64,000 bases of DNA from Candidatus Omnitrophota bacterium. Its GTDB lineage: Bacteria > Omnitrophota > Gorgyraeia > Zapsychrales > Fredricksoniimonadaceae. Below, piece by piece: positions 1 through 64,000 of this stretch. The DNA lies in NCBI GenBank assembly GCA_028865345.1, contig JAGWKL010000004.1, positions 8,457-72,456 of the forward strand, written 5' to 3'. Within the stretch, counting starts at the first letter, position 1, and each line of letters starts with the position of its first letter. The notes under the pieces are model-generated. The model was not told the DNA's origin, made no database searches, and saw nothing but the letters and a program-made list of their open reading frames with translations. The position numbers and the translations under genes are program-made.

Positions 1-393
1 TGTTGCAGCTATAGGCACATTTGTACTTACAGTCAATAAGGGGCCCGAAGATGAAACAAAATATTTAAAATTTGATTGACCGGATGAACCATAGCCAAAA
101 GGGTTGATGGGGTTCCACGTCGGCGGTAAGTACCCTCCTGCTTGCAATACGGCGATGGCCGTTGGGTATGTGTCGTTGGGTTGGGGCCATTGTTGGTTAT
201 TAGCTATATAATAGGCCCTGCTTGCTTCTTCAATGGCAGAGATGTCCAACGCCGTTTTGTTGGCCGCATTGGTCGTGTATTGATTGATTAACTGAGGAAT
301 GACGGCACTGGCGATGATCGTAATGATGATCATGACTAACGTCATCTCGAGCAAACTAAATCCTGTTTTTCGTATCAACTGTTTGAAGGACAT
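1..393 (-). CDS. Type IV pilin-like pseudopilin, partial (C-terminus beyond window start)
   Basis: Reverse-complement of 300-393 translates to MSFKQLIRKTG|FSLLEMTLVMIIITIIASAV, a canonical prepilin leader (G-1, F+1, E+5) followed by a hydrophobic helix. The ATG is at 391-393. No stop codon occurs before the window edge. Confidence 0.7.
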   Translation of the reverse strand, partial: MSFKQLIRKTGFSLLEMTLVMIIITIIASAVIPQLINQYTTNAANKTALDISAIEEASRAYYIANNQQWPQPNDTYPTAIAVLQAGGYLPPTWNPINPFGYGSSGQSNFKYFVSSSGPLLTVSTNVPIAAT

Positions 394-399
394 AAAATT

Positions 400-888
400 T
401 TAAACACACCCATATTTAAGGCAATAACTCAGATGGACGGTATACTCATTCCATATAGGTTTGCTTATTTCAATTAATTTCTGAGATCCTTGCATCGTTT
501 CTACGATAAGCTGCCCTTGGGAATCATTAGAACCTATGCCCGCCGGGATCAAAACAGAAGCCGTCACTAAATTGTTGGAACACACCGGTTGGTTATAACT
601 TGTCCCAAAGGGGCTGGAAGCAACACCGGCATTATCGACAAAACCTGGCGGAAGAAAATCCGGGACCAACCCGCCTAAGGCCGGACAATTTCCGGCTCCA
701 TATTTACTTAAATATGAGACCGAAGCCTGTGCGATCGCCGTCAATTCACTGACTGTTTTGTCGTATCTCGCTTGATTGATACGCGTAATACACGCAGGAA
801 TCAGCGTAGACAAAACAGCCGTAATGATAAATAACACCCCCGCTGCTTCCAATAATGTCGTTCCCCTTCTATTGAAAGAACTTCTCAT
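400..888 (-). CDS. Prepilin-type pseudopilin (minor pilin)
   Basis: The N-terminus MRSSFNRRG|TTLLEAAGVLFIITAVLSTLIP has G at -1 and E at +5. The ATG is at 886-888. An alternative upstream start at 918 would overlap the previous gene. Confidence 0.65.
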   Translation of the reverse strand: MRSSFNRRGTTLLEAAGVLFIITAVLSTLIPACITRINQARYDKTVSELTAIAQASVSYLSKYGAGNCPALGGLVPDFLPPGFVDNAGVASSPFGTSYNQPVCSNNLVTASVLIPAGIGSNDSQGQLIVETMQGSQKLIEISKPIWNEYTVHLSYCLKYGCV

Positions 889-899
889 TCTTGACCCTT

Positions 900-1364
900 T
901 TAAAATCCAGCCATCCATTGCTGGCTGGTGGCTGAATAAGTCGGTGCCACCGAAGCAGCATTGGCCACTTCTTTAGTTATTAATGCCTGGATATTGGATG
1001 GTACATTAGTCAACGTTATGTCCACATAATTGGCATTTGTATCCGGGACGACCGTGTACGTTCCCCCCCAAGGGTTGCTCCCTGAAGCCTTGGCCGGCAA
1101 CATTCCCTGGGCGGACAAATTGGCCACGGAAATTGTCCCGTACGTCCCTCCGGTATAGGTCCCTCCGTTGGCGGTGTAGTACCCGGTGGCAGCTGTCTGC
1201 AAGGCCCGGATGCTGGCAACCGCGTTGGCGACCGTGCTGTTGTTGGTCGCTCCTACAATCGCAGGGATCACAGCGCTCAAAATGGCTGCGATGATAAACA
1301 TGACGACAACCATTTCGATGAGTGTAAAGGCTTTGGTGTTTGATTTCTGACGAGTATGTTTCAT
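900..1364 (-). CDS. GspG-like major pseudopilin / type IV pilin (155 aa)
   Basis: The internal ATG at 1362-1364 is preceded by an AGGAG ribosome-binding site. The N-terminus MKHTRQKSNTKA|FTLIEMVVVMFIIAAILSAVIP has F at +1 and E at +5, but Ala rather than Gly at -1. The C-terminal region is Gly/Thr-rich. Confidence 0.75.
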   Translation of the reverse strand: MKHTRQKSNTKAFTLIEMVVVMFIIAAILSAVIPAIVGATNNSTVANAVASIRALQTAATGYYTANGGTYTGGTYGTISVANLSAQGMLPAKASGSNPWGGTYTVVPDTNANYVDITLTNVPSNIQALITKEVANAASVAPTYSATSQQWMAGF

Positions 1365-1387
1365 TTTTTCTTCTCCTTTTCTAAGGG

Positions 1388-2575
1388 TTATTTGAATATT
1401 CCAGCCCCCATTTGGTTCATGTTCGTATATATCGGCAGGATAAAAGCACTGACGATCATCAAGAGAAAACTTGCCGATACAATGAGCATCAAAGGCTCCA
1501 CCATGGCGATCATGGCATCGATGGATTCCTTGGTTTTGATATCGTAATACTTGTAGATCCGTTCGAAGCAAGCCGGCATCATACCGGTCGTCTGTCCTTT
1601 GGTCACATTTTGGGAAATAAAAGGCGGGAAAAATTTGTCCTGCCTGAAAGCCTCTCCCAAGGAAGCACCTTTGAAGATTTTGTCCCTGACTACAATAAGT
1701 TTCTCGGTCAAGTATGTTTTATTGGCCTCATGGATATTGGAGATTGTTTCGATGATATCGATACCGCTTTTTTGGTAAACGTAAAGATTCAGAAAAACAT
1801 GGGAAAACTCCGTGCTTTTCATCAAATCACCCAGGAGCGGGATTTTGAATATCAATCCCATCAACCGTTCCTTGTGAATGTTCCATAGGTATTGGACGGT
1901 GAATCCGCCTACTGCAATCAATACAAGAATAGCCCACCAGTATTGCTTTATAAATGCCGCGTAGCTGATCAAAATAATGGCCGACAGGTTATGGCTCGCG
2001 CAAGCCGGAAGGAAGGTCTTTAGTTCAGGCACGAGCTTCAGGGAAATAAAAACAGACAGACCTGAGAGCATGCAAAAGATGACCGCGGGATAGATCAGCG
2101 CTTTGGCGATCTTTTTCATGTTTTCATGCTTGTATTTGTAATACCCCGACAAAATAGACATCAACTCGGGGATGGTCCCTGTTTTTTCCGCAGCACCGAT
2201 GGTCTCCGTGACGATTTTGGGAAAAATACTTGTATTTTCAAAAGCTTCCTGGAGAGAACGCCCGTCGTTGATATAGTTGCTGATTTTCTTCAGGGCCTTT
2301 TTCAAAACCATATGGGCGGTTGTTTCATTCAAAGTATCGATGGATTCGTTCAATGACAGACCGGCCTTTTGCATATCGGCCAGGTCATTAAAGAAAACGG
2401 TCATAACGGGCAGGGACAACCTGCGGGTTTGAAATACGTTCTTGATAAGCGCCATGTAATCAGGAGTGATGCTTAATATTTCTAAGCCATAGATATTCGC
2501 TTGGTTTTTTACACTTTCCAGGCTACCCTCGATGATTTGGGTTATTTCAGTACGTTTGGCCGTTAACGCTTCCAT
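1388..2575 (-). CDS. gspF: Type II secretion / type IV pilus inner-membrane platform protein (GspF/PilC family)
   Basis: About 396 aa, polytopic, with the duplicated GspF-type architecture and conserved cytoplasmic domains. The ORF-track start at 2641 is TTG. The ATG at 2573-2575 (MEALTAK...) is preferred. Confidence 0.8.
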   Translation of the reverse strand: MEALTAKRTEITQIIEGSLESVKNQANIYGLEILSITPDYMALIKNVFQTRRLSLPVMTVFFNDLADMQKAGLSLNESIDTLNETTAHMVLKKALKKISNYINDGRSLQEAFENTSIFPKIVTETIGAAEKTGTIPELMSILSGYYKYKHENMKKIAKALIYPAVIFCMLSGLSVFISLKLVPELKTFLPACASHNLSAIILISYAAFIKQYWWAILVLIAVGGFTVQYLWNIHKERLMGLIFKIPLLGDLMKSTEFSHVFLNLYVYQKSGIDIIETISNIHEANKTYLTEKLIVVRDKIFKGASLGEAFRQDKFFPPFISQNVTKGQTTGMMPACFERIYKYYDIKTKESIDAMIAMVEPLMLIVSASFLLMIVSAFILPIYTNMNQMGAGIFK

Positions 2576-2645
2576 TTTCCAATACAATATTCCCCGTTCC
2601 TTTCTTCGCGTAAGGCATCTTCGATGCGTTTGCGGATTCAATTTG

Positions 2646-4280
2646 TCACCCTAAAACTCTTATGGCTTCATCAATGGAAGTCTCGCCCTTGGCAATCAAC
2701 GCCTTGGCATCATCGATCAATGTCTTGTAGGTTCCTCTTTGTCTTAATAAAGCATAAATCTCTCCCAGGGAATTTTTTCCGATAAGTTCCTTAATTTCCT
2801 GGTCGATAAGCAAAACTTCCCCCACCACAGTTCTTCCTAGAAAACCATTCCGGCATCTCCTGCACCCCTGGGGCCTGAACATAGACTGAATGTCCCCGTC
2901 TAAGTATTTTGCCTTGTAGGCCTCGAATTTGTCCCTGACCGCGGTAAACGGTTCCTTGCAAAACGGGCAGAGTTTTCTTACCAAACGCTGCGACACAACG
3001 GCAACCAGACAACTTGAAATATTGACCGTGTCGACCCCTAAATCTTTGAGCCTCAAAATTGCCGAAACGGGATCGTTCGTATGCAGGGTGGAAAAAATCT
3101 GCAGCCCGGTGTTGGCCGCACGGATGGCTTCCTGGGCCGTTTCCCTGTCCCGTATTTCTCCGATCAATATGGCATTAGGATCTTGCCTTAAGAATGACCT
3201 TGTGGCCTTGCCGAATGTCAGGTCTTGGGCAGGATTGACTTCAACTTGTGCTATCAAGGAATGCGTGATCTCAACGGGGTCTTCGATGGTCAGTATAATT
3301 TTGGATATCGACTTGATCTGGTTCAAAACAGCCGACAAGGTTGTTGATTTGCCGCTGCCGGTGGGGCCTGTGATAATGATTAATCCGTGGGGAACAACGA
3401 TGGCCTGATCGATCATTTTCCGGTTATGTTCTGAAAATCCAAGACTCTCCAATGGGATAGCGGCCCGTTCCTTGTCCAAAAGTCTTAATACGATCCTGGG
3501 TCCGTGGATGGTCGGAGTTTGAGCAAACCTGACATCTACGGTTTTGGCCATTTTTTTGAATTCATAAAAAAAGCTACCGTCCTGAATTCCATAATCGCAA
3601 GGCCTCAGACCGCATTTTGTCAGCAGAATATTGGCCAACTTCTGGATATATTCGGGTTTTAAACAGGTGATGGATGCGCAAATACCGTCAATCCTGAACC
3701 TGATGTCCGTGGTCTTGCCGGTCGGTTCAACATGAATGTCCGTGCTGCGGGTGATGATGGCCAAATTGATGATCTCATTGAGCCAGGAAGCCAGAGCATC
3801 AATCCCCTCTGATTTAAGGGATTCGATACGGACAAGGAGTTTGGCCCTGTTTTGTTCCAGAACAATCAGATCCAAGGCGTTTCTCACATCGCACTCCGGG
3901 CCGATGTAAAAATTCACACCCGTATGCCCGAAAATGCTTTTAAGATAATCGGTGATTTCCACATTATCGATAAAAGAAACAACGAATGACGGAATTACGG
4001 AACCGTTCTTTAAAGGATATATTTGGTGCCGGCAAAAATAATCCAGACCGATTTTCTCGATGGCTGCGTGATCAGGCACATATTGACTCCTAAAGCACTT
4101 CCAATTTATCTGTTTTGACAAACACTCGGCAAGCTGGTGGTCATTGATAAAGCCGTGATGTTTTAAGATCGCCCCCAGGTGGAGTCCGGGGTTCAATTTT
4201 TTATACTCTAGGCAGTGGTTGAGCTCTTCCTGTGTGATGAGCTTTTCTTCCGTCAATATTTGCCCAAGTGGTTCAAGCAT
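2646..4280 (-). CDS. gspE: Type II secretion / type IV pilus assembly ATPase (GspE/PilB/MshE family)
   Basis: Walker A motif GPTGSGKSTT is present. A tetracysteine zinc motif (CPFCKEP...CRRCRNG) is present. The N-terminal segment HLGAILKHHGFINDHQLAECLSKQ resembles an MshEN c-di-GMP-binding motif. ATG at 4278-4280. Confidence 0.9.
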   Translation of the reverse strand: MLEPLGQILTEEKLITQEELNHCLEYKKLNPGLHLGAILKHHGFINDHQLAECLSKQINWKCFRSQYVPDHAAIEKIGLDYFCRHQIYPLKNGSVIPSFVVSFIDNVEITDYLKSIFGHTGVNFYIGPECDVRNALDLIVLEQNRAKLLVRIESLKSEGIDALASWLNEIINLAIITRSTDIHVEPTGKTTDIRFRIDGICASITCLKPEYIQKLANILLTKCGLRPCDYGIQDGSFFYEFKKMAKTVDVRFAQTPTIHGPRIVLRLLDKERAAIPLESLGFSEHNRKMIDQAIVVPHGLIIITGPTGSGKSTTLSAVLNQIKSISKIILTIEDPVEITHSLIAQVEVNPAQDLTFGKATRSFLRQDPNAILIGEIRDRETAQEAIRAANTGLQIFSTLHTNDPVSAILRLKDLGVDTVNISSCLVAVVSQRLVRKLCPFCKEPFTAVRDKFEAYKAKYLDGDIQSMFRPQGCRRCRNGFLGRTVVGEVLLIDQEIKELIGKNSLGEIYALLRQRGTYKTLIDDAKALIAKGETSIDEAIRVLG

Positions 4281-4282
4281 AT

Positions 4283-4816
4283 TTATTCAGGTTTAAAATC
4301 AAAATTTTTGGTCAAATTTTGCGGCTTAAAATGCAGGGTTATGCTTGAGTCTGATATAGACACAACCCTGATATTGTCCGTCGGGTATGAGTTGTTCCTG
4401 ACTTGATAATCCGTCCCGTTGATGGAAATGATGGCCTCTTCTCGGCCCTTGTCCCCTCCGATGTAATCAACGGCCACCTGGGGCAGGTTGCTTGTGGCTT
4501 CAAGGGAAGGCTCGCTAAACGCCCCGGTATTTTCCTTTTGCAACTTGGCGATCTGTGCTTGCGCTTTCTCTTCTTCCAGTTCAAGATTGGTTTGTTCAAG
4601 CTTTATCTTTAAATCCTTGGTTATTCTTTGTTGTTTACGGTCCAATCCTAATTGTTCCTGAATGGCAGTATCTTCCATATTTTCGCCGCTCTGCGGATTG
4701 CTTAAATGCGCTGAAGGATCAGATTTTTCCGCCCATGGTTCTCCGGGCCCCAGGATCAACCCGACAGGCAGCAATATCAATAAAATGGGTTTGAAGGCCA
4801 AGTTTCTAAAGTCCAT
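4283..4816 (-). CDS. PilP/GspC-like periplasmic assembly protein (signal peptide, coiled coil, C-terminal beta domain)
   Basis: AAGGAG ribosome-binding site and ATG at 4814-4816. A signal peptide is followed by a coiled coil. The C-terminus VAVDYIGGDKGREEAIISINGTDYQVR...IRVVSISDSSITL fits the PilP / GspC HR-domain pattern. The stop overlaps the gspE start region. Confidence 0.45.
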   Translation of the reverse strand: MDFRNLAFKPILLILLPVGLILGPGEPWAEKSDPSAHLSNPQSGENMEDTAIQEQLGLDRKQQRITKDLKIKLEQTNLELEEEKAQAQIAKLQKENTGAFSEPSLEATSNLPQVAVDYIGGDKGREEAIISINGTDYQVRNNSYPTDNIRVVSISDSSITLHFKPQNLTKNFDFKPE

Positions 4817-5300
4817 ATATTTCTCCTTTAATGATCAAATTATTATTATCTTTTGAGATCTCGGAAGCCAAAAAGTCCGTGTTGGCCTCCAAAGTATGGA
4901 TGTCGTCCAATACAGCCCCCATGTCCGTTTCCCTGGAAAATTTATCGATGACTATGCGGATTTTCAGACCGCGAACGCCCCTGTAAGCGGTTTTCTCATA
5001 ATGAGTTGAAATGTCCGGCACTTCCATGGCCCCTTCCAACTGGATATTCATATTTGTCCCGCTGGTACTCTCCAGAAGCCTGGTCTCATTTAAAACAGCG
5101 TTATACGCCACATGGAGCTCCACCGGCGGCTGCCTTGGCAGTAGTTCCTTATCCTTGATGGCCTGTTGCATGCCGTTGATTTTGTCCTGCAATAGAGCAT
5201 AATCATTGTTGTCTTGTTCAATCTGTGAATTCATGGAAACTCCAAGATTAACTAAAACCACCGTCACGGCCAAAGAAATTAAAATGATCATTTTGTTCAT
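4806..5300 (-). CDS. PilO/GspM-like bitopic inner-membrane protein
   Basis: An N-terminal transmembrane helix (MNKMIILISLAVTVVLVNLGV) is followed by a coiled coil and a periplasmic alpha/beta domain. An ATGA overlap joins it to the upstream gene. Confidence 0.45.
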   Translation of the reverse strand: MNKMIILISLAVTVVLVNLGVSMNSQIEQDNNDYALLQDKINGMQQAIKDKELLPRQPPVELHVAYNAVLNETRLLESTSGTNMNIQLEGAMEVPDISTHYEKTAYRGVRGLKIRIVIDKFSRETDMGAVLDDIHTLEANTDFLASEISKDNNNLIIKGEIYGL

Positions 5301-6484
5301 AGGCTGACTGTCAGGCGTTTGCCGGGCTGGCCATTGACAAAAACATCCTCAATTTCCGCATCCTTCAGTAATTTTACCTGGGGGACAGGATCAAAAATGC
5401 CCTGCTCATCCGCGAACAGAGTCATCTCGACCTCCCATTTGTCCTTTTTATGAAAATCGAAAGATTCTACAGTATAGGAAGCCGGTATCAACTCAAGCAT
5501 GGAAAGATAAAAGACGCCGTAATTCAAGGTTTTCTGTCTCTTTAAATCAGACCTGTACGTTTCGAGGTCTAATATCCTTAACTGCGCCTCCAGGCGTTCC
5601 GATCTTTGTTGGAAGGACTTCATTTTATGGTTTATAACCTCCAGCTTTAAGCTGTTAAATAAAAAATAAAGAAAACCGGCGGCCACAACACACAAAGATA
5701 TGACAACGGCCCTGACCCTCTGTTTTAATGCCTTCTCTTTTCTTTTTTTGAACTCTTCTTCCGGCAATTTGTACTTGATCAAAGAACCATTGATCTCCAA
5801 ACCTTCAATGGCCGGGTGACGCGCATCCAGATATTCAACCTGGAAGTTTTCTTTGTTCTTTGAGATTTCATCCACCAGGCCTCGGCTGTTGACGATAATG
5901 ACGGAATCCGTCGCTTTCTTGTCCAGAAAACCGTCAAACTTCTTATAAAAATCGATCTGGGAACGCTTGATCTCGGGAAGGATGTCTTCCCCGTTATTGG
6001 GGATGGTCCTTGTCCGGCTGAATTTCAAGCCATCAAAGACAGTCAACAGCCTTGACCTTTCCCAATCATCGATAAACACGATGGTTTTATTCAGATTGAC
6101 GGTCTTGTGGATCAAGGCATTACGTAAGGCAATCCCGTAAGGAATGAATGTTCTGATTTTATCCGGGGGGATCAAAGAATATACTTCCCGGACCTTCTGT
6201 TCCCTGATGCCGATGACCTGGAAAAGATTGGTATCGATCTTTTCATCCTGGATGACATACGCCTCATGCTGGTAGAGATCCTTAAACTTACGGACAAGGA
6301 TGCTGTCCTTTTTCTCCGGAGGGTATTCCACTGCGGCCGCGATGATCACATCCGTGTCCACCACGCACACACCCGCTTCATTGATCGACGGGAAAATAGG
6401 ATCACAACCGGGCCTTTTGTCTATAATACGCACCCCTTCATCATCTTTGAAGAGAATCGTATCGTTGAAAATAAAATAATTCAT
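5297..6484 (-). CDS. GspL-like assembly protein (PilM-like cytoplasmic domain fused to a PilN-like TM/periplasmic region)
   Basis: 395 aa. A roughly 250-aa cytoplasmic domain is followed by a single transmembrane helix (AVVISLCVVAAGFLYFLFNSL), a coiled coil and a C-terminal periplasmic domain. ATGA start/stop overlaps occur on both sides. Confidence 0.5.
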   Translation of the reverse strand: MNYFIFNDTILFKDDEGVRIIDKRPGCDPIFPSINEAGVCVVDTDVIIAAAVEYPPEKKDSILVRKFKDLYQHEAYVIQDEKIDTNLFQVIGIREQKVREVYSLIPPDKIRTFIPYGIALRNALIHKTVNLNKTIVFIDDWERSRLLTVFDGLKFSRTRTIPNNGEDILPEIKRSQIDFYKKFDGFLDKKATDSVIIVNSRGLVDEISKNKENFQVEYLDARHPAIEGLEINGSLIKYKLPEEEFKKRKEKALKQRVRAVVISLCVVAAGFLYFLFNSLKLEVINHKMKSFQQRSERLEAQLRILDLETYRSDLKRQKTLNYGVFYLSMLELIPASYTVESFDFHKKDKWEVEMTLFADEQGIFDPVPQVKLLKDAEIEDVFVNGQPGKRLTVSL

Positions 6485-8322
6485 ATGTTGTTAATAATAT
6501 TCTTGGGCGTAATCAGGATCACCAACTCCGTGCGTTGATTGGATTTGGCCTGGTACTGGAAAGCCTTGCCTAAAAAAGGAATTTTGTCCAGATAAGGAAC
6601 CCCTTCCATGGACTTTTTTCTGGTATCGCTGATAAGCCCCCCCAGGATCAGGGTCTTCCCGGGCTCTATCCCGACATTGGTAGTGATACTTTTGGTGGAA
6701 ACCTGCGGTTCCTGGATGGTCAGGCCGTTGCCGGCAGGCACATTGGTCAATGAATCAAGGGTGTTCAAGGCCGCCGATATGTTCAAAACCGTCTTTTTTC
6801 GTTCGATCTTTGCTTCCAATCTCATGGTCAAACCATCCGATACCTGGGACGTGATCACGTTGGATTGGGATATATTGTTCCCTATGGTCTGGCCTGTCCC
6901 TGAGATATAAGGAATGCTGGTCACTTCCTGGATAACGCAAGGGAACATATTGGACACCGTGATCGAAGGCTTGCTGATGACATTGACATTCCCCATCGAA
7001 TCCAGGGCCTTAAGCACCATGGATACCCCGCCTTTCGTCGTACCGCTCCCTGCATCCGGACCGGTCGCCGATAAAGTCAACAACTGCCCGCTCAAAAACC
7101 CCGATGATGAAAAATCTGTCGAGGCCGTAATGTTGTTCAATCCGGCCAGTTTCTTGGCAATGGCATTCCAATCAATACCCGTCTCATGGTCTGCAGATAA
7201 GGTGACCTCAATGATCTGTATTTCAAAACTCTGCTGCCTGCTTAAGGATTCATTGATGGTTGAGACCAATTCATCGATCTTATCTAATACTCCTGGTTTA
7301 TCCGTTACGATGATAGAGCCGCTTACTTTATTAATAGAGTAGCTGCCTACCTTCGGGGTTATTAATGACTTAACGTTGTCTTCCAGATCACTCCACAGGG
7401 AAAGCTTAGGCGAGATGTTTTCATAATAAATCTTTGTCCCTACCTTAATATCTTGATTTTGCTGGCTGGTTGTGGTGATGGTATTGTTATTATTTTGATT
7501 GTCCGCGAAAGACTCATTGGAGGTCTCATCGGTAAAAGACTGGTCCACGGCAGGCATATTGATATTAAAAATCCTGGTTTCGGTCTCTGTAATGATCAAA
7601 TCCTCCTGGGAAACCTTAAATCCATACCCGAATTTATAAAGAAGGCTTTTCAATGCCCTCCAGACTTCGATGTTCTCCAGATTAATGGATGTTTTCTGGG
7701 CATCGATGTCAGGCGTGGTAATCACGTTGTATGCTGTGACCTGGGAAATGGTGGAAAAATAAATCCTTAAAGGCAGATTATTTCCCTTAAGCGTGATTTT
7801 CAAATTCAATTGCGGCGGCAGGTTGAGGGACTGCTGCGGCCTTGGGGGCGAGGCATTATGAGGGGCCTCAACCGACGGTGAAGTTGACGGCTGCAACTCT
7901 CTTTTTTCAACCGCAGATTCCGGGACAACATCCATTTTAAGGGCGATGGTTCTATTCTCATTTTTTCCCTTGGACGTCGCCAACCCGCGGATGACAAGCT
8001 TTGTATAAAAATCATCCTTGGCCACGCATCGCAGCACATACTCTTCACCCGAAACTCCGCCTACCGTCATCTCGGCGACCTCGGTGTTTGTCGGCATCAA
8101 TTCCAGGGTATCAGGCTCTTTGTCATTCCTCTGAATGACATAGGTATCGGCGCCGAAACCTCTCACCACGCTGACAATGGGCTCAGGAAAAACTACGGCG
8201 GTCACATGGTCCCGCTTCACATGCACATAAACCTCCCCGCCATCGTAAACATGATCTTTGATTTCCGCCTGTGCTGTGGACGTAAAGCAAGCGAACAGAA
8301 AAACAAGGAGAAAATTATTCAT
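6481..8322 (-). CDS. Secretin (GspD/PilQ/MshL family outer-membrane channel)
   Basis: Signal peptide MNNFLLVFLFACFTSTAQA. The C-terminal secretin domain carries GVPYLDKIPFLGKAF...RTELVILITPKNI. An N0-like domain (LKITLKGNNLPL...) is preceded by an extra roughly 100-aa N-terminal domain and a Pro-rich linker. Confidence 0.85.
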   Translation of the reverse strand: MNNFLLVFLFACFTSTAQAEIKDHVYDGGEVYVHVKRDHVTAVVFPEPIVSVVRGFGADTYVIQRNDKEPDTLELMPTNTEVAEMTVGGVSGEEYVLRCVAKDDFYTKLVIRGLATSKGKNENRTIALKMDVVPESAVEKRELQPSTSPSVEAPHNASPPRPQQSLNLPPQLNLKITLKGNNLPLRIYFSTISQVTAYNVITTPDIDAQKTSINLENIEVWRALKSLLYKFGYGFKVSQEDLIITETETRIFNINMPAVDQSFTDETSNESFADNQNNNNTITTTSQQNQDIKVGTKIYYENISPKLSLWSDLEDNVKSLITPKVGSYSINKVSGSIIVTDKPGVLDKIDELVSTINESLSRQQSFEIQIIEVTLSADHETGIDWNAIAKKLAGLNNITASTDFSSSGFLSGQLLTLSATGPDAGSGTTKGGVSMVLKALDSMGNVNVISKPSITVSNMFPCVIQEVTSIPYISGTGQTIGNNISQSNVITSQVSDGLTMRLEAKIERKKTVLNISAALNTLDSLTNVPAGNGLTIQEPQVSTKSITTNVGIEPGKTLILGGLISDTRKKSMEGVPYLDKIPFLGKAFQYQAKSNQRTELVILITPKNIINNI

Positions 8323-8365
8323 GATGGCCTCGAAGATTTTATGGGGGGATTTTTGAAGCGAAAGC

Positions 8366-8394
8366 AGTATGCCAGACTATTTCATATTTGTCAA
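8366..8394 (-). promoter_or_regulatory. Candidate sigma70-type promoter for the secretin operon
   Basis: On the minus strand: TTGACA, a 17-nt spacer, then CATACT. It lies about 45 nt upstream of the secretin ATG. Confidence 0.3.
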
Positions 8395-8460
8395 CAACTA
8401 TTTTGATATAAAATCAATACCGACAAAAAACAAAACCTTACATAAACGTTCAAGAAAACA

Positions 8461-9657
8461 TTATAACTGTATCCCGAAAGAAGGCAGCATGCTGATAATA
8501 CCGGTGGCGAAGATGAGGGCGATAAAAAACCAATAGATGAATTTATTGCCCCCCTGAAGGCTCAGCTCGCCCATCAGTTTCCTGTCCGAGGCAAGCATCC
8601 CTAATATAACGGCGGGGGCGATCAAGACCACGATCTGAAGGACCATCAAGTTAAGGGCGAGTTTGATGAGATTGAATGAAAAAAGCGGGATGATGACCGC
8701 GGGGATTGATTCAACCAGATACACCTTAAACCAGTGTTTCTTGCCCCACCCCACAGCCTCGGTCACGCCCCAGCAGCTGCCCAGGGAAATGACGATAAGC
8801 GCGATAAAAGACGCGGTGATAAGGCCCACCCCAAAAACATACGGGGCAAAATGCCCGGCCACCGAGGCAAGGCTTTGCGAAAGCACCTTGGGCGAGGCAA
8901 AATCCAGACCGTTGACGTCGATGCCGATGGCGGAGACGGCAATGGCCACCATGATCAACTCGGAAAAGATGGCGCCCACCAGGGTCTCAAACCTGACGGC
9001 CCAGATATTACTTTTGGCCGTGCCTTTTTCCGCAGTGGCGGAAACCTGATAGAACAACATAAAAGGCATGATGACCGCCCCGATGTTGGCGGCCAGCATG
9101 AAGATAAAGTCCGGTGATTTCGAGAAATAAAACGGCGTGACCTCGATGCCGTTGTGCGCCGTCATAACGGCGGCCACGATCCACACGACGGAGAAAATGA
9201 CGGAAATGATCAACAGCGGCTTTTCAGCCTCGGCATATTTTTTATTGTAGACCACCAGCAGATGGGCCAAAAACGCCAGCGGCACGGAAATCCACGCAGA
9301 AACCCCCATCATCTGGAAACCGACGGCGATGCCGGTATATTCCACAATATAGCTGATGACGTCCACCAGGGCCATGGGAATGGCGCAAAGCACGGCAATG
9401 CGCCTGCGGTAGTTTTCCCTGATCAATTCCCCCAGGCCTTTGCCGGTGGCAACACCCACGCGGCCCGCCACTTCCTGGACCACGTATAAAGGAATGACCA
9501 GGACCATGATGAACCAGACAAGTTTGGTGCCGTACCGCGCGCCGCTGTCCGCGGCCGTGATGGCGCTGGCCGCGTCAACGTCGGCGATCATGACGAGCCA
9601 GGCCGGCCCCCATGTCATGAAAATCTGCCCCATCCTGGCCTTTAATTCTTTCATCAT
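8461..9657 (-). CDS. NRAMP-family divalent-metal transporter homologue, atypical
   Basis: A roughly 11-TM protein with the same overall topology and block structure as MntH at 13658..15082. In TM1, ADVDA replaces the canonical MDPGN. In TM6 it has IMPF rather than MPH. Confidence 0.6.
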   Translation of the reverse strand: MMKELKARMGQIFMTWGPAWLVMIADVDAASAITAADSGARYGTKLVWFIMVLVIPLYVVQEVAGRVGVATGKGLGELIRENYRRRIAVLCAIPMALVDVISYIVEYTGIAVGFQMMGVSAWISVPLAFLAHLLVVYNKKYAEAEKPLLIISVIFSVVWIVAAVMTAHNGIEVTPFYFSKSPDFIFMLAANIGAVIMPFMLFYQVSATAEKGTAKSNIWAVRFETLVGAIFSELIMVAIAVSAIGIDVNGLDFASPKVLSQSLASVAGHFAPYVFGVGLITASFIALIVISLGSCWGVTEAVGWGKKHWFKVYLVESIPAVIIPLFSFNLIKLALNLMVLQIVVLIAPAVILGMLASDRKLMGELSLQGGNKFIYWFFIALIFATGIISMLPSFGIQL

Positions 9658-9658
9658 A

Positions 9659-10402
9659 TTAAAACTCGTATTCCATGATCCATTTCAACTCCCCGCGGGG
9701 AGCGGCATCGGAGATGCCAAATAAATAGCCGATATTATAATTGATATGTCTGAATATGTGGCCGTAAAAACACGGGCCGATCTGATGGCTTTGTTGATTA
9801 TAATCTATCTGATGGGAGATGGCACTAAAATCGTTCCAATATTCAAAACCCGGCTCGAAATATCTAGACAGGCGATACCTTGTACTCCATGATATCCCGC
9901 CGTCGATATGGGAGTCTGCCCCGCCGCCGGCTTCCTTATTAATGCTGATGTTCAGGACATCGGAAACTTTTTGAAAATCCTTCTCCAGCAAAATCTTTGC
10001 TTCAAACTGCCCTGTCTGTTTATGGGTCACAGGCGCCTCATAAGCAAGATAAATACCGGGGTCAAGCCAATATTTTCCCCGGGGCGCCAGTTGAAAAATA
10101 TTTTCCCATTCCAAATGGGTGGTCTGGACCGATGAGATGGCCTCATCCGTCGGCACGGCTTCGGTCTCAAGCTCCAATTCCGTGTGCCAAAAACTATTGA
10201 CCCCGTAACCGATGGTATTCTTATATTCCTGCACCGCATTCTTGTTTTTGGCGTGGTCAAAATCGTACTGCCCGGTCGTTTCATATTCCCATTCCCCTGT
10301 TTCCGCGTAAGGCTGATAAACCAGCCTCTCGGCAAAAGCGGGACGGGCCCAAACAAAGATGCCGATAAAAGCAATGATGATCGGAATATATTTATTGAGC
10401 AT
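9659..10402 (-). CDS. Outer-membrane beta-barrel (porin-like) protein
   Basis: Signal peptide MLNKYIPIIIAFIGIFVWARPAFA|E. The sequence has alternating hydrophobic beta-strand patterning and aromatic girdles, and ends in a terminal Phe (..MEYEF). Confidence 0.55.
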   Translation of the reverse strand: MLNKYIPIIIAFIGIFVWARPAFAERLVYQPYAETGEWEYETTGQYDFDHAKNKNAVQEYKNTIGYGVNSFWHTELELETEAVPTDEAISSVQTTHLEWENIFQLAPRGKYWLDPGIYLAYEAPVTHKQTGQFEAKILLEKDFQKVSDVLNISINKEAGGGADSHIDGGISWSTRYRLSRYFEPGFEYWNDFSAISHQIDYNQQSHQIGPCFYGHIFRHINYNIGYLFGISDAAPRGELKWIMEYEF

Positions 10403-10727
10403 TGATGACCCCCCTGGAATCTTGATGATAATCCGCCCAGTAACCATATTTACCGGGCTTCAGCGGCCCGATATAAACCATGATCTTTTGACGGCCTTTG
10501 ACGACCTGCTCGCGGTCCAGGTCGAAACTTTCAAACTCTTCGGGAGTTGGGTCTTGATTATCGACCGTTATTTGCAGCTTCTTGGCGGCAGGGACGTTCA
10601 GCACCGGAGGGATAAATTGATGGTTTTTAATGACAATCGTGTCCGGCCGATCGGCGCCGGAGGATTGGGCCAGGCACAGGGTCGGACAACACACACAGAG
10701 ACCGAGAATTAATACGCTAGCTTTCAC
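10392..10727 (-). CDS. Periplasmic cupredoxin-like domain protein (EfeO N-terminal / FtrB-like)
   Basis: Probable GTG start at 10725-10727, giving the signal peptide VKASVLILGLCVCCPTLCLAQS. The mature region TIVIKNHQFIPPVLNVPAAKKLQITVDNQDPTPEEFESFDLDREQVVKGRQKIMVYIGPLKPGKYGYW matches the cupredoxin-like fold pattern. It has no Cys ligand for a type-1 copper site. Confidence 0.4.
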   Translation of the reverse strand: MKASVLILGLCVCCPTLCLAQSSGADRPDTIVIKNHQFIPPVLNVPAAKKLQITVDNQDPTPEEFESFDLDREQVVKGRQKIMVYIGPLKPGKYGYWADYHQDSRGVINAQ

Positions 10728-10728
10728 C

Positions 10729-10950
10729 TTATTTGATTCCTTTCTCTTGGACAGGCCATTTCTTCCAATCTTCGCCCCAGCAACGGGAACAGTCTGAAAG
10801 CATCTCTTCAAAAGTCACCAGGCATATTTGCTTGCTGCGGGGGCATTTGAGTTCATAACCCTTGCCGGTCTTGATATAGAGAAGCTTACCAGCGTCGGAC
10901 CTTACTTCCGTGACCTTTTCTCCATTGCGGATGATGCATCTTTCTTTCAT
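10729..10950 (-). CDS. Small cysteine-rich protein (73 aa; CX6C...CX2C), possible metal-binding protein
   Basis: MKERCIIRNGEKVTEVRSDAGKLLYIKTGKGYELKCPRSKQICLVTFEEMLSDCSRCWGEDWKKWP has five Cys. It is the first gene of the NRAMP-like operon. No family was recognised. Confidence 0.35.
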   Translation of the reverse strand: MKERCIIRNGEKVTEVRSDAGKLLYIKTGKGYELKCPRSKQICLVTFEEMLSDCSRCWGEDWKKWPVQEKGIK

Positions 10951-10960
10951 GTCTCTTCGG

Positions 10961-11000
10961 AAGAAATAAAAAGCCCTTCTTCTTGATTAGAAAAGGGCTC
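10961..11000 (-). terminator. Rho-independent terminator-like hairpin
   Basis: Minus strand: AGCCCTT, a 14-nt loop, AAGGGCT, then TTTTTATTTCTT. It lies downstream of the 11106..11486 gene. Confidence 0.45.
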
Positions 11001-11105
11001 AGGATGCCTGGATCGCGCGCCTCTGTTGAATGTGCATAATTAAGTCAACTAATGACTTAGTTTAGCGTGAAACTTTATTTTGTCAAGAAAAAAACAACAG
11101 GGGGT

Positions 11106-11486
11106 TTACAAGCGGGCGAGCCACAATAAAATAATAGGGATGGCTGTTCCTAAAACCAAACAAACCCAGACGACCCAGGGCTTGGTGTACTTAAAAGCCA
11201 TCATGATGCCAAGCACAGTGGTCGTCAATAATCCTACAACCATCAAAAGGACCAAGTACCGGAAAGGGACTGAAGATTTCGGAACCTTTCGGCTGTCAAC
11301 CCACCGCTGATTCTTGTGGACCTGCGAAAGGGATTTAATGATCGCCGGCGGCTTATAGGTACCGTCGCGGCTTGGCACATGCAAACCGAAGGTCTGCCAG
11401 GCCCCGCTGATAAGGTAAAAGACGAGCAAGGGGGCAAAAAAAACACCAAGGTACAAATGGATATTGCGCATTTGCTTGATGTTCAT
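11106..11486 (-). CDS. Small membrane protein (PepSY-associated-TM-like, 3 TM helices)
   Basis: MRNIHLYLGVFFAPLLVFYLISGAW followed by two further hydrophobic helices. Its start overlaps the stop of the upstream dehydrogenase by 4 nt. Confidence 0.4.
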   Translation of the reverse strand: MNIKQMRNIHLYLGVFFAPLLVFYLISGAWQTFGLHVPSRDGTYKPPAIIKSLSQVHKNQRWVDSRKVPKSSVPFRYLVLLMVVGLLTTTVLGIMMAFKYTKPWVVWVCLVLGTAIPIILLWLARL

Positions 11487-12772
11487 AACCTGACCACCTT
11501 TTTATCTTTCTTGCCCTTATAGATATTGCGCGTGTCAAAAATCAACCGCGCATTTTTGTAAATGAAGGCATAGTCCAACGCAGAATGGTCCACGGCCACC
11601 ACAACCACGTCATAACTTTTCAATTTCGCCGCCGTCAGGTCAATGGCTTTAAGGTCCAGCCCGTCCAGCTTCAAGAACGGGATCAGCGGATCGTAATAAT
11701 CCACCCTGGTTTGCTTTCTTAACAACTCAATGAGGCTTATGGCCGGCGATTTTCTTAAGTCTTTGACATCTTTCTTATACGTCACCCCCAAAACCAGGAC
11801 CCTGGCGGTTTTAAAGGGCTTATGCAGCAGTTTCTTCAACCGGTTGACGGCGAAAGCCGGCATGTCATGGTTGGTGTCCGCGGCGAGCTTGATGAATTTG
11901 CAACTGAAATTATAATGCTTGGCTTTCCAATATAAATACAGCGGGTCCTCGGGAATGCAGTGCCCCCCCACGCCCAAACCCGGATAAAACGGCATAAAGC
12001 CGAAGGGCTTGGTCTTGGCGGCATCGATGACCTCCCAAACATCAATGCCCGAGGCATGGCACATCTGAGCTATTTCATTGATCCACCCGATATTGACAAT
12101 ACGGAAAGAGTTTTCCAGCAATTTGGTCATTTCCGCGGCCTTGGGGCTTGACACCTGGTGCACATTCTTGATGATCTGCCGATAAAGCAGCCCGGAGAGT
12201 TCCGTGCAGGTTTCGGTCAAGCCCCCCACAACCTTGGGGATCCGCGTGACATCGAAACTCCTGTTGCCGGGGTCGATGCGTTCGGGGGAAAAAGCGACAT
12301 AAAAATCCCTGCCCGCCCTCAAACCGCTGTTTTCCAGCTGAGGCTTGATAAGCTCCTCCGTCGTCCCCGGATAGGTGGTGCTTTCCAGAACAATAAGCAT
12401 GTCCTTATGCAAATGCCGGGCTACGCTCTTGACCGCGCTGACTATATAGGAAATGTCCGGCGTGTATTTGCGTTTAAGGGGCGTGGGCACACAAATGATG
12501 ACGACATCGGCCTGGGACAACAAATCAAAATCCGTGGACACATCAAAAACTTTCTTGGCCGACATACGGGCGATCAACCGGCTTGGCACGTCGGTAATAT
12601 AGCTTTCCCCTCTTTTGATACGTTCCACCCTCTGTTTGTCCGTATCGATGCCGGAGGTTTTATAACCTTTTTGCGCAAAAGCCAGCGCCAGCGGCAGGCC
12701 GACATACCCCATACCAATGACCGCCACGTGGGCCTTTTTAGCGACGATCTTATTTTTGAGCTTTTTCGACAT
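11483..12772 (-). CDS. Nucleotide-sugar dehydrogenase (UDP-N-acetyl-D-glucosamine / mannosamine 6-dehydrogenase, WbpA/WecC-like)
   Basis: N-terminal Rossmann motif VAVIGMGYVGLPLA. Catalytic region GFMPFYPGLGVGGHCIPEDP. About 429 aa, the typical UDP-glucose / ManNAc dehydrogenase family size. Confidence 0.85.
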   Translation of the reverse strand: MSKKLKNKIVAKKAHVAVIGMGYVGLPLALAFAQKGYKTSGIDTDKQRVERIKRGESYITDVPSRLIARMSAKKVFDVSTDFDLLSQADVVIICVPTPLKRKYTPDISYIVSAVKSVARHLHKDMLIVLESTTYPGTTEELIKPQLENSGLRAGRDFYVAFSPERIDPGNRSFDVTRIPKVVGGLTETCTELSGLLYRQIIKNVHQVSSPKAAEMTKLLENSFRIVNIGWINEIAQMCHASGIDVWEVIDAAKTKPFGFMPFYPGLGVGGHCIPEDPLYLYWKAKHYNFSCKFIKLAADTNHDMPAFAVNRLKKLLHKPFKTARVLVLGVTYKKDVKDLRKSPAISLIELLRKQTRVDYYDPLIPFLKLDGLDLKAIDLTAAKLKSYDVVVVAVDHSALDYAFIYKNARLIFDTRNIYKGKKDKKVVRL

Positions 12773-13103
12773 ATCCCAGGTTCTGTCCCTTCTTCTTGTA
12801 TTCCAAAACCGTCATTTTCTTGATCCACTCGACTTGACTGCTTTGGGGATAGTAGTAAGCGCGGATGTAATCTCCCTGGTGAAACCCTTCACCCTGTGAA
12901 AAATCAACGAGCCTGACCCGCCTGTTTCGATATTGATCATAGACCGTGGTGGTATTGCGCCCCACGGCCTGGACGGTGCCGGTGACCACGGCAAGGCCGT
13001 TGAGATAATAACCGTAATGACGGCCCGCAAAAACGCTCGCCTGCGCCTGTCCCATATAAATAAGAAAACCCAGGACCGTCAGCAAACCTATTTTCTTTCT
13101 CAT
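12750..13103 (-). CDS. Small secreted protein of unknown function
   Basis: Signal peptide MRKKIGLLTVLGFLIYMGQAQA. Tyr-rich, 117 aa. Its end overlaps the dehydrogenase start. Confidence 0.4.
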   Translation of the reverse strand: MRKKIGLLTVLGFLIYMGQAQASVFAGRHYGYYLNGLAVVTGTVQAVGRNTTTVYDQYRNRRVRLVDFSQGEGFHQGDYIRAYYYPQSSQVEWIKKMTVLEYKKKGQNLGYVEKAQK

Positions 13104-13213
13104 CTTCTATCTCTTGAAGAGATAAAATACCGCGAATTAAGGGCCTTGTCAACGTAAATGCCCAAGACATTTGTACGTCGTGTCGTTTGTTTTAGTAACG
13201 ATCATTTAATCTT

Positions 13214-13636
13214 TCATTGATGAGCGGCCCGAATCATCAAGATGGGGATATTGGTACGATGTCTTAATTCATCGGCAACACTGCCCAAGATCCAATCTTT
13301 CAGGGGGCCATGCCCGTGAGTGCTCATCGCCACCAGGTCACAGCCTTTCTCTTTGATCCACTTCATGATTTCATTCGACGGTTCGCCATAAGCCAGCTGG
13401 GCCTCGGCCGGGATTCCGGCGGACTGAAACTCCAACCGGACCCGGTTCAAATACGCGGTATCTTCGGTTATTTCGGGACCGACGGCATCCCGGCCAAAAG
13501 TCCGCGCGGCCCAACCATCGGCCACGTGCAGCAATATCACTTTGGATTGCATAAGCTTGGCAAGCTGTTTGATGTGTTCGATAATGGCGCGGTCACACGG
13601 CGTGCTATCCAACGTCACGAGAATGGTCTTATACAT
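13214..13636 (-). CDS. Universal stress protein (UspA family)
   Basis: Has the UspA fold motifs ILLHVAD...AMSTHGHGPLKDWILGSVADELRHRTNIPILMI (ATP-binding G-x2-G-x9-G-S/T). Confidence 0.8.
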   Translation of the reverse strand: MYKTILVTLDSTPCDRAIIEHIKQLAKLMQSKVILLHVADGWAARTFGRDAVGPEITEDTAYLNRVRLEFQSAGIPAEAQLAYGEPSNEIMKWIKEKGCDLVAMSTHGHGPLKDWILGSVADELRHRTNIPILMIRAAHQ

Positions 13637-13657
13637 GTGTCATCTTTCCTTTCCGGT

Positions 13658-15082
13658 TTATCCGCCGGTGATGACTTGCCAGGCCTGTTTTAACGCATCA
13701 GGCAAGCCGTAGAAGTCAAAGGCCGTTATAAGCAGCGCCGAAGCCCACCCGGCGATGAGCAAAAACCAACCGGGCCGCCATTGCCCCATCCGCTTGCGGG
13801 AACCGGCAAGGTGCAGCAGAGGAAACATGGCAAACGGAAGCTGCAGGGCCAGCACCACCTGGCTTAAGACTATAAGGTCGTTGACGTTATTAGCCCCACG
13901 CACACCAACAAAGATAGCCGTAGGGATAATGGCCAGGGAACGGGTGATGAGCCGCCGCAGCCATGGGGCAATCTTCCAGCGCATGAAGCCCTCCATCACC
14001 ACCTGTCCTGCCATTGTACCAACAATGGTAGCACTTTGTCCGCTGGCCAGCAATGCAATGGCAAAAAACATGCTTGCAGCAGCGGTTCCCATCAGCGGCG
14101 CCAACGTCAGGTTGGCCGCCTGTATCCAATCTGTCGAATCATTAAACGCCACCACCCCTCCGCCCGGAACCGTGACACTGGTCTTACCGTAAAAAACAAT
14201 CGCGGCCAGCACCAAAATGGCGGCGTTGATCAGGAAGGCAACCGACAAATTGACACCGGTATCGATGGTGTTAAACCGGATTGCTCTTTTGATGGATTCA
14301 TCGTCTCTCTGGAATTTGCGGCTCTGGACCAAGGCAGGATGCAGATACAGCACATGCGGCATGACCGTTGCTCCGATGATGCCGATGGCCACATAAACCA
14401 TGCCGGGGGAACTCAACTTAAGACTGATCATGCCCCGGCCCATTTCCAGGAAGCTCGGCTGTGTCTGCGGCAGGACGAAAATCTCAATGAAGTAACAAAC
14501 GCCGATAGTTGCGACCAGCAACAGGACGATGGCTTCAATGGCCCGCATCCCAAACCGTTGCAATGCCAATAAAAGCAGGACGTCAGCGCCGGTGATGATG
14601 ACCCCCCAGAAAATGGGAATGTGGAACAACATGTTCAGCGCCACCGCACCACCCAGCACTTCAGCCAAATCGCAAGCTATAATGGCAATTTCCGCCATGA
14701 GCCAGTTTGGCACCCGTGTCCACTTGGGGTACCATTCATATAAGCATTGGGCCAAGTCGCGCCCGGTCGCGATCCCGAGCCGTGTGGCAATGACTTGGAG
14801 GAAAATGGCCATGATACTGGCCAAGGCCACCACCCACAAGAGCCCATATTTGAATTGTGCCCCGCCCTGCAGATCGGTGCCCCAATTGCCAGGGTCCATG
14901 TAGGCCACACTGACCAAAACTCCAGGGCCGAAATAGGCGAGCATTTGCTTCCAAAAACCGACATGCGACAATGGCACATTCACGCTACTGTGCATTCCTT
15001 CCAGAGACACGGCGCCAGGAGGCGGATTCGAAACGGAAGCTCCAAGAGGGTTCTTTGTTGATTGAGGATTTCCCATTGCCAC
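13658..15082 (-). CDS. mntH: NRAMP-family Mn2+/Fe2+ transporter
   Basis: Canonical motifs AYMDPGNWGTDLQGGAQFKYGLLW (TM1) and GATVMPHVLYLH (TM6). The ORF-track start is GTG. The first ATG is at 15074-15076. Confidence 0.9.
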   Translation of the reverse strand: MAMGNPQSTKNPLGASVSNPPPGAVSLEGMHSSVNVPLSHVGFWKQMLAYFGPGVLVSVAYMDPGNWGTDLQGGAQFKYGLLWVVALASIMAIFLQVIATRLGIATGRDLAQCLYEWYPKWTRVPNWLMAEIAIIACDLAEVLGGAVALNMLFHIPIFWGVIITGADVLLLLALQRFGMRAIEAIVLLLVATIGVCYFIEIFVLPQTQPSFLEMGRGMISLKLSSPGMVYVAIGIIGATVMPHVLYLHPALVQSRKFQRDDESIKRAIRFNTIDTGVNLSVAFLINAAILVLAAIVFYGKTSVTVPGGGVVAFNDSTDWIQAANLTLAPLMGTAAASMFFAIALLASGQSATIVGTMAGQVVMEGFMRWKIAPWLRRLITRSLAIIPTAIFVGVRGANNVNDLIVLSQVVLALQLPFAMFPLLHLAGSRKRMGQWRPGWFLLIAGWASALLITAFDFYGLPDALKQAWQVITGG

Positions 15083-15112
15083 AGCCCTTCTGTTTCTATG
15101 TTTAAGTAAGAT

Positions 15113-15127
15113 TGATATACTGTCTCA
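15113..15127. promoter_or_regulatory. Fur/Mur-box-like operator upstream of mntH
   Basis: TGATATACTGTCTCA, 30-45 nt upstream of the mntH start. It is nearly identical to the box upstream of fur (TGATATAGTGTATCA). Confidence 0.4.
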
Positions 15128-15145
15128 CTAATACTCTAAAAAAAT

Positions 15146-15607
15146 TTATTTCTGGCTTGACTGACAGTCTTTACATATGCCATAAAAATGCATTTCATGG
15201 CCCAAGATCTTGAATCCCTGCCTCTCTAAATAAGGGTGGTAAACATCTTCCTCTTCCTTGTCTGGGAATTCGATGAACCGATGGCAGCGCACGCATTGGG
15301 CATGGTGGTGCGGTTTTTCATCATAGACATGTTCAAAATGCCGGTGCTTATCCCCAAAGGCGGTTTCACGGATGATGCCGGCTTCCAATAGATCATGCAG
15401 CACACGGAAAACGGTCGGCCGGGAGACTTTCAACCTTTTGTGCAGGCACTCCTTCGCCAGTTCTTCAGCCGTAAAATGGCCGTGGGAGCGCATGACCTCG
15501 TTAAAAATGATTTCCCGGCCCTGACTGGTCCTGCGCCCCGACTTGGACAAATGGCGCAGGAATTTCAGGCGCTCATCCGTGACCGTTTTGGAGTCAGCCT
15601 TGCTCAT
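15146..15607 (-). CDS. fur: Fur-family metalloregulator (Fur/Mur)
   Basis: DNA-binding helix SRPTVFRVLHDLLEAGII. Metal-site motifs HFEHVYDEKPHHHAQCVRCHRFIEF...CKDC. Confidence 0.8.
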   Translation of the reverse strand: MSKADSKTVTDERLKFLRHLSKSGRRTSQGREIIFNEVMRSHGHFTAEELAKECLHKRLKVSRPTVFRVLHDLLEAGIIRETAFGDKHRHFEHVYDEKPHHHAQCVRCHRFIEFPDKEEEDVYHPYLERQGFKILGHEMHFYGICKDCQSSQK

Positions 15608-15608
15608 A

Positions 15609-15623
15609 TGATATAGTGTATCA
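15609..15623. promoter_or_regulatory. Fur-box-like inverted repeat (7-1-7) abutting the fur start codon
   Basis: TGATATA-G-TGTATCA. The arms are TGATATA and TGATACA, matching 6 of 7 as reverse complements, in the same layout as the TGATAAT-N-ATTATCA Fur box. It lies immediately 5' of the fur ATG (15605-15607). Confidence 0.45.
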
Positions 15624-15671
15624 TTTAATGGCGGGAAGTCAAACTTTTGTAACTCTTTGTCACAAAAGGCC

Positions 15672-16448
15672 CTATTGCTTCGACTTCGTAAGGATTGTTA
15701 AGGATTTTTGTTTATAAAATTTTGTCACATCAAAAGCGGATACGTATTTAATGTGCGGCGCCCAGCGCATGGGAAACGCCAGATGGGTTTTCTTGAAACT
15801 GGCGGCATAAATGGGGTGTTGGGCATCCGTTTGGGACGCTTTGACGGTAAACCAAGCGTGGTCCAGCGATGTGGACTCGTCGGCGCCTACGTAACGCCAG
15901 CGACCATCCCAGATTTCCACCCACGTATGGTTACCGCTGCCATCCGGCCACATGGCAATCCCCGCGATCCTTGCGGGTATGCCTACGGAACGTAAAGCAT
16001 CGACCAGCAATATCGAAAGCCCCGTACATGAGGCCCAATGAGCCCGGATGGATTCATAGGGACTTTGATCGGGCTTGGGGCGTTTGGTGGCGCTATAGGC
16101 CACATGCAGGCTTTTAAAAACATATTTATTCAAGGCTAAGACCGCCCGGTCGATGGTCCTGCTCTTGACGGCTATTTTGATAAAACGCCGGTGAAAATCC
16201 CCCCGCCAGTCGTCCCGGCGTTCATTGAGGGAAGCATAAGGAAGGACGTCGTTGAGAAAAACAGCCCACGGGACTTCCCTGCCCCACGGAACTTCCTTCA
16301 TCGTTTGCAATGCCAGGCGGGTATTCTCGGCGAGAAAACTATTCTTTAAGGATTTTGAATCCTTAGGCGGCATGTTGGCCTTCAAGAACGCTACGGCCCG
16401 GCGCTCTTGGGAGCTCGTTTTTTCAGCCCATGCCCCGCAAACCAACAT
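15672..16448 (-). CDS. Transglutaminase-like cysteine peptidase superfamily protein
   Basis: A Cys-His-Asp triad context is present: WASCTGLSILLVDALRSVGIPARI ... GNHTWVEIWDGRWRYVGADE. The start is uncertain because the ORF-track start is TTG. Confidence 0.65.
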   Translation of the reverse strand: MLVCGAWAEKTSSQERRAVAFLKANMPPKDSKSLKNSFLAENTRLALQTMKEVPWGREVPWAVFLNDVLPYASLNERRDDWRGDFHRRFIKIAVKSRTIDRAVLALNKYVFKSLHVAYSATKRPKPDQSPYESIRAHWASCTGLSILLVDALRSVGIPARIAGIAMWPDGSGNHTWVEIWDGRWRYVGADESTSLDHAWFTVKASQTDAQHPIYAASFKKTHLAFPMRWAPHIKYVSAFDVTKFYKQKSLTILTKSKQ

Positions 16449-16500
16449 GGAACAAACGGTCAAGAGTATAAAGGACTGTAAAAGAAGTCTTTGAATGCTC

Positions 16501-17460
16501 TTATTTCAACCTTTCTGTCAATTGATACAGCAATCCATTGGCTATTTCCAGGCGGGGCAGCAGGAATTCCCTGGCCTTGATCCTGACGCTGGATTTTCCC
16601 CATCCCTTGTCCTGGATAGTGAAAACGACATCGCAGTTATAGACCTTGGCCCAAATATGATTGCGGTCCTTTTTTTTCACTCTTCCGTCGAGATCATGGA
16701 CCAGCTTTAAACTTTCCCCGTAGACCCTCTGAAATCCATCGTGCAGATCGGCGTGTGCAGAGTCCTGGGCCACGGCAATACCGAGGGCAAGGGCAGGCAG
16801 GAAGGTCGCCCCCAACACGGTCGTTGCCGCGTAAAGCCCGGCACTGCGCAGGGCCGTGGGCTTTAGGGCCTCCAAGAGGACGATCGTGACCAGTTTGGGA
16901 AGGCCGTTGATATTGCGGATCTTCAAATTTTTGACGCCGACATCATAGGCCGACACCCGTACCGGGGGCGCATGAGTATAATCCTCAACAATGACCTTCC
17001 CCAAATTAAGGTCGAGGGTGTCTATCTTAAAAACAGGCAGTTTCAGCGGCTTGCCCTTGCCCGCGGCCTGCTGTTCTTCGACGATCTTCAATGAATCCAC
17101 ATTCAGCTTGCCTTCTTTGTTCTTGATGATGATCACCTTGGCCATGTTAAAAATGACCCAGGGAAAATGCATTTTGCCTTTGAGCAGCGCCGGGATATCG
17201 GCATCCACCATCACTTCGGGCATGACCAAAAAGACCTGGTCAGGAAAACCCGGCGGGTTATAAAGCCGGAAATCCTTAATGATAATTTTATGGGTCAGCA
17301 GCCCTAAGGAAAAAGAACCCATTTCCACCTTGGCACCGATGATCTTGGGGGAAGCTATTTCAATGGCGGATTTGATGAGGACATCTTTGAGTTGGGACAA
17401 AATGAACACTGCGACTGCGAGGGCGAGAAACCAGCGTATGAAAAGCGGCCATGTTTTCAT
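16501..17460 (-). CDS. Membrane-anchored protein of unknown function (AsmA/DUF748-like architecture)
   Basis: An N-terminal transmembrane helix (LFIRWFLALAVAVFILS) is followed by a beta-rich periplasmic region. No catalytic motif was recognised. Confidence 0.35.
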   Translation of the reverse strand: MKTWPLFIRWFLALAVAVFILSQLKDVLIKSAIEIASPKIIGAKVEMGSFSLGLLTHKIIIKDFRLYNPPGFPDQVFLVMPEVMVDADIPALLKGKMHFPWVIFNMAKVIIIKNKEGKLNVDSLKIVEEQQAAGKGKPLKLPVFKIDTLDLNLGKVIVEDYTHAPPVRVSAYDVGVKNLKIRNINGLPKLVTIVLLEALKPTALRSAGLYAATTVLGATFLPALALGIAVAQDSAHADLHDGFQRVYGESLKLVHDLDGRVKKKDRNHIWAKVYNCDVVFTIQDKGWGKSSVRIKAREFLLPRLEIANGLLYQLTERLK

Positions 17461-17465
17461 GTTCT

Positions 17466-17512
17466 TTTAAAAATCACGGGCGTCTCCCATGAATCAAACG
17501 GGAGACGCCCGT
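17466..17512 (-). terminator. Strong rho-independent terminator
   Basis: Perfect 13-bp GC-rich stem ACGGGCGTCTCCC / GGGAGACGCCCGT with an 11-nt loop. On the minus strand it is followed by GATTTTTAAAAG, directly downstream of the lipoprotein gene. Confidence 0.7.
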
Positions 17513-17518
17513 AATTTC

Positions 17519-18046
17519 TTACTGCTGAATATACTTTTGCTTCAATAATGCGATTTGACCGGCAGGATAATTTTTGACAAGCTTGCCGCTGCCGTTATAA
17601 ACAGCCACATCCCCGTTGTCACTCTGAACGGCGGAATAAAGGACCTGGCCTTTGTCATTCTTGGCGATGATGCCCTTGGGCGTGCGCTGGAAGATAAACC
17701 CGTGGTTATTCCCGAGCGCCACCTTCACCTCGTCCGTTTTGTCATTGTAACTCATCAGCATCTTCTGTTTGCCGTTTTGGACGAAACGGGTCTGAGGCGT
17801 GTTGAAAGACGTATCCACCGGATTTTTGCCTGTCCAGAACTCAATGGAGTTGAAGATAATGGCATCGGCAAAAATCGCCAAACTGTAAATAGGCGTTATG
17901 GACACCAATAAAAAACATAACTCATCAGACCATTTATCCGGCTGGGAACGGTGCCAACTATAAAGTTTATGTGTGAGGCTGAAGGAGCCTGTACAACCCG
18001 TGGTAAAGAATGCAAGGATCATTACCGATGCAACAATTTTCTTCAT
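17519..18046 (-). CDS. Lipoprotein of unknown function
   Basis: Lipobox MKKIVASVMILAFFTTGC. Preceded by an AGGAGG ribosome-binding site. 175 aa. Confidence 0.55.
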   Translation of the reverse strand: MKKIVASVMILAFFTTGCTGSFSLTHKLYSWHRSQPDKWSDELCFLLVSITPIYSLAIFADAIIFNSIEFWTGKNPVDTSFNTPQTRFVQNGKQKMLMSYNDKTDEVKVALGNNHGFIFQRTPKGIIAKNDKGQVLYSAVQSDNGDVAVYNGSGKLVKNYPAGQIALLKQKYIQQ

Positions 18047-18293
18047 ACTCCCTCCTCTTTGCGATGGTTTCTCTTACCCTATAAAGAATGGATATATCCC
18101 TTGGTGCTGCTAAAACTTAAGGACTTCCGGAAAAATTGAGATGTCGACCCTTTCATCCCGATCTGGCAGTTCCTATGGTACAACAAACCTAAATCTTAGG
18201 CAACTTATTTGACACCCAATTCTAAACGAAGATAACAAAATGTCGATTAAGAAACCATGAAGCTGATATTAAAATAGCGGTTTCCGGAAGGAA

Positions 18294-19466
18294 CTAAGAC
18301 GCTTTTTGAAGCTCTCCGGCAACATGGGTGTTGAGCCCAAAAGCCTTGGTACGCCAGGAGGCCGCCATTTCATGTTTATATTTGGGCCAGCAATCAGCCC
18401 ACGTATGCCAGCCGGGTTTCACGGCAGGCCTGTTGACCCACGGGCTGTTGGGGTAATAACCGTAAATACCATCAGGGTGAAGGTAATTTTTGACGGCCTT
18501 GTACGTCCAGTAATTCCAGTGAAAGCCAAGATCATTAAAAACTTTCAGTTCGTCTCTCAAATAGACATGTTCATGGTAAAAACCCTGGCGGTAATTGACG
18601 CCGAATTCCCCCACATGCACAGGCCGGTTCCTTTTTCGGGCAAAATGCCAGTAACCTTCCATCCGCCGGCGGATGACATCCTTATCACAACCCTTCCACG
18701 GATATTTTAAAAACGGCACATAATTGAACGTAAATTCTATCGGTTCATAAAAGTGGATGCTGTAAACCCAGTTGTCGTCCTCAAAATCATCCAGCACATC
18801 GATTTGCTGGGCCCAACGGTTGCCTTCAATAAATAAAATATGGTTCTTGTCCGAGCGGCGGATGGCCTTGATGAGCTGAGAGTAAAATTCATTTAACAAC
18901 CCCGCATCGTCCAGGACGGCCTCGTTCAGGACATCATAACCCGCAACGGTCTCTTCATCTTTATAACGGTCGGCCAGCATCTGCCAAAGATCATAGGTTT
19001 TATGGCGATTGGACTTTTTTGTCCATAGCTCCGCAGGGCCCATGCTGTCGGAATGCCAGTCATGGTTTTGGGCGCCGTAAGCGGCGTGCAGATCCAGGAT
19101 CAAATAGACCTTGTGCTTCCGTCCCCAGGAAACGGCGCGGTCCAAATAGGCAAGGGTCTCCCTGTCTGCCGCAACTTTATAATGGAATGGGAGGCGTATG
19201 CAGTTCATCCCCCAGGAAGCCACCTGCCGGACATCCGCTTCGGTGATGAAATTTTCCCGAAAGGACTTCAGGAGTTTCTGTAACGCCCCGGGACCATGCC
19301 GCCGGACGAACTCCTTCTCAAAAACCTGCTGGGGCCAATTGGGTGAATACATGAAATACGCTTCCATCATCAACCATCCCCCGAAGTTGACCCCTCTCAA
19401 ACGCACCGGTTTGCCGTCGGCTGTAACGATGGAAGTTTTGTCTCTCTTTAAGAAGCCTGGCTTCAT
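18294..19466 (-). CDS. Glycoside hydrolase family 5 (cellulase-like) protein, no signal peptide
   Basis: GH5 signature blocks ADVRQVASWGMNCIRLPFHY and YLILDLHAAYGAQN, with a catalytic acid context in YDVLNEAV. An ATGA overlap joins it to the upstream hydrolase. Confidence 0.7.
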   Translation of the reverse strand: MKPGFLKRDKTSIVTADGKPVRLRGVNFGGWLMMEAYFMYSPNWPQQVFEKEFVRRHGPGALQKLLKSFRENFITEADVRQVASWGMNCIRLPFHYKVAADRETLAYLDRAVSWGRKHKVYLILDLHAAYGAQNHDWHSDSMGPAELWTKKSNRHKTYDLWQMLADRYKDEETVAGYDVLNEAVLDDAGLLNEFYSQLIKAIRRSDKNHILFIEGNRWAQQIDVLDDFEDDNWVYSIHFYEPIEFTFNYVPFLKYPWKGCDKDVIRRRMEGYWHFARKRNRPVHVGEFGVNYRQGFYHEHVYLRDELKVFNDLGFHWNYWTYKAVKNYLHPDGIYGYYPNSPWVNRPAVKPGWHTWADCWPKYKHEMAASWRTKAFGLNTHVAGELQKAS

Positions 19467-20281
19467 ATCAACTCCTTGCTTTTTAACAGGTGTATGAATT
19501 CCGCAGCGGCCGCCGGCTGGTCGACCAGGGAACTGTCATTATGCCCCCCGCGGATCTTTAAGAATTGTTTGGGCTCTCCCGCGGCCATAAACAATTTCTC
19601 GCCGACCCTGTAAGGCACCACCTCATCCTGGGGGCTGTGCATGAACAATTTAGGGACATTCAAATGTCTGACCTTGTCGATGGAATTGAATTTAAGGCGG
19701 ATGAAAAAAAGGGGAACGAAAGGATAATGGACCCGGGCCATGTCACGGGCGGAGGTAAAGGACGATTCCACGGCCAACAGGGCCGCTTTCCTGTGATTGG
19801 CCAGATCAATGACCACGGCCCCGCCCAATGATGCGCCATAGAAAATGACCTTGTCCATGTCCACATCACCGCGCGATTGAAGATAGTCAAAGGCCGCCTG
19901 TGCGTCCCAATAAATGCCCGCCTCCGAGGGCCTGCCTTCGCTTTTGCCGTAACCGCGGTAATCGAAGATGAACACATTCATTCCCAGATCGTAAAAAAAT
20001 TTTATTTTCAATACCCTGTCGCCGATATTGCCGGCATTGCCATGGGCGAAAAATAGCGTGGAGCGCGCCGCCGGGTTCTTAAAAAACCAGCCGTTGAGCA
20101 AAACGTTCCCGCGGGCGTTGAAATAAACATCTTCCCACGGCAGGCCCAGGCCCGAAGGGTCCGCCGTGATCTCACGGCCCGGAAAAAACACCCCGGCGGA
20201 CTCCAAATGACGCACCAGGACAAAAAACCCCGCCACCGCCAACGCCGCGATCATCAACAAATCAAGGCACAGAAAAAACAT
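19463..20281 (-). CDS. Alpha/beta-hydrolase fold protein (membrane-anchored)
   Basis: An N-terminal transmembrane helix is followed by HGNAGNIGDR and a nucleophile elbow GASLGGAV. A catalytic Asp/His region is present. Confidence 0.7.
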   Translation of the reverse strand: MFFLCLDLLMIAALAVAGFFVLVRHLESAGVFFPGREITADPSGLGLPWEDVYFNARGNVLLNGWFFKNPAARSTLFFAHGNAGNIGDRVLKIKFFYDLGMNVFIFDYRGYGKSEGRPSEAGIYWDAQAAFDYLQSRGDVDMDKVIFYGASLGGAVVIDLANHRKAALLAVESSFTSARDMARVHYPFVPLFFIRLKFNSIDKVRHLNVPKLFMHSPQDEVVPYRVGEKLFMAAGEPKQFLKIRGGHNDSSLVDQPAAAAEFIHLLKSKELI

Positions 20282-20288
20282 GGATTTC

Positions 20289-20687
20289 TTAATTGCCTCG
20301 TTGAGGGACCAGGGACAACATCAGGCGGATGGCTTTCAAGATATCTTCGATCTGGCAAGGCTTGGCCAAATAATGGTCGGCTTGAAGGTCCACGCCTTTT
20401 CTAAAACTTTCCAGGTCGCCTTGGGCCGAAACAATGATGACCGGCTGCCAGCGCTTGACCGGAGGGTTTTGGCGCAGCCGGCTCAACACCGCCCATCCGT
20501 CCATTTTCGGCATGTTCAAATCCAGAATGATCACGTCCGGCAGCCCGCTGTTGATCTTGTTCCACGCATCTTCGCCGTCACGGGCGGCAATGACTTCGTA
20601 GCCCTGGGAGGCGATCTTGCGGGCCATGATCTCAACGGCCGCCTCTTCGTCATCAGCTATCAGTATTTTGATCACCGCAGGATTCAT
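20289..20687 (-). CDS. Single-domain response regulator (REC only)
   Basis: KILIADDEEAAVEIM...DVIILDLNMPKMDG...AKP. Phospho-acceptor Asp and the conserved Lys are present. Confidence 0.8.
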   Translation of the reverse strand: MNPAVIKILIADDEEAAVEIMARKIASQGYEVIAARDGEDAWNKINSGLPDVIILDLNMPKMDGWAVLSRLRQNPPVKRWQPVIIVSAQGDLESFRKGVDLQADHYLAKPCQIEDILKAIRLMLSLVPQRGN

Positions 20688-21166
20688 CTGGCCGACGAGT
20701 AATTTTTTAAATCGTAATGGATTGATTTTGGGGGCATGTCAATGCGGTCGATGGCAACAGAGGCCTTGCCGAAGAAATCAACGGCCATGGTATCGTGAAA
20801 ATCGGAAAACACCACCACCCTTTTGACCCCCGCCGTGATCAGGGCTTTGGCGCAGGTGGTGCAGGGCATGTTGGTCACATAAGCCGTGGCGCCTTCGACG
20901 GCATGGCCGCGCCTGGCGGCCTGGACGATGGCATTCATCTCGGCGTGCACCGTGCGGACACAGTGGTTGTCGACCAGCAGGCAGCCCACATCTTCGCAAT
21001 GCGCGTCCCCGGGAATGGAACCGTTGTAGCCGGTGGCGATGACGTTCTTGTTCTTGACAAGCACCGCGCCGCAATGCATGCGCGGACAGGTGGCGCGTTC
21101 AGAGGCGAGCATCGCCAATTTCATGAAATACTCATCCCAATCAGGTCTTTTGGCCATAATATTCAT
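20684..21166 (-). CDS. dCMP deaminase (ComEB / cytidine-deoxycytidylate deaminase family)
   Basis: Zinc-binding motifs HAEMNAI and PCTTCAKAL. An ATGA overlap joins it to the downstream response regulator. Confidence 0.8.
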   Translation of the reverse strand: MNIMAKRPDWDEYFMKLAMLASERATCPRMHCGAVLVKNKNVIATGYNGSIPGDAHCEDVGCLLVDNHCVRTVHAEMNAIVQAARRGHAVEGATAYVTNMPCTTCAKALITAGVKRVVVFSDFHDTMAVDFFGKASVAIDRIDMPPKSIHYDLKNYSSAR

Positions 21167-21178
21167 CTTAACAAATTC

Positions 21179-22348
21179 TTATATTTTACCAAGTCTTTTC
21201 ATGATACAGGCAACTGCCTCTTGAAAAACAGCCGGCTCAGGCAAAAGGCTTAAAACGATAAAAGCTTCGCCGGTAAAATCAAAGAAATATCCCGGGTGGA
21301 CCAACACATGGTCTTCTTTCAGGAATTCCAGCACCCACTCCTCTTCTGATTTCACCGCGGGAATGCGCAAGGTGGCATACCATCCGCCCTGCAAGGAAAG
21401 CAACTGCGTATTTTTATTTAAATGGGCCGACAGCCACTTGTGGTTTTCCCTGACCCTGGCCATGATCTGTCCCTGGATGGCGGAAGCCTGGGCCAGCCAG
21501 GGGCTTAAGGCATTCTGCACCGGCGTATTGACGGATAAATACGTGTCCGCGATGATCTCAAGGCGCGCAAAGGCTTCCAGCAAGGCGGCTTCGGGGCCTG
21601 AGCCCAAGATCCAGGAACATTTCATCTGCGGCAGCCCCAGGGTCTTTGACAGCCCCCCCAGCACAAAGGTCAAAACAGGCTGGTTGCCGATACAACTGAC
21701 CGCACCCGCCGGCTGCAAGGCATATTCGAAGAAAACTTCGTCGGAAATAATGCTCAATTGGTGTGTGCGGCAAATATCATTTAAGGCGTTTAATTCATCG
21801 TGGTTGATATAGGATCCCGTGGGATTGTTGGGATTGACTAAAACGACGGCGCGGGTTCGGTCATCGATCAGACGCTTCAGGCCCTGCATATCCACGTGCC
21901 ATTGCCCGTCGTAATTAAGGGGGTAATAATCAAAATGGATGTCATTAAGCTCCAGCAAAAATTGGAACAACGGATAACTGGGCTGAGGAATGAGGATTTT
22001 CTCAGCCGGATCGGCCAACAACCTCATTAAGAACGAGTAGGCCTCGGAGGTGCCGGCGGTCAAAATGATATGGTCGACGGATACGGGCAGATTCTGGCGG
22101 GCATAATACGCGGCCAGGGCCTGGCGGGCCTCCGCCATGCCGCAGGCATCAGGCCGGTATCGGAGATTTTCCGGCGAGTTTAAGGCCGTCAGAAGCCCTT
22201 CAGGGTAAACGAAGCCGCAGCCCGTCGGATTGGAAGCCGTGAGGTCCAGCACACGGGCTTCACGGGCTCTAAGCTGATCCAGGATCCTGTCCAGGGCGTT
22301 GGTTTCCCGCGGCCAAGCGGTCCGGCGGGAAAATTTATATTTGTCCAT
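21179..22348 (-). CDS. PLP-dependent aminotransferase, class I/II
   Basis: Fold-type I layout with a Lys-containing segment SKTLGLPQMKCSW. About 389 aa. Confidence 0.7.
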   Translation of the reverse strand: MDKYKFSRRTAWPRETNALDRILDQLRAREARVLDLTASNPTGCGFVYPEGLLTALNSPENLRYRPDACGMAEARQALAAYYARQNLPVSVDHIILTAGTSEAYSFLMRLLADPAEKILIPQPSYPLFQFLLELNDIHFDYYPLNYDGQWHVDMQGLKRLIDDRTRAVVLVNPNNPTGSYINHDELNALNDICRTHQLSIISDEVFFEYALQPAGAVSCIGNQPVLTFVLGGLSKTLGLPQMKCSWILGSGPEAALLEAFARLEIIADTYLSVNTPVQNALSPWLAQASAIQGQIMARVRENHKWLSAHLNKNTQLLSLQGGWYATLRIPAVKSEEEWVLEFLKEDHVLVHPGYFFDFTGEAFIVLSLLPEPAVFQEAVACIMKRLGKI

Positions 22349-23033
22349 GGGCCTGTTTAAGACGGGTCAATTCCTGCTCTTTGGCGGCAAAAGCCTTCTT
22401 TAATTCATCGAATTCGCTTTTGGCCACCCACTGAATGTCTTCGCGCTTTTCTTTCAGTTGGACGCATTGGGCCTTTAAGGTGCGGATTTCCCCGGCGTTG
22501 GCTTGAAGGGTGGTCTGTTGGCTGGTGACCTTGACGGATAACTGGCGCTTTTCTTCGATGATCTGCTCGTGTTTGATCTTAATCTCCTGCAATTCACGCT
22601 CCAGGCGAAGGCGATGGGAATGTTCTTTTTCCAGATCGCCCTCCGTGCGGAAAATCTGGTCTTTTAAATCTTTTTCATGCCGCTTGGATTTCTCCAGGGT
22701 GTCCTGCTCCTTTTCACGCCAGCTTTTTTCCAGCGCCAATTTTTCGGTCAGGTCCTTGACCTGGGCCTTTTGTTCATCAACAGCCTTCTGAAAGCCGCGC
22801 TGGTCCATTTTCATCTTTTCAATTTCCCCCTGCAGGGATTGGTTATGCCGCTCCCAGCGCTCGGCAATGGATTTCCAGTCCCTGGTTTCGGTTGCGGGAC
22901 CGGGCGCCGGCACAGGCCTTCTTTCTTTTTCCTTTTTCTTCTTGGGTCTGACGGCAGGGTCCGCCGGCAACAGGTAAATGACAAGGCCCAAGACCACTAA
23001 AACCACAAAACACCAAATCATGATCCAGAACAT
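22335..23033 (-). CDS. Membrane-anchored coiled-coil protein
   Basis: N-terminal transmembrane helix MFWIMIWCFVVLVVLGLVIYLL. It is followed by a basic Pro-rich linker and about 170 aa of heptad-rich charged sequence. Confidence 0.5.
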   Translation of the reverse strand: MFWIMIWCFVVLVVLGLVIYLLPADPAVRPKKKKEKERRPVPAPGPATETRDWKSIAERWERHNQSLQGEIEKMKMDQRGFQKAVDEQKAQVKDLTEKLALEKSWREKEQDTLEKSKRHEKDLKDQIFRTEGDLEKEHSHRLRLERELQEIKIKHEQIIEEKRQLSVKVTSQQTTLQANAGEIRTLKAQCVQLKEKREDIQWVAKSEFDELKKAFAAKEQELTRLKQAHGQI

Positions 23034-23077
23034 AAGATTCCTTTGGGATAATATGATGCATCAAAATACCACAGAAC

Positions 23078-24481
23078 TCAATGAAAGGCAAAAGTGTTTG
23101 AAATAGCGCCCCGCCCCAAGACCCGTTCATTTTGGGACCAATCCGATGAAATGTGTTTAAGATAGCGCAGATAAAAATCTTTCGCCGGTTTACTTTTCGC
23201 TTTCCGGGCATACGCGCTGAAGATCGCATAGGCCCTTTTAAAATGCCCCTGTGCCAGCTGCGGCCGGCCGTCGGCATAATACGCCTTGGCCAAAAGCCAA
23301 TGCCCGCGCCCGAAATTGGGTTCAAATTGGAGCGTGCGTTCGAACAAAGCCGTTTCACTGCGCCAAAACGTATTTTGATGCCAGGTCAACAAAAGGCAGG
23401 TGATGATGACAAGGCCCGCCAACGGCCTGGCCGAAGATTTCAGAAAATGGTCGCCGGCCGCCACGGCGATGATCAAAATACCGACGATGGGCAAGTATAA
23501 GAAATGTTCGGGGGTCAATATGAACGAATACTCGTTGACCAGGGGGACGATGTTTAAGACCGGGAGTAACGCGGCCAGGAACCATCCCAATCCCAGAAAC
23601 AGCGTTCCTCTGGCCGCAGGCCAACGTTTGCAGACATAAAGAATAGCCAAGAGCGCCATGAACAAAACCGTCCAGGCTAAGCCATCGGGCTGCAGAATAT
23701 CCGTGCTGCGGTAATAATGAAGGCCGTAAGGGAAAAATATCAGCCGCACGTACATCCCTATGTCCCTTGGGATCGCGGCCAGGCGCAAACACAATTCACC
23801 GGGGGAGGCCATGATGGCGCCCAGAAGTGACGCCCCGGTCACGATACGGCGCCCGATGAGCAAGGCGCCGGCAGCCAGGGCAAAAAGGCCCCAGGCGCGA
23901 AAATCCTTCCGCCCGCGCCAGCAGTCAATGACCACGACAAGGGGCACAAACAGCAACGCCTGTTCCTTGCCCAAACATGCCGTCACAAAACATAATAAAG
24001 CGGCCGCATACCATTTGTTAAGATACGCATGGAGCGCCAATAAAACACCCATGGCCATCCAAAGATTGGAGATTCCGGAAATGCAGCTGACCGCCTCGGT
24101 CTGCACCGGATGGACCAGGAAAATACAGGCCACCACCCAAGCCGCCCCCCTCTTGAAGCCCAATTTTTCCAGAAGTCCGAAAAGCAAAAGGCCGTTGACC
24201 GTGTGCACGATCACATTCAGCAGATGAAAACCAAAAGCATGGGGGCCGAAAAGGCGGTATTCAAGGCGGTACAGGACCTCTAATAACGGGCGGTAATAGG
24301 TGTTAAGTCCGGCCGCGACCTTGGGCGCCTGAAAAGCCCCGTACCAATGCCCGAGGTCCGCGATGTGCGGGTTACGGAGGATAAAAATGACGTCGTCATG
24401 GACGAAAGGATGCCGCAGGGCGTTACAAAAGGCAAGCAATCCGAAGAAAAACAGCGACAAAAAGCAACCGGCAGTACTCAT
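23078..24481 (-). CDS. GT-C-fold glycosyltransferase-like polytopic membrane protein with C-terminal TPR region (PMT/ArnT-like)
   Basis: At least 10 transmembrane helices with conserved acidic residues in the first loop (FVHDDVIF). The C-terminus has TPR-like repeats (WLLAKAYYADGRPQLAQGHFKRAY). The start was moved to MSTAGCFL (24479-24481) to remove the overlap with the Hpt gene. Confidence 0.5.
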   Translation of the reverse strand: MSTAGCFLSLFFFGLLAFCNALRHPFVHDDVIFILRNPHIADLGHWYGAFQAPKVAAGLNTYYRPLLEVLYRLEYRLFGPHAFGFHLLNVIVHTVNGLLLFGLLEKLGFKRGAAWVVACIFLVHPVQTEAVSCISGISNLWMAMGVLLALHAYLNKWYAAALLCFVTACLGKEQALLFVPLVVVIDCWRGRKDFRAWGLFALAAGALLIGRRIVTGASLLGAIMASPGELCLRLAAIPRDIGMYVRLIFFPYGLHYYRSTDILQPDGLAWTVLFMALLAILYVCKRWPAARGTLFLGLGWFLAALLPVLNIVPLVNEYSFILTPEHFLYLPIVGILIIAVAAGDHFLKSSARPLAGLVIITCLLLTWHQNTFWRSETALFERTLQFEPNFGRGHWLLAKAYYADGRPQLAQGHFKRAYAIFSAYARKAKSKPAKDFYLRYLKHISSDWSQNERVLGRGAISNTFAFH

Positions 24482-24494
24482 GGGCCGCTTAGCC

Positions 24495-24848
24495 TCAGAC
24501 CCCCAAGTCCTTTTTAAAACGGGCGGAAAAAGATTTGATCTCTTCAAAATACCCATCGATGGATGAAGCCACCCCTTGCATGCCGTCGGTCTTATTTTCC
24601 TTGGCCAGGGTCTCCAATTGAAGGCAGGCGGCATACATGGGCTTGGCGGAAATGTTCCCGGAGGCCCCCTTCATGGAATGGGCGACCTCCTTGATCTTGG
24701 CGATATCTTGGGCAGCGATGGCTTCTCCCAGGGCTTTGCGTTTGATCACAAAATCTTCAATATAAATGTCAAGAAGTTCATTCAGCAATTCCTTGTCGTC
24801 CTGCACGCGTTCCAATACGTCCTTTAGATCAATGATCTCTTCACTCAT
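24495..24848 (-). CDS. Hpt (histidine phosphotransfer) domain protein
   Basis: Hpt signature AHSMKGASGNISA with the conserved His. 117 aa. Confidence 0.7.
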   Translation of the reverse strand: MSEEIIDLKDVLERVQDDKELLNELLDIYIEDFVIKRKALGEAIAAQDIAKIKEVAHSMKGASGNISAKPMYAACLQLETLAKENKTDGMQGVASSIDGYFEEIKSFSARFKKDLGV

Positions 24849-24894
24849 ATAGACCTTTCATTAATTTTTCCCGCCCGGTACGGCGGGAACCATA

Positions 24895-26880
24895 TTAATC
24901 CTTCAATCTCCGGGTGACCAGATTGACGATCTCCTCATACAGCAATTGACGGTCGATGGGTTTGGACACGTACCCGTCCATCCCCGCGCCCAGGTATTTT
25001 TCCCTGTCCCCGGCCATGGCGTTGGCCGTCATGGCGATCACCGGCACGTGCAGGCCTGTCTGTTTTTCTTCCCGGCGGATGACCGCCACGGTCTCGACAC
25101 CTCCCAAGACCGGCATGCTGTCATCCATCAGGATCACATCGAAAGTCTGATCGTTCAAAATATTCAATGCCTCCTGGCCGTTGGCGACGGCGGTCACCTG
25201 CCATCCCAATTTCTCCAGGATCTTGATGGCAATGCGTTGGTTGACCATATTGTCTTCCGCCAACAAAATACGCAAATGGTGCAGTTCCGGCGGAAGCGAA
25301 GAGCCTGCAGGCTGGTCGCCTGCTTTTTGCTCACCGGCGCCATGGCCGAACACATCAGCTTTATACCCGAAAATGATGTTAAATCGAAATGTGCTGCCTT
25401 CGCCTTCCTTACTGTCGACCTCAATGGACCCCCGCATCATCTCCACGATCTTTTTACAGATGGCCAACCCCAGGCCGGTGCCTCCATAACGCCTGGCCGT
25501 GGTATTATGCGCGTCGGTAAACACATCGAAAATATGGGGCAAATTCTTGGGCGAAATGCCGATGCCGTTATCAATGACCTCGAAGGCCAGCTCGCAATCT
25601 TTTTCTCCCTGCGATTTTACCTTGACATTGACGGTCACCTTGCCTTTATGGGTGAACTTGACGGCATTGTTGACCAAATTCACAAGGACCTGGCGGAGTC
25701 TGACGGGATCGCCGATCAAGAGCCTCGGCGTGGCCGGGTCGATGGACCAGACAACATCGATCCCTTTGTTCCTGGCCAGGACCATCAACCCCTTACATAC
25801 ATTCTTGACGATGTCAGGCACATTGATCTCGATTTCTTCAACCACCACCTTTCCCGCCTGGGCGCGGGAAAGATCAAGGATGTCATTGATGAGGGAGAGC
25901 AAGTTGTCGGCTGCATCCTTAGCCACCTTCAAATTATCTATTTGTTCCTCATTCAAAGAGGTGTCGAGCGTCAGGTCGATCATGCCGATAATGGCATTCA
26001 TGGGCGTGCGCACTTCGTGCGACATCTTGGCCAGAAAAACGCTTTTGGCATTATTGGCCTCTTCCGCGGCGAGCTTCGCCTGCACGATCAATTCTTTGGC
26101 ACGCTTTTGCTCGGTAATGTCCTGCAGCATCCCCACGGAACCGACAATGTTGCCCTGCTCATCCTTAAGGATGTTGACCGACAAATCCACATCGATGATG
26201 GTGCCGTCTTTGCGCATGGCCCTGGTTTCCAAATGGTGTTTAAAGCCGCTTTGGCGTATGTTCAACGAACGAATGGCTTTCCATTCCTCAGGCGGGTACA
26301 AGGTGTTGACGGGTCTCAACAGCAGGTCCTTGACGCCCATGCCGAAAAGCTGCTCGGCAAATTTGTTCCAGGAAACGATCCGCTCCTTTTCGTCCGTCAT
26401 GGTGATGGCCGCGGCGGAGTTGTCCAAAATGATCCTCAATTTATTCTCCGACTCACGCATCTGGTGCTCGGCCAATTTTTCGCGCGTAATATCATACAAA
26501 ATGCCGATAGACCCGACCACCCGGCCGCTTTTGTCTTTTAAAACGGAAATGGAGGCGCTGACATCCAGCAGGGACCCGTCCTTACAGATGACCTTGGTGT
26601 CGATGTTGGAAAGCATACCGTGATGGCGGATGTTCAACGAACGAAACCGCTTCCATTCCTTGGGAGGGTACAGGATGCTGACAGGCTGGTTGAATAAATC
26701 CGCCCTGCTCATGCCCAGCATCTTCTCGGCCATGGGGTTCCAGGCCACAATACGCTCCTTGCTGTCGGTCACGGTGATGGCGGAGGGGGAATTGTCAAAA
26801 ACAATCTTAAAAAGCTGTTTGGACTCGATTAAATCCTGCTCAATTTGCTGCTCGATCTTGAAATCCCTGGATTTTTTCAT
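24895..26880 (-). CDS. Hybrid sensor histidine kinase (PAS-PAS-HisKA-HATPase-REC)
   Basis: Two PAS modules are present. H-box MSHEVRTPMNAI. N/G boxes DNGIGI...GGTGLGLAI. C-terminal receiver LLAEDNMVNQ...VILMDDSMPVLGG. Confidence 0.85.
   Translation of the reverse strand: MKKSRDFKIEQQIEQDLIESKQLFKIVFDNSPSAITVTDSKERIVAWNPMAEKMLGMSRADLFNQPVSILYPPKEWKRFRSLNIRHHGMLSNIDTKVICKDGSLLDVSASISVLKDKSGRVVGSIGILYDITREKLAEHQMRESENKLRIILDNSAAAITMTDEKERIVSWNKFAEQLFGMGVKDLLLRPVNTLYPPEEWKAIRSLNIRQSGFKHHLETRAMRKDGTIIDVDLSVNILKDEQGNIVGSVGMLQDITEQKRAKELIVQAKLAAEEANNAKSVFLAKMSHEVRTPMNAIIGMIDLTLDTSLNEEQIDNLKVAKDAADNLLSLINDILDLSRAQAGKVVVEEIEINVPDIVKNVCKGLMVLARNKGIDVVWSIDPATPRLLIGDPVRLRQVLVNLVNNAVKFTHKGKVTVNVKVKSQGEKDCELAFEVIDNGIGISPKNLPHIFDVFTDAHNTTARRYGGTGLGLAICKKIVEMMRGSIEVDSKEGEGSTFRFNIIFGYKADVFGHGAGEQKAGDQPAGSSLPPELHHLRILLAEDNMVNQRIAIKILEKLGWQVTAVANGQEALNILNDQTFDVILMDDSMPVLGGVETVAVIRREEKQTGLHVPVIAMTANAMAGDREKYLGAGMDGYVSKPIDRQLLYEEIVNLVTRRLKD
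26221..26812. repeat. Intragenic tandem duplication (two PAS-encoding units about 371 bp apart)
   Basis: 26259-26315 and 26630-26685 are about 80% identical (ATGTTCAACGAACGAA..CCATTCCT..GGGTACA.GGTG.TGAC). Similarity continues for about 100 bp further along each copy. Confidence 0.5.
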
Positions 26881-27176
26881 ATTTTATTCTTGGTAAATTG
26901 GACATTTTTGGCGATCGCAAAGACGGTGAAAACCCCTATGATCGAAGCCAAAAAGAAGAGACAGATCTTGAACACATGCACCCATCCCGCATGAAATCCG
27001 GCGGGTTTAATGGCATGCATAGCCAGAAAAACCAAAAAAACGATGGGAAGAAGGACAAAGCCGCAGATAAGGAAAACAAAAAGAGAGAACAGGCAGGCGA
27101 TCAAAATGACACAAAGATTGTAGCCCAATAAAGACTTCTTGGACATTTTGCTGGCAGCAATTCCGATACGGCGCAT
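26877..27176 (-). CDS. Small 3-TM membrane protein co-transcribed with the hybrid kinase
   Basis: ATGA overlap with the kinase start. Hydrophobic segments LCVILIACLFSLFVFLICGFVLLPIVFLVF and ICLFFLASIIGVFTVF. An alternative ATG start is at 27146. Confidence 0.45.
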   Translation of the reverse strand: MRRIGIAASKMSKKSLLGYNLCVILIACLFSLFVFLICGFVLLPIVFLVFLAMHAIKPAGFHAGWVHVFKICLFFLASIIGVFTVFAIAKNVQFTKNKI

Positions 27177-27217
27177 GGCTATTATCCTACCACTTAAAAT
27201 TTAGAGCGCCAACTATA

Positions 27218-27826
27218 TTATCTCTCAAATTTTACCACATTCTGCCACCAGGCGTGGCTGTCCCAGGACCTGGCCCGTCGCCATAACCGCCTGGCAGTCA
27301 TCGTCTTAAGATAATCGGGCGCACGCTTGAAAAAGGTCCTGGCCGCCGGATAACCGTTATCCACATATTCCTTAGCCTGGATAAGACACTCTAAAATATC
27401 CGCATCCCGGGCCACGATGCTCTCGCGTGAGAGCTGACGGTCATAATCCTGCCGCATGGCCTGTAAAGCATTTTTAAGCTTCTTATCCAAATGGGAGATC
27501 TGGTCGGCAAAGGCCTTCTGTTCCGCATGGCGGAAATCGATGTAACGATGCCCCATTTTATGGAGATCATTGATGCGCGCCTCATGGATATCGTTAAAAA
27601 GCGTCATGGTCACGACCTTGAAGCAATCGGCCTTCTCGCCATGGGCGATGCAGTAGCCGATGACCGCGCAGCGGAAGCAATGTTCTGCCACGGTCTCAGG
27701 GTTTTCGATGCCGGCCACCCACCAGCCGCTTCGCTTCACGCGTTTTAAAAGCCCGGCCTCGGCGAAAAAATTAAGAATTGCCGTTTCGGGAAGGATTTTC
27801 TTATCTTTTCTGGCGGATGATTTCAT
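27218..27826 (-). CDS. HD-domain phosphohydrolase (YfbR-like 5'-deoxynucleotidase family)
   Basis: HD motif context ETVAEHCFRCAVIGYCIAH...FNDIHEARINDL. The start was trimmed to MKSSARKD. The gene still overlaps the end of rlmB by about 26 nt. Confidence 0.6.
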   Translation of the reverse strand: MKSSARKDKKILPETAILNFFAEAGLLKRVKRSGWWVAGIENPETVAEHCFRCAVIGYCIAHGEKADCFKVVTMTLFNDIHEARINDLHKMGHRYIDFRHAEQKAFADQISHLDKKLKNALQAMRQDYDRQLSRESIVARDADILECLIQAKEYVDNGYPAARTFFKRAPDYLKTMTARRLWRRARSWDSHAWWQNVVKFER

Positions 27827-28517
27827 AGCACACCATGGACGTCGCGTGCGCGACATTTAAAGACATGCGTTGATTTTTCATGGGGACCATCACCTGCATA
27901 TCTAATTTTTTAAGGATGATGTCCCGCAATCCCTTTTCCTCGGAACCCATGACCAGCCCCAAAGGAAACTGCAATCCGGTCCCTGTAAGGCTGCCGGCGC
28001 CTTCGACAACGGTCCCCAGGATCCAGAACCCCATTTTCTTGGCTTTCTCAATGGCATTACCCAAATTAGCCACCCTGGCCACACTCAAATAATTCTCGCC
28101 GCCGCAGGCCACCCTTAACACCGATTCGGTGACGCCGACCGATTCCGTAGTAGGCAGGACAATGTCGAAACCGCCCAGGGCCCCGCAGGTGCGGATGATG
28201 CCGCCCAGGTTTTGCGGGTCGTTGAGCTTGTCCAGGAAAACCGGTGTGCGCTTTTTATCAAGCGCCTGTTGGAGCAGTTCATCAATGGACATGTAGACAA
28301 ATTCGCCGATCTCCGCCAGAATGCCCTGGGTGTTCAAATTTTGGGCCATACGCTGGATCTTGGAATGCGGCACCGTCGCTACACTGATCCCCCATTGATG
28401 GCATTTCTTGCGGACATAGGTCAAGTCCGCATGGCACTCATCGATCATGAGGCGCTGGATGGATTTCGGATTGGCCTTGAGCCGTTCGATGACCGGATTT
28501 TTGCCGTACAGTTTCAT
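27801..28517 (-). CDS. rlmB: 23S rRNA (guanosine-2'-O)-methyltransferase RlmB (SpoU/TrmH family)
   Basis: N-terminal substrate-binding domain ([23 protein letters not shown]). SpoU motifs NLGGIIRTCGALGG and LVMGSEEKGL. Confidence 0.75.
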   Translation of the reverse strand: MKLYGKNPVIERLKANPKSIQRLMIDECHADLTYVRKKCHQWGISVATVPHSKIQRMAQNLNTQGILAEIGEFVYMSIDELLQQALDKKRTPVFLDKLNDPQNLGGIIRTCGALGGFDIVLPTTESVGVTESVLRVACGGENYLSVARVANLGNAIEKAKKMGFWILGTVVEGAGSLTGTGLQFPLGLVMGSEEKGLRDIILKKLDMQVMVPMKNQRMSLNVAHATSMVCYEIIRQKR

Positions 28518-29251
28518 TTTTTAATCCCCAATCGCAAATAGAATAAGGGTCTCAGGATGCTCCACCAGCTGACGATAGGGACCATCTTGGTATATCCGCC
28601 CAATTTTTTGGGCGGATAGATCTTGGTCACAAAAGCTTCCTTATATTTATAGCCCAGCGTGATCACCTTCCATAATATATACGGCTCCAGCTCATAGGTG
28701 TTGAGCCAATCCTGGTTGAGATTGATGCGTTGATCGTCAAAAAGGCCGAGCCGGATGGCCCTGAAACCGTTGGTGGTGTCCGTCAGGCGGCGGCCGGTAA
28801 AAAGAGAAAACACAAAAGGGTGCAGCCGGGTGGCGAACTTTCTGTAAAAAGGCATCTGCCCGCCTGATCCCACCTTTCCCAAATAACGGGAACCTTGCAC
28901 CAGATCGCAGCCTTCATCGATAACGGGCCCAAGCAATTGAGGGATCTCTTCGGGATTGTCCTTGTCATTGCCTGCCATGATGACGATGATCTCATAGCCG
29001 TTGTTTCTGGCATATTCGATCCCGGTGCGGATGGCCGCTCCCACCCCGCGGCGTAGAGGATGTATGATGGTCTTAACGCCGCGGTCTTTAAAGGACGCGA
29101 TCATTTCGGTCGTGCCGTCATCGGAGCCGTCATCCACGATCAAATAATCCGCCTGGGACGGCATCCGGCTCCTGAGGAACCGTTCAATGACATTGCCCAG
29201 TTTGACCTTCTCGTTATACGCAACCGGCACTACTAAAATCTTAGGCGTCAT
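28514..29251 (-). CDS. GT2 family glycosyltransferase (polyprenol-phosphate sugar synthase, DPM1/ArnC-like)
   Basis: VVPVAYNEK...[12 protein letters not shown] (DXD-type). 245 aa, soluble. Confidence 0.7.
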
Positions 29252-29801
29252 AAGGAATGATCTTGTTATTGCTCATCCGGTAGGATGCGCCGCAGGCGCA
29301 TTTGAACTGATCATTCAAGGTGCGGCCGCAACGGCAGGCATATCCCGTCATGCGCGCCGGATTCCCGACGACAATGACGTAATCTGGGACATTTTTGACA
29401 ACTACGCTCCCTGCACCCACGACCGCGTACGCCCCGATCGTGATCCCGCACATGACCGTGGCATTGGCGCCTATCGTCGCCCCCCTGGCCACCAGGGTCT
29501 TTTCCAGGGTCCAGGCGTCCCCACGATGACTGCGTGGATTGCGGTCATTGATAAAGGCAACCCCGAAAGAGATAAACGCGTCGTCTTCGATCGTCACTCC
29601 GTCGAAAACCGCCACCCCGTTCTTGACGGTCACGTGGTCGCCGATGACCGCACCTTTTTCGATATAACAGCCATCGCCGACATTGCAATGCGCGCCGATG
29701 ACCGCACCTTCCATGATATTGGCATTGGCCCAGATGCGACTTCCCTCGCCGATCTGCGCTTTCGGATGCACCATGGCCCGTTCATGCTTGAAAAACTTCA
29801 T
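29241..29801 (-). CDS. Hexapeptide-repeat sugar N-acetyltransferase (WbpD/PglD-like)
   Basis: Left-handed beta-helix repeats [30 protein letters not shown] PglD/WbpD-like His-containing C-terminal segment is present. Confidence 0.7.
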
Positions 29802-30811
29802 AAATTGACCACTTCTCCCCTGCGGTTGATGGACTCACCGATAGCCGCCAAAGTGCGCACCACGTCTGCGGCTTTGCCCGCATCCGCCAGCAAAGGCGGC
29901 TGGTTTTTCTCCACGCATTGTAAAAAATATTGAGCCTGCGCTTTCAAAGGCTCGTTAAACCCGATCTTGGGGATCGTAATGCTGCCTTCACGGGAAAGCA
30001 ACTGGAATTCTCCATAAGTTTCATAGTAGACAGAGGTCTTTTCCACATGTTTGTCATAAAGTTTGATCGGGCCTTCGGTATCCAGGTCGTCCCAGGCCAC
30101 CATTTTCTGGTTTCCCACGACGGTGATCTGGCGCACCTTCTTAGGGTCCAGCCAGCTGACGTGCACATTGACCATGATATTGTCCGGATAATCGATGGCG
30201 GCGAATCCCAGATCATCCAAATGACCGCCCAGGCATTTATGCCCGCGCGCCGAGACAGATAGCGGCGCGCTGTCAAAAAGAAAATTGAAGATAGCAATGT
30301 CATGCGGGGCCAGGTCCCAAAGGGCATTGACATCGTAACGGAAAGGCCCCAGATTTGTGCGCTGGGAATGCGCGTAATGGACCTTGCCTATTTCGCCTGA
30401 CTGGATATATTCACGCAATTTGACGATGCCCTGATTGAAGATGAAAATATGCCCGGTCATCAATATCCTCTCCAAGGACCTGGACACATCGCCTAACTGC
30501 AGGCATTCTTCCGGCCGCATGGCCAACGGTTTTTCACAAAGCACATGCTTGCCCGCCTGCAGGGCTTCCAGGGTGATCTTAAAATGGAAATTGGTGGGCA
30601 CGGCGACAACCACGGCGTCGATGCCGGGATTTTTAAGGATATCATTATGGTCTTTGGTGGTTTGGATTTCAGGAAAAAGGGCCTTGATGGCTGACAGACG
30701 TTTTTCGTCGAGGTCCGCGACCATCAACACCTTGGAATTGGCCAACTGGGAAAAAACGCGTATGTGATTTGGTCCCCAATGTCCGCAGCCGATGACGCCG
30801 ATAGAGATCAT
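29798..30811 (-). CDS. Gfo/Idh/MocA-family NAD-dependent sugar oxidoreductase (WbpB-like)
   Basis: [12 protein letters not shown] Rossmann motif and EKPLA motif. ATG at 30809-30811. The ORF-track start at 30838 is TTG. Confidence 0.75.
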
Positions 30812-30885
30812 GATTTGCCGCCCCTGGTTTAAATTCAACCCATTATACTTAAAACTGTCCTAAACCCAAAATCTTTATTTACGGA

Positions 30886-30962
30886 ATATTCCCTGATATC
30901 CCCTTGTTGCTTGCCAGGCAAAGCTAAGTTAGACATATTCCCTATTGCTTGCCCGGCAGCAG
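30886..30962. promoter_or_regulatory. Direct-repeat element in a divergent promoter region
   Basis: Two copies of ATATTCCCT...TTGCTTGCC(A/C)GGCA are spaced about 50 bp apart (30886-30921 and 30936-30962). The first copy contains the 5-1-5 palindrome TTGCC-A-GGCAA. They lie between the divergent starts at 30811 (minus) and 30980 (plus). Confidence 0.4.
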
Positions 30963-30979
30963 TGGTTTAGAATGTCGGC

Positions 30980-31402
30980 ATGTGGCAAAGGAGAATAAAA
31001 ATCATTTTCCTGGCCTGCGTGATCTTTGCCGCGGCCTTTGACCTCTGGCGGGCCTATGCCCAGGCTGTTTTCCAGTTCCAGGACCACGCCACCGTCCCCT
31101 TGCACAGTCTGGGATATCCATTTATGGGCCTGGAAAGTCTTTTTAAGGACGTCCCTGGGGTCGGCTATTACACCGATCAAACGATAGATTCCGGCAACCC
31201 CCTGGCCACCGCCCAATTTGAACTGGCCCAATATATGCTGGCCCCGACGGTGCTGGACTTGAACCATCCCCGATGGCGCTGGGACATCTTTGCTTGCACC
31301 AGTCCCCAGACGGCCCTGGAGGCCATCAAACGCCTGGGGCTCGTTCCTTTGAAAACGAACCACGGCATCATTTTGGCTTATAACCCTCGTGGCATCGATT
31401 GA
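30980..31402 (+). CDS. Small membrane-anchored protein of unknown function
   Basis: N-terminal transmembrane helix IKIIFLACVIFAAAF. ATGA overlap with the downstream gene. The competing minus-strand ORF 30929..31363 is Gly-rich and looks like antisense noise. Confidence 0.45.
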   Translation: MWQRRIKIIFLACVIFAAAFDLWRAYAQAVFQFQDHATVPLHSLGYPFMGLESLFKDVPGVGYYTDQTIDSGNPLATAQFELAQYMLAPTVLDLNHPRWRWDIFACTSPQTALEAIKRLGLVPLKTNHGIILAYNPRGID

Positions 31403-32718
31403 TGATTTATTTGCTTGGTCTCCTTATTAGTTTGACGGCAGGCCTTCTTTTTATCCGCGTGTTCGCATCCAAACGCCTCGAAGCTGTGCTGCATCTTCTA
31501 CTGGCCTTGAGTTTGGGCCTGGGGCTCGTGGGTACATCCGCCTTTTATGTGCATATTCTTTTAAACCAATTCAACCGCTTTATTCCCGTCGCGGTCGTCC
31601 TGTCCGGGACCCTCGTCTCATTTTTTATAAAACCTTTTTCTCTTCCGCAATTGCGGATGACCAAAGCCCATGCCTTGGGCCTGTTGGTCTTGGGTCTCAT
31701 CGCTGTTCCTCTGGCTGTCTGCGCCCACTATTATCCCTTCGGCGGATGGGACGCGTGGTCCTGCTGGAATCTGAAAGCAAAATTCATCTTTCTGGGTCAT
31801 GAGCACTGGAAGGAAGTCCTCGCCCCCAGTTTTTGGCGCAGCAATACGCAATATCCCCTGCTTTGGCCCCTGATCAATGTATGGTTTTGGGACCTGGGGG
31901 GCAAATTCAGCCAGGCCGTACCCATGCTCAATAGTGTTGTCATCGCCCTGTTGACCGCCGGGGTATTGTTTTTCGGACTGCTGGAACTGACCGGCCGTAT
32001 GTGGCCGAACCTCCTGGCCGTTTTCATCATCATGGCCGTGCCCTTCAATATCATTTTATACGCCAGCCAATACAGCGACAGCCTGCTGGGCCTTTACCTG
32101 TTGTCCTCCTTCCTGTGCCTGCTGCTGGCGGAGAAATATAATGAAGCAAACTTCAGAATATTAAGCATGGTATTTTTGGGATTGATGAGTTTTGCCAAAG
32201 ATGAAGGCCTGGCAGCTGCTGTGATCGCGGCCTTCGTTATTTATTGGCACCTGCTGCCTAAAAAGAATGGGGTTGGGCTCAAAGCATTTTGGAAAGACAA
32301 TGGCAAGTTGATCTTCTGGTTTATCGTCGCGGCCCTGCCGACTGTTATTTTCAAACTGTTTCTTGCGCCTAAAAACGTGGCTTTTATCAACGGATTGGTG
32401 TCGGCGGATAAACCCACCGATTGGGCACGCTTGGCCGTCATTGCAGTTTATCCCTGGTTTGAGTTTATATCGGCCAAATGGGGCGGATTTTGGCTTCTGG
32501 CTGCAGGCGGCATCTTATTGGCCGGGAAAAAATTGTGGCGGACGGCCGCGGGTACAATCGGATTGACTCTGGTGTTCTATCTGGGTGTGGTTCTGGCTTA
32601 TTATGCGCTGAATACTTACTTTGAAATCGGCTGGTGGATGTCAACGACCCTTTCACGCATCCTCTTTGCTCTTTTGCCTACGGTCGTCTTATGGATAGGA
32701 TACGGCCTGGAAACTTAA
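31399..32718 (+). CDS. Polytopic membrane protein (about 12 TM), possible GT-C-type glycosyltransferase / glycan polymerase
   Basis: 439 aa with many hydrophobic helices. Located in a glycan-gene neighbourhood. No definitive motif was recognised. Confidence 0.4.
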   Translation: MMIYLLGLLISLTAGLLFIRVFASKRLEAVLHLLLALSLGLGLVGTSAFYVHILLNQFNRFIPVAVVLSGTLVSFFIKPFSLPQLRMTKAHALGLLVLGLIAVPLAVCAHYYPFGGWDAWSCWNLKAKFIFLGHEHWKEVLAPSFWRSNTQYPLLWPLINVWFWDLGGKFSQAVPMLNSVVIALLTAGVLFFGLLELTGRMWPNLLAVFIIMAVPFNIILYASQYSDSLLGLYLLSSFLCLLLAEKYNEANFRILSMVFLGLMSFAKDEGLAAAVIAAFVIYWHLLPKKNGVGLKAFWKDNGKLIFWFIVAALPTVIFKLFLAPKNVAFINGLVSADKPTDWARLAVIAVYPWFEFISAKWGGFWLLAAGGILLAGKKLWRTAAGTIGLTLVFYLGVVLAYYALNTYFEIGWWMSTTLSRILFALLPTVVLWIGYGLET

Positions 32719-33191
32719 GGCCGCTTGATCTTCTTGATCTTATATTTTAATACTCCCGCCGGGACCTTGATCTCCAGGGTCTCCCCCGCCTTGTGCCCCA
32801 AGAGGCCTTGGCCTATGGGTGAATGGATGGAAATCTTGTTTTCATCGTAATTGGCCTCTTCCGGCGAGACCAGCATATAGGTCAATTCTTCGTCGTTGTC
32901 CACATCCTGCATGGTGACAATGGCGCCGATGAATATCTTGTCGGCGGGAATGTTCTCGTTCTCGATGATGCGCACGTTGGCCAGCCTGCCTTCCAGTTCG
33001 GCAATGCGTGCCTCATTATGCGCCTGCGCCTCCTTGGCCGCATCATATTCCGCGTTCTCTGAAATATCTCCCTGGGCGCGGGCCTCGCCGATGGCTTTGG
33101 CGATCTTTTGGCGCTCGACGGACTTGAGGGTTTCCAATTGGGACTGAAGTTTTTGAAACCCTGCCTTGGTCAGGTAAACTTCGTTTCCCAT
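32715..33191 (-). CDS. greA: Transcription elongation factor GreA
   Basis: N-terminal coiled-coil with acidic tip (LTKAGFQKLQSQLE...RAQGDISENAEYDAAKE). C-terminal FKBP-like domain. The start is at MGNEVY. Confidence 0.85.
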   Translation of the reverse strand: MGNEVYLTKAGFQKLQSQLETLKSVERQKIAKAIGEARAQGDISENAEYDAAKEAQAHNEARIAELEGRLANVRIIENENIPADKIFIGAIVTMQDVDNDEELTYMLVSPEEANYDENKISIHSPIGQGLLGHKAGETLEIKVPAGVLKYKIKKIKRP

Positions 33192-33192
33192 T

Positions 33193-33423
33193 TTACATCG
33201 CCTCAATGGCCTTCATCATGATCGGGACAACGGCCTGCGCCTCTTCCTTGCTCAAACGGCCCAACTTGGTGAAGCTCCACTGGCCGTCGATCTGGTTCTC
33301 GCGGGTGATCTGCAGCTTCTTGGGCGCCCCATTATAGGAATAAACGCCGACACTGATGCGGGTGTTCGTAAAGTCGATGACCTCCTTGAAGGAAGACACA
33401 TCCAGTGATTGATCGTAAGGCAT
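33193..33423 (-). CDS. Small hypothetical protein (76 aa)
   Basis: ORF translationally coupled to greA. No recognisable motif. Confidence 0.35.
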   Translation of the reverse strand: MPYDQSLDVSSFKEVIDFTNTRISVGVYSYNGAPKKLQITRENQIDGQWSFTKLGRLSKEEAQAVVPIMMKAIEAM

Positions 33424-33448
33424 TTGCTTTTGTCCTTTCTTTAAACGA

Positions 33449-33751
33449 TTACGACAGCCCCGGCAAATTAAACCCGGGCATGTTCTTCATTTTATTGGCC
33501 GCTGCCTGCTGGGAACGTTTTACGGCGGTATTCAAATTCTTCAACAGGTCCATTTGAATGCGGTTCTTATTGCCGGCATTTAAAAGGCTTTCATCGATCT
33601 CGATGGACTGGAATATCTGCGCCCCGTTGACGACAAGCTTGATGCCCCTGCTCTCCGAGACCTCAATGATGGTGGCTTCCAGCTCTTTTTTGAGTATGTC
33701 CGCCTGTTTCTTCATTTCCATTAACTTTTTGACTTGATCTAACATGCGCAA
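33449..33751 (-). CDS. ybaB: Nucleoid-associated protein YbaB/EbfC
   Basis: About 100 aa. Conserved central tweezer-domain segment EVSESRGIKLVVNGAQIFQSIEIDESLL. C-terminal PGFNLPGL. Confidence 0.75.
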   Translation of the reverse strand: MRMLDQVKKLMEMKKQADILKKELEATIIEVSESRGIKLVVNGAQIFQSIEIDESLLNAGNKNRIQMDLLKNLNTAVKRSQQAAANKMKNMPGFNLPGLS

Positions 33752-33834
33752 CTCCTGTTGGAAATTCTAAATTATATATAAACTATGGAAAGTACTTTAT
33801 ACCCCAAGTTTCAATTTTTTGCAAGCAATAACCT

Positions 33835-34137
33835 TTATTGCAGTCTCAGAGCCATGGTGTATAAGCTCGCCACCAAAAACTTTTGAAGGAACGCAATGAT
33901 CAACCAGGCGATGATCGGCGAAATATCAATGGGCATCGGCGGCAACAGGCGGCGGATCGGCTCCAGCACAGGGTCCGTGACGCGAACCAGGAACTGGACG
34001 ATGGGATTGAACGGGTCAGGATTGACCCAGCTTATCAGGGCCCGGATCAGGATCAGCCACCACATGATCGTCAAAAAGGCGTCGATCACCCAGGCCAAGG
34101 CATCCACAAAATTACCAAAAACAAACATAAAAACCAC
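33835..34137 (-). CDS. yggT: YggT-family membrane protein
   Basis: Two-TM protein with WWLILIRALISWV...PIRRLLPP. Confidence 0.7.
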   Translation of the reverse strand: MVFMFVFGNFVDALAWVIDAFLTIMWWLILIRALISWVNPDPFNPIVQFLVRVTDPVLEPIRRLLPPMPIDISPIIAWLIIAFLQKFLVASLYTMALRLQ

Positions 34138-34159
34138 CTTCCTTAAAAATTAACGAAAC

Positions 34160-34756
34160 CTAAAAAACTTTAAACAAATTGCCTTCCAGTAATCTTTCAT
34201 TGATTCTGTTGAGGAGTTCCTTGGTTTTATAGGAAACATCCTTCCAGTCATGCAGCACGTCCTGGACGCCTTGGCTGGTCCCCTGCAGGGAAATGGCCGT
34301 CCTGGTGATGACTGCGGCCATGTCCTCCACGTCCAGCGGGTCCTCGCCGATAATCGGCGCGGTGGGGTCAAACGGTTTTAGAGCGTGGTCCTCGCTGATC
34401 TCGATGAGCTTCTGGCCCAGGACCCCTTCCGTCCTGATGCTGACCCTGGAACATTTAAGGAACTCGAATTCATATTTTTTGTAAATGTCCATGGTCACCT
34501 TGAGGCTTCGCCCTTCGATGGGCTGCCTCAGAAAATCGACCGACCCCACCACCCCCACATCAACCCCGGAAATGCGGATGGGAGAACCCTCGACCAGGCC
34601 GCCGACCTGGTTAAAAAGGGCGATCACCTGGAATTTTGGTTCTGTCAGTCCGCGGTCGATGCCGATCACAAAAATACTGACTGCGATCAGTGCCAGACCT
34701 GCGATAAAAAACAAGCCCGCCGTTATTTTCTTAATACTCCCGCCGTTGTTCTCCAT
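34160..34756 (-). CDS. mlaD: MlaD-like MCE-domain protein (ABC transporter periplasmic component)
   Basis: N-terminal transmembrane helix followed by an MCE domain (FQVIALFNQVGGLVEGSPIRISGVDVGVVGSV). Confidence 0.7.
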   Translation of the reverse strand: MENNGGSIKKITAGLFFIAGLALIAVSIFVIGIDRGLTEPKFQVIALFNQVGGLVEGSPIRISGVDVGVVGSVDFLRQPIEGRSLKVTMDIYKKYEFEFLKCSRVSIRTEGVLGQKLIEISEDHALKPFDPTAPIIGEDPLDVEDMAAVITRTAISLQGTSQGVQDVLHDWKDVSYKTKELLNRINERLLEGNLFKVF

Positions 34757-34822
34757 GATCCTCCCTGTCCGCCTAAGTTTTTGAGCAGGCCCCGAGTCTG
34801 GGGACGTCTCCGGGGGCAGGCC

Positions 34823-35551
34823 TTACGAAGTCGCTGCCTGCAAAAATTCCTGCACAAACGGTTCTTTCGATTCCTTTAATTGCCGGGCCGTTCCCTCGGC
34901 CGCGATACGGCATTCATTAATAATCAGGAGCCTGGTGGCGATCCGCAGCGCATTGCCCACATCATGGGATGTCATCACCGTGGTGGAGCCGATTTGCCGG
35001 GACACGTGGCAAATCAAATCCGAGATGTCCCGGCTGCGGATAGGATCCAGGCCGGAGGTCGGCTCATCACATAAAAGGACCTTGGCCCCCAGCACAATGG
35101 CCCGGGCCAAACCCACTCTTTTTTTCATGCCGCCGCTCAACTCTCCCGGTATTTTGGATTCCACCCCCTGAAGGTCCACCAGTTTCAAAACTTCGCGCAC
35201 ACGCGCGGCCACCTCCACTTTTGAAAGCCTGGTATGTTCCCTCAACGGAAAAGCCACATTATCATAAATATCCATAAAATCGTACAAGGCCCCTTCCTGG
35301 AACAGATATCCCATATCATGGCGCACCTTCAAGAGCTTCTCTTCACTTAAAGAACCGATGTCCACACCATTGATAATGACTTCTCCCCGGTCCGGACGGA
35401 TAAGTCCGATCAAATGTTTCAGGAGCACGGTCTTTCCGGCACCGCTTAAACCTAAAACGGCAAGTATCTCACCCCGGGCCACATTAAAAGAGATGTTTTC
35501 CAGCACCTGCTGGCCGCCCAACTGCTTATACAGGCCTTCGACTTTAATCAT
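34823..35551 (-). CDS. mlaF: MlaF-like ABC transporter ATP-binding protein
   Basis: Walker A GLSGAGKT. Signature LSGGMKKRVGLARA. Walker B LLCDEPTSGLD. The start was moved to the internal ATG at 35549-35551 (MIKVEGL). Confidence 0.8.
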   Translation of the reverse strand: MIKVEGLYKQLGGQQVLENISFNVARGEILAVLGLSGAGKTVLLKHLIGLIRPDRGEVIINGVDIGSLSEEKLLKVRHDMGYLFQEGALYDFMDIYDNVAFPLREHTRLSKVEVAARVREVLKLVDLQGVESKIPGELSGGMKKRVGLARAIVLGAKVLLCDEPTSGLDPIRSRDISDLICHVSRQIGSTTVMTSHDVGNALRIATRLLIINECRIAAEGTARQLKESKEPFVQEFLQAATS

Positions 35552-35894
35552 AATCCCGCCGTTCCCAATAACGGAACTTATTTTTATCAAATTTCGTATA
35601 AATGCGGCTGTAGGGCTGAGTGTCGATTTTTGCCACAAAAACCTGCACCCCTCTGTATTCACCGACCTCGTAAACTTCCGAATCGCTCATGACCTCGTAA
35701 TCATCGACGGGGTACCATTTGTCCCCTTCGAATTGGATGGGCTGGCCATTGCGGATCCACCCCGCTTCGACCGCCGGAGCCGGATAACTTTGCACATCAC
35801 CGCCGTTTTGGGAAGGCGCCGACGCACAGCCGGCCGTCAATGCCATGAGCGCCAACCCTATTGCCATGGTAAGGAGTCTTCGCCGATCGTTCAT
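35544..35894 (-). CDS. Lipoprotein of unknown function inserted between mlaE and mlaF
   Basis: Lipobox LALMALTAGC. Shine-Dalgarno GGGGTGA. Aromatic/acidic-rich, 116 aa. Confidence 0.5.
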   Translation of the reverse strand: MNDRRRLLTMAIGLALMALTAGCASAPSQNGGDVQSYPAPAVEAGWIRNGQPIQFEGDKWYPVDDYEVMSDSEVYEVGEYRGVQVFVAKIDTQPYSRIYTKFDKNKFRYWERRDYD

Positions 35895-35897
35895 ACG

Positions 35898-36689
35898 TCA
35901 CCCCCAAAATGTTAAAATGATCTTGGTCAAAACAGTATTGGATATGATCACCGCAATATAGGAATACGCCACCGCCTTGGTGGTGAAACGTCCCACACCC
36001 ACGGCCCCGCCTCGCGTGAAAAACCCCTGATAGCTGCAGATCCATGCGATGATGACGGCAAAGAAAAAGACCTTGATAAACCCGCTGAAGAAATCCACGT
36101 AACCAACCGCTTCCAGGGTCTCGTGGATATAAAACGGCCCGGGCGTATGCGCCTGGGTCACGGCGATCAAGTAGCCTCCGGCAATGCCGAAGAATTCAGA
36201 AATAATGACCAGCACCGGCAATACCAGGAAACAAGCCAGAAACCGCGGGACCACCAAATACTCAAGAGGGTCGACCCCCATGGCGCGCGTCGCCAGGATC
36301 TGGTCATGGGTGGCCATCGTCCCCAATTCCGCGGTCATCCCCGCTCCGGCCTTGCCGGAAAAAATAAGCGAGGTAAAAACAGGGCTGAGTTCCCTGATCA
36401 GGGACAACGCCACAAGCCGCGCGATAAACTCCTTGGCGCCGAAGCGCTGCAGGGTGATAGAACCCTGCAATCCCAGCACAGCCCCCGTGGCCAGCGACGT
36501 CAGGATGACGATGACCGTCGTCTGCACACCCTGCTCGTACATCTGGTCCAGAACAGCGCCCCACCGCACCCGGCCGCGGGCGATCAGGGAGCAGATGTTC
36601 CCTAAAAAGAAAATGGCCTCGCCGGTGCTGTGCAGATGTGCATAAACGCTTTTGAGCAAACGGTCCGTCATTACTTTTCTTTCAGCCAA
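35898..36689 (-). CDS. mlaE: MlaE-like ABC transporter permease
   Basis: About 260 aa with 5-6 transmembrane helices. Permease motif region GAKEFIARLVALSLIRELSPVFTSL. Confidence 0.7.
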   Translation of the reverse strand: MAERKVMTDRLLKSVYAHLHSTGEAIFFLGNICSLIARGRVRWGAVLDQMYEQGVQTTVIVILTSLATGAVLGLQGSITLQRFGAKEFIARLVALSLIRELSPVFTSLIFSGKAGAGMTAELGTMATHDQILATRAMGVDPLEYLVVPRFLACFLVLPVLVIISEFFGIAGGYLIAVTQAHTPGPFYIHETLEAVGYVDFFSGFIKVFFFAVIIAWICSYQGFFTRGGAVGVGRFTTKAVAYSYIAVIISNTVLTKIILTFWG

Positions 36690-37159
36690 AGGCGGCGGAG
36701 TTCTTTGTTGATCATCTCCTGCCGGATTAAAGATATGTTCTTGGCGGCGGATCCCCCTGAAGAGAACTCTCCCCTTGAGAAGCAGGACGCTGTCCCCTTT
36801 GTAAAAGCCGCCACCTTCATCACCCTGGCGCCCAAACTGCGCGCGTATAGGAATATGTCCTTGTCATCGGATACAACCACACAGGTTTTTATTTCCTGGT
36901 CCTCCCGGACCATGCGTTTGATGGCGTCGTCCGCCGATCCTTGCGAAAAGATCACCCGTATCTCCTGCTGGAGCATGGAGCCCATCTGGTCCGAATGCCC
37001 ATCAAAGACAACGGTGACCTTGTTATTCACGCTTCCCTGCGGGCGTGCGGTGTCAATCCATTTTAAAAGAGCGCGGCGTCCCTCTTCAAGAGGAAGTTTG
37101 TCGAAGTCAGGGACTTGTTTGAGAATATTGTACCCGTCCAGAAGGTAATGTAGAGACAT
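36671..37159 (-). CDS. NYN-domain (YacP/Rae1-like) RNA-binding / RNase-like protein
   Basis: HYLLDGYNILKQ ... VVFDG ... VVVSDD, typical of the YacP-like NYN fold. Confidence 0.6.
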   Translation of the reverse strand: MSLHYLLDGYNILKQVPDFDKLPLEEGRRALLKWIDTARPQGSVNNKVTVVFDGHSDQMGSMLQQEIRVIFSQGSADDAIKRMVREDQEIKTCVVVSDDKDIFLYARSLGARVMKVAAFTKGTASCFSRGEFSSGGSAAKNISLIRQEMINKELRRLWLKEK

Positions 37160-38078
37160 AAATCAACCCGCATAAAAGCCCGTTAAGGATGTTAAACGCA
37201 GAATTCACCAGGCTTAAGCCCCCCGCCATCTCCTTGGACACTCCTACCAAAGGAAGCAAATAGACCCAGCCGATCTCCCTGAAACCAAGTCCGCCGATGG
37301 AAGGCAGGCATGTCACGACACAGACAATAGGAGAAAAGATAATAAAGTAGACCAGGGAGACGTTCATATGCATGCCTAAGGCCGTCAAATAAAATTCGAA
37401 TGCCAGGACGATCTGGGCGAGAATGGAAATCATGATGGCTTCCCAGCCGTTTCTTTGCCTGCCCTTTAAAAGCACGATGTCATAGTGCATCCTCATCAGG
37501 TTTTCCCTGACCTTGGGCCAGGCATGAAAAGCCCTGCACGCAAAAGAAAAAATCCGGTGGCTGAAGAGCACGACAACAAAAGCCCCCGAGGTTACGCTGA
37601 GTGCCAGGATGGCCCCGATGACCAGTTTATTTTTAATGATGCCGTGCCCCAGAAGATAAGCCGCTACGGCCAGGATGACGATGCCCGCAAACCCCGATAA
37701 ACGGTCCAGGACGATGGAAGCAAATATTTTAGGCTTATGTCCGGTCTCCTGGGCGAGTCCCAGGCCCCTGATCACATCGCTTCCGACGCTGGAGATGGGC
37801 GCCAGGCCGCAGAATTGCGATATGAAATACCAGCGCATGCTGGAAAAACTTTTAGGTTGAAGTCCCAGGGCTTTCATCAGGATCCGCCACCTCCAGACGA
37901 TCAGAAAATTGATCAGGAAAAAAATAACGCCGGCGGCGCTCATATAGCGCATGTCCGAATCCTTGATAGCCAGCCATATGTGCCTGTAATCAATGGTCAT
38001 GAAAAGCCAGGTCAGCAAACCCAGACTTAAAAGAAATGGAAGCGCCGTGGTAAAAATATTCCTGTGTTTTGCCGTCAT
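37107..38078 (-). CDS. Polytopic membrane protein (lysylphosphatidylglycerol-synthase-TM / flippase-like family)
   Basis: 8 transmembrane helices. The start was set at MTAKHRNIF (ATG 38076-38078), which makes an ATGA overlap with the lipA stop. Confidence 0.4.
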   Translation of the reverse strand: MTAKHRNIFTTALPFLLSLGLLTWLFMTIDYRHIWLAIKDSDMRYMSAAGVIFFLINFLIVWRWRILMKALGLQPKSFSSMRWYFISQFCGLAPISSVGSDVIRGLGLAQETGHKPKIFASIVLDRLSGFAGIVILAVAAYLLGHGIIKNKLVIGAILALSVTSGAFVVVLFSHRIFSFACRAFHAWPKVRENLMRMHYDIVLLKGRQRNGWEAIMISILAQIVLAFEFYLTALGMHMNVSLVYFIIFSPIVCVVTCLPSIGGLGFREIGWVYLLPLVGVSKEMAGGLSLVNSAFNILNGLLCGLIYVSTLPSGRVQYSQTSP

Positions 38079-38989
38079 GGGGCCGTCCTTCTTTGGGCCG
38101 CTTGGAATCCCCGTTCGGCAATATAGGAACTGCGCACGAGGGGGCCGCTTTCTACGTGCACGAAACCCATCTCCAGGCCTTTTTGGCGCCAATACTCGAA
38201 GGCCCCGGGGGAATAGAACTTCTCCACCGGCAAATGGCGTTTGGTCCTGGTGGGTGCCAGGTATTGGCCGATCGTCAGGATTCGGCAGCCGGTTGCGAGA
38301 AGCTCTTTCATCACCTCAAGGATTTCCTCATCGGTCTCGCCGAGACCGAGCATCACGGACGATTTAACAAAGCTGCCGGGGTTAAGTTTGCTAAAGGCCC
38401 GAAGCACCGCCAAAGACCTCTCATGCAAGGCTTGCGGACGGACACGGGGACTCAGGCGCCTGACCGTCTCGATATTATGCGCGATCACTTCAGGCGCGGC
38501 TGCGCTTAATATTTTCAGAGACTCTTCTTTAGCGGAAAAATCCGGAACCAGTACTTCGATTTTCACTTCCGGCGTAAGGGACCGGATGGCCGCGATCGTT
38601 CGGACGAACTGGCCGGCCCCTTCGTCCTCGACATCGTCACGCGCCACCGACGTTATCACCACATAACGCAAGGCCAGTTCTTTGACCGCCAGCGCCACGT
38701 TTTGAGGTTCCTCTGCATCCACGAGATCCGGACGTCCGGCGGGGACTGAACAAAAACGGCAGGCACGGGTGCAGGTCCCCCCCAAAATCATAAAAGTCGC
38801 CACTCCTTCTTTCCAGCAGGTCCCCATGTTGGGGCAATGGGCGCTTTCACAGACGGTGTGCAGGCGGCCGGCCTTAAAAAGGGCCTTCATGTCCCTGATC
38901 TTATCCATGTCCGGGACCTCCACCCTGAACCACTCCGGCAGCTTCACCAGACCGGAATCAAATTTTTGTCCTGTAAGCATCGTCATCAC
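38075..38989 (-). CDS. lipA: Lipoyl synthase
   Basis: Auxiliary cluster CESAHCPNMGTC. Radical-SAM motif CTRACRFCSV. Confidence 0.9.
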   Translation of the reverse strand: MMTMLTGQKFDSGLVKLPEWFRVEVPDMDKIRDMKALFKAGRLHTVCESAHCPNMGTCWKEGVATFMILGGTCTRACRFCSVPAGRPDLVDAEEPQNVALAVKELALRYVVITSVARDDVEDEGAGQFVRTIAAIRSLTPEVKIEVLVPDFSAKEESLKILSAAAPEVIAHNIETVRRLSPRVRPQALHERSLAVLRAFSKLNPGSFVKSSVMLGLGETDEEILEVMKELLATGCRILTIGQYLAPTRTKRHLPVEKFYSPGAFEYWRQKGLEMGFVHVESGPLVRSSYIAERGFQAAQRRTAP

Positions 38990-39494
38990 CTAAGACCTTG
39001 CCGACATAAGAACCGTTTTTAAGCTGCGATAAAATTTTCGAACGGTCCCTGGGGTTCAAATAGTCCAGGATCAATTTGCCCTGGAGGTGGTCATATTCAT
39101 GCTGGAACACCTTGGCCACAAGCCCGTTTAACTGCGCCCGCACGCGGCGGTTGGCGGCGTCGATATATTCCACCCAAACAGTTTTGGCGCGCTTGACATC
39201 CACCAGCACCCGGGGAATGCTCAGGCATCCTTCTTCCATGACGTCGTGGCCGACAGATTTGACGATCTTGGGATTGACGACGACAAAGGTTTCCTTGCCC
39301 GTGTCCACCACGAAAATCTGTTCATTGATGCCCACCTGGGGCGCTGCCAGTCCCACCCCTTTATAGGCGGCCATGGTCTCAAACATCGCTGAAATCAGCA
39401 TGCGCTCGACCGGCCCGACCTCCTTGACCGGCTTGGATTTTGCCTCCAGGCAAGGGTCGCCGTAAAGCCTGACTTTTAAAGGACCGAATTCCAT
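38958..39494 (-). CDS. def: Peptide deformylase
   Basis: Motifs GVGLAAPQVG, EGCLSIP and QHEYDHLQG. Confidence 0.9.
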   Translation of the reverse strand: MEFGPLKVRLYGDPCLEAKSKPVKEVGPVERMLISAMFETMAAYKGVGLAAPQVGINEQIFVVDTGKETFVVVNPKIVKSVGHDVMEEGCLSIPRVLVDVKRAKTVWVEYIDAANRRVRAQLNGLVAKVFQHEYDHLQGKLILDYLNPRDRSKILSQLKNGSYVGKVLGDDDAYRTKI

Positions 39495-39499
39495 CTATT

Positions 39500-39853
39500 T
39501 TAAGACTTTTTTATTTTATTTGAAGGGCCAAGATATACGATTTTGGGTACAAGGTGCCTGGCTTCATCGGCTTCCAGCAGACCATAACTTAAAATGATCA
39601 CCCGGTCGCCGACGTAGCCGTGGCGCGCCGCAGGCCCGTTTAAACAAACCACACCAGAAGCGGGATTGCCCGCGATCACATACGTTTCCAGGCGGTGCCC
39701 GGAGCTTTCATTGAGCACATGCACTTTTTCACCCGGGATGATACCGGCGGCCTTGAGGACATCGGAATCAATGGTGATGCTGCCTTCATAATGCAGCTCA
39801 GCCTGGGTGATGGTGGCATGGCTAATTTTGGATTTCAACACTTCGATGAACAT
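39500..39853 (-). CDS. panD: Aspartate 1-decarboxylase
   Basis: GSITID self-processing site context (YEGSITIDS). 117 aa. Confidence 0.85.
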   Translation of the reverse strand: MFIEVLKSKISHATITQAELHYEGSITIDSDVLKAAGIIPGEKVHVLNESSGHRLETYVIAGNPASGVVCLNGPAARHGYVGDRVIILSYGLLEADEARHLVPKIVYLGPSNKIKKS

Positions 39854-39868
39854 AACTGCTCCTAAACA

Positions 39869-40189
39869 TTAAAGATGGGGGTTGATCTTTGCCAACAGCC
39901 TGTCTTTAGGCAGGGCCCCCACGATCTGGTCCACCGGCTTGCCGCCTTTAAAGATCAACAGCGTCGGAATAGACATGACGTTGAATTCCCCTGCCAATTG
40001 GGGGGATTCATCCACATTGACCTTTGCTATCTTCATTTTACCCTGCAACTCCGACGATAACTGATCGATAACAGGGGCGATCATCTTGCACGGGCCGCAC
40101 CATTCCGCCCAAAAATCGACCAGCACGGGCTGCGTCGATTTGACGACCTCAGCTTCAAAATTCTTTTCATCCAAATGTAAAGCACCCAT
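39869..40189 (-). CDS. trxA: Thioredoxin
   Basis: WAEWCGPCK active site. ATG at 40187-40189 with an AAGGA Shine-Dalgarno (107 aa). The upstream ORF extension is probably not translated. Confidence 0.9.
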   Translation of the reverse strand: MGALHLDEKNFEAEVVKSTQPVLVDFWAEWCGPCKMIAPVIDQLSSELQGKMKIAKVNVDESPQLAGEFNVMSIPTLLIFKGGKPVDQIVGALPKDRLLAKINPHL

Positions 40190-40332
40190 AACAATCCTTT
40201 CGTTGGCAATAAAAAATCCCAATATTGATCCTTTGGGAAAGGTAGACCTATTATATAATCAGAAAAGACATATATCAAATATTATCACACGTTTACATGT
40301 TCATTCCTTAATTCTAAAATATAAAACTTATA

Positions 40333-41493
40333 TCAATGGGCCAATAAACGGCAGATCTGTCCTATAAAAATCCCCTCATAAGCGCCGAGGCTGTGCCCCA
40401 GAATGGCCAGCAAGAGCCCCACGCAGGCGAAGCCTGGTTGGTAGATTTCCGCCACCACCGGCGCGGAAACCAGTCCCGCGATATTGGACATGGACGCTGT
40501 GGCCACCAAGAATAACGGAGCCCGGATGAGCCTTGCCGTGGCGAGCAATACGGTAAAATGGACGGCTATGACCAGCACCCCGGCTACGATCAAAATACCG
40601 GCCGTGGCGGCATGGCTCAAACTGGCGCGGGCGCCGATCGAGGTCAGTACAAAATATAATATCCATTTTCCGGTTTTGTCGCTGCCGGTAGGCGCAATAC
40701 GCCTGACAGTCGTCATGGACATGACAATTGCCGTGGTGGAAACCAGGATGATGCTCCAGGCGTAAGGCGAAAGCACCGCCGGCAAATACACAGACAATGC
40801 CCGGCAGCATCTTGAAACGATCAGGGCCAATCCTATCATTAACACCGCCTTGGGCCAATGCACGGGCTGTTTATCGGTTTTGGAAAAACCCCTGGTACGT
40901 TGGGCCAGATCATCCAGGATCCGGCGGTCGGCACGGTTGAAATCATCGAATTTCTTTTGCTGCGATGCCAGGGCGACCAAAATCCCCATCCACGTATAAG
41001 GCACAATGGTGTCCACAATGACCATCGGCAGGAAAACGGAGTCCGGCGCGTTCAACGCTTCCTTGACCGCGATCATATTGGCGCTGCCCCCGGTCCAGGA
41101 AGCGGACAAGGCGCCGAACCCCGACCAGAATTGCGCCCCTACCAGGGGCTTGAACACAACGAAGCTTATGACCATGCCAAGCCAGATGCCGATTGACCCG
41201 GCAAAAAACATCACCAGTGACTTGGGGCCAAGACGCCAGACAGACTTGATGTCCAGGTTGAGCAGCAGCAGAAACAGCGCCGGAGGCAGGAGATATTCGG
41301 TGATCCGGGCGTATAACGGGCTTTTGGGGTCGATGAGGCCGCAGGTGGACAGGACCATGGGCAGAAAATAGATCCAGAACATCGACGGGAGAAACTTGAA
41401 CAGGAATTTCGTGCGCTCATGCCCGGCCAAATACAGAACGCCCGCCTCAACGGACAACAAAATAAGAATAAGAAAGAAATAATTATGGATCAT
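40333..41493 (-). CDS. Polytopic membrane protein (DUF819-like)
   Basis: About 386 aa with 10-12 transmembrane helices. The start was set at ATG 41491-41493. The ORF-track start at 41562 is GTG. Confidence 0.4.
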   Translation of the reverse strand: MIHNYFFLILILLSVEAGVLYLAGHERTKFLFKFLPSMFWIYFLPMVLSTCGLIDPKSPLYARITEYLLPPALFLLLLNLDIKSVWRLGPKSLVMFFAGSIGIWLGMVISFVVFKPLVGAQFWSGFGALSASWTGGSANMIAVKEALNAPDSVFLPMVIVDTIVPYTWMGILVALASQQKKFDDFNRADRRILDDLAQRTRGFSKTDKQPVHWPKAVLMIGLALIVSRCCRALSVYLPAVLSPYAWSIILVSTTAIVMSMTTVRRIAPTGSDKTGKWILYFVLTSIGARASLSHAATAGILIVAGVLVIAVHFTVLLATARLIRAPLFLVATASMSNIAGLVSAPVVAEIYQPGFACVGLLLAILGHSLGAYEGIFIGQICRLLAH

Positions 41494-41650
41494 AAATGAA
41501 GGGAATAAATTTGATTTTTTCTGTCCCCTGGTATTCGGCCATAGTATTTCCCTCGCAGGCACGCTTTGCCCGCGTCCAGCGACGCGGCAACGCTCGTGCC
41601 CGGGAAGATTTGCCGCGGCCGAATACGCAATATTACAAAAATAAATCCGT

Positions 41651-41789
41651 ACGTTATAAGGGATAAGTTTGTTCTTTTGGCAACAGTAAATTTTTTAGCC
41701 AAAGCATGAGACCTTTGGCGGCCCCGCCATAGGCGGGGCAAAAAACGAGCGAAGCCTGTTGCCAAAAAACAAACTTATCCCTTATATGT
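41651..41789. mobile_element. MITE-like element / long inverted-repeat hairpin (about 139 bp)
   Basis: Left arm 41651-41686 ACGTTATAAGGGATAAGTTTGTTCTTTTGGCAACAG and right arm 41756-41789 CTGTTGCCAAAAAACAAACTTATCCCTTATATGT are reverse complements of each other, matching about 31 of 34 with one indel. They flank a 69-bp core that itself contains a perfect 8-bp hairpin (GCCCCGCC ATA GGCGGGGC). The element has no coding capacity. The right arm supplies the last 5 codons and the stop of the epimerase gene. Confidence 0.5.
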
Positions 41790-42854
41790 AATACCGATAC
41801 CGGCTTTGACCCTGCTTAAATCGTAAACCCCGTCGTGGGAAAGATACGGATTGCGGGCGGTTTCGCCTTTGATGAAAAACGGCGTGTCCAGGTCGATGAA
41901 ATCAAAATAACCCAGACCCGCCGCCAGGTGCGCCGAGGCCGTCATGGCGAGATTCGATTCCATCATCCCGCCGATCATGAGCTTAATGCCTGCGGCATGG
42001 GCTATGCGGCTGATTGCCAGCGCATGCACCAGCCCGCTCTTCATCAATTTAATATTAACGGCGCCTGCCGCTTTTTCCTTGATGATGCTAAGCACATCAG
42101 CCACCGATGAGCATGATTCATCCGCACAGACACACACCCTGGATTCGCGCGTGACTTTCTTTAAACCCTCCCAATCGGCCTTGGGCACGGGTTGTTCGAT
42201 CAAATCCGGTACGATGCCGATCTTGCTTAAACTCTTTAAAAACTGCAAGGTCTGACGGGCAGAATATCCTTGATTAGCATCCAGGATGATCTTAGAACGG
42301 GCGGTGATGCGGCAGACAGCTTCCACGCGCTTGAAATCCAGGTCCATATCACGCCCGATCTTGATTTTAAAGGCCCGAAAACCTTTTTTGTAAAAAGCCT
42401 CGGCCTTATCTTCGGTTTCTTCAAGATCAGCGATCACAATAGTGATGTCGGTGCGCAAAGTTTTAGGCCTGCTCGCCCATAGGCGCCATAAAGGCAGGCG
42501 CAAATGTCGGCTCAGCGCATCGAAGGCGGCCATCTCGACGGCGGCCACGGCACTTTTATTATCCGGCAGCCGTTCGTGCAGCCGGGCCGAAAGGTTTAAA
42601 TAATCATTGATGGACTTGGCCGTAAGCCAGGCCCCGGCCTGTTTTAAATTCTTGAAGGTCTGTTCAATGGTTTCGCCCGTGATATGCGTCGCCACGGCAG
42701 CTTCGCCGAAGCCTCTGGCGCCGCCGGCCGTCTGGAGCATGAACAGGACATTATCCAGGCTCTCGTGTTGGCCGCCGGCTACGCGGAAAGGTTGATGCAA
42801 AGGCGCTTGCAGGGGTTTCAGGGAAGTTTTAACGACGAGCAATGGGTCATTCAA
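41775..42854 (-). CDS. Enolase-superfamily dipeptide epimerase (L-Ala-D/L-Glu epimerase-like)
   Basis: KIKIGRD (Lys general base and metal-binding region). DANQGYS. IEQPV and VCADES. About 359 aa. Apparent TTG start at 42852-42854. Confidence 0.75.
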   Translation of the reverse strand: MNDPLLVVKTSLKPLQAPLHQPFRVAGGQHESLDNVLFMLQTAGGARGFGEAAVATHITGETIEQTFKNLKQAGAWLTAKSINDYLNLSARLHERLPDNKSAVAAVEMAAFDALSRHLRLPLWRLWASRPKTLRTDITIVIADLEETEDKAEAFYKKGFRAFKIKIGRDMDLDFKRVEAVCRITARSKIILDANQGYSARQTLQFLKSLSKIGIVPDLIEQPVPKADWEGLKKVTRESRVCVCADESCSSVADVLSIIKEKAAGAVNIKLMKSGLVHALAISRIAHAAGIKLMIGGMMESNLAMTASAHLAAGLGYFDFIDLDTPFFIKGETARNPYLSHDGVYDLSRVKAGIGITYKG

Positions 42855-44187
42855 TGGTCACAAGCCTCGTGAGCCGTTGTAATAAAGAACCCTCCGGGCT
42901 GTCCTGCCCCAAAGATAAATCCGAAACGATCACCCGGTCAATGGCGTATTTGACCCGATGTCCGTCCACATTCTTTTTGTACCCGGTCGTATCGTGAATG
43001 ACATAGGGCTTACCATCGACCATGCCCAAATAGAGCATGATATGCCCTTTCATGGCCAATAGGGTGTTGGCCGCGGGCACCGCGGCCAGGGCCTCAATTT
43101 TGGCATCATCGCTTTTGTCATCAAGATCGACGATGGAGCTTCCAACCTGCATCTGGTCCTTGGAATCGCGCGGCAACATGATCCCGACGGTGGCAAAAAC
43201 CATCTGTAAAAACCTGGAACAGTCCTGCTCGCCGTACATGTCTCCCCAGCCGTAAGGCTGGCCCAGCATCATCAGGGCCTGTTTGTAAATATTGCGGGCG
43301 GTGAAAGGCAAAAATCCGGGACTGACGTCTTCCGCGTTCATATACGCCTGTTTGATGACCAAAGCCCCGTCGGCACCAGCGACCGGCACATTGACCGTCA
43401 CGCGTCCGGCGTCGATGCCGGACAAGGGCAGCCGCGCGCCCATGCGCACGTAATCATAAAAATCGGTCATGGAGCTGTTGAGAAAAATATCGGCCTTAGG
43501 CCTGATCACCACCGCAAAGTCTCCGTCCCTGGCAAACTCCCGGACCTGATTGGTGTCTCCCAATGCGATGTCGGCGGCCTCAACCCACCCGTCGCTGATG
43601 TCCGTCAATACATAATACCAAAGCCCGTCGGCGGACGTATGGACCACGGCCACGGGCGTCCCCACATCCAAAGCGCTGTTTTGCAGCTGGTCAAAATCAT
43701 AGTCCCCTTTTTGGGCGTACAGCCCTTCCTTGGTCGGCAAAAAACGCTGGGAGGCGAAATGCACCACCAGGCCGTAACGGGGCGCCTGCCCCATGACCAC
43801 GCCGCTTAAATTCATGTTGCGGCGGGCCATGTCCATGAAACCCCGGTCGTTCCTGATGCCTTCGGCGGTGTAGTAGCCTTTGGAGGTGATCTCGGCCAGG
43901 GTCTTTTGAAGTTCAGCCAGCAGCGACTCGGTCTTGGAATCATCGACAAGGGCAAAAATGTCCTTGGTAAGCTTTTTGTCGTTGCTTATCCTCTCATTGA
44001 ATTGGTCAATTTGATCAGGGCTCATGATCACGGCATCCGGGGAAGGATGGCGGCTGATCCAGAAACCGGGGGCTTTCATGAGCCGGGTGGTGTGGCCTAT
44101 CAACGAAGGCGCTTCATAATTCAGCCGCTGTTGGGCGGATACAGGAAGGGCCAGAAGCAATAAAGCAAGGGTAAGAAGAAATTTCAT
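42847..44187 (-). CDS. NlpC/P60 (C40) cell-wall peptidase with N-terminal SH3-like domains (YkfC-like gamma-D-Glu-diamino-acid endopeptidase)
   Basis: Signal peptide. C-terminal GQPYGWGDMYGEQDCSRFLQMVF carries the catalytic Cys, with downstream His. It pairs with the adjacent epimerase. Confidence 0.75.
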   Translation of the reverse strand: MKFLLTLALLLLALPVSAQQRLNYEAPSLIGHTTRLMKAPGFWISRHPSPDAVIMSPDQIDQFNERISNDKKLTKDIFALVDDSKTESLLAELQKTLAEITSKGYYTAEGIRNDRGFMDMARRNMNLSGVVMGQAPRYGLVVHFASQRFLPTKEGLYAQKGDYDFDQLQNSALDVGTPVAVVHTSADGLWYYVLTDISDGWVEAADIALGDTNQVREFARDGDFAVVIRPKADIFLNSSMTDFYDYVRMGARLPLSGIDAGRVTVNVPVAGADGALVIKQAYMNAEDVSPGFLPFTARNIYKQALMMLGQPYGWGDMYGEQDCSRFLQMVFATVGIMLPRDSKDQMQVGSSIVDLDDKSDDAKIEALAAVPAANTLLAMKGHIMLYLGMVDGKPYVIHDTTGYKKNVDGHRVKYAIDRVIVSDLSLGQDSPEGSLLQRLTRLVTIE

Positions 44188-44210
44188 AAAGTGGTCTATT
44201 TTACCACAAA

Positions 44211-44245
44211 AGGGGACACTTTAAAGCGTCCCCTTTTCTTATTTT
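44211..44245 (-). terminator. Terminator-like hairpin downstream of the OsmC gene (bidirectional character)
   Basis: GGGGACAC-TTTAAA-GCGTCCCC. On the plus strand it is followed by TTTTCTTATTTTTT. On the minus strand it is followed by TTTTGTGG. Confidence 0.4.
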
Positions 44246-44653
44246 TTATGCATAGATGAATTGGACCGGCGTCTGCACGTCCGGGTGCAGGCTTTTATGC
44301 ACCGGGCAGCTGTGGGCCGCGGCCTCAAGCATGGCGCGCTTCTCCGGCGGGATACCGGCAGCCATTTGAAAAACGAGGCTGATCGTGCCGATGCGCCGCA
44401 TCGGTTGCGTCACCATCTCCTTGCTGACTTGGACCTCTGTCCCTTTAAGCTCGATGTTATGCCGGGCCGCCACAATGCCCATGACGGTCAGCATGCAGGA
44501 ACCCAATGCCGCGGCCACCAAGTCCGTCGGCGAGAAAGCTTCCCCCTTGCCCATATTATCCTTGGGCGCGTCCGTATGGATCACATCACCTGAAGGCCCG
44601 TGGGTCAATGCGCAGCGCAATTGGCCTTCGTAAACCATATTCATTTTAACCAT
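44246..44653 (-). CDS. OsmC/Ohr-family peroxiredoxin-like protein
   Basis: About 135 aa with the two conserved Cys (ALGSCML...AAHSCPVHKSL). Confidence 0.7.
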   Translation of the reverse strand: MVKMNMVYEGQLRCALTHGPSGDVIHTDAPKDNMGKGEAFSPTDLVAAALGSCMLTVMGIVAARHNIELKGTEVQVSKEMVTQPMRRIGTISLVFQMAAGIPPEKRAMLEAAAHSCPVHKSLHPDVQTPVQFIYA

Positions 44654-44670
44654 AATGATTTTTCCCTCCT

Positions 44671-45936
44671 TTATTGGACCGTCTCCACAATGATCCCCTT
44701 TTGAATGTACAAAGGCCTGACAAAGCTCCTGATTTTAGGCAAATACCCGGCGAACACCACCGCCGCTATAATAGACAAAATACCGCCGTACAGCAGGGTG
44801 CTGCTTGCCCCTATCTTTGCGGCCAGGATCCCTGAAAACAGGCTGCCGAAAGGGGCCAGGCCCATAAAAGCCATGGTGTAAAAACTCATCACCCGCCCGC
44901 GTTTGTCCTCCTCGACCATGGTCTGAAGCATGATATTGCTGGAAGCCATCTGCACCATCATACCGAAACCTGAGACTAAAAGCACCGCGGAGCCGATCAT
45001 CAACACGGGTGTGCGGGAAAAATCGAGCACGCCGACACCGAAGAGCGTCGCTGCTACGGTAATGATCCGGCTCAAACCCAGCACATGGCGCCGGCTTGCC
45101 AGATAAATGGCGCCGATGAGCGCTCCCATGCCGGAGGCGGCCATCAATAACCCCAGGGCCCTGGCACCCCCGTGAAAAATGTCCCGCGCGAATACGGGCA
45201 TCAAGGCCGTCAGGCCTCCGGCCACCATGCTGACCACCGATAAAAGCATCAATATGGCGCGGATCGGTATAAAATTAAACGCATACGCAAAACCTTCCTT
45301 GAGCTGGAGCATGACCGAGCCTTGGGCCAGGCCCGAACGTTCCCACGGAGGTAATTTCATCATCACCAAAGACAACAACACAGCGATATAGCTCAAGGCA
45401 TTGGCCAGAAAACATGTCCCTTCGCCGAAAGCGGCGATCAAAACACCTCCGACACATGGCCCTATGAGGCGGGCCGTATTGACCATGGAAGAATTGAGAG
45501 CTATGGCGTTGCTCAAATCTTCCTTGTCATCGAGCATGTCCACGGTAAAGGACTGGCGGACCGGGATATCAAAGGCGTTCACCGCCCCCAGGAACAAACT
45601 GAGAAGTATGATATGCCATACCGCGATGGTGTGCGTCCCAAAAAGGACATACAATACGGTGGCCTGCAGCATGGCCAGCGACTGGGTGATCAACAAAAGA
45701 CGGTGGCGATGGTGGCGGTCGGCGATAACCCCGGCCAAAGGGGCCAGCAGGAAGGTGGCGATCTGGCTTGAAAAACCGACCAACCCCAATAAAAACGGCG
45801 AATTGGTCATACGGTAGACCAGCCAGCTCACCGCGATCATCTGCATCCACGTGCCGATGAGCGATATGCTCTGCCCTCCGAAAAAAAGACGGTAATTTCG
45901 ATGGCGCAAGGCGCGAAAAACTGTTTTAATATCCAT
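44671..45936 (-). CDS. MFS transporter
   Basis: 12 transmembrane helices. Loop 2-3 motif GVIADRHHRHRLL. Confidence 0.75.
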   Translation of the reverse strand: MDIKTVFRALRHRNYRLFFGGQSISLIGTWMQMIAVSWLVYRMTNSPFLLGLVGFSSQIATFLLAPLAGVIADRHHRHRLLLITQSLAMLQATVLYVLFGTHTIAVWHIILLSLFLGAVNAFDIPVRQSFTVDMLDDKEDLSNAIALNSSMVNTARLIGPCVGGVLIAAFGEGTCFLANALSYIAVLLSLVMMKLPPWERSGLAQGSVMLQLKEGFAYAFNFIPIRAILMLLSVVSMVAGGLTALMPVFARDIFHGGARALGLLMAASGMGALIGAIYLASRRHVLGLSRIITVAATLFGVGVLDFSRTPVLMIGSAVLLVSGFGMMVQMASSNIMLQTMVEEDKRGRVMSFYTMAFMGLAPFGSLFSGILAAKIGASSTLLYGGILSIIAAVVFAGYLPKIRSFVRPLYIQKGIIVETVQ

Positions 45937-45965
45937 GGTTTTTTAATGTAGCACGTCCCCCAATT

Positions 45966-47228
45966 ATGCCAAGTAAAATCTTATCCAGTCATTTCACCAC
46001 TGCCCTCAAACACCGTGACATCCGCTTTTGGATAGGTTCCGTCGGTTTTTTTACCCTGGCCAGCCGCGCGCTGGCGGTGGTCATCGGCTTCCAGGTTTAT
46101 AAGATCACTCATAGCGCTCTGGCCCTCGGATGGCTGGGTTTGATCGAAGCGGTCCCTGCCCTTTCCCTGGTATTGATCGGCGGTTATGTCGCCGATCATT
46201 TTTCCCGGCATAAAATCCTCGTAACCACCAGGACCTGTTCGTGCCTCTGCGCTCTGGCCCTGGCCCTGCTTTCCAGGGAAAGCTATACGCATTCGCTGGC
46301 CGGTCTCTATACGGTCATTTTTCTGGCAGGCATTGCGCGCGGATTTTCCGACCCTGCCACCACCGCCTTTGAAGCCCAGGTCGTCCCCAAAACCATCACG
46401 GTGAACGCCTCGTCGTGGATTGGCAGCATTTGGGTGGCTTGTTCCATCATTGGTCCTGCCATCATCGGCTTTGTCTTTGCCGCCTGGGGCGCTTTCGGCT
46501 GCTATATGTTGATCACGGCCTTCTTTAGCCTGTCCTGGGCCTCGACGCTGGCCATCGGCCCCAAACCCCAGGCCATTCCCAAAGGAAAAGAGCCTTTTTT
46601 AAAAAGCGTTTCCATGGGCTGGCACTTCGTCTTGGGCCAGCAGCCGTTGTGGGGCGCCATGACCCTGGATTTGATCGCCGTTCTATTTGGGGGGGTGATC
46701 GCCCTGCTGCCCATTTACGCCACGGACATCCTGCACGCCGGGCCCCAGGGCCTGGGGCTTTTGAACGCCGCCACATCCGTGGGTGCCTTGAGCATGATGC
46801 TCTATGCCACCAAACATCCGCCCATCGCCCATGCCGGACGCAATTTGCTTTTCGCCGTCGCCGGTTTTGGCGTGAGCGTCCTGATTTTTGGATTTTCCAA
46901 AAATTTCATCTTATCGCTGGCGGCATTGGCGTTGAGCGGTGTTTTTGACGGGGTCAGCATGGTCATCCGCCGTTCCATGGTGAGGCTATTGTCGCCCGAC
47001 GACATGCGCGGCCGGATCTCGGCCGTCAGCTGGATATTTATCTGCTCTTCCAATGAACTGGGGGCTTTTGAAAGCGGGATGGTAGCGGCATGGATCGGGG
47101 CAATTCCTTGTGTGGCCGTCGGAGGCGTTGTTACCTTGGGGGTTGCGGCGGCCACGGCCTGCATGGCCCCGCAGCTTCGCCGGCTGCGTTTTGATCCGCA
47201 CACCCTGGAGAGGATCTACCGACCGTAA
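45966..47228 (+). CDS. MFS transporter (divergent paralogue)
   Basis: 12 transmembrane helices. GGYVADHFSRHKILV motif. Transcribed divergently from the neighbouring MFS gene. Confidence 0.75.
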   Translation: MPSKILSSHFTTALKHRDIRFWIGSVGFFTLASRALAVVIGFQVYKITHSALALGWLGLIEAVPALSLVLIGGYVADHFSRHKILVTTRTCSCLCALALALLSRESYTHSLAGLYTVIFLAGIARGFSDPATTAFEAQVVPKTITVNASSWIGSIWVACSIIGPAIIGFVFAAWGAFGCYMLITAFFSLSWASTLAIGPKPQAIPKGKEPFLKSVSMGWHFVLGQQPLWGAMTLDLIAVLFGGVIALLPIYATDILHAGPQGLGLLNAATSVGALSMMLYATKHPPIAHAGRNLLFAVAGFGVSVLIFGFSKNFILSLAALALSGVFDGVSMVIRRSMVRLLSPDDMRGRISAVSWIFICSSNELGAFESGMVAAWIGAIPCVAVGGVVTLGVAAATACMAPQLRRLRFDPHTLERIYRP

Positions 47229-47557
47229 TCTCCTGCGGAACCGCCCGCCTGTTTTTGGGTGTCCCCGCCGATAAAAACGCCATCGGTCCGAGACTTGGAA
47301 CTGTCCCCGGCAAAGGGACCATCAAGGGAACTTTTCACCTGCCGGCTGTAATCGCTGCCGGCAAAGAAATTATTTCCGGACGGTTCCTCGTTGAACCAGG
47401 CGAATGCTTTGTCTGTTTGCTGCTGCGTGTTGCCTCCCGTGAACGAATAGCTGTCTCCTACAAAATCTCCATCCGTCTGTTGCCGAACGTCATCAGCCAT
47501 CACTTTGTGACTTAAGACCCACGCCATCAGGGCTATCAACAACAAATATCTTTTCAT
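47216..47557 (-). CDS. Secreted repeat protein (degenerate DG-F-GD repeats)
   Basis: Signal peptide MKRYLLLIALMAWVLSHKVMA. Repeats DGDFVGDSYSF / NNFFAGSDYS / DGPFAGDSSKS / DGVFIGGDTQK. Confidence 0.45.
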   Translation of the reverse strand: MKRYLLLIALMAWVLSHKVMADDVRQQTDGDFVGDSYSFTGGNTQQQTDKAFAWFNEEPSGNNFFAGSDYSRQVKSSLDGPFAGDSSKSRTDGVFIGGDTQKQAGGSAGDYGR

Positions 47558-47563
47558 GAATTT

Positions 47564-48145
47564 TCAGCCTTTAAGTTTACCCAGCACTGCGGTGAGATTA
47601 CGCCCCAGGTTTTCGACGGCGGAGTGCTGTTGGGTGTCTTTGAGTTTCCCGTCGGGCCCAAAAGCTTCATGGGCTTTGGGCACCGCCACCTGATCGGGAA
47701 GGACGATCACACGGATATTGGAAAGGACCGAGCGCACCGTGACCAGACCGCGCAGCCCCCCCAAGGCTCCCGGAGAGGCGCTCATCAAACCCGCCACCTT
47801 CCCTGCGAAACAGGCAAGCGGCGGCTCCCCGGCCACGGGACGCGAGGCCCAATCAATGGTATTTTTCAAGACCCCGCTGATGCTGCTGTTGTATTCCGGC
47901 GCCGAGATCAACAGTCCGTCGTGTTCCAGCATTAATTTTCTGAACTTCCCGGCATTTTCCGGAAGACCCTGCCCGGCTTCCAAGTCCCCATCGTAAAGAG
48001 GCATCGGCAGATCGCGCAAATCCAGGACAGTCACCTGAGCACCGGCAGCGCGCGCGCCTTGAGCGGCGATCTTAACGAGTTGCTTGTTGAAAGAACCTTC
48101 CCTCGTGCTTCCCGCAAAGGCCAGAATTTTTGGTGAATATGCCAT
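47564..48145 (-). CDS. NAD(P)H-dependent FMN reductase (flavodoxin-like fold)
   Basis: KILAFAGSTREGSFNKQL FMN-binding loop. About 193 aa. Confidence 0.7.
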   Translation of the reverse strand: MAYSPKILAFAGSTREGSFNKQLVKIAAQGARAAGAQVTVLDLRDLPMPLYDGDLEAGQGLPENAGKFRKLMLEHDGLLISAPEYNSSISGVLKNTIDWASRPVAGEPPLACFAGKVAGLMSASPGALGGLRGLVTVRSVLSNIRVIVLPDQVAVPKAHEAFGPDGKLKDTQQHSAVENLGRNLTAVLGKLKG

Positions 48146-48238
48146 GCCGACCTCCTTTATATATTATGTCCGCTCTCCCCACCTGAGGAGATAAATTTAT
48201 TTTTTTTGTTTTGCAAAAAGCCCAGTCTCTTGACTTCG

Positions 48239-49930
48239 TCAGCCAAAGGTAAATGCGTAAACTTTTGTTCCCGCATCCGGAAATTCCAGGCGCAGGGTGT
48301 GGACTTCGACGCCGGGAAAACCGACTACCTTATACAGACGCTGGGTGTCCAAAATGATGTCCGCCGCCGGCTTGCCGTCCACAAATACCTTGATCCTGTC
48401 CCCTGCATGCACCGGGCCTGCCACCAGAAATACCTTGCCGGCTTTAACTTTAAATTCCAGAGCAGCGCCTGGACCTGCCTTGGCCCATTGGGGCTCAACG
48501 TCCCATGTCCCCTGATATGCGAAATGATTAAGCGGAATCTCCGCCGGCAAACTGTAAACGTAATCCCCCGCAACGATTTTTTCCGGCGACACAAAACGTT
48601 CCATGCGGCGACGGCCCAAATAAGTCTCCGGGGTGCGTTCAAACTGCGGCGTCCGGTCCTTGACCGAAACCAACGGCCCTTCAACGGGATGCCCGTTTTC
48701 TTTTAAAAGGACGCGTATCGCTTCTTGTGTGCGGTCATAATGGCCCTCACCGAAATGGACATACCGGATTTGTCCTTGGGCATCTATCAAATATTCGGCA
48801 GGCCAATATTCGTTCTGATAAGCTTGCCACGTCTTATAATCGTTGTCCTGGGCCACGGGATATGTAATGCCGAATTGTTTAATGGCGTTGGCCACATTTT
48901 GGGTCTTGTGTTCAAAAGCAAATTCAGGCGTATGCACCCCGACGATCACCAGCCCGTCGTTTTTATACCGTTTATACCAGGCGGTCAAGTGCGGCAGGGT
49001 GCGCACGCAATTGATGCAGCTATACGTCCAAAAGTCGATTAACACCACCTTGCCCCGCAAGGCCTGCATGGTCAGACGGGCCGGGACATTGAGCCAATGG
49101 CTGATGCCTGCAAAATCCGGGGCCAGCCCGTCTTCGGAGAGCAATTTCTTGTCGCTTTCACTGGCGGTCTTGCTGCGCCCGGCCAGAAGGCCGAGTTGCT
49201 TTTGCAGACGGCTGTCGTTTTCAAACCGGCCTAAGAACCTGCTGTAACCCGGAAAATGATTGAGGACACGGGCCTGAAGCACCTGGGCGTAATTGGTATA
49301 AATCAAGACGGCGGTGATGATCATCACCAGGCCGAAGGCCTGTTGAATTCGGCCGGTGTATTTATTGACCGCGCGCATCTTTTGAAACAGGCCGGCACTC
49401 AATGAAGAAAAAATAAACAGCGGGATCCCCAGCCCCAGGACATAGGCGAGGGTGACAGCCACCACCCTGGCATTGACGGCTTGCGTCGCCGACAAGGCGG
49501 CCACCGTCGCTAAAATAGGGCCTGCGCAGGGCGCCCATACCAGGCCTAATGAAAATCCCGTAACCAATCCCGCCGACAAACCGCTGCCTTCCTTTTTAAA
49601 GCGTGATTGCAGAGGCCCCAGGACATGGTTGACAAGGACTTCGAACCTTGCCCCCAATGGCGGCAAGAGCATGGAGAGGCCCAATAAAACGATAATGACA
49701 ACGGCCGCAAGCCGCAGGCTGTTGGGGTCGAAAGGAAAAATTTTGATGACATAAGAAATAAAGAGCGTGAAGATCGTAAAACTTGTCATCACGCCCAAGG
49801 TAAGCCCAAGCGCTCTTCGCCTTCCCCCACCGCTGGAGGCGGAAAAGACTATGGGCAAGAGCGGCCAAATGCAGGGCGCCAAGATCGTGATCAATCCGGC
49901 CAAAAAAGAAAATACTAAAAGCGTTGCCAT
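48239..49930 (-). CDS. DipZ-like thiol:disulfide interchange protein (CcdA/DsbD TM domain fused to TlpA-like thioredoxin domain and C-terminal beta domain)
   Basis: CcdA-type transmembrane core with paired Cys (TILAPCIWPLLP ... WAPCAGPIL). Redoxin CxxC in WTYSCINCVRTLPHL. Confidence 0.7.
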   Translation of the reverse strand: MATLLVFSFLAGLITILAPCIWPLLPIVFSASSGGGRRRALGLTLGVMTSFTIFTLFISYVIKIFPFDPNSLRLAAVVIIVLLGLSMLLPPLGARFEVLVNHVLGPLQSRFKKEGSGLSAGLVTGFSLGLVWAPCAGPILATVAALSATQAVNARVVAVTLAYVLGLGIPLFIFSSLSAGLFQKMRAVNKYTGRIQQAFGLVMIITAVLIYTNYAQVLQARVLNHFPGYSRFLGRFENDSRLQKQLGLLAGRSKTASESDKKLLSEDGLAPDFAGISHWLNVPARLTMQALRGKVVLIDFWTYSCINCVRTLPHLTAWYKRYKNDGLVIVGVHTPEFAFEHKTQNVANAIKQFGITYPVAQDNDYKTWQAYQNEYWPAEYLIDAQGQIRYVHFGEGHYDRTQEAIRVLLKENGHPVEGPLVSVKDRTPQFERTPETYLGRRRMERFVSPEKIVAGDYVYSLPAEIPLNHFAYQGTWDVEPQWAKAGPGAALEFKVKAGKVFLVAGPVHAGDRIKVFVDGKPAADIILDTQRLYKVVGFPGVEVHTLRLEFPDAGTKVYAFTFG

Positions 49931-50790
49931 TACCCTCCCGTGGCAAAACCCGGATATAAGGTCATGCCTCCGTCGGCAAAGATCGTCGTGCCTGTGACAT
50001 AATCGGCATAATCAGAGGCCAGCCATACCGCCACCCGGGCGATGTCTTCCGGCTCGCCCACCCGCTGATAAGGGATCAGGGTCAGGAGCTCTTTCTCCGC
50101 TTCGGGTGTTGCCCACGCGCTGTGGTTGATGGGCGTCTTGATGGCCCCGGGCCCGATGCTGTTGACCCGGATGCGGAAAGGGGCGACTTCCTGGGCGATA
50201 CTCTTCATCAAAAGCATGACCCCCCCTTTGGATGAAGCATAATTGACATGCCCGGCCCAGGGAATGACTTCATGCACGGAACTCATGCAAATGATTTTAC
50301 CTGCGGCACAGGACACCTCCGGCACCACCCCCCGCCTTTTGAATTCTTTGACCGCTTCACGGGCGCAAAGGAACTGGCCGGTCAAATTGACGCCGATGAC
50401 CGCCTCCCACTGCGCCAGGGTCATCTGATCAAGAGGCGCGTCCCGTTGTATGCCGGCGTTGTTGACCAAAATATCGATGGTGCCGAAGGCCTTCAACATG
50501 GTCTCATACATTGCTTTAACCTCATCCTCTTTGGAAACATCCGCTTTGATGCCGATGGCGTCGCTGCCGTGGGACTTGATTTCCTTGATCATCCGGTCGA
50601 CCGTGCCGTCATCGACAACATAATTGATGGCGACCGAGGCCCCGGCCTTGGCCAACCCTAACGCCACCGCCTTGCCGATACCGGAATTGGCACCGGTGAC
50701 AAGCGCCTTTTGGCCTTTGAGGATCTTTCCCGGTTCAACGCAGGGCATATGCGGTTTGGGGTAATGATTTTTGTAAATTTCACGGACCAT
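49930..50790 (-). CDS. Short-chain dehydrogenase/reductase (glucose 1-dehydrogenase-like)
   Basis: ALVTGANSGIGKA cofactor motif. Catalytic YASSK. AAGGAGG ribosome-binding site before the ATG at 50788-50790. The ORF-track N-terminal extension is discarded. Confidence 0.8.
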   Translation of the reverse strand: MVREIYKNHYPKPHMPCVEPGKILKGQKALVTGANSGIGKAVALGLAKAGASVAINYVVDDGTVDRMIKEIKSHGSDAIGIKADVSKEDEVKAMYETMLKAFGTIDILVNNAGIQRDAPLDQMTLAQWEAVIGVNLTGQFLCAREAVKEFKRRGVVPEVSCAAGKIICMSSVHEVIPWAGHVNYASSKGGVMLLMKSIAQEVAPFRIRVNSIGPGAIKTPINHSAWATPEAEKELLTLIPYQRVGEPEDIARVAVWLASDYADYVTGTTIFADGGMTLYPGFATGG

Positions 50791-50812
50791 AATGAGACCT
50801 CCTTGAAAGAGA

Positions 50813-53461
50813 TTATTCAAATCCTTTATACTCTGCCTGCTGCTGGATGAGTTTGGCCACCAGCGCCGTCCATCCGGCCTGGTGCGAGGCGCCCAATCCT
50901 GCGCCGTTATTCCCGTTAAAATATTCAAAAAACAAAAGATGGTCTTTCCAATAAGGGTCTTTCTGAAATTTCTCGACGCTACCGTACATCGGACGGCGGC
51001 CCTGGGCATCAGGAACAAAAATATTGACGAGCCGGCGAGAAAGGTCGGAGGCGACTTCCCAGAGGTTCAAGAATTTTCCCGACCTGGCCGGGAATTCCAC
51101 CTTGAAATCATCGCCGAAATAATAATGGAATTTTTGCAGGGACTCGATCAACAGATAATTGACCGGAAACCACACGGGCCCGCGCCAGTTGGAATTGCCT
51201 CCAAACAGGCCGCTGGTAGATTCCGCGGGTTCGTAATCAACGCTGTAGGTCTGGCCATTCCATGAAAATGTGTAGGGTTTCCCGTCATAGACGCGGGACA
51301 ACGAACGCACGCCGTAAGGGCTTAAAAATTCCGCTTCATCAAGGACCCTTTGCAAAATGCGTTTGAGCTTGTCGCGGTTCACGATCGATAAAAGCCTGCG
51401 TCCTGCCTGCCCCCGCATTTCCATACAGGAGACATTGGACGTCAGATCAAGACGGTTGCGCATAAACCATTCCACGCGCTCCTTGAAATTAGGCAAAGCA
51501 TCCAGCGCCTGAGAGTCGATCGTCTCCACGGCAAACAAAGGCAGGATACCCACCATGGAACGTACTTTTAAGGAGAAATGCCTGCCGTCGGGCAGGCGCA
51601 GGACATCGTAATAGAACCCGTCTGTCTCGTCCCACAAATTGATCTGGTCAGGGCCGATACGGTTCATGGCCGCGGCAATGTAGAGAAAATGCACATAGAA
51701 TTTGCTGGCGATATCTTCATAAGAAGGGTCTCCGGGTGCCAGCTCTAATGCGATGGCCAGCATATTCAGGCAATACATGGCCATCCAGCTGGTTGAGTCC
51801 GCCTGTTCCATATGGCCGCCGGTGGGTAAAGCGCTGCGGTTAAAAACACCGATATTATCAAAGCCCAGAAATCCGCCTTGAAAGATATTGTTGCCCTCGG
51901 CGTCTTCCCGGTTGATCCACCAGGTGAAATTCATCAAAAGTTTCTGGAAAACCCGCTCCAAAAACAATTTGTCGGCCACCCCATGCCTGCGTTTGATGAT
52001 GCGGTAAACCCTCAGTGCGGCCCAGGCCTGCACCGGAGGGTTGACATCGCCAAAATTCCATTCATAGGCTGGAAGCTGGCCGTTGGGGTGCATGTACCAT
52101 TCGCGGGTGAGCTTGAGCAATTGCCGTTTGGCAAATTCACCGTCGATCATACTCAACGGGATGGTATGGAAGGCCAGGTCCCAGGAAGCAAACCACGGGT
52201 ATTCCCAATTGTCCGGCATGGCGATCACGTCCCTGCTATAGAGGTGCTGCCAGCCGCTGTTACGCCCGTATTTGCGGCTTTCCGGAGGTTTGGGCTGGGC
52301 AGGGTCCCCGTCAAGCCATTCTTCGACGACATAATGATAAAATTGCTTATTCCATAACAGGGAAGCAAAAGCCCGGCGCTGGATGTCCCGCAGGTTATCG
52401 GAAAGTCCAAAAGGACAGGCCTGGCGGTAGAATTCATCCGCTTCTTTTTGACGAAGGCCGAAGACCTCGTCGAAGGCCTTGCCCAGCGCTTCCTTGATGG
52501 TGCCGGTATCGGCCAGGCGCAGGCGGATGCTCCGGGTTTCGCCCGCCGGTATTTTTAAAATATAATGGACGGACATTTTCGTCCCGGTTTGCGCAGGGTT
52601 GACCGTGTCCTTGCGGCCGGACACCACATATTCATTGATACCGTCTTTGACATAAGAGCCGGCGTTGGGCACGCCGAACACTTTCTGAGTGTCGGTGTCA
52701 TTGTCCGTAAAAAGCAGCTCTCCCCCGTCTTGGACATAGAGAAAATAATCGCCCAACTGGGGATGGGAAGCTTTAATGATGTTCGGCGGCATGACGGACA
52801 GGGAAGGCTTGGGGCTGTTGTCCCAGCTCCAGGTATTGCGGAACCACAGCGTCGGTAAAAGATGAAGGACCGCCTCCTGCCCGCCGCGGTTGACTGCTGT
52901 GATGCGCATCAAAAAGTCTTCCGGGGCATTTTTGGCATACTCGGTCGTGATATCGAAATAACGGTCATCGTCAAAAGCACCGGTGTCCAAAAGTTCGTAT
53001 TCCGGCGCCTGGCGGTTGCGCCTGGCATTTTCATCCAATAATCCCTGATAGGGAAAAGCCTTTTGCGGATATTTATACAGGTGCTTCATGTAGGAATGGG
53101 TGGGCGTATTATCGAGATAGAAATAATACTCCTTCACATCCTCACCGTGGTTACCTTGCTTGCCGCTCAGGCCGTAGAGCCGCTCTTTCAGGAACGGATC
53201 AGCGCCGTTCCAAAAGGCCGGGGCCAGGCACAGCAGCTGGTTATAATCGCAAATACCGGCGATACCGTCTTCACCCCACCGGTAAGCGCGCATGCGGGCA
53301 TGCTCAAAAGTAAAAGATTCCCAGGCGTCTCCGTCGGGACTGTAATCTTCGCGGACACTGCCCCATTGGCGCCCGGAAAGGTACGGCCCCCAATGATACC
53401 AAACGGTTTTTTGGGCGCGGTCGTCCTGCAAACGTTGTTCTTCTGCGGTCAATTCAGGCAT
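50813..53461 (-). CDS. Large (alpha/alpha)6-barrel glycoside hydrolase, GH63 / MGH-like family (tentative)
   Basis: 882 aa, cytoplasmic. N-terminus [22 protein letters not shown]. Central region [31 protein letters not shown], typical of GH63 / trehalase-like barrels. The family assignment is by memory only. Confidence 0.45.
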
Positions 53462-53463
53462 AA

Positions 53464-55131
53464 TCAGTTCCTGTTGTAGACCGTCAGGGTAAACGGCAAA
53501 GGAACATAACCCATACGGCTTTGTGTTGTTTGAGGGGCCCCGAGCACCATGTGCCCGGCGTCGAATCCATGGACCAACAGGAATTGATGGACCAGGCGGG
53601 CACGTGCCTGGGCCAAGGTATTCAGCGCCCCGGTGTCCGGCGGCGCATTCTCGACCAATCGGCGTTTGATTTCCAGGTCAAGTTTCGCATCGTCGTAACG
53701 GCCTATGCCCTTTTTATATTTTTTGGCCAGGGCCCACAAGGCACGGATCCCGAAACGGCGCTGGTACAAAAGCTGGTACACGGCAGCATCGGGACGGCTT
53801 GATATTTTTCTTAATTGCTCATAATCCCTGGCAAAGACCTGCGCCTGTATCGCTTTCCAATCGGCCCGCGGATCATAGCTGCCGTCGATCTTAAGCTCAA
53901 GCTTGGGATGCGCTTTAAGCCCTTTGATGAGGGCAATCAACTTTTGTCTCTGGGAAGGGAGCAGTTTAGCCTCTCCCGGAGTAAAACGGACATAGCCTAA
54001 CTCATCCACTCCTGTTTCACCCGCGCCCAACGATGAAGCCAAAAAAGAAAACGGTTTGGTAACGAGATTGAAAAAGAAATTACGGGCGGCCTGGAAGACC
54101 AGATGAGAATATTTGAATTTCGGGTCGCTCATGTCCCCTGAGACGGGCAGGGAGATGCGCATCCTTCCATCGGGGTCCTCCAGAAGGGCGACGGCCAGGC
54201 CAAAAGGCAGGTGCAGGGCGCCCTTGCTTTCTACACGGCGGCCGAAGGCGAATTGCTGGATCAGGAGCCGGTGATCGGCGACAAGTTTATTGCCGCTGAT
54301 GCGATAGTCCATCGAAAAATCCATCTGCCCGCTTTTCAATGCACGGCCCGTATATTTACCGGTGTACGGCGTCAAGACCTTTAAGGCATAGTCATTGAGG
54401 CTGAAAGCCGCCTCCAAGTCCAACGGCTGGGCAAGCGGGATGACCGCCGCTTCCATCGAAATCCTGCCCTTATTGCCTAAATCGCAGTGGAATTTGACCC
54501 TGGCCTGCCGGTGAGGGTCTGTTGTTACATGGGTCACCAGCATTTCCATGGACCTCAAGGTCACTGAAAAATGAGGCTTAATGGTTGTATCGGTGAAATG
54601 GACCTCCCCTTGGTGCAAAGCAATGGTATCAATGATAATCTTCGGTAAGCCGGATGGTCGGGGTAATCCGCTCGCGGAAGGCTGTTTGGATTCTCCCGTA
54701 GGCCGCCGGGGCTGTGGCGGCGGCATAAGCTGCGGGGGCACCAAATCCAAAAGATTGATTTTGTTGCCGGGCAACAGTACGGCATTGACCTTTAGGCCGT
54801 CCAGCTCAAAGGCCGGCACGTGATAGATTTTCTTAAAAAGGCCGGCCAAACTTAAATTAACGGATAATTTGTCAAAACCGATCACCTGGTGATGATGATG
54901 GTCCAAAATTTCAAAACCATTCATGGTCAATTTCCACAACAAAGGATTAAATCCCACCGAACGCAGACGAACAGGTTCTTTAAGGATCTTTGTCCCCTGG
55001 TCGGGAATGACCCACCAGAGGACAAATGGAATGATGATAAAACCCGCAACCAGGTAGAATAAGAACAGCCCCGTAATTATCTTTGTAAAAGCCCTTAAAA
55101 TTTTAGACGCTGTGGGTTTGAACATAATCAA
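53464..55131 (-). CDS. DUF748/AsmA-like membrane-anchored protein
   Basis: N-terminal transmembrane helix with a Pro-rich low-complexity linker ([32 protein letters not shown]). Large periplasmic beta-rich domain. Confidence 0.45.
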
Positions 55132-55146
55132 CCTTCGCGGATTTCC

Positions 55147-56685
55147 CTATAATCTGCTTTTTAAATGGTCCGCCACCCTCATGGCATTGGCCATGATGGT
55201 CAACCCGGGATTGACCGCGGAACTCGAAACAAAAAAGCTCCCGTCCACAACATAAAGATTGTCCAGGTCATGGGCTTTGCAATGGATGTCCAGCGCCGAT
55301 GTCTTGGGGTCGCGCCCGAAACGCACGGTCCCCACCTGGTGGGCCGTGCCTGCGATGGGTATGTATTGGTTGAGGTATACCGACCGGTTAAAAAGGAACG
55401 GGTGGCAATTGACCTTGTTTAAAATACTTTTTAATTCGGCGGTCAGGCGCCTGTGGCCTTCCCTGTTATTAACCGTGTAACAAAGGGATATATGCCCCTG
55501 TTTATCAATGACAACGCGATTATCAGGATGCGGCAGGTCCTCAGACGTCAGCCAAAAATCAATGGCGTGATGGGCCATGTTATCAAGAATGAATTTAGGC
55601 ACGAAGGGCGGCGCGCTGCCTTTCAAAATCCACCCGTCGGTCTTGCCCAGCATTTGAATATGGCCCATGGGGAATTCCCACCGGCGCGATGCGAAATAAA
55701 AATCATTCAAGGCCAGAGTCTTCTGGAACACCGTCGGGTTGGGGCTCTTGGAAAGGGCCATGAACGCGGAATTATTGTGGCACATGTAATGGCGCCCCAC
55801 CATGTCCGAACTGTTGGCCAGGCCCCTGGGATGCTTATCATTGGCCGAACGCAATAAAAGCGCCGCGGAATTAATGGCCCCGCAGGAGACCGCCACGATA
55901 TCGGCGCTGTACTCTTCCTTCACACCATTGCGTTCGACATGCACGGTTGTGACCGTCCTGCCCGACGGGTCGCATTCCAGACGGCTGACCAAAGCCCCGG
56001 TCAAGAGCCGGACATTGGGATAGGCCATGGCTGGTCTCACGCAGATCATGTCCGCATCGGACTTGGCATGGACCAGGCAGGGAAAACCATCACAGGTCGA
56101 ACAGCGGATGCAGCGGCTCTGGGGACGGTTTTTCTCCAGAAGACGTATGCCCAAAGGCAGATGAAACGGGCGGTACCCGCACTTTTGAAGATCATCGGAA
56201 AGTTCCTGGATGCGCGGTTCATGGCTGACCGCATCAAAAGCATAGTCGGCGCCGGCGCTGCCTTCGGTGGGATCTTCGCCGTGCCTGCCGTGGACCTCAT
56301 AGAGGTGTTCGGCTTTCGTATAATACGGCTCCATGTCCTCATAGCTGATGGGCCACCCCGGTGAAATGCCCCCATGATGGCGCACCTGGCCGAAATCCGC
56401 AGGGCGCATGCGCAGCAAGGCTGCGCCGTAGAATTTGGTGTTGCCGCCGACATAATAATGGATGCCGGGACGAAAACTCCTCCCTTCCTTGTCCTTCCAC
56501 GTTTCGTCCGCGGTATATTTAGCCTGATTAAAAACGGACCGGGAATCCCAGTTGTCTTTTTCCTGCAAAAGAAAAGACCCGCGTTCCAGGATGAGGATGC
56601 GTTTACCGGTGGGGGCTAAGGCATGTGCCAGTGTGCCGCCGCCTGCCCCTGTACCTATGATGATCAGGTCATAGTGGTTGGTCAT
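55147..56685 (-). CDS. GMC-family FAD-dependent oxidoreductase
   Basis: YDLIIIGTGAGGGTLAHAL FAD-binding motif. C-terminal GMC domain with His active-site region. Confidence 0.8.
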   Translation of the reverse strand: MTNHYDLIIIGTGAGGGTLAHALAPTGKRILILERGSFLLQEKDNWDSRSVFNQAKYTADETWKDKEGRSFRPGIHYYVGGNTKFYGAALLRMRPADFGQVRHHGGISPGWPISYEDMEPYYTKAEHLYEVHGRHGEDPTEGSAGADYAFDAVSHEPRIQELSDDLQKCGYRPFHLPLGIRLLEKNRPQSRCIRCSTCDGFPCLVHAKSDADMICVRPAMAYPNVRLLTGALVSRLECDPSGRTVTTVHVERNGVKEEYSADIVAVSCGAINSAALLLRSANDKHPRGLANSSDMVGRHYMCHNNSAFMALSKSPNPTVFQKTLALNDFYFASRRWEFPMGHIQMLGKTDGWILKGSAPPFVPKFILDNMAHHAIDFWLTSEDLPHPDNRVVIDKQGHISLCYTVNNREGHRRLTAELKSILNKVNCHPFLFNRSVYLNQYIPIAGTAHQVGTVRFGRDPKTSALDIHCKAHDLDNLYVVDGSFFVSSSAVNPGLTIMANAMRVADHLKSRL

Positions 56686-56706
56686 AGGATTGATAGGTTG
56701 CAGCTA

Positions 56707-57330
56707 TCACAGCCTATTGATAATGAGTTTATCCAGATCAAATCGGACTTTTTTTAAAGCCGCGTAATGATCGTCAATAGCCCTGTAACCGACAGTGCAA
56801 AGCACCACGGATTCAAGGCCTTGCTGCGGAAGTTCTAAAATCTCATCAAATTTCTGAGGATCAAACCCTTCCATAGGGCAGGCATCGATCTTGCGCCGGG
56901 CGCATTCCGCCAGGAACACGCCTAAAGCAATGTAAACCTGGTTTTTCATCCAATGGGAGACGGATTCGGCGCTTTTGCCGGCCAGCGTGCCCACAAGCAT
57001 CTTTTCATAATCCAGCAAAGACTCTCTTGCAACGCCGCGGGTTGTGGCGATCAGGTCCACATAGTTTCTCACGTGGCCCTCGTCCATTGTTTTTAAGGCG
57101 CAAAAAACGATAAGCGTGTCCGCATCAGTGATCTGGGACTGGCCCCAGGCATGGGGTCTTAATTTTTTTCTTAAGGCGGCGTCCTGGACGATGACAAATT
57201 TCCAGGGCTGCAGGCCGAAAGAAGACGGGGAAAACCGCAGGACTTCCAGCAGATGGGCGAAGTCCTGCCTGGGAATTTTCCTGGTAGGGTCAAATTTCTT
57301 GGTGGCATAACGCCAGCTTAAATCATTCAT
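56707..57330 (-). CDS. NAD(P)H nitroreductase (NfsB-like)
   Basis: RYATKKFD ... SSFGLQPWKFVIV motif. The start was set at the internal ATG 57328-57330 (MNDLSW). The roughly 100-aa upstream ORF extension has no protein-like character. Confidence 0.7.
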   Translation of the reverse strand: MNDLSWRYATKKFDPTRKIPRQDFAHLLEVLRFSPSSFGLQPWKFVIVQDAALRKKLRPHAWGQSQITDADTLIVFCALKTMDEGHVRNYVDLIATTRGVARESLLDYEKMLVGTLAGKSAESVSHWMKNQVYIALGVFLAECARRKIDACPMEGFDPQKFDEILELPQQGLESVVLCTVGYRAIDDHYAALKKVRFDLDKLIINRL

Positions 57331-57518
57331 GATGTCCCTACGCGGTGGGTCCTGGCTCGTCTTGATGCTCACGTGCTCCTCTGAGCGAACGGCAACCCTA
57401 TCAGCGGCCAGAAAAGCGGTTTCCCTAATTATAGATGACTTGAGCAGTTGTCGTGCGCTCGTGAACATCAATCCTCGCCACCCAACGAATACGCTGATGA
57501 GTTCGATTGGGCGAGCAT

Positions 57519-57553
57519 AAAAAACCCTCTGTAGCCTTTCGGCCACAGAGGGT
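57519..57553 (-). terminator. Rho-independent terminator of cspA
   Basis: Minus strand: CCCTCTGTGGCC-GAAA-GGCTACAGAGGG, a 12-bp stem with one mismatch, followed by TTTTTTAT. Confidence 0.75.
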
Positions 57554-57577
57554 TTGTAAATATAAGAAATCAAATTC

Positions 57578-57778
57578 TTATATTTTAACCACGTTTTGGG
57601 CTTGTTCACCCTTAGGGCCGGTGACAATTTCGAACTCGACGTCCTGTCCTTCGCCTAACGATCTGTAGCCGTCACCCTGAATGGCGGTGTGATGCACGAA
57701 GACATCCTTACCGTTTTCGGGAGTGATGAATCCAAAGCCTTTTTGGTCATTGAACCACTTTACTTTACCTTTTACCAT
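57578..57778 (-). CDS. cspA: Cold-shock protein (CspA family)
   Basis: [16 protein letters not shown] (RNP1) and VFVHH (RNP2). 66 aa. Confidence 0.9.
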
Positions 57779-57920
57779 AAATCTTTAAAACCTCCTTTTA
57801 ATCGAACTTTAAGCTCTTCACTGACCTGTCCCCAGACTCGGGAACCTATAAAAAAACCGCCACGCGCCCAAACCTGCCAGACACATTGCGGTGCTTTCAG
57901 ATCAGAAGAACTTGGGCATT

Positions 57921-57948
57921 AGTATACATACTTTAATTGTTTTGTCAA
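57921..57948 (-). promoter_or_regulatory. Candidate sigma70 promoter of cspA with long (about 135 nt) 5' UTR
   Basis: Minus strand: TTGACA, a 16-nt spacer, then TATACT. The resulting leader of about 135 nt is typical of cspA genes. Confidence 0.4.
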
Positions 57949-58682
57949 ACTAATTGTTTCTTCAAATCCCCCTTCTGATTTTTTTGACGGTACTGGCTGG
58001 GGCTCAAATCCGTCATTTTTTCGAACATGCGGATAAACGACTCCAAATTCTGATAGCCGAGCCGGTTAGCGATTTCCGTGACCGTATAATCCGATTTTCT
58101 TAGAAGTTCGCCGGCCCGGTTGATCTTGACGGAAAGCCGGTACTCATTGAAACTCTGACCGCAGATGTTTTTAAAAACACGGCTGAAATATTTCGGGCTC
58201 AAACAGATCTGCCCCGCCACATCCTTGAGCATGATTTTTTTGTCGAAATTACGGTCGATAAACTGTTTGGCCTGCTCGATCTTGGCATGAATACCGTGGG
58301 TGTAGGTGAAATCTTTCTGGACCTTTAAAGCCAGGGTGGACCGGACCGTTTCCAGGAACTTGGGGATATGGACGGGCTTTTCGATGTAATCATCGGCACG
58401 GCCTTTTAAAGCATCTATGGCGATATCTTTGCTGCTTTGCCCGGTCAGGATGATGATGGCCAGGGAAGGCCTGATCTTCTTGATCTGCCGCAGCACTTCC
58501 GTCCCGGAGATCAAAGGCATGACGGCATCCAGGATCACGAGGTCGATGGCATTGGGCTTCCTCAAAACGGACAGGGCTTCCGCACCATTGGAAGCTTCGA
58601 TGACCTTATAATCATCCAGGCAGCTCCGCAATTCCTCGCGGAACTCCGCGTCATCATCCACGATCAAAATTTGATAAGCCAT
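57945..58682 (-). CDS. Response regulator with C-terminal AraC-type HTH domain
   Basis: REC (ILIVDDDAEF...LVILDAVMP) plus an AraC HTH (YFSRVFKNICGQSFNEYRL...). Confidence 0.8.
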   Translation of the reverse strand: MAYQILIVDDDAEFREELRSCLDDYKVIEASNGAEALSVLRKPNAIDLVILDAVMPLISGTEVLRQIKKIRPSLAIIILTGQSSKDIAIDALKGRADDYIEKPVHIPKFLETVRSTLALKVQKDFTYTHGIHAKIEQAKQFIDRNFDKKIMLKDVAGQICLSPKYFSRVFKNICGQSFNEYRLSVKINRAGELLRKSDYTVTEIANRLGYQNLESFIRMFEKMTDLSPSQYRQKNQKGDLKKQLV

Positions 58683-58861
58683 AGTCTTAAAAGGGGCGAA
58701 ACGCCGATCTTTATAGAAAAGCAGCCTTCCCTAAGTATACTTATACATTCCAAAGACACAAGAATATAAAAACAAGCACCCTTCAGCTCGTTCATACGTT
58801 TCCATTTCATGATATACCGGTTGATTAATACGAGGAAAAGTGCAGGCACGCCCATCATGCT

Positions 58862-59308
58862 CTATATCGAGGGAGCATATAATTTTTCGTATTCCTTGAT
58901 GACCTTCTCGCCCCTGTCCCCTGAAACAAATAGACGGCCCTCCAGTACCTGATGCAGGCAGGGCACCACATCCGAACAAATATATTTTTTATTGATATAT
59001 CCCCTGGCCCCGGCCTTCAGGGCCGTGAGCGCGTATTGAAGCTCATCGTAAGCAGACAGGATGACCACCGGAAGGCCCGATCCTTTATTTTTCATGAGCT
59101 CCAGCAACTCAAGGCCGCCTTCCCTGCCTTCCAGCGACATGTCGATAAGCGCAATATCGAAAAGACCCTCCTGGACGGCTTCAAGGAATTCTTTTTTTCC
59201 GCCGGCGATCCGGGCCACCGTAAACAAACCGTCTTCTTCAACGATCTCTTTCATCAATACGGGTATCAAAGGCTCGTCATCCACGATGATAATCTCCTTT
59301 TTAATCAT
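58862..59308 (-). CDS. Single-domain response regulator (REC only)
   Basis: IIIVDDEPLI...DIALIDMSLEG...ILSAYDE. The start is set at the internal ATG 59306-59308. The ORF-track N-terminal extension is non-protein-like. Confidence 0.7.
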   Translation of the reverse strand: MIKKEIIIVDDEPLIPVLMKEIVEEDGLFTVARIAGGKKEFLEAVQEGLFDIALIDMSLEGREGGLELLELMKNKGSGLPVVILSAYDELQYALTALKAGARGYINKKYICSDVVPCLHQVLEGRLFVSGDRGEKVIKEYEKLYAPSI

Positions 59309-59537
59309 AAATCCCTTTCTTATCGTTGGGGACAGTCCCTCGCTAATATAAAAATCCCTTAACATAAGAGACTTTAAGTTTACCGGTAACTTCAAAAATG
59401 TACATGGTCTGTTTCCACTTTTTACTGCCTTTTTTCTACCTAATATTTCCCATCCGCCGCACACACCAAAAAGGGGACACTTAACGACGTGTCCCCTTTC
59501 TCCAGCCGGCGGCATACCTTTTGTCTCGCCGCCTTAT

Positions 59538-59987
59538 TTATGTCATGTCGGTTTCGTATTCCTCCTCACGTTTGCCCAAAGCAAATTCGATCTTGGTGAT
59601 CAGATTAAGCGGCCTGAACGGCTTGAGGATCGAAGTTTTTATACCGCATAATTTCATCATCAGAAAATGCTGCTTCTCGGTGAAAAAACCTGTCATGGCG
59701 ATCACGGGCACATCTTTGAGCACGATCGAGTTCCTGGCCTCGTCCGCGATTTGAAAACCGCTTTTGGGGCTCATTTTCAAATCCAGCAGGATAAGGTCCG
59801 GTTTGTTTTTAAGCGCGGTCTCAAGGACTTGGGTGCCGTCGCTGATGGCAGCCACGTCATAACCCCCCAATTTTAACAGGTTCTCAAGCTCTTCCAGGAG
59901 CTCAACATTATCATCTACGATCATGATCAACGGCTTACTTCTCGGCGTTTGTTGTTCCTGTTGAGGTTCGAGGATAGTAGACACCAT
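59538..59987 (-). CDS. Single-domain response regulator (REC only)
   Basis: IMIVDDNVELLEELE...LILLDLKMSPKSG. AAGGAG ribosome-binding site. Confidence 0.75.
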   Translation of the reverse strand: MVSTILEPQQEQQTPRSKPLIMIVDDNVELLEELENLLKLGGYDVAAISDGTQVLETALKNKPDLILLDLKMSPKSGFQIADEARNSIVLKDVPVIAMTGFFTEKQHFLMMKLCGIKTSILKPFRPLNLITKIEFALGKREEEYETDMT

Positions 59988-60111
59988 AATGCAACTCCTT
60001 CTTTGGCCCCGTGCTTAGCGCGGGAGGCATTTTTTCTAAAAATGGGGAAATCAACTTCTGCCTACAGGATATCTTAGATGAGAGGAAACGACAATGGCGC
60101 CAATCCGCCTT

Positions 60112-60516
60112 TTACTGACCTTTTTCCACCAATAATGCCAATTGCTTGACCCTGCCGACGAAATTTTCCACCATGAAAGGCTTATTGATCACGATGTCCG
60201 CCAAGTTAAGGACCCTTTCTTCTTCGTCGGTGGAAACGCCCTCCACGCTCAAAAGCGGATCGCCCAGGGGCCGGCCTGAAAGGACAAGGACTTTAGGGCG
60301 ATAGGACATCCCCACAATTCCCTTCAGCACGCCGTAACCGTTGATGCCCGGCAGGCGCAAATCCAAAATAAGAATTTGATACACGCCTGCCTTCAGGCTA
60401 CCCAAGCCCCGCAGTCCGTCGAGCGCCACATCGACTTCAAAGCCTTCAGCCTCCAGGAGTTCTTTGAGTTCCGCGCACAATTCTTCATCATCATCGATCA
60501 GGAGAAGTTTCAGCAT
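60112..60516 (-). CDS. Single-domain response regulator (REC only)
   Basis: LLLIDDDEELCAEL...ILILDLRLPGINGY. Starts at MLKLLL (ATG 60514-60516) and overlaps the kinase stop by 26 nt. Confidence 0.75.
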   Translation of the reverse strand: MLKLLLIDDDEELCAELKELLEAEGFEVDVALDGLRGLGSLKAGVYQILILDLRLPGINGYGVLKGIVGMSYRPKVLVLSGRPLGDPLLSVEGVSTDEEERVLNLADIVINKPFMVENFVGRVKQLALLVEKGQ

Positions 60517-62932
60517 AGTTATTCCTATGGGCAGGCAGAAAAATGTCGACCGTTGTCCCCTGGCCAAGCCTGCTGTTGATCTCAATCCTGCCTTGGTGCA
60601 TGTTGACCAGTTCATTGCAAATGGTCAGTCCAAGACCCGTGCCTTTGGATTTGCGGGTAAAGAACGGTTCAAAAATTTTGTCCATATCCTCCTGGGCAAT
60701 ACCTGCCCCCGTGTCCTTCACGCTGATCTTGAAGGCGTCCCCTTCACGCCGGGCATCAATGGCCACCTTGCCTGCCGGGCCTATAAAAGACTGGCAGGCA
60801 TTGTTTAGAATATTCACGAAGATCTCGCGTATCTGAGTGCCGTCAGCTTCAATGACGTCGGGGTCGTTGGTGTATTCTTTTTCAAGGACGATCCCTTTTT
60901 CCGCGAAACGGCTCTGTACCGAAGTCACACACTCATCCAGAATCTGAAAGAGATGTACTTGTTCATAATTAGGGATCTTGATGCGCGCGTAACTCAGGAG
61001 ATTGTCGATGATCTGGTTGCCTTCCCAGACTTTTTTTTCAATATTCGCCAAATGCTTATTAGCGCCCAAATCGCTCTTTTCCTTCCTTAGATTATACGCC
61101 GCCAGATGAATGACGCCCAGGGGGTTACGCAACTCATGGGCCACGGTCGCGGCCAAGGTGCCTATGTCCGCCAAGCGGCTGAACTGTTTGAGTTCTTTCT
61201 GTGTCTTAATCAATTCCTTGGAGCGTTCATCCACCATGCGCTCAAGGCTTTCATTGTCCCGCTTTAAAATTGTTTCGGCTTTTTTACGATTGGTGATGTC
61301 CACGACCGAAGCCAGGACCTGCATGCCATGCTCTGTTTCAATGGGCGTCAGGGCGATCTCCACAGGCACATGCCTGCCGTCCTTGGCCAACGCATAAAGA
61401 TCTCTTCCCAGCCCCATGGGCCGGGCCTCCGGGGCCTTGTAGAAACCTTCCCGGAAACCGAGATGATGACTCCGGTACTGCTCAGGAATCAGGGACTCCA
61501 ATTTCATATGCAATAATTCCTCGTGTGTGTAACCTAACAATTTTTCTGTTGCCTGGTTGACCAGCACGATGTCCCCGTCTCTATTGGCCATGATATTGGC
61601 CACGGGAGAAAACTCTACTACCTTCTCGAAGCGTTCCTGATAATATTTCTGCTCGCTGATGTTGCGGTAATTGATGACCACCGCCCCCACCGCCGGTTCA
61701 TGCAAAAGATTGTGTCCTGTACCTTCCAGCCAAACATAGCTGCCATCCTTGCGCCTGGCACGGGCAATGGCATAAGCACGGTTTCCCGGAATCTTGACCA
61801 TCTTCTGGAATTTTTCAATTACAACGGGCAGGTCTTCCGGATGCATAAGGCTTAAGAAACTCTTTCCTAAAAGCTCCCTGGGCTCAAAACCTAAATTGCG
61901 TCTGATCGCAGGGCTGCTGTAAAGAATTTTCGCTTCCACGTCCGTCATGGTGATCCCGTCGAAACTGTTCTCCACAACACTTCGAAAGCGCGCTTCATTA
62001 TGCTTGATATCTTCTTCCGCCTTCTGGCGTTCATAGGAGGCCGCAGCCAGGGAGAGCACCGTCACGGCGACCACACCGATAAAACATTGAATGATCAACA
62101 AATCTACCGCCAGACGTTCACCGACAAAAGGGCCTAAATGATAGATTGACCCAATATCGGCGATGACGGAGGTTGTCAGGATCGAAACGATTGCTCCCGG
62201 AAAACCAAAACGGTAGGTGGCCCATATGGCAAAAGGCAACACCAAGTACGTCACGTGAGAATAGAACCCGTATTCCGGAAACGTCCCCATGAACACTCCG
62301 TAATTGATCCCGGCCAAAACCAGGAACACCACGAAAGCTTCCAGACCGTTTTTGCGAAAATTAATGCGCCATTCTTTTTTATGAAAGGTCAAAAATGGAG
62401 AAGCGATCATCAAGATGCCCACCGTATCCCCTAGCCACCACGTAAACCAAGCCGTATCAAAAGAAACGCCCTGAAACGGAGGATGAAAAAAATAAACGGC
62501 GGACGTTCCTATGGTAGCGCTGGCGGTGCAGGCCACCATGACGGCAAAAATATATTTAAAAATTTCGTCGATTTTGGACAGCAGAACGGTCTGGTCGGTA
62601 AAACTGCGCAGGAGAAAAAGACCTGCCAATGCCTCCGCGCTATTGCCGATGGCGGTCAGGGCCGACACCGAAACAGCCAAAACCGGAGCCCATCCATGAT
62701 GGAGGCAAACCAGCAGATTGGCCCCAAAAGCCCCCAGTAATATGCCGGGCCAGACCCGGTAACCAAAGAAGCAAACGGCGGTAAACGCGATACCCGATGG
62801 GGGCCATATGGGCGAGGCATTGGTCCCCTTAAAAGAGAATTGCAGGGCGCCATACGCCACGAGACCATAAACAACTCCAAGGACAATGGTCCAATAAGGG
62901 GAGTATAATTGTCGTTTGCCGGGTAGGCTCAT
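60491..62932 (-). CDS. Sensor histidine kinase (MASE1 - PAS - PAS - HisKA - HATPase)
   Basis: N-terminal MASE1-type 7-8 transmembrane helix sensor. Two PAS modules. H-box AHELRNPLGVI. G-boxes DTGAGIAQEDMDKIFEPF...GTGLGLTIC. Confidence 0.85.
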   Translation of the reverse strand: MSLPGKRQLYSPYWTIVLGVVYGLVAYGALQFSFKGTNASPIWPPSGIAFTAVCFFGYRVWPGILLGAFGANLLVCLHHGWAPVLAVSVSALTAIGNSAEALAGLFLLRSFTDQTVLLSKIDEIFKYIFAVMVACTASATIGTSAVYFFHPPFQGVSFDTAWFTWWLGDTVGILMIASPFLTFHKKEWRINFRKNGLEAFVVFLVLAGINYGVFMGTFPEYGFYSHVTYLVLPFAIWATYRFGFPGAIVSILTTSVIADIGSIYHLGPFVGERLAVDLLIIQCFIGVVAVTVLSLAAASYERQKAEEDIKHNEARFRSVVENSFDGITMTDVEAKILYSSPAIRRNLGFEPRELLGKSFLSLMHPEDLPVVIEKFQKMVKIPGNRAYAIARARRKDGSYVWLEGTGHNLLHEPAVGAVVINYRNISEQKYYQERFEKVVEFSPVANIMANRDGDIVLVNQATEKLLGYTHEELLHMKLESLIPEQYRSHHLGFREGFYKAPEARPMGLGRDLYALAKDGRHVPVEIALTPIETEHGMQVLASVVDITNRKKAETILKRDNESLERMVDERSKELIKTQKELKQFSRLADIGTLAATVAHELRNPLGVIHLAAYNLRKEKSDLGANKHLANIEKKVWEGNQIIDNLLSYARIKIPNYEQVHLFQILDECVTSVQSRFAEKGIVLEKEYTNDPDVIEADGTQIREIFVNILNNACQSFIGPAGKVAIDARREGDAFKISVKDTGAGIAQEDMDKIFEPFFTRKSKGTGLGLTICNELVNMHQGRIEINSRLGQGTTVDIFLPAHRNNYAETSPDR

Positions 62933-63051
62933 TTTTTTAGTATACTATCAAGGAAGATGTTTATGCAATGACTTGCTTTTCATAAACAAATATTTTATAT
63001 TCTTCCTCGTCTCCGGTTGAACTCGCCGCGGCGGATTCAGCTCAGGCCTTT

Positions 63052-63438
63052 CTATAGATAATGTTGTATCCTCTTGAGTACCACGCTGTCCGCCTGTTTG
63101 TCCGGGGCCATGCCGACGCGCACCTGGACCGAGCTTTCCTTTTCACTCACCCGGCGGATGTCAATCCATATTTCACGTCCATCTGTATAGGTGCTTTTGA
63201 GCTGGGTGACATTGGTTTCATTGACCTCTTTGACGAGGGGAAGGTTCAACGAACGCAGCGCAGCCTTGACGCCGTTGATGGTGTCATGATATGAAGCATG
63301 GAAATCCTGGGACAGTTTCCCGGAAAGCCAGATCGCGGTGCCCGCCCCGCCCACCACTCCTGCAAACAGGGCAAAACAACCGCATAGATTCATCGTCAGC
63401 ATCCCTACCAGCAGGACATACACAATTCTTTTGTTCAC
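63052..63438 (-). CDS. Lipoprotein of unknown function
   Basis: Probable GTG start giving (M)NKRIVYVLLVGMLTMNLCGC lipobox. About 128 aa. Confidence 0.4.
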   Translation of the reverse strand: MNKRIVYVLLVGMLTMNLCGCFALFAGVVGGAGTAIWLSGKLSQDFHASYHDTINGVKAALRSLNLPLVKEVNETNVTQLKSTYTDGREIWIDIRRVSEKESSVQVRVGMAPDKQADSVVLKRIQHYL

Positions 63439-63503
63439 GATCACCTCCTCTGTTCTAAGGTTGTCTATAAAACCACAAAAATTAAAAAAAGATGAAGTCA
63501 AAA

Positions 63504-64000
63504 TTAATTCTGGACCTGCGGGCTATCTTGCCACGCAAGATCGACGGAAGGCAGGACCACTGTGAAGGCGCTCCCCCGACCCGGCCGGCTTTCCACCCGG
63601 ATATCCCCGTCATGGAGACGGGCTATCTTATAGGCAATGCTCAAGCCTAAGCCTCCCTCCGGCATGTCCTTGCCTTCACCGGTAAAGGCCTCAAAAATTC
63701 TTTCTAACTTGTCGGACGCGATCCCGGGGCCCGTGTCGCTGATAAGCCCGATGATCCTGCCGTTGTCTTTTCCGATGTGCGTATCCACACAACCGCCTTC
63801 GGGCGTGAACTTGATGGCATTATCGATAAGGTTAAAAAACAGCCGGCGTAGATGCAGCCTATCGGCCTTGATCATCAGCGGCGGCCTGATATTGTAAAAA
63901 TCCGTCCTGATCCCCACCCCTCTGTTGGCCGCCAGCAGGCGGTTCTGCTCGATGATCTCATTGAAGAATTCGATGAAATCGAAATGCTCGAATTTAAACA
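63504..64000 (-). CDS. Sensor histidine kinase, C-terminal HATPase part (partial; 5' end beyond window)
   Basis: N-box LFFNLIDNAIKFT. G1 DTGPGI. G2 GGLGLSIAYKIARLH. The reading frame stays open to 64000. Confidence 0.75.
   Translation of the reverse strand, partial: FKFEHFDFIEFFNEIIEQNRLLAANRGVGIRTDFYNIRPPLMIKADRLHLRRLFFNLIDNAIKFTPEGGCVDTHIGKDNGRIIGLISDTGPGIASDKLERIFEAFTGEGKDMPEGGLGLSIAYKIARLHDGDIRVESRPGRGSAFTVVLPSVDLAWQDSPQVQN

Follow-up and report, generated by a model that had tools for sequence, protein, structure and literature searches.

A four-gene Omnitrophota operon joining an NRAMP-related transporter to an FtrB-like cupredoxin and a predicted outer-membrane barrel

To our knowledge, the passage of free Fe(II) and Mn(II) across the outer membrane is poorly understood, and very few dedicated channels are known, MnoP being the main example. 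Likewise, within the large paraphyletic set of NRAMP-related proteins, as far as we know just two proteins have an assigned function, a Mg transporter and a putative Mn importer. Both subjects meet at a locus from Omnitrophota, a phylum of which hardly any member has been cultured. In the 64,000-nucleotide stretch analysed here (the window), an NRAMP-related gene stands last in an operon that also codes for a periplasmic cupredoxin-like protein and a predicted outer-membrane barrel. Which metal would such a set of proteins handle, and how does it relate to the canonical mntH of the same window?

The four genes and their products

The genes lie on the minus strand, from 10950 to 8461, and ORF analysis shows neighbours separated by 1 nt (g1-g2 and g3-g4) or overlapping by 11 nt (g2-g3), in line with the first-pass annotation, which had described a compact operon with junctions of 0–11 nt. 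That they form a single compact transcription unit is supported. The first gene, g1 (10729..10950, minus strand), codes for a cytoplasmic protein of 73 aa whose four-Cys site is C36-x6-C43-x10-C54-x2-C57 and whose C-terminal helix is basic. The five cysteines claimed for it are indeed present, and these four are conserved among 48 homologues; the protein may be an optional accessory of the system.

The second gene, g2 (10392..10727, minus strand), most likely starts at GTG 10727 and yields 111 aa, and its signal peptide reads MKASVLILGLCVCCPTLCLA|QSS; an alternative longer start at TTG 10811 would overlap g1. Its product is a periplasmic cupredoxin-like protein of the FtrB/EfeO type (PF13473 Cupredoxin_1, E=1.6e-22) that aligns to Brucella FtrB (8VUK) with E=1.1e-8. 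Crystallised FtrB has Mn(II), a stand-in for Fe(II), bound at its E84/E86/E93 site, and g2 keeps these three glutamates together with D119 and H121 (8VUK alignment, EEFES...RE versus AEFES...KE). The protein has no Cys/His/Met copper site, so its description as a cupredoxin of this type without a copper-site Cys holds, and the proposed Cu ligand D118 is replaced by Ala (A-D-Y-H versus D-D-F-H of FtrB). Because this proposed ligand is missing, a ferroxidase step is doubtful in the window operon, and g2 is probably a shuttle rather than a copper ferroxidase, its conserved Glu triad capturing periplasmic metal. Almost every barrel-associated homologue of the cupredoxin has Gly or Ala at position D118. 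A loss of D118 specific to cupredoxins paired with NRAMP-like proteins was considered and rejected, since Gly or Ala is also found in the FTR1-partnered ones.

The third gene, g3 (9659..10402, minus strand, ATG at 10402, 247 aa), had been read as an outer-membrane barrel, and the prediction gains support from a signal peptide (...ARPAFA|ERL), an AlphaFold2 model with 12 strands (pLDDT 86, pTM 0.79) and Foldseek, whose top matches among solved structures are FapF (E=2e-8, TM 0.63-0.72), NanC, COG4313 and porins. No Pfam-A or NCBIfam model matches g3 at E<=0.1, and no Pfam domain other than a fused FTR1 appears in 105 barrel homologues. The family ends in ...EYEF or EYExxF, with ...EYEF and thus a C-terminal aromatic residue in g3. 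At least 10 conserved acidic or amide residues lie on the polar faces of the strands (E39, E41, E100, Q104, D114, E134, N151, E187, E244 and E246), and the modelled lumen is acidic. The host itself is diderm, since a secretin gene is found at 6481-8322.

The last gene, g4 (8461..9657, minus strand), codes for an inner-membrane transporter of 398 aa that matches PF01566 Nramp with E=3.5e-49 (residues 34-366 against profile positions 3-354 of 357). By its sequence it belongs to this superfamily but is no canonical NRAMP: its scores stay under every NCBIfam NRAMP cut-off, with 80.7 bits for NF001923 (cut-off 430) and 51.9 bits for TIGR01197 (272.5), whereas the window's MntH, to which it is ∼25% identical, passes the same models with 498 and 373 bits. 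With MntH, DraNramp and the clade B BfraNramp, g4 shares the LeuT fold of PF01566, the TM1 Asp (D28), the TM6 Ala and Met (A194, M197) and the TM3 Glu. HMMER alignments to DraNramp, EleNRMT and the window MntH set V-D-A-A-S of its TM1 opposite M-D-P-G-N, so that Asn becomes Ser (S31) and Pro-Gly becomes Ala-Ala; in TM6, G-A-V-I-M-P-F stands against A-T-V-M-P-H of MntH, with Phe in place of the MPH His and Gln in place of the second TM6b His. The absence of DPGN and MPH from this NRAMP homologue is therefore borne out. The by-eye alignment from which it had been proposed was right in TM6 (IMPF against VMPH) and two residues out of register in TM1, where the matching segment is VDAAS, not ADVDA. 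The motifs ADVDAAS and GAVIMPFMLFYQ are invariant among 120 g4 homologues. At the position of the TM10 Gln, which helps in metal binding in DraNramp and EleNRMT, the g4 group has Met or Leu, although the alignment is gappy there.

Among solved structures g4 is closest to EleNRMT/NrmT (7QIA, E=4e-42; DraNramp, 5e-14). Both g4 and EleNRMT are non-canonical PF01566 proteins without the TM6b histidines and the proton pathway, which makes uncoupled transport likely in both. With these histidines and most proton-path residues absent, as in EleNRMT and BfraNramp, g4 would probably act as a uniporter; proton-independent transition-metal uniport is described for BfraNramp. It differs from EleNRMT in its DxxS-AxxM pattern, with Met retained, in place of DxxG-TxxA/T, in the lack of an M-box and in an iron-type gene context. 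Neither the NRMT signature (DxxG-TxxA/T) nor the NRAT signature (DxxN-AxxT) is present, and in an alignment of representatives the NRMT-type sequences (AGNDAGG / GTTI[AT]P) group apart from the DxxS-AxxM ones. The earlier suggestion that the altered metal site might mean Mg or Al thus loses ground: since g4 keeps the TM6 Ala and Met, a shift to these ions is unlikely and a transition metal is likelier, the TM6 Met selecting transition metals over Ca and Mg according to PMC8806188. A 2026 preprint calls such NRAMP-related groups 'entirely uncharacterized'.

A recurrent cupredoxin-barrel module and its permease slot

A barrel profile was scanned against 185,579 species genomes and gave 295 relatives, of which the best 80 loci were inspected; the barrel and FTR1 profiles were built from single-domain seeds. 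The cupredoxin-barrel pair occurs in Omnitrophota, Planctomycetes and Proteobacteria. In about 56 of these best 80 loci it is accompanied by an FTR1 iron permease, in most cases as a fusion with the barrel: a cupredoxin followed by an FTR1::barrel fusion is found in 37 of the 80, and separate cupredoxin, FTR1 and barrel genes in varying order in about 12. Two RExxE motifs are present in 57 of 59 FTR1 domains, and PF03239 was confirmed on examples with Pfam. The window's trio of cupredoxin, barrel and NRAMP-like protein, with no FTR1 gene in the operon, appears in 7 of the best 80 loci and on further metagenome contigs, in agreement with the expectation that the combination would be present in related genomes; 2 of the 80 have cupredoxin, FTR1::barrel and NRAMP-like protein together, and seven have cupredoxin and barrel with no adjacent permease. 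The FTR1::barrel fusion genes place an inner- and an outer-membrane protein in one reading frame; in most lineages permease and barrel may be made as one polyprotein that is cut at an internal signal peptide.

Within Omnitrophota the loci carry FTR1, the NRAMP-like gene or both, behind a common promoter, operator and leader. In L016 the barrel shares 73% identity with that of the window and stands in the same setting of g1, promoter, operator and leader, but FTR1 occupies the slot of the NRAMP-like gene; L019 and L023 have both permeases. The gene order of the window is kept in at least eight genomes whose barrels are 67-75% identical to its own. The arrangement of cupredoxin, barrel and NRAMP-like gene is not due to chance, and the filling of the permease slot by the NRAMP-like gene is lineage-specific. 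The operon would then derive from a widespread iron system of cupredoxin, FTR1 permease and barrel in which FTR1 was replaced by an NRAMP-related transporter. Gene context is only an indirect guide to substrate, however: iron enters through FTR1 after oxidation to Fe(III) while NRAMP folds transport M(II), and the mechanisms of the two permeases may therefore differ.

The architecture had been proposed to be undescribed. Searches of open-access papers for a barrel of the outer membrane and a cupredoxin in company with FTR1 or NRAMP turned up no account of it, and to this extent the proposal stands; the operon is not, however, a free-standing design built around an NRAMP fold, the usual partner of its cupredoxin and barrel being FTR1. 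The nearest known systems are the Fe(II) uptake systems FtrABCD (Brucella, Bordetella, Burkholderia) and EfeUOB, which share with g2 the Cup-II/EfeO-type periplasmic cupredoxin with its Glu triad and, with most relatives of the module, an FTR1/EfeU-type permease with two RExxE motifs. Compared with them the window operon lacks FTR1, P19 (FtrA), the polyferredoxin (FtrD), the EfeB peroxidase and the M75 domain, and adds a dedicated outer-membrane barrel and the four-Cys protein.

Promoter, operator and leader

Upstream of g1 a consensus scan finds a sigma-70-type promoter, TTGACA-16-TAAACT, at 11059..11086 (minus strand, 10 of 12 matches), and TTCTTGACAAAA ... TAAACT is kept upstream of the operon in L006, L014-L020 and L025. 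An operator-like palindrome, TAAGTCAttagtTGACTTA, at 11041..11059 overlaps the -10 box and the predicted transcription start and has no other copy within the window. The same arms, with the family consensus ACTAAGTC-N7-GACTTAGT, precede both NRAMP-like and FTR1-type operons of Omnitrophota (L006-L009, L014-L020, L023, L025-L027, L040). Because the arms are conserved in sequence and do not co-vary, we regard the palindrome as a putative protein-binding site; transcription from the conserved promoter may be gated by a repressor bound to it at the start site.

Transcription would also have to read through an intrinsic-terminator-like hairpin with a U-run in the 5' leader (10961..11000, minus strand), ∼10 nt before the g1 start codon. 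RNA folding gives an 11-pair stem followed by UUUUUAUUUCUU, and an equivalent hairpin is found in all related Omnitrophota leaders, which would suit a role in attenuation. Apart from this hairpin the leader folds no more stably than shuffled sequence (z=-0.99). A riboswitch or other known RNA in the leader was looked for and rejected: across the whole window no Rfam family matches at the gathering threshold, the M-box included, and leader hits at E<=10 are at chance level.

The canonical mntH and fur that had been noted nearby lie 4 kb upstream of the operon and are as described: mntH (13658..15082, minus strand) has DPGN and MPH intact and, at 498 bits, exceeds the MntH cut-off of 430 (NF001923), and the Fur-family regulator (15146..15607, minus strand) matches PF01475 with E=6.4e-23. 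The start of fur carries a palindrome of its own, ATGATACACTATATCAT (15608-15624, ATGATA...TATCAT). Control of the operon by Fur through this fur-mntH box was rejected, the operon palindrome being unique in the window and unlike ATGATA...TATCAT. The operators differ, so regulation of the two transporters differs as well; of the earlier claim that the operon departs from mntH in substrate or regulation, this supports the part on regulation. No DtxR-family homologue is encoded in the window. Elsewhere, g4 homologues at 66-69% identity lie directly behind Fur genes (L001, L094) or beside a DtxR-family repressor (L093). In L094 a barrel beside the Fur/NRAMP-like pair was suspected and rejected, its 284-aa neighbour being an alpha-helical DsbD-like membrane protein; the cupredoxins of that locus carry Cys copper sites and are therefore unrelated.

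Substrate and route

On balance, we read the operon as a system that takes up a divalent transition metal across the whole envelope; the metal is most likely Fe(II), and Mn(II) is the main alternative. The cation would cross the outer membrane through the 12-stranded g3 barrel, its lumen lined with conserved glutamates, would pass to g2 in the periplasm, and would be carried across the inner membrane by g4. The analysis establishes the order of the genes, their families, folds, motifs and conservation, and which partners occur; substrate, direction of transport, physical cooperation of the parts, coupling mode and regulation are argued from these. Against this reading stand the operator, which does not resemble a Fur box, the Met or Leu at the TM10 Gln position, and L011, where the barrel-cupredoxin pair lies near the Mn exporters MntP, GDT1 and CDF.

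The same architecture might instead serve as a dedicated high-affinity Mn(II) route supplementing the canonical MntH, which we judge rather unlikely. MnoP itself is a bigger porin-type protein of another kind; it is not known to share an operon with mntH or to have a cupredoxin partner in the periplasm. Its pairing with MntH in Bradyrhizobium japonicum (Hohle et al. 2011, as cited in PMC9334652), a dedicated outer-membrane divalent-metal channel ahead of an NRAMP-type importer, offers a parallel in function only. A further parallel is B. subtilis MntG (YcsG), like g4 a non-canonical NRAMP-related protein, with evidence for transition-metal (Mn2+) import, although it belongs to another motif group ('G-motif 3', PMC12873925), sits in a 5-oxoprolinase operon of a monoderm and has neither barrel nor cupredoxin partners. 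Mn importers of this kind are the sole NRAMP-related proteins with a transition-metal assignment, EleNRMT also carries Mn, and FtrB has Mn(II) bound to its conserved glutamates. The exporters in L011 point the same way, as does the position of the operon 3-4 kb from fur-mntH in several genomes, and the DtxR- and Fur-family neighbours of g4 homologues could be Mn sensors. What tips us towards Fe(II) is that the dominant partner of the module is FTR1, an iron permease family with two RExxE motifs, that a canonical Mn-type MntH is already in the genome, and that the operator differs from that of fur-mntH.

Stand-alone barrel homologues are also found in heavy-metal islands, beside a P1B-ATPase with YHS and HMBD domains and CsoR (L089), and near MerR regulators (L046, L036), RND and NicO (L021) or DUF305 (L051), so the channel may not be iron-specific. 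The FTR1 superfamily also includes the lead uptake protein PbrT, a multicopper oxidase lies upstream in L010, and the cupredoxin fold could suggest copper. A role of the module in handling a different divalent heavy metal (Cu, Co, Ni, Zn, Cd or Pb), in which the barrel would admit metal cations in general, is nevertheless improbable, given that g2 lacks both a Cys/His/Met copper site and D118, that no efflux or resistance genes occur near the window operon or its Omnitrophota relatives, and that g4 homologues are linked to Fur/DtxR-type regulators, not to MerR, ArsR or CsoR. Still harder to sustain is the view of g4 as an NRMT-like carrier of Mg(II). No other PDB entry matches nearly as well as EleNRMT, and the TM6b histidines are absent as in NRMTs, but the DxxS-AxxM pattern, whose bulky Met is thought to exclude hydrated Mg, the separate grouping of NRMT-type sequences and the iron-type gene context all speak against it. 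The lack of an M-box or other riboswitch upstream (Rfam) argues likewise, although a riboswitch is not obligatory for NRMTs. Finally, the genes might be adjacent without cooperating, g4 being an independent importer and the cupredoxin-barrel pair serving another inner-membrane partner. Close g4 homologues do occur without the module (L001, L003, L093-L095), as does the pair without an adjacent permease in seven of the best 80 loci of 295. We hold this to be quite improbable in view of the 1-nt g3-g4 spacer with no internal promoter or terminator of note, the gene order kept despite the divergence of the barrels, and the placing of g4 in the exact slot that FTR1 fills in L016.

Uptake of a divalent transition metal, with Fe(II) ahead, remains our preferred reading. 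A fuller form of it we offer only tentatively: a three-layer import line made up of a dedicated acidic 12-strand outer-membrane channel, a cupredoxin shuttle without redox function and a uniporter of the NRAMP-related kind, belonging to an undescribed modular system whose permease slot is interchangeably filled by FTR1 or an NRAMP-related protein. If true, this would give the DxxS-AxxM branch of NRAMP-related proteins its first functional assignment, Fe(II)/Mn(II) uptake, and would establish the barrels as a new family of outer-membrane channels through which free metal cations pass. The operon ties this clade to an FtrB-like protein and a new barrel family whose usual partner is FTR1, which provides a concrete, testable substrate hypothesis. 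The natural swap of two unrelated permease folds in one operon slot, together with the FTR1::barrel fusions, bears on the assembly and evolution of metal-uptake systems and on Omnitrophota physiology.

A compact operon and its putative operator

The four genes g1 to g4 are packed head to tail on the minus strand: g1 (10950-10729) encodes a four-Cys protein of 73 aa, g2 (10727-10392, GTG start) a cupredoxin-like protein of 111 aa, g3 (10402-9659) a predicted outer-membrane barrel of 247 aa, and g4 (9657-8461) an NRAMP-like protein of 398 aa, 100% identical to an NCBI protein from a Candidatus Omnitrophica/Omnitrophota MAG. The first-pass annotation had described a four-gene operon with abutting genes, and this anatomy is borne out, with a 1-nt spacer between g1 and g2, an 11-nt overlap of g2 and g3, and a 1-nt spacer before g4. 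Relatives at 86% identity keep the order fur, mntH, small ORF, UDP-glucose dehydrogenase, 126-aa membrane protein, cupredoxin, barrel and NRAMP-like gene. The 126-aa three-helix membrane protein (11106-11486) weakly resembles cytochrome b561, with an E-value of 5e-4 that misses the cut-off. Its start shares 4 nt with the stop of the UDP-glucose/GDP-mannose dehydrogenase gene (11483-12772), and the pair is syntenic in close relatives, directly upstream of the operon. Directly downstream is a type II secretion / type IV pilus-like cluster (2646-8322), made up of a T2SSE ATPase gene (2646-4280), unannotated genes (4283-6484) and, next to the operon, a secretin gene with a promoter of its own (6481-8322). 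Because the window holds secretin and T2SS/T4P ATPase genes, the organism has an outer membrane (diderm).

Upstream of g1 lies a strong sigma-70-like promoter (TTGACA-16-TAAACT, 11086-11059, minus strand), whose -10 box and likely transcription start are overlapped by the perfect palindrome TAAGTCAttagtTGACTTA (11041-11059). The leader that follows contains a terminator-like hairpin with a U-run (~11000-10961), ending ~10 nt before the g1 ATG; an Rfam search of the leader matched no family. Promoter and palindrome are conserved upstream of Omnitrophota operons whichever permease these encode (loci L006-L009, L014-L020, L023, L025-L027 and L040, the L numbers denoting genome loci with homologues of the barrel or the NRAMP-like protein). 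The promoter consensus is TTCTTGACAAAA-N16/17-TAAACT, followed by the palindrome, with the consensus ACTAAGTC-N7-GACTTAGT, and then by the intrinsic terminator of the leader. In loci that lack g1 the palindrome recurs in degenerate form 3' of this terminator. Since its arms are conserved in sequence and do not co-vary, the palindrome has the look of a protein-binding operator. It is not Fur-box-like and is unlike the palindrome ATGATACACTATATCAT (15608-15624), which directly adjoins the start codon of fur, the gene preceding the canonical mntH, and does resemble a Fur box. The relaxed operator pattern also caught a perfect palindrome, AAGTTTACCGGTAAACTT, at 59376-59392, which is probably unrelated.

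The barrel, the cupredoxin and the NRAMP-related transporter

The g3 protein matched no Pfam or NCBIfam family and belongs to none of the curated barrel families; its 105 homologues in the protein collection are all unannotated. Its AlphaFold2 model (pLDDT 86, pTM 0.79) has 12 long antiparallel strands, and its best PDB structural matches comprise outer-membrane barrels only, namely FapF with 12 strands (E=2e-8, TM 0.63-0.72), NanC, COG4313 and general porins. Family members have ...EYEF or EYExxF at the C-terminus. Conserved residues on the more polar strand face of the model (E39, E41, E100, Q104, D114, E134, N151, E187, E244 and E246) would fit a cation-selective lumen. The g2 product is a Sec-exported PF13473 cupredoxin-like protein that aligns to the crystal-structure sequence of Brucella FtrB (8VUK, E=1.1e-8). 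It keeps E84, E86, E93 and D119, which in 8VUK bind Mn(II) as a mimic of Fe(II), and also H121, and has Ala in place of D118, the proposed Cu(II) ligand of FtrB.

Although g4 matches Pfam Nramp (PF01566, E=3.5e-49), it scores far below the cut-offs of the curated MntH and NRAMP models (80.7 against 430 bits and 51.9 against 272.5 bits), which the MntH encoded 4 kb from the operon passes with 498 and 373 bits; the two proteins are paralogues of only ~25% identity. In a sequence search of all PDB entries its best match by a wide margin was the Eggerthella lenta Mg transporter EleNRMT (7QIA, E=4e-42); DraNramp matched at E=5e-14. In HMMER and MAFFT alignments of the three, TM1 and TM6 read IADVDAAS and GAVIMPFMLFYQ in g4, MAGNDAGG and GTTIAPWMMFFN in EleNRMT, and IAYMDPGN and GATVMPHVIYLH in DraNramp. 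Ramanadane et al. (PMC8806188) denote NRAMP as DxxN-AxxM, NRAT as DxxN-AxxT and NRMT as DxxG-TxxA/T; by this scheme g4 is DxxS-AxxM and so fails the defining motifs of both canonical NRAMP and NRMT. It retains the universally required Asp, the Ala and Met that confer transition-metal selectivity, and the TM3 Glu (YIVEYTG), has Ser for Asn, and lacks both TM6b histidines.

Each of the 120 listed homologues (66-100% identity) carries this signature unchanged. Among 1.84 billion cluster representatives searched, 74 clusters matched at E<=1e-30 and, at the looser E<=1e-10, 951. In an alignment of 89 full-length representatives, AD.DA.S / GAVIMP[FW]M is still seen at ~30% identity, and the sequences that bear it form a group apart from both the NRMT type (AGNDAGG / GTTI[AT]P) and a type with DxxN / GATFNPW. 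Such proteins fall in the 'outgroup' or 'NRAMP-related' section of PF01566 (PMC9606685), whose groups a 2026 preprint calls 'entirely uncharacterized' except for the NRMT-like group and the B. subtilis MntG group (PMC12873925). Homologues at 66-69% identity occur elsewhere alone (L003, L095), right behind a Fur-family gene (L001:5499-7314, L094:4410-6224) or beside a DtxR-family repressor (L093:4155-5000), regulators to be expected for importers of Fe or Mn. At L093 the intergenic region common to the NRAMP-like and repressor genes contains a perfect palindrome, ATTAGCATATACTAAT.

The permease slot in related operons

A scan with the barrel profile, covering one genome for each of 185,579 species, gave 295 relatives, the best 80 of which come from Omnitrophota, Planctomycetes, and Alpha- and Gammaproteobacteria MAGs. 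Sorted with single-domain profiles, 37 of these best 80 loci have a cupredoxin followed by a fusion of the iron permease FTR1 and the barrel, and ~12 have cupredoxin, FTR1 and barrel as separate genes in varying order. Two (L019, L023) combine cupredoxin, fusion and NRAMP-like protein, and seven have cupredoxin, barrel and NRAMP-like protein, with or without g1. Cupredoxin and barrel only are found at seven, the barrel alone at ten, and a cupredoxin in frame with the fusion at one (L074; the L090 ORF may include it too). Among more distant homologues of the barrel the partner differs from that in the window, the arrangements being cupredoxin-barrel-FTR1 (L009), cupredoxin-FTR1-barrel (L010) and barrel-cupredoxin (L011). 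Pfam confirmed PF03239 on the FTR1 examples checked, and 57 of 59 FTR1 domains have two RExxE motifs.

The most telling comparison of permease partners is between the window and L016, where promoter, operator and leader are as in the window, g1 and the cupredoxin gene are present, the barrel is 73% identical to g3, and an FTR1 gene occupies the exact position of g4. At L009, g1 likewise heads an operon of the FTR1 type. The operon in the window thus represents one form of a modular system, whose permease slot in Omnitrophota holds FTR1, FTR1 plus the NRAMP-like protein, or the latter alone.

The fusions (L060:5137-6681, L039:5029-6681, L023:5179-6762 and 39 other loci; perhaps with a cupredoxin in frame at L074:4762-6714 and L090:4750-6660) place an inner-membrane permease and a 12-stranded outer-membrane barrel in one ORF of ~515-550 aa. 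Of 42 junctions analysed, 41-42 share one layout: behind the last FTR1 helix come a basic linker and a hydrophobic stretch, then a small-x-small site directly before the conserved KVYSP, with which mature stand-alone barrels begin. This layout resembles a signal peptide inside the ORF and suggests that the product is a polyprotein, split into an inner- and an outer-membrane protein; the cytochrome b/c1 precursor FbcH of Bradyrhizobium offers a precedent for such cleavage.

Stand-alone barrel homologues with no FTR1 or NRAMP-like gene nearby occur in heavy-metal contexts: beside a P1B-ATPase with YHS and HMBD domains and a CsoR-type repressor (L089:3132-5816), MerR-family regulators (L046:3107-3589, L036:4297-4725), an RND pump with P-II and NicO (L021:1433-9033) or DUF305 (L051:4878-5225).

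A proposed metal route and its alternatives

With somewhat better than even confidence, we read the operon as an import route for a transition metal in divalent form, with Fe(II) the likeliest candidate and Mn(II) the second. The metal would enter by the acidic 12-stranded barrel and be bound by the cupredoxin on its Glu triad; lacking D118, the latter probably serves as a shuttle rather than as a copper ferroxidase. Import would then fall to the NRAMP-related protein, which lacks the TM6b histidines and the proton path and is therefore probably a uniporter, as are EleNRMT and BfraNramp, an NRAMP of clade B. Substrate, cooperation and coupling mode we infer from the observed anatomy, families, motifs and co-occurrence. 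A less likely alternative is that the genes are adjacent without cooperating. The fusions, though outside the window, support a close functional pairing, one to one, of the barrel with the inner-membrane permease. Transport of Mg(II), which the match to EleNRMT would suggest, is unlikely, as the retained Ala and Met point to a transition metal. Mn(II), the main rival, occupies the FtrB site as an Fe(II) mimic, and importers of Fe or Mn would both suit Fur- or DtxR-family neighbours. Another heavy metal, a less likely substrate, would agree with the surroundings of the stand-alone barrels, one of the main caveats to this reading; a further one is that FTR1 systems are presumed to tie transport to the oxidation of Fe(II), a step that an NRAMP fold can do without.

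It appears that the operon would work like a hybrid of two known systems while being a member of neither. With FtrABCD/EfeUOB it shares a Cup-II cupredoxin and a permease, but it has no FTR1, P19, FtrD or EfeB; with Bradyrhizobium MnoP-MntH it shares an outer-membrane channel dedicated to metal and an importer of the NRAMP type. A search of the open-access literature found no description of a cupredoxin/barrel/FTR1 or cupredoxin/barrel/NRAMP-like system. At L010, a gene for a three-domain multicopper oxidase (1223-2725) lies 1 kb upstream of the cupredoxin-FTR1-barrel operon, a proximity to FTR1 that recalls the yeast Fet3/Ftr1 pairing.

Follow-up and report, generated by a model that had tools for sequence, protein, structure and literature searches.

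A candidate foldback insertion at the epimerase–DUF819 gene junction of uncultivated Omnitrophota

Introduction

What fills the space between two operon genes that overlap by four nucleotides in related genomes, and how did it come to be there? The question is raised by a gene junction in a Candidatus Omnitrophota bacterium, located in a 64-kb stretch of contig JAGWKL010000004.1 that was analysed as a whole and is referred to here as the window. An initial annotation placed at this junction a MITE-like element (miniature inverted-repeat transposable element) of about 139 bp with long terminal inverted repeats. We describe here a foldback family that was previously undescribed; the homologues at the orthologous junction, the in-situ inversion and the chimeric core reported below are new.

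Results

Gene context of the junction

The genes concerned lie on the minus strand. A gene for an SH3b/NlpC-P60 peptidase (42847-44187) precedes the gene for a 359-aa L-Ala-D/L-Glu (dipeptide) epimerase of the enolase superfamily, MR_MLE family (41775-42854), which is followed by the gene for a 386-aa DUF819 membrane protein (40333-41493). This NlpC/P60–epimerase–DUF819 operon is devoted to peptidoglycan-peptide recycling, and the best protein matches are found in Candidatus Omnitrophica/Omnitrophota MAGs. Comparison with orthologues and an exact match to the called 386-aa protein identify the ATG at 41493-41491 as the true DUF819 start, so the spacer that replaces the ancestral 4-nt overlap is 281 nt long (41494-41774, minus strand). 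Read along the minus strand, it comprises an inverted-repeat element (element A), the first 12 nt of which fall within the epimerase ORF, a 28-nt linker (41627-41654), a second foldback (unit B) and a 37-nt A/U-rich leader (41494-41530).

Structure of the element

Element A occupies 41655-41786 and consists of 132 nt of non-coding DNA. Its DUF819-proximal arm (41655-41686, 32 nt, TATAAGGGATAAGTTTGTTCTTTTGGCAACAG) and its epimerase-proximal arm (41756-41786, 31 nt, CTGTTGCCAAAAAACAAACTTATCCCTTATA on the plus strand) are exact reverse complements in blocks of 19 and 12 nt, with an extra C at 41674 between the blocks; the arm consensus is TRTAAGGGMTAARTTTRTTYTTT. The terminal inverted repeats claimed at the outset are therefore real, with arms of 31 and 32 nt and one extra C. 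The element also stands as such, but its limits had to be redrawn: positions 41651-41654 and 41787-41789 lie outside the conserved repeat, and because these outer 3-4 bases lack conservation we set the length at 132 nt instead of about 139.

The arms enclose a 69-nt core (41687-41755) containing two small hairpins. One of these is a perfect 8-bp GC hairpin (41721-41739, GCCCCGCC-ATA-GGCGGGGC); both the core and this hairpin had been described correctly from the sequence, and the hairpin is homologous to one in the spacer of another lineage, L007. The second has a 7-bp stem (41698-41719, GCCAAAG-CATGAGAC-CTTTGGC), and its 19-mer AAGCATGAGACCTTTGGCG also occurs in the element of lineage L065, on the opposite strand relative to the genes. 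A further segment, GGCTTCGCTCGT (41745-41756, minus strand), makes up, together with the GC hairpin, a part of the core that resembles a different sequence family, designated S.

The element does lie at the 3' end of the epimerase gene, as first proposed: the TAA stop of the MR_MLE-family ORF (41775-41777, minus strand) falls within the right arm, 9-11 nt into it. Read on the minus strand, the arm gives an epimerase ending in TAT AAG GGA TAA (Tyr-Lys-Gly, stop), and the element thus now provides the last three codons and the stop of the epimerase. Inspection of all six frames was in line with the reported absence of a meaningful ORF. A 91-aa TTG-initiated ORF across the spacer lacks a Pfam match and its sole database matches are chance ones, to a genuine but unrelated LDAADGVIDGKYYGRP-repeat protein.

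By chance the 19-mer of the arm should occur 0.02 times in the window; it is present twice, and among inverted repeats in the 64 kb only this one exceeds 20 nt with at least 90% complementarity. The element is predicted to fold at about -73 kcal/mol on both strands (z = -9.3 and -11.1 relative to dinucleotide shuffles). Unit B (41531-41626), built on the 10-nt inverted repeat GTATTCGGCC/GGCCGAATAC, has a predicted folding energy of -51.7 kcal/mol, and the entire 281-nt spacer is predicted to form two closed hairpins (-138.8 kcal/mol, z = -10). The long dsRNA stem that had been expected upon transcription agrees with a predicted duplex of about 31 bp, which would be a plausible RNase III substrate.

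Several known structured elements were considered. In Rfam 15, no family reached the gathering threshold for the window element, and the L065 and L067 elements (described below) had no matches; the sole hit, to a plant microRNA-precursor family, scored 25.5 bits against a threshold of 57, and such a sub-threshold match indicates a generic long hairpin. Consensus promoter and terminator scans of the window, L065 and L067 did not exceed chance, and no terminator-like site was found inside the element. The GC hairpin was rejected as an intrinsic terminator, given that the T run precedes the stem on the minus strand and that, on the plus strand, an A run follows it. An integron attC site was likewise rejected, as the ends GTTATAA/TTATAAC do not fit RYYYAAC...GTTRRRY and the flanking genes are conserved and syntenic and are not cassettes. 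A retron, a HEARO/omega RNA and a group II intron were dismissed in the absence of an Rfam match and of a reverse transcriptase, TnpB or integrase nearby.

Copies within the species

A second genome (L018; NCBI GCA_028866185.1, contig JAGWIR010000002.1) is 99.88% identical to window positions 30333-51494 (~21 kb) and carries the element at the same position, with arms that match perfectly (31/31). Within the element it differs from the window by a further A/G difference at 41690 and by the missing C at 41674, which is thus a strain-specific 1-nt insertion in the window. The element has one orientation in both of these full same-species copies. The same insertion is present in an independent sample, in a Logan contig (L006, from SRR32006849) with a 99% identical epimerase and a single visible arm. 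This k=31 contig stops exactly 30 nt into the arm. A break at this place was considered as a sign of multiple copies and rejected, because a perfect 31-nt inverted repeat such as that of L018 predicts a break in a k=31 graph; the break is therefore uninformative on copy number.

Insertion state in related lineages

Comparison with orthologous loci lacking the insertion, proposed in the initial annotation as a check, was possible in four related Omnitrophota lineages with an empty junction (L008, L019-L025, L026/L027 and L070). In these the spacer is absent, and epimerase and DUF819 overlap by 4 nt (ATGA or GTGA). One of them, L070, has the same gene order as the window and is both its closest syntenic relative and its nearest by DUF819 nucleotide identity (79%). 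Most of the 120 orthologue clusters end in a GIGIxP tail, the signature of the 4-nt overlap; tails are non-canonical in about a third of orthologues. Because the empty lineages have the overlap and most orthologue clusters end in GIGIxP, the overlap is ancestral and the spacer derived. The element, found at the orthologous site in the window, L006, L018, L065/L066 and L067, is accordingly a presence/absence polymorphism, and relative to related genomes it is extra DNA, an insertion.

The closest empty-site allele was also sought. A protein at least 90% identical to that of L065 (P0138) ends in GIGIIPGK and is followed by a 133-nt spacer, and at another locus (P0055) synteny has been lost.

How the element is distributed over the phylogeny allows more than one history. 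By nucleotide identity the window groups with L070; the star-like group that contains L065 and L067 also takes in L007, L008, L019, L026 and L068. The epimerase tree is star-like as well and does not separate two insertions from several losses. Carriers of the element family thus fall in two clades that otherwise show the intact overlap, which implies either that insertion at this junction happened twice or that the element was lost precisely on several occasions. Recombinational transfer of the spacer between lineages was rejected, as the adjacent coding DNA is no more similar among carriers.

An alternative to insertion is that a structured RNA or palindrome evolved locally, by inverted duplication or template switching, and was kept as a regulatory hairpin. 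Such an origin would fit the closed hairpins formed by each of the five spacer types known from the junction, the complementarity in L067, which reaches weakly into flanking sequence (48 nt at 79%), and the confinement of the element to a single locus in all data. An origin of the arms by local inverted duplication was nevertheless rejected, because their similarity to empty-site junctions lies within the range of shuffled controls, and arms that are unlike the empty junction point to inserted DNA with no origin in local duplication. The same arms are also found in two clades whose nearest relatives keep the 4-nt overlap, and no Rfam family matches. Local evolution of the palindrome is thus very unlikely in our judgement.

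The initial annotation had also stated that an element unique in the genome and present at the orthologous position in all relatives would more likely be a conserved RNA structure than a mobile one. The outcome is intermediate: homologues occupy the orthologous site in L065 and L067 and are missing from most relatives, a pattern that points to a locus-bound element.

Homologues and an inverted segment

Elements of ~225 and ~280 nt occupy the same junction in L065 (ENA ERZ27248448) and L067 (ERZ27245399). Their arms read TTGTAAGGG(A/C)TAAATTTGTTCTTT..., and the epimerase stop lies inside the arm in the same frame as in the window, so that the orthologue tails end in CKG (YKG in the window). Between the window and L065/L067, the arms agree at 22/24 positions (92%) and the flanking genes are 70-73% identical at the nucleotide level; between L065 and L067, the arms agree at 24/24 and 28/30 positions and the flanking genes at 78-79%. 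Conservation of the arms (92-100%) is thus far above that of the core and of the flanking genes (70-80% for the latter). The core varies greatly in content and also in length, from 69 nt in the window to ~230 nt in the homologues. Across the 22 pairs of the outer stem in four sequences, 98.9% of cells are paired; two pairs are compensatory (one A-U to G-C, the other G-C to A-U) and two are wobble pairs. These changes suggest that the arms have stayed complementary through compensatory substitution in three independent lineages.

The body of the L065 element (143 nt) aligns with that of L067 only as its reverse complement (score 101, vs 61 in the forward direction), and features specific to one arm exchange sides between the two. 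From the distal arm to the DUF819 ATG, both have a flank of 18 nt, which is unflipped (13/18 identical) and absent from the empty-site lineages. Because the body is reversed and this non-ancestral flank is not, L065 and L067 share one insertion, in which the segment bounded by the arms was later inverted in situ. The polarity of the window element is that of L067 and opposite to that of L065; both orientations are seen between lineages only.

The two strands of the homologues differ in predicted folding energy. In L065 the sense strand folds at -115.7 kcal/mol and the antisense strand at -101.8 kcal/mol; in L067 the values are -106.8 and -126.1 kcal/mol, respectively. In both, then, the better-folding strand of the element is identical whatever the gene orientation (few substitutions are involved), and in the window the two strands are equal. 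This same-strand bias may only reflect a recent flip, and it is compatible with a function in the mRNA sense only if the inversion was recent.

Inverted repeats that bound a flipping segment are characteristic of invertons, in which a recombinase would use the arms as recombination sites and switch the segment, making DUF819 phase-variable. Consistent with this, arm conservation lies well above that of the coding DNA on either side and compensatory changes occur; the arm-bounded segment is flipped between L065 and L067 with the outside flank left in place, the window and L065 have opposite polarities, and in the sister strain L018 the inverted repeat is perfect over 31 nt. Most known invertons are also smaller than 300 bp (PMC11602134). 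Yet the promoter- or terminator-like asymmetry of the core is not above chance in any copy, the L065 and L067 bodies are long near-palindromic rods in which a flip alters little, and core length and content vary greatly. Among the ORFs of the 64 kb none encodes a recombinase or invertase, and the window and L018 have the same orientation. A core of 69 nt is moreover very short for synapsis of two recombination sites. Altogether we regard a recombinase-driven switch as very unlikely.

A related possibility is that the arms are the sites of a conserved, locus-specific device, either a recombinase switch or a precisely excising element that targets the stop-start overlap. Such a device would explain arm conservation, compensatory changes and the flip between lineages together, and in addition the patchiness beside intact overlaps and the same-strand folding bias. 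We consider it quite unlikely.

A mosaic spacer

The spacer of L007 has no A-type arms. Unit B is 77% identical to part of this spacer, in reversed orientation relative to the genes, and GGCTTCGCTCGT with the GC hairpin matches L007 positions 4196-4250 in the same gene orientation. Since part of the core matches a spacer lacking A-type arms, the window copy is a short chimera, with A-family arms and a core partly replaced by S-family sequence; another piece of the S family follows downstream, inverted. A single rearrangement joining the window and L007 spacers was sought and none was found; two separate S-family pieces are likelier, because the 12-nt GGCTTCGCTNGT occurs twice in the window. 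At the same junction L068/L069 have a different, perfect palindrome of 25-29 nt, which adjoins a short repeat with dispersed copies in related genomes. The junction is a hot spot for small palindromic insertions, colonised repeatedly by different elements.

Search for further copies

No second copy of the element was found in the 64-kb window, and neither nhmmer --max nor a degenerate arm pattern revealed a second locus in 221 kb of Omnitrophota DNA. The exact 19-mer arm gave five single chance matches in 185,579 species-representative genomes, nine single chance matches in JGI metagenome contigs and only single chance matches in IMG/VR viral contigs, scans that would miss diverged arms. A long-range pair of the 19-mer was found neither in the species-representative genomes nor in the JGI metagenomes, and BLAST searches of plasmids and phages returned no match. 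No protein in a collection of 15 billion reads through the element in its 48-aa read-through frame. Among window ORFs of at least 150 aa (64 kb) we identified no transposase, integrase, invertase or other recombinase, and the gene tables of related loci, that of L018 included, contain no recombinase.

No direct repeat that could be a target-site duplication surrounds any of the three copies (window, L065 and L067). The termini are TA...TA in the window and TG...CA in L065 and L067. A TA target duplication in the window was rejected because the same positions are TG...CA in the homologous copies, which makes the apparent duplication the outermost pair of the inverted repeat. Removal of TAAGGG...CCCTTA and one TA yields ACA TAA, a near-orthologous stop; given TG...CA in the homologues, this too was discarded as evidence of duplication.

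The description as MITE-like consequently holds in part. At 132 nt, the element lies within the size range of MITEs (about 50-600 bp, no coding capacity), and its terminal repeats are long (31/32 in the window, 31/31 in L018) and conserved in L065 and L067. It can be called a small non-coding insertion with long terminal inverted repeats, but the dispersal and target-site duplication of a MITE were not found. MITE copy number can fall to one per genome (PMC10969869).

An active multicopy MITE, mobilised by a transposase in trans and sharing this junction through a strong target preference, would account for the size, the long terminal inverted repeats, the absence of an ORF and the insertion relative to related genomes. 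Arms conserved above the core are also usual for MITE families, the lineage distribution is patchy, other small repeats are dispersed in related genomes, and the core holds sequence of another local repeat family, such nesting being typical of MITEs (PMC10969869). In addition, the search of the source genome covered only 64 kb, and a copy number of one per genome would be allowed (PMC10969869). Weighing against it are the lack of any other copy in the window, the 221 kb, the genome, metagenome and viral scans, plasmids and phages, the lack of a target-site duplication around the copies, of a transposase among the window ORFs and of a read-through protein in the collection searched, and the common non-ancestral flank of L065 and L067, which argues for one insertion followed by inversion. 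On balance, an active multicopy MITE seems unlikely to us, if still worth serious consideration.

Discussion

The reading that we favour, to which we give about even odds, is a locus-bound, MITE-like foldback insertion at the epimerase/DUF819 junction, representing a small Omnitrophota family. Transposition or a comparable insertion would have brought in the element on one or two occasions, its former mobility being deduced from the insertion state only. That mobility is probably no longer demonstrable, the element having become resident at one junction. Through its long arms the body may flip on rare occasions, by recombination or by template switching, as has been reported for Correia elements. 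The patchy distribution, with the closest relatives of carriers empty, speaks against this reading, as do the single locus in the DNA searched, the lack of a target-site duplication common to the three copies and the lack of a partner transposase among the window ORFs.

Its present effect would be at the RNA level. In the polycistronic transcript a duplex of ~31 bp and a three-way junction are predicted (about -72 kcal/mol), and the hairpin would take the place of direct stop-start coupling. It is a predicted and likely target of RNase III and could form a barrier to 3' exonucleases; with such cutting or such a barrier, the two cistrons would be uncoupled and the epimerase and DUF819 parts of the mRNA would have separate fates. 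Because the spacer elements fold back and absorb length, the epimerase stop and the DUF819 start would be closer in space than 281 nt suggest.

The closest analogues are the Correia elements of Neisseria (CREE/NEMIS), which are likewise ~100-200 nt long and non-coding, have long terminal repeats (26 nt; 31 nt here) and insert beside or into gene ends within operons. Correia transcripts form a long hairpin that RNase III cuts at the terminal repeats (PMC10969869), and in-situ inversion of these elements has been reported (PMC10969869; PMC2649163). Correia elements, however, exceed 100 dispersed copies, duplicate a TA target and contain an IHF site and promoters directed outwards, and our analysis found none of these features here. 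The host phylum differs as well, and we claim no sequence relationship. ERIC/IRU elements are also similar, being imperfect palindromes of ~130 nt that are transcribed, intergenic and often located just past a stop codon, whose effects depend on the structure of the mRNA and its sensitivity to RNases (PMC10969869). ERICs, however, are dispersed in 30 to 700 copies, whereas one locus is known here.

Invertons such as fimS, hin and the polysaccharide promoters of Bacteroides share the arrangement of inverted repeats around a short segment with two orientations; their inverted repeats measure 9-30 nt and the segment is usually below 300 bp (PMC11602134). Unlike the present element, they possess a promoter or another asymmetric signal and a site-specific recombinase, often encoded nearby, neither of which was found in our analysis, and the flip described here is seen only between lineages. 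Structured palindromes in operon spacers are also a feature of REP/BIME sequences, to which the window spacer, as a mosaic of two families in opposite orientations, can be compared. REP/BIME sequences occur in either orientation and in mosaic arrangements, and they stabilise upstream mRNA. REPs are, in contrast, 20-40 nt long, highly repeated and RAYT-linked; here, 31-nt arms pair across 69 to ~230 nt and no dispersal was seen.

If the favoured reading is correct, a family of small inverted-repeat foldback elements is described here for the first time in Omnitrophota, an uncultivated phylum. The junction would also be a clear natural example of a translationally coupled operon that tolerates an insertion, in which the incoming sequence supplies the stop codon and is folded up into hairpins. 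Comparison of lineages at the junction could reveal how coupling, mRNA processing and relative expression are rewired. General concepts are left unchanged, as Correia and ERIC elements already illustrate the same principles.

Epimerase C-termini and palindromes at the DUF819 junction

About one-third of the 120 clusters of epimerase orthologues (P0001-P0120) have non-canonical C-terminal tails in place of GIGIxP, the signature of the ancestral 4-nt stop-start overlap with the DUF819 gene. The frequency of these tails suggests that the overlap has been broken many times, and independently.

The window itself harbors a second foldback unit beside element A, the 132-nt foldback at the epimerase/DUF819 junction. 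This unit (41531-41626) is closed by a 10-nt inverted repeat, GTATTCGGCC/GGCCGAATAC, and shares 77% identity with positions 4145-4228 of the related locus L007, where its orientation to the flanking genes is opposite. In the inner hairpin, pairing is preserved by a compensatory change: the stem reads CGCGTC/GACGCG in the window and CGCATC/GATGCG in L007.

A near-perfect palindrome of 25-29 nt, unrelated to the window element, is found at the same junction in another lineage (L068 2664-2726 and L069 1426-1488), where AAAATAGGGGACAGCGCCCTATTTT is followed by a 5-nt loop and then by the complement of AAAATAGGGGACAGCGCCCTATTTT. A short repeat, GTCATTGCGAGC...GCGAAGCAATC(TC), is scattered across several loci in related genomes (L068 2733-2760, L026 20855-20878 and 11682-11705, L065 ~8548-8596, and L072 ~504-552). 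One copy appears to be located within the DUF819 gene of L026/L027, and the epimerase tails of clusters P0041 and P0044 (ARHSEAKPKNL and SLQGARRRSNLLS) look like read-through of this repeat.

Gene calls, contig breaks and gene order

In the sister-strain locus L018 (NCBI GCA_028866185.1), the gene table has no entry for the epimerase in the stretch 8649-10000, even though an intact ORF with 99.9% identity to the window is there. A search of the protein collection likewise lacked the exact 359-aa epimerase protein of the window. An epimerase ORF that runs into the hairpin may be mishandled by gene callers.

Like L006, the Logan contig L066 (SRR6962291) ends inside an arm, at position 2023, which is 30 nt past the G in TTG|TAAGGG; its element, however, has imperfect arms. 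The break could reflect a G/A polymorphism within the population, or a second copy of the element in the SRR6962291 sample. The DUF819 and thioredoxin genes are neighbours in the window, as they are in other relatives, but in L065, which carries a homologous element, response-regulator and histidine-kinase genes form a block on the opposite strand (12479-17174) that is inserted between them.

Other features of the window

A type II secretion/type IV pilus-like cluster occupies 900-8322 and encodes a prepilin-type protein, a GspF-like protein, a GspE-like ATPase and a secretin. Next, at 8461-15607, come two genes for Nramp transporters and one for a Fur-family regulator. Several ORFs (4283-6484, 22335-24634 and 31399-32718) have no Pfam match. 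The sole other strong short-range hairpin within the window (17471-17517; 18 nt, 94% complementary, 11-nt loop) is flanked by two minus-strand genes and looks like an ordinary terminator.

Follow-up and report, generated by a model that had tools for sequence, protein, structure and literature searches.

The signalling island at the end of the analysed window, i.e., a 64-kb stretch of DNA from an uncultured Omnitrophota MAG population, is a mosaic of three units that represent more than one pathway: a core cassette, a remnant of a second kinase operon consisting of the receiver gene REC3, and the tail of an OmpR-type operon. The core cassette is composed of four genes encoding a MASE1 kinase, a DNA-binding regulator (REC-AraC) and two small receivers (REC1 and REC2), an uncharacterised arrangement within ordinary two-component signalling. 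A three-unit mosaic with a branched feedback cassette as its core is the best overall explanation of the data, which we give about an even chance of being correct; it builds on gene content, synteny, a deletion, intact phospho-sites, a common alpha-1 signature, and the enrichment and position of a promoter box.

Three units in one signalling island

All genes of the island are found on the minus strand, as are all island features described below, and an ORF list together with a Pfam scan bore out the gene list of the first-pass annotation with respect to coordinates, strand and domains. The gene order is identical in four independent assemblies of the same population (99.8-99.9% identity, gap-free), and because these assemblies agree, the arrangement is not an assembly artefact. 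The spacers that follow the three stand-alone receiver genes are 124, 229 and 179 nt long, rather than 120-180 nt as initially given, and the ribosome-binding sites, which had been called good throughout, show (as read by eye) a clear Shine-Dalgarno sequence for REC1 and REC2, a moderate one for REC3 and none that is evident for REC-AraC. An HMM scan of all ORFs of the window identified six REC-containing proteins, four of which are REC-only, and three kinases. The stand-alone REC and Hpt genes that had been pointed out at 20289-24848 are present at 20289..20687 and 24495..24848, respectively, where the latter is located beside the gene of a PAS hybrid kinase (24895..26880). What changed is the description of the island as three receivers behind one kinase; instead, there are two receivers, one orphan (REC3) and a separate OmpR-type system.

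REC3 (58862..59308) is a 148-aa NarL-clade receiver without an HTH, for which the best NCBIfam matches include NarL and MctR. Assignment as a NarL/FixJ-family response regulator was rejected because the protein has no GerE domain and 58 homologues with lengths of 130-167 aa (identity 46-72% for 57 of them and 40% for one) likewise consist of REC alone; full NarL/GerE regulators are only 28-39% identical. At loci L165, L167 and L168, REC3 is preceded by genes for a poly-HAMP hybrid histidine kinase, a REC-HisKA-HATPase protein and a 139-aa REC protein. About 7 kb of this poly-HAMP kinase operon is missing from the window genome but intact in sister genomes, and the REC2-REC3 spacer of the window aligns with the spacer between REC2 and the poly-HAMP kinase gene of L001 and L168 (alignment A2). 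The loss thus places REC3 behind the promoter of the poly-HAMP kinase operon. The region harbors a copy of the promoter box discussed below (Box 2, AAAAGGCAGTAAAAAGTGGA, 59414..59433) and a -35/-10-like pair (ATGTAC, 59405..59400; TAAACT, 59382..59377) and, as judged from the alignment, appears to be the operon promoter of the sister genomes, which would drive REC3 in the window genome. In addition, the alpha-1 residues of REC3 are LILEI, as compared to E-F/L-E in the other three receivers of the island; those of the module-B REC are PEIEA. REC3, previously considered a member of the MASE1 kinase unit, is instead the orphaned last gene of a second, mostly deleted kinase operon.

At the window edge, the HK2 gene (63504..64000), of which the window end leaves only the 3' part with its Pfam HATPase_c domain, belongs to a HAMP-HisKA-HATPase kinase. 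The full protein of 350 aa is seen in L170-L172 (99.8% identical to the window), where a 224-aa REC+Trans_reg_C regulator is encoded upstream of HK2, just past the window end. Downstream of HK2 is a gene for a 128-aa putative lipoprotein with a DUF3568 domain (63052..63438; PF12092, 71 bits; start taken from the NCBI call in the same population). The trio of OmpR-type regulator, HK2 and DUF3568 protein is also found in L001, L016 and L086, and the DUF3568 gene is absent beside the MASE1 kinase gene in L002 and L004. Synteny shows that a classical OmpR-type two-component operon ends with the HK2 fragment and the DUF3568 gene, the latter being its last gene. A lipoprotein and a further kinase are thus encoded upstream of the MASE1 kinase, as noted earlier, but because HK2 has its own OmpR-type regulator beyond the window they are part of a separate system.

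The four-gene cassette

The 813-aa sensor histidine kinase (60491..62932) is composed of the Pfam domains MASE1, PAS1, PAS2, HisKA and HATPase_c. The MASE1 match (PF05231, 119.8 bits) covers profile positions 2-299 of 299, and the HisKA (40.5 bits) and HATPase_c (93.9 bits) matches identify a HisKA-type sensor histidine kinase. The H-box residue His599, located within VAHELRNP, is invariant across the kinase family, and the DHp helix is almost invariant. PAS2 shows both of the sequence characteristics of a haem-PAS, i.e., similarity (E 2.5e-11 to FixL, 1d06, and 1e-9 to DosP) and a His aligned to the FixL proximal His, which 10 of 11 close orthologues retain. O2 or a related gas is the probable signal, which the kinase would sense via this FixL-like domain; more distant cassette kinases harbor other sensor domains. 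The HE..N motif, which is associated with phosphatase activity, is also present in the kinase and would make a separate phosphate sink less necessary. A putative sigma-70-like promoter of the kinase-REC1 unit is found at 62939..62968 (TTGCAT, 18 nt, TATACT), of which the TTGC..(G)ATAGTATACT portion is conserved in L001 and L006 (alignment A7). With 6 nt between the end of the -10 hexamer and the ATG, the kinase transcript may be leaderless.

REC1 (60112..60516) is a 134-aa OmpR-clade receiver without an output domain (Pfam). Its start is most likely the ATG at 60516, with an AGGA ribosome-binding site in front; given this start, the gene overlaps the kinase stop by 26 nt, in line with the overlap noted in the first annotation. 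In 56 of 57 loci, REC1 starts between -29 and +11 nt relative to the kinase stop, and the overlapping genes suggest translational coupling of REC1 to the kinase, such that the two proteins are made in a fixed ratio. The protein has about 100 stand-alone homologues, with OmpR-type regulators next best at 36-39% identity, and the nearest solved folds are the receivers of CpxR, ArlR and PmrA. A conserved insertion of ~9 residues is found in the beta4-alpha4 loop (alignment A5); in the AF2 model (mean pLDDT 87.8) values below 50 are seen only at residues 85-92. Position 106 is Val in the window protein and V/I/L in 52 of 58 homologues, i.e., the aromatic switch residue is missing.

REC2 (59538..59987; Pfam), a stand-alone receiver of 149 aa, shows the highest conservation of all cassette proteins, with 78-93% identity where that of the kinase is 55-71%. 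A search of 1.84 billion representatives yielded about 40 small clusters of single-REC proteins at 42-61% identity. Its aromatic switch position is Cys/Ser in 37 of 49 orthologues (Ser106 in the window protein). Neither small receiver reaches the curated cut-off of 160 bits of the DVU0259/DivK-like NCBIfam NF045717 (33.3 bits for REC1 and 59.2 bits for REC2), and chemotaxis CheY was rejected for both, given that the island is without che genes and that position 106 is not aromatic. The active-site neighbours of REC2 are Lys at D+2 and Phe (Phe/Tyr) at T+2, a pair that resembles that of the slow-hydrolysing receiver Spo0F, which disfavors a simple fast sink. These residues, together with a conservation that exceeds that of the kinase, are more readily reconciled with an effector or reservoir role than with a passive fast sink. 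REC2 appears to be a separate transcription unit with its own promoter, i.e., a -35/-10 pair (TTGTCG, 60094..60089; TATCCT, 60071..60066), and its own intrinsic terminator (59465..59501), which reads GGGGACAC..GUGUCCCC followed by a U run. The terminator was missed by a consensus terminator scan, and its RNA fold is at -39 kcal/mol (z = -4.6 versus shuffles).

The fourth component, REC-AraC (57945..58682), is a 245-aa response regulator and the only DNA-binding protein of the cassette. Its Pfam matches (Response_reg, 91 bits; HTH_18, 82 bits; HTH_AraC, 69 bits) are those of a regulator with an AraC/XylS-type (YesN-like) output. The phospho-site and Tyr/Phe106 are invariant, and the recognition helices SPKY.SR.F and GY.N.ESFIR.F are almost invariant across phyla. 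A putative promoter at 58734..58761 consists of TTGTGT, 16 nt and TATACT; four genomes share its TTGTG and TATA(C/A)T portions (alignment A4). REC-AraC is probably the transcriptional output of the MASE1 kinase.

The cassette recurs in MAGs labelled Omnitrophota, Elusimicrobia, Spirochaetes, Firestonebacteria and Ratteibacteria. Close orthologous loci have the order HK-REC1-REC2(-REC-AraC), while distant loci display REC-AraC-HK-REC1-REC2 (MAGs labelled Elusimicrobia, Endomicrobiales, Ratteibacteria and others) or REC-AraC-HK-REC1 (Firestonebacteria and Spirochaetes). A survey of 85 non-redundant kinases of this DHp family with enough flanking DNA found REC-AraC near 42 of them, usually immediately upstream, REC1 near 32, REC2 near 32 and all three near 16; 33 kinases had none of the three nearby. 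This synteny identifies the kinase, REC1, REC2 and REC-AraC as a conserved, co-inherited unit.

The residues D12, D13, D57, T87 and K109 (CheY numbering) are all present in REC1, REC2, REC3 and REC-AraC of the window. They are invariant or almost so (T/S at 87) in 58 REC1, 49 REC2 and 59 REC-AraC sequences; in REC2 each is invariant or found in all but one orthologue. REC1, REC2 and REC-AraC have one common alpha-1 kinase-contact signature, which is composed of an acidic residue at +3 (nearly always in REC1 and REC2, and in 41 of 59 REC-AraC sequences), Phe/Leu at +4 and Glu at +7 (163 of 166 receivers). A check of specificity residues, as suggested in the first-pass annotation, thus unites these three receivers and sets REC3 apart; covariation does not discriminate between partners because the DHp helix of the kinase and the alpha-1 positions of the receivers are too conserved. 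The common signature and synteny suggest that REC1 and REC2 may share the kinase of REC-AraC. The conserved unit and its signature are consistent with a single kinase that serves several receivers and has an AraC-type regulator as its output, and the earlier proposal of a branched pathway that converges on the AraC-type regulator would hold for these four genes, but with REC3 outside it.

A promoter box and the proposed feedback circuit

A conserved box of 20-28 nt, AAAAGTCAGTAAAAAGCGGA, is found upstream of the REC2 promoter, the REC3 promoter and the OmpR-type operon, in a fixed register with -35/-10-like hexamers. Box 1 (AAAGGTCAGTAAAAGGCGGA, 60104..60123) is located upstream of the -35/-10 pair of REC2 and overlaps the last codons and the stop of REC1; as an operator, it would dictate the last five codons of REC1 (VEKGQ-stop) in this clade. 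The box occurs within 250 nt upstream of 31 of 48 REC2 orthologues, as compared to none of 57 REC1, four of 55 REC-AraC and two of 122 kinase genes. The 64-kb window contains two matches (0.21 expected), both inside the island, with none in the remaining 58 kb, and the best match in this genome is a perfect copy 81 nt upstream of the OmpR-type regulator gene. Non-redundant loci totalling 1.65 Mb contain 68 matches, compared to 0.4 in shuffles; the density is 21 per 100 kb in the first 1.5 kb downstream of the kinase, as compared to 0.4-2 per 100 kb in flanks at distances above 1.5 kb from it. The box is associated with REC-AraC (odds ratio 2.4, p = 0.016); it is also present in 23 of 88 loci where REC-AraC was not seen in the fetched DNA, and it precedes unrelated genes, for example those of cytochromes, desulfoferrodoxin, MsrAB, KaiB, CheD and GGDEF proteins. 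We infer that the box is the operator of REC-AraC, in which case REC2 would be a feedback element; given the unrelated genes behind it, a factor other than REC-AraC could bind the box.

In the proposed circuit, where phosphotransfer partners, the box-binding protein, the roles of REC1 and REC2 and haem binding are predictions, O2 or a related gas would act on the FixL-like haem-PAS of the MASE1 kinase and lead to autophosphorylation on His599. The phosphoryl group would then be transferred to three receivers, i.e., REC-AraC as the transcriptional output, REC1 and REC2. Phosphorylated REC-AraC would bind the box just upstream of the -35 element of the REC2 promoter such that signalling would induce an extra receiver, which would compete for, or buffer, the phosphoryl groups of the kinase and thereby close a feedback loop. 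The boxes in front of REC3 and the OmpR/HK2 operon would place both under the control of REC-AraC.

REC1 and/or REC2 may instead be effectors or allosteric modulators that, when phosphorylated, bind the kinase or other cellular targets, as DivK binds DivJ/PleC and as CheY or MrrA hubs bind other targets; REC-AraC would then be one of several outputs. The high conservation of REC2 suggests extra interaction surfaces, its D+2 and T+2 residues resemble those of long-lived receivers, and in L024, L129, L135, L137 and L142 a REC2-like gene immediately precedes the gene of another kinase of the family. The family-specific insertion in the switch loop of REC1 and its fixed ratio to the kinase point in the same direction. 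However, neither receiver has the aromatic switch residue of canonical effectors, no conserved candidate target gene accompanies REC1 or REC2, and induction of REC2 from the box promoter is equally explained by feedback; we consider this alternative possible but on balance doubtful. A similar degree of doubt applies to binding of the box by another factor, for example the OmpR-type regulator or a global one, or to its action as an UP-like element of a promoter class widespread in these lineages, in which case REC2 expression would be independent of the cassette output. Such a model would account for the boxes at loci without REC-AraC, the diverse genes behind them and the location of the best match before the OmpR-type operon, and the two A-tracts of the box, one helical turn apart, are reminiscent of UP-element subsites. 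On the other side are the 10-50-fold enrichment right beside kinases of this family, the lack of matches in the rest of the window, and the conserved G/C positions and fixed register, which point to a sequence-specific protein; furthermore, in other phyla box-bearing REC2 promoters have a REC-AraC gene nearby but not an OmpR-type gene.

Two further models are far less probable. A Spo0F-type multistep phosphorelay, from the kinase via REC1 or REC2 to a His-phosphotransferase and REC-AraC, is suggested by stand-alone receivers that adjoin a kinase, by the Spo0F-like residue pair of REC2 and by the Hpt gene elsewhere in the window. This Hpt gene, the only one in the window, is however found 34 kb away beside its own hybrid kinase; the island and the Pfam-annotated close-relative cassettes are devoid of Hpt and Spo0B-like genes, the wider survey, which was not aimed at Hpt genes, brought none to light, and the signature that REC-AraC has in common with REC1 and REC2 is that expected for direct transfer from one DHp. 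Taken together, these data make a phosphorelay improbable. Hardly tenable is a chance neighbourhood of independent signalling genes with each receiver paired to a distant orphan kinase. Signalling genes are often clustered without a functional link, and the description applies to REC3, with its operon-mate kinases missing from the locus, and to HK2, with its own regulator. For the four core genes it is, as judged from synteny across phyla, the overlap of the REC1 and kinase genes, the single alpha-1 signature and a cassette-specific cis element, largely refuted.

Comparison with known systems and implications

In the Caulobacter DivJ/PleC-DivK/PleD system one kinase serves both a single-domain receiver and an output regulator. 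Similarly, the HisKA kinase of the cassette is predicted to phosphorylate a stand-alone receiver as well as a nearby multidomain output regulator, and a receiver may, like DivK, feed back on the kinase. The differences are that the output is a REC-AraC transcription factor rather than a GGDEF protein, that there are two stand-alone receivers, one apparently translationally coupled and one apparently transcribed separately, and that REC2 shows no sequence orthology to DivK (59 bits on NF045717). In Bacteroides hybrid systems a HisKA kinase drives a REC-AraC output, but with all parts fused in one polypeptide and without auxiliary receivers, while the kinase, receivers and AraC output of the cassette are encoded by separate genes; assignment to this class was rejected on these grounds. 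The Bacillus YesM/YesN system also has a REC joined to a two-HTH AraC output; it was rejected because a His_kinase (PF06580) with HAMP is expected there, whereas the cassette kinase is of the HisKA type with MASE1 and PAS domains. PAS2 aligns with the haem domains of FixL/FixJ and DosP, with the proximal His kept, and is a predicted haem-PAS. In contrast to FixL/FixJ, the regulator is of the AraC type and not the FixJ/NarL type, and relative to FixL and DosP the kinase adds MASE1 and a second PAS, with other sensor domains in distant members.

As in the phosphate-sink systems of Sinorhizobium meliloti (CheA-CheY1/CheY2) and Rhodospirillum centenum (Che3, PMC3868531), extra CheY-like receivers, if fed by the kinase of the output regulator, could drain phosphoryl groups. 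However, the cassette is found outside a CheA, CheW and MCP context, the active-site neighbours of REC2 predict slow rather than fast hydrolysis, and REC2 is apparently inducible via a dedicated promoter box. The Caulobacter hub MrrA (PMC5964349) is comparable in that several kinases and outputs may be connected through one stand-alone receiver, and in sister genomes the island carries several kinases; unlike MrrA, REC1 and REC2 show no sign of being fed by multiple kinases, and the cassette has no partner-switching output. More than one receiver per kinase is also found in the cyanobacterial Hik2-Rre1/RppA (PMC4751278) and RcaE-RcaF-RcaC systems, but both partners of Hik2 are DNA-binding regulators, and the Rca system utilizes Hpt modules, which the cassette lacks.

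A tentative, broader reading is that the cassette is a portable, self-contained feedback circuit found across phyla, in which dozens of kinases that differ in their input domains would have in common an invariant DHp, a REC-AraC whose recognition helices are invariant, and a single 28-nt operator. Via this operator, the regulator would switch on REC2 as a dedicated auxiliary receiver, along with further kinase operons and oxidative-stress genes in some genomes. If so, many inputs would converge on one cis-element, with self-tuning of each individual pathway. Genomes commonly encode branched two-component pathways that include stand-alone receivers, but only a few of these pathways are understood. 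The four-gene cassette, present in several phyla, offers a candidate operator, a candidate O2 signal and clear predictions, such that purified proteins would suffice to test it in spite of its uncultured hosts. The locus also illustrates the evolution of such islands: among closely related genomes a whole kinase module is present, absent or, in the window genome, partly deleted with an orphan receiver left under a retained promoter, which amounts to a natural experiment on how pathways are rewired. If the box is the REC-AraC operator, regulon prediction would become possible in candidate phyla without genetics.

Organization of the island

All genes named in the first-pass annotation are present on the minus strand, as seen from an ORF listing and Pfam matches, i.e., a C-terminal kinase fragment (HK2, 63504..64000), a DUF3568 protein (63052..63438), an 813-aa MASE1-PAS-PAS-HisKA-HATPase kinase (60491..62932), three REC-only proteins, here called REC1 (60112..60516), REC2 (59538..59987) and REC3 (58862..59308), and a REC-AraC regulator (57945..58682). 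The reported kinase/REC1 overlap was also found and amounts to 26 nt, because the REC1 start is most likely the ATG at 60516, located behind an AGGA site. The spacers, described as 120−180 nt, measure 124, 229 and 179 nt. The arrangement is real because four independent assemblies of the same population (99.8−99.9% identity to the window, without gaps) have an identical gene order; a Candidatus Omnitrophica MAG encodes a protein with 100% identity to the kinase. No curated NCBIfam cutoff was reached by any receiver or kinase. In total, the window encodes six REC proteins (four REC-only) and three kinases.

The other signalling cluster to which attention had been drawn exists as well (20289..26880) and comprises a PAS-PAS hybrid kinase (24895..26880), an Hpt gene (24495..24848), two ORFs, an aminotransferase, a deaminase and a REC-only gene (20289..20687). 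Neither ORF matches a Pfam family; that of 518 aa (23078..24634) overlaps the Hpt ORF by 140 nt, while weak SMC-like matches suggest that the product of that of 232 aa (22335..23033) is a coiled coil.

To compare gene order, 169 related loci were fetched and their ORFs were matched to the window proteins. Next to close kinase orthologues (55−71% identity), REC1 overlaps the kinase gene and is followed by REC2 and, where the contig allows, by REC-AraC; in the lineage of locus L004, REC-AraC directly follows the kinase. In distant loci, from MAGs labelled by their submitters as Omnitrophota, Elusimicrobia/Endomicrobiales, Spirochaetes, Firestonebacteria, Ratteibacteria and others, the order is REC-AraC, kinase, REC1, REC2, and the kinases share the DHp-catalytic core and differ in their sensor parts (400−1800 aa). 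Among 85 non-redundant kinases with enough flanking DNA, 42 are accompanied by REC-AraC, 32 by REC1, 32 by REC2, 16 by all three and 33 by none. In 56 of 57 cases, REC1 begins between −29 and +11 nt relative to the kinase stop. The most conserved member of this cassette is REC2 (78−93% identity, compared to 55−71% for the kinase). In five loci, REC2-like genes reside about 10 nt upstream of shorter kinases of the same DHp family, an alternative two-gene layout of receiver and kinase.

The annotation placed three receivers behind one kinase, which holds for REC1 and REC2, while REC3 stems from a second, mostly lost module. In sister genomes (L165 together with L001, from one genome, L167 and L006, and L168) this module is found between REC2 and REC-AraC and is composed of a poly-HAMP hybrid kinase of about 1800 aa, a REC-HisKA-HATPase protein of about 527 aa, a 139-aa REC and, as its last gene, REC3; it is wholly absent in the relatives L002, L011 and L090−L094. 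The REC2−REC3 spacer of the window can be aligned with the one that separates REC2 from the poly-HAMP kinase in the sister genomes; the match ends about 75 nt ahead of the REC3 start codon (alignment A2). Most simply, this would reflect a deletion of about 7 kb within the operon, which would have removed both kinases and one receiver, leaving REC3 behind the operon's promoter. A stretch of about 25 nt just upstream of REC3 bears a weak resemblance (13/21 by eye, alignment A3) to the 3′ end of the gene for the 139-aa REC, which is only suggestive of a deletion junction. The gene units, the synteny and the deletion itself are regarded as nearly certain. The sister assembly GCA_028870995.1 breaks inside the repetitive poly-HAMP kinase gene (end of L001, start of L165); the island is thereby divided between two contigs, and a simple check of synteny would overlook the second module.

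The family to which REC3 belongs counts 58 NarL-clade receivers, all stand-alone and of 130−167 aa (57 at 46−72% identity, one at 40%), while GerE-bearing regulators display only 28−39% identity to REC3. A recently truncated NarL regulator was considered and rejected, as no trace of an HTH was seen by eye in the 179-nt spacer 3′ of REC3 and many homologues stand alone.

The second kinase is a real gene, but its inclusion in the island's pathway was not upheld. On same-population contigs that extend beyond the window, a 224-aa OmpR-type regulator is encoded directly upstream of this kinase (350 aa) and DUF3568. Because the regulator adjoins, the trio recurs in L001, L016 and L086, and the trio does not adjoin the MASE1 kinase in L002 and L004, HK2 is assigned to a classical system of its own.

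Receivers and their probable kinase

The acidic pair, acceptor Asp, Thr/Ser and Lys are (near-)invariant in 58 REC1, 49 REC2 and 59 REC-AraC sequences, and the set is also complete in REC3. The aromatic switch residue is Tyr/Phe in all 59 REC-AraC sequences, aliphatic in 52/58 REC1 and Cys/Ser in 37/49 REC2. The REC2 acceptor Asp is followed by Lys at D+2, and Phe is found at T+2. A search of representatives with REC2 returned mostly multi-REC hybrids with scores summed over several receivers, which shows only that the stand-alone family is small. In its β4−α4 loop, REC1 harbors an insertion of about 9 residues that is specific to the family and unstructured in an AF2 model (pLDDT 87.8); the nearest solved folds to this model are OmpR-family receivers, and only generic ones.

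Spo0F positions 14, 15, 18, 21 and 22, the known α1 contacts to the kinase DHp (Skerker/Laub-type analyses), correspond to ELEEL in REC1, ELENL in REC2 and EFESC in REC-AraC. Across these three families, residue +3 is acidic in most sequences, +4 is Phe/Leu and +7 is Glu in 163/166. The same positions read LILEI in REC3 and PEIEA in the REC of the second module. Hence, with respect to pairing with the adjacent kinase, REC1, REC2 and REC-AraC carry a common signature, while REC3 departs from it. The kinase−receiver covariation analysis proposed in the first-pass annotation was uninformative because the DHp α1 helix is almost invariant in the kinase family; the receiver contact positions also hardly vary. 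One kinase is probably common to REC1, REC2 and REC-AraC.

The box and its candidate regulator

A 20-nt element, referred to as the box, is common to the REC1−REC2 and REC2−REC3 spacers. Box 1 (AAAGGTCAGTAAAAGGCGGA, 60123..60104, minus strand) overlaps the REC1 stop codon and Box 2 (AAAAGGCAGTAAAAAGTGGA, 59433..59414, minus strand) is located in the REC2−REC3 spacer. They are the sole matches in the 64-kb window at ≤3 mismatches (0.21 expected), and the cluster at 20289..26880 contains none. In 1.65 Mb of non-redundant sequence from related loci the box occurs 68 times, compared to 0.4 in shuffles; its orientation relative to genes in these loci is the same in 118 cases and opposite in 16. The density per 100 kb is 21 in the 1.5 kb downstream of the kinase, 6 just upstream and 0.3−2 elsewhere. 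The box precedes 31/48 REC2, 0/57 REC1, 4/55 REC-AraC and 2/122 kinase genes.

An anchored alignment of 69 sites lengthens the box to GT(G/A)GAAAAAAGTCA(G/A)(T/A)AAAAAGnGGAAT, followed in fixed register by −35-like (TTGnCA) and −10-like hexamers. Sigma-54, sigma-28 and ECF promoters were rejected by eye, as spacing and −12/−10 elements misfit. Folding revealed a strong intrinsic terminator 3′ of REC2 (−39 kcal/mol, z = −4.6), and REC2 is therefore a separate transcription unit. A consensus promoter/terminator scan yielded counts not above those in shuffles and missed this terminator. The REC1−REC2 spacer showed no significant RNA structure (z = +1.2), and no Rfam family matched the spacers.

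In the window's clade (here 60104..60129, minus strand) the box also supplies the last REC1 codons and stop, GTGGAAAAAGGTCAGTAA being read as V-E-K-G-Q-stop, and many REC1 homologues end in VEKSQ or VEKGQ (alignment A5). Because box DNA is non-coding in distant clades and in Box 2, the REC1 C-terminal tail seems to be dictated by the cis element. In L004, which lacks REC1 and REC2, a box (10472..10491) directly follows the kinase stop, 107 nt upstream of REC-AraC, and could drive this gene, i.e., positive autoregulation after gene loss. In one clade (four loci) a small Cys-rich DUF1540 gene lies between box and REC2 in the REC1−REC2 interval, and a box-driven transcript would therefore start with DUF1540.

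Boxes also precede genes outside the cassette (seven loci). Genes behind boxes in other loci encode DUF1540, cytochromes c, desulfoferrodoxin, a fused MsrA-MsrB (MsrAB), KaiB, CheD, a PAS-GAF-GGDEF protein, a radical-SAM protein and a PilB-like ATPase. This range of genes hints at a larger regulon, devoted in part to oxidative stress. A perfect copy (AAAAGTCAGTAAAAAGCGGA) stands just beyond the window end, 81 nt before the gene of the OmpR regulator (5189..5208 of the same-population locus L170, extrapolating to about 65309..65328), and similar copies precede this operon in L001, L016 and L086. These copies suggest that the classical OmpR/HK2 system is transcriptionally tied to the cassette.

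Other promoter-like features were also observed. At the kinase gene (62932..62968), a −10-like TATACT ends 6 nt before the ATG, and the mRNA may be leaderless. No Shine-Dalgarno sequence could be recognized at REC-AraC (58682..58761), whose TATACT stands 7−8 nt before the ATG in L167 and L168. (G)TATACT recurs as a −10 element, also at 57948..57921 before a cold-shock gene; the only Rfam hit, a sub-threshold cspA thermoregulator match (57522..57850, 63 bits, gathering score 78, E 1.6e-14), covers this gene and its leader, followed by a strong terminator (57555..57522).

REC-AraC is the sole DNA-binding protein of the cassette, and its recognition helices (SPKY.SR.F and GY.N.ESFIR.F), like the box, hardly change from phylum to phylum. 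The box is asymmetric, spans 20 bp, abuts the −35 and has two A-tracts spaced by one helical turn, as a two-HTH AraC domain would require (compare MarA-type sites). From these three features we infer REC-AraC~P to be the activator of REC2, of REC3 (originally of the poly-HAMP operon) and of the OmpR/HK2 operon. Covariation between box variants and recognition helices was uninformative, as both hardly vary, box and REC-AraC show only a modest tendency to share a locus (odds ratio 2.4, p = 0.016), and boxes also stand before the genes outside the cassette named above. On this circumstantial evidence, the chances that REC-AraC binds the box are judged to be about even.

Candidate signal and proposed circuit

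The kinase PAS2 domain matches haem-PAS structures of FixL and DosP (E 2.5e-11 to 1e-9); the proximal His is aligned and is kept in 10/11 close orthologues. An O2 or redox-gas input through a putative haem-PAS2 is thus plausible in this clade and would fit the oxidative-stress genes behind boxes elsewhere. The kinase would phosphorylate REC-AraC, REC1 and REC2 from His599, with HE..N as a phosphatase-type motif, and REC-AraC~P would activate the box promoters. REC1, in a fixed ratio with the kinase, could set a threshold or modulate the kinase, and REC3 would be an orphan receiver.

Induced REC2 might compete for, or store, phosphoryl groups and so provide feedback; we consider such a sink-type role possible, with some doubt. 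A long-lived effector or reservoir also suits REC2, in agreement with the Lys and Phe next to its active site and its extreme conservation.

The cassette logic resembles that of DivJ/PleC-DivK/PleD and of CheY sinks, the kinase may be likened to FixL-type sensors and the REC-AraC output to YesN and the Bacteroides hybrid systems, but the cassette lacks the features that define each of these families. Neither the cassette nor the box was found in full-text literature searches, including one specific to Omnitrophota. The cassette introduces no new principle; it is of interest to specialists in two-component signalling and is testable in vitro.
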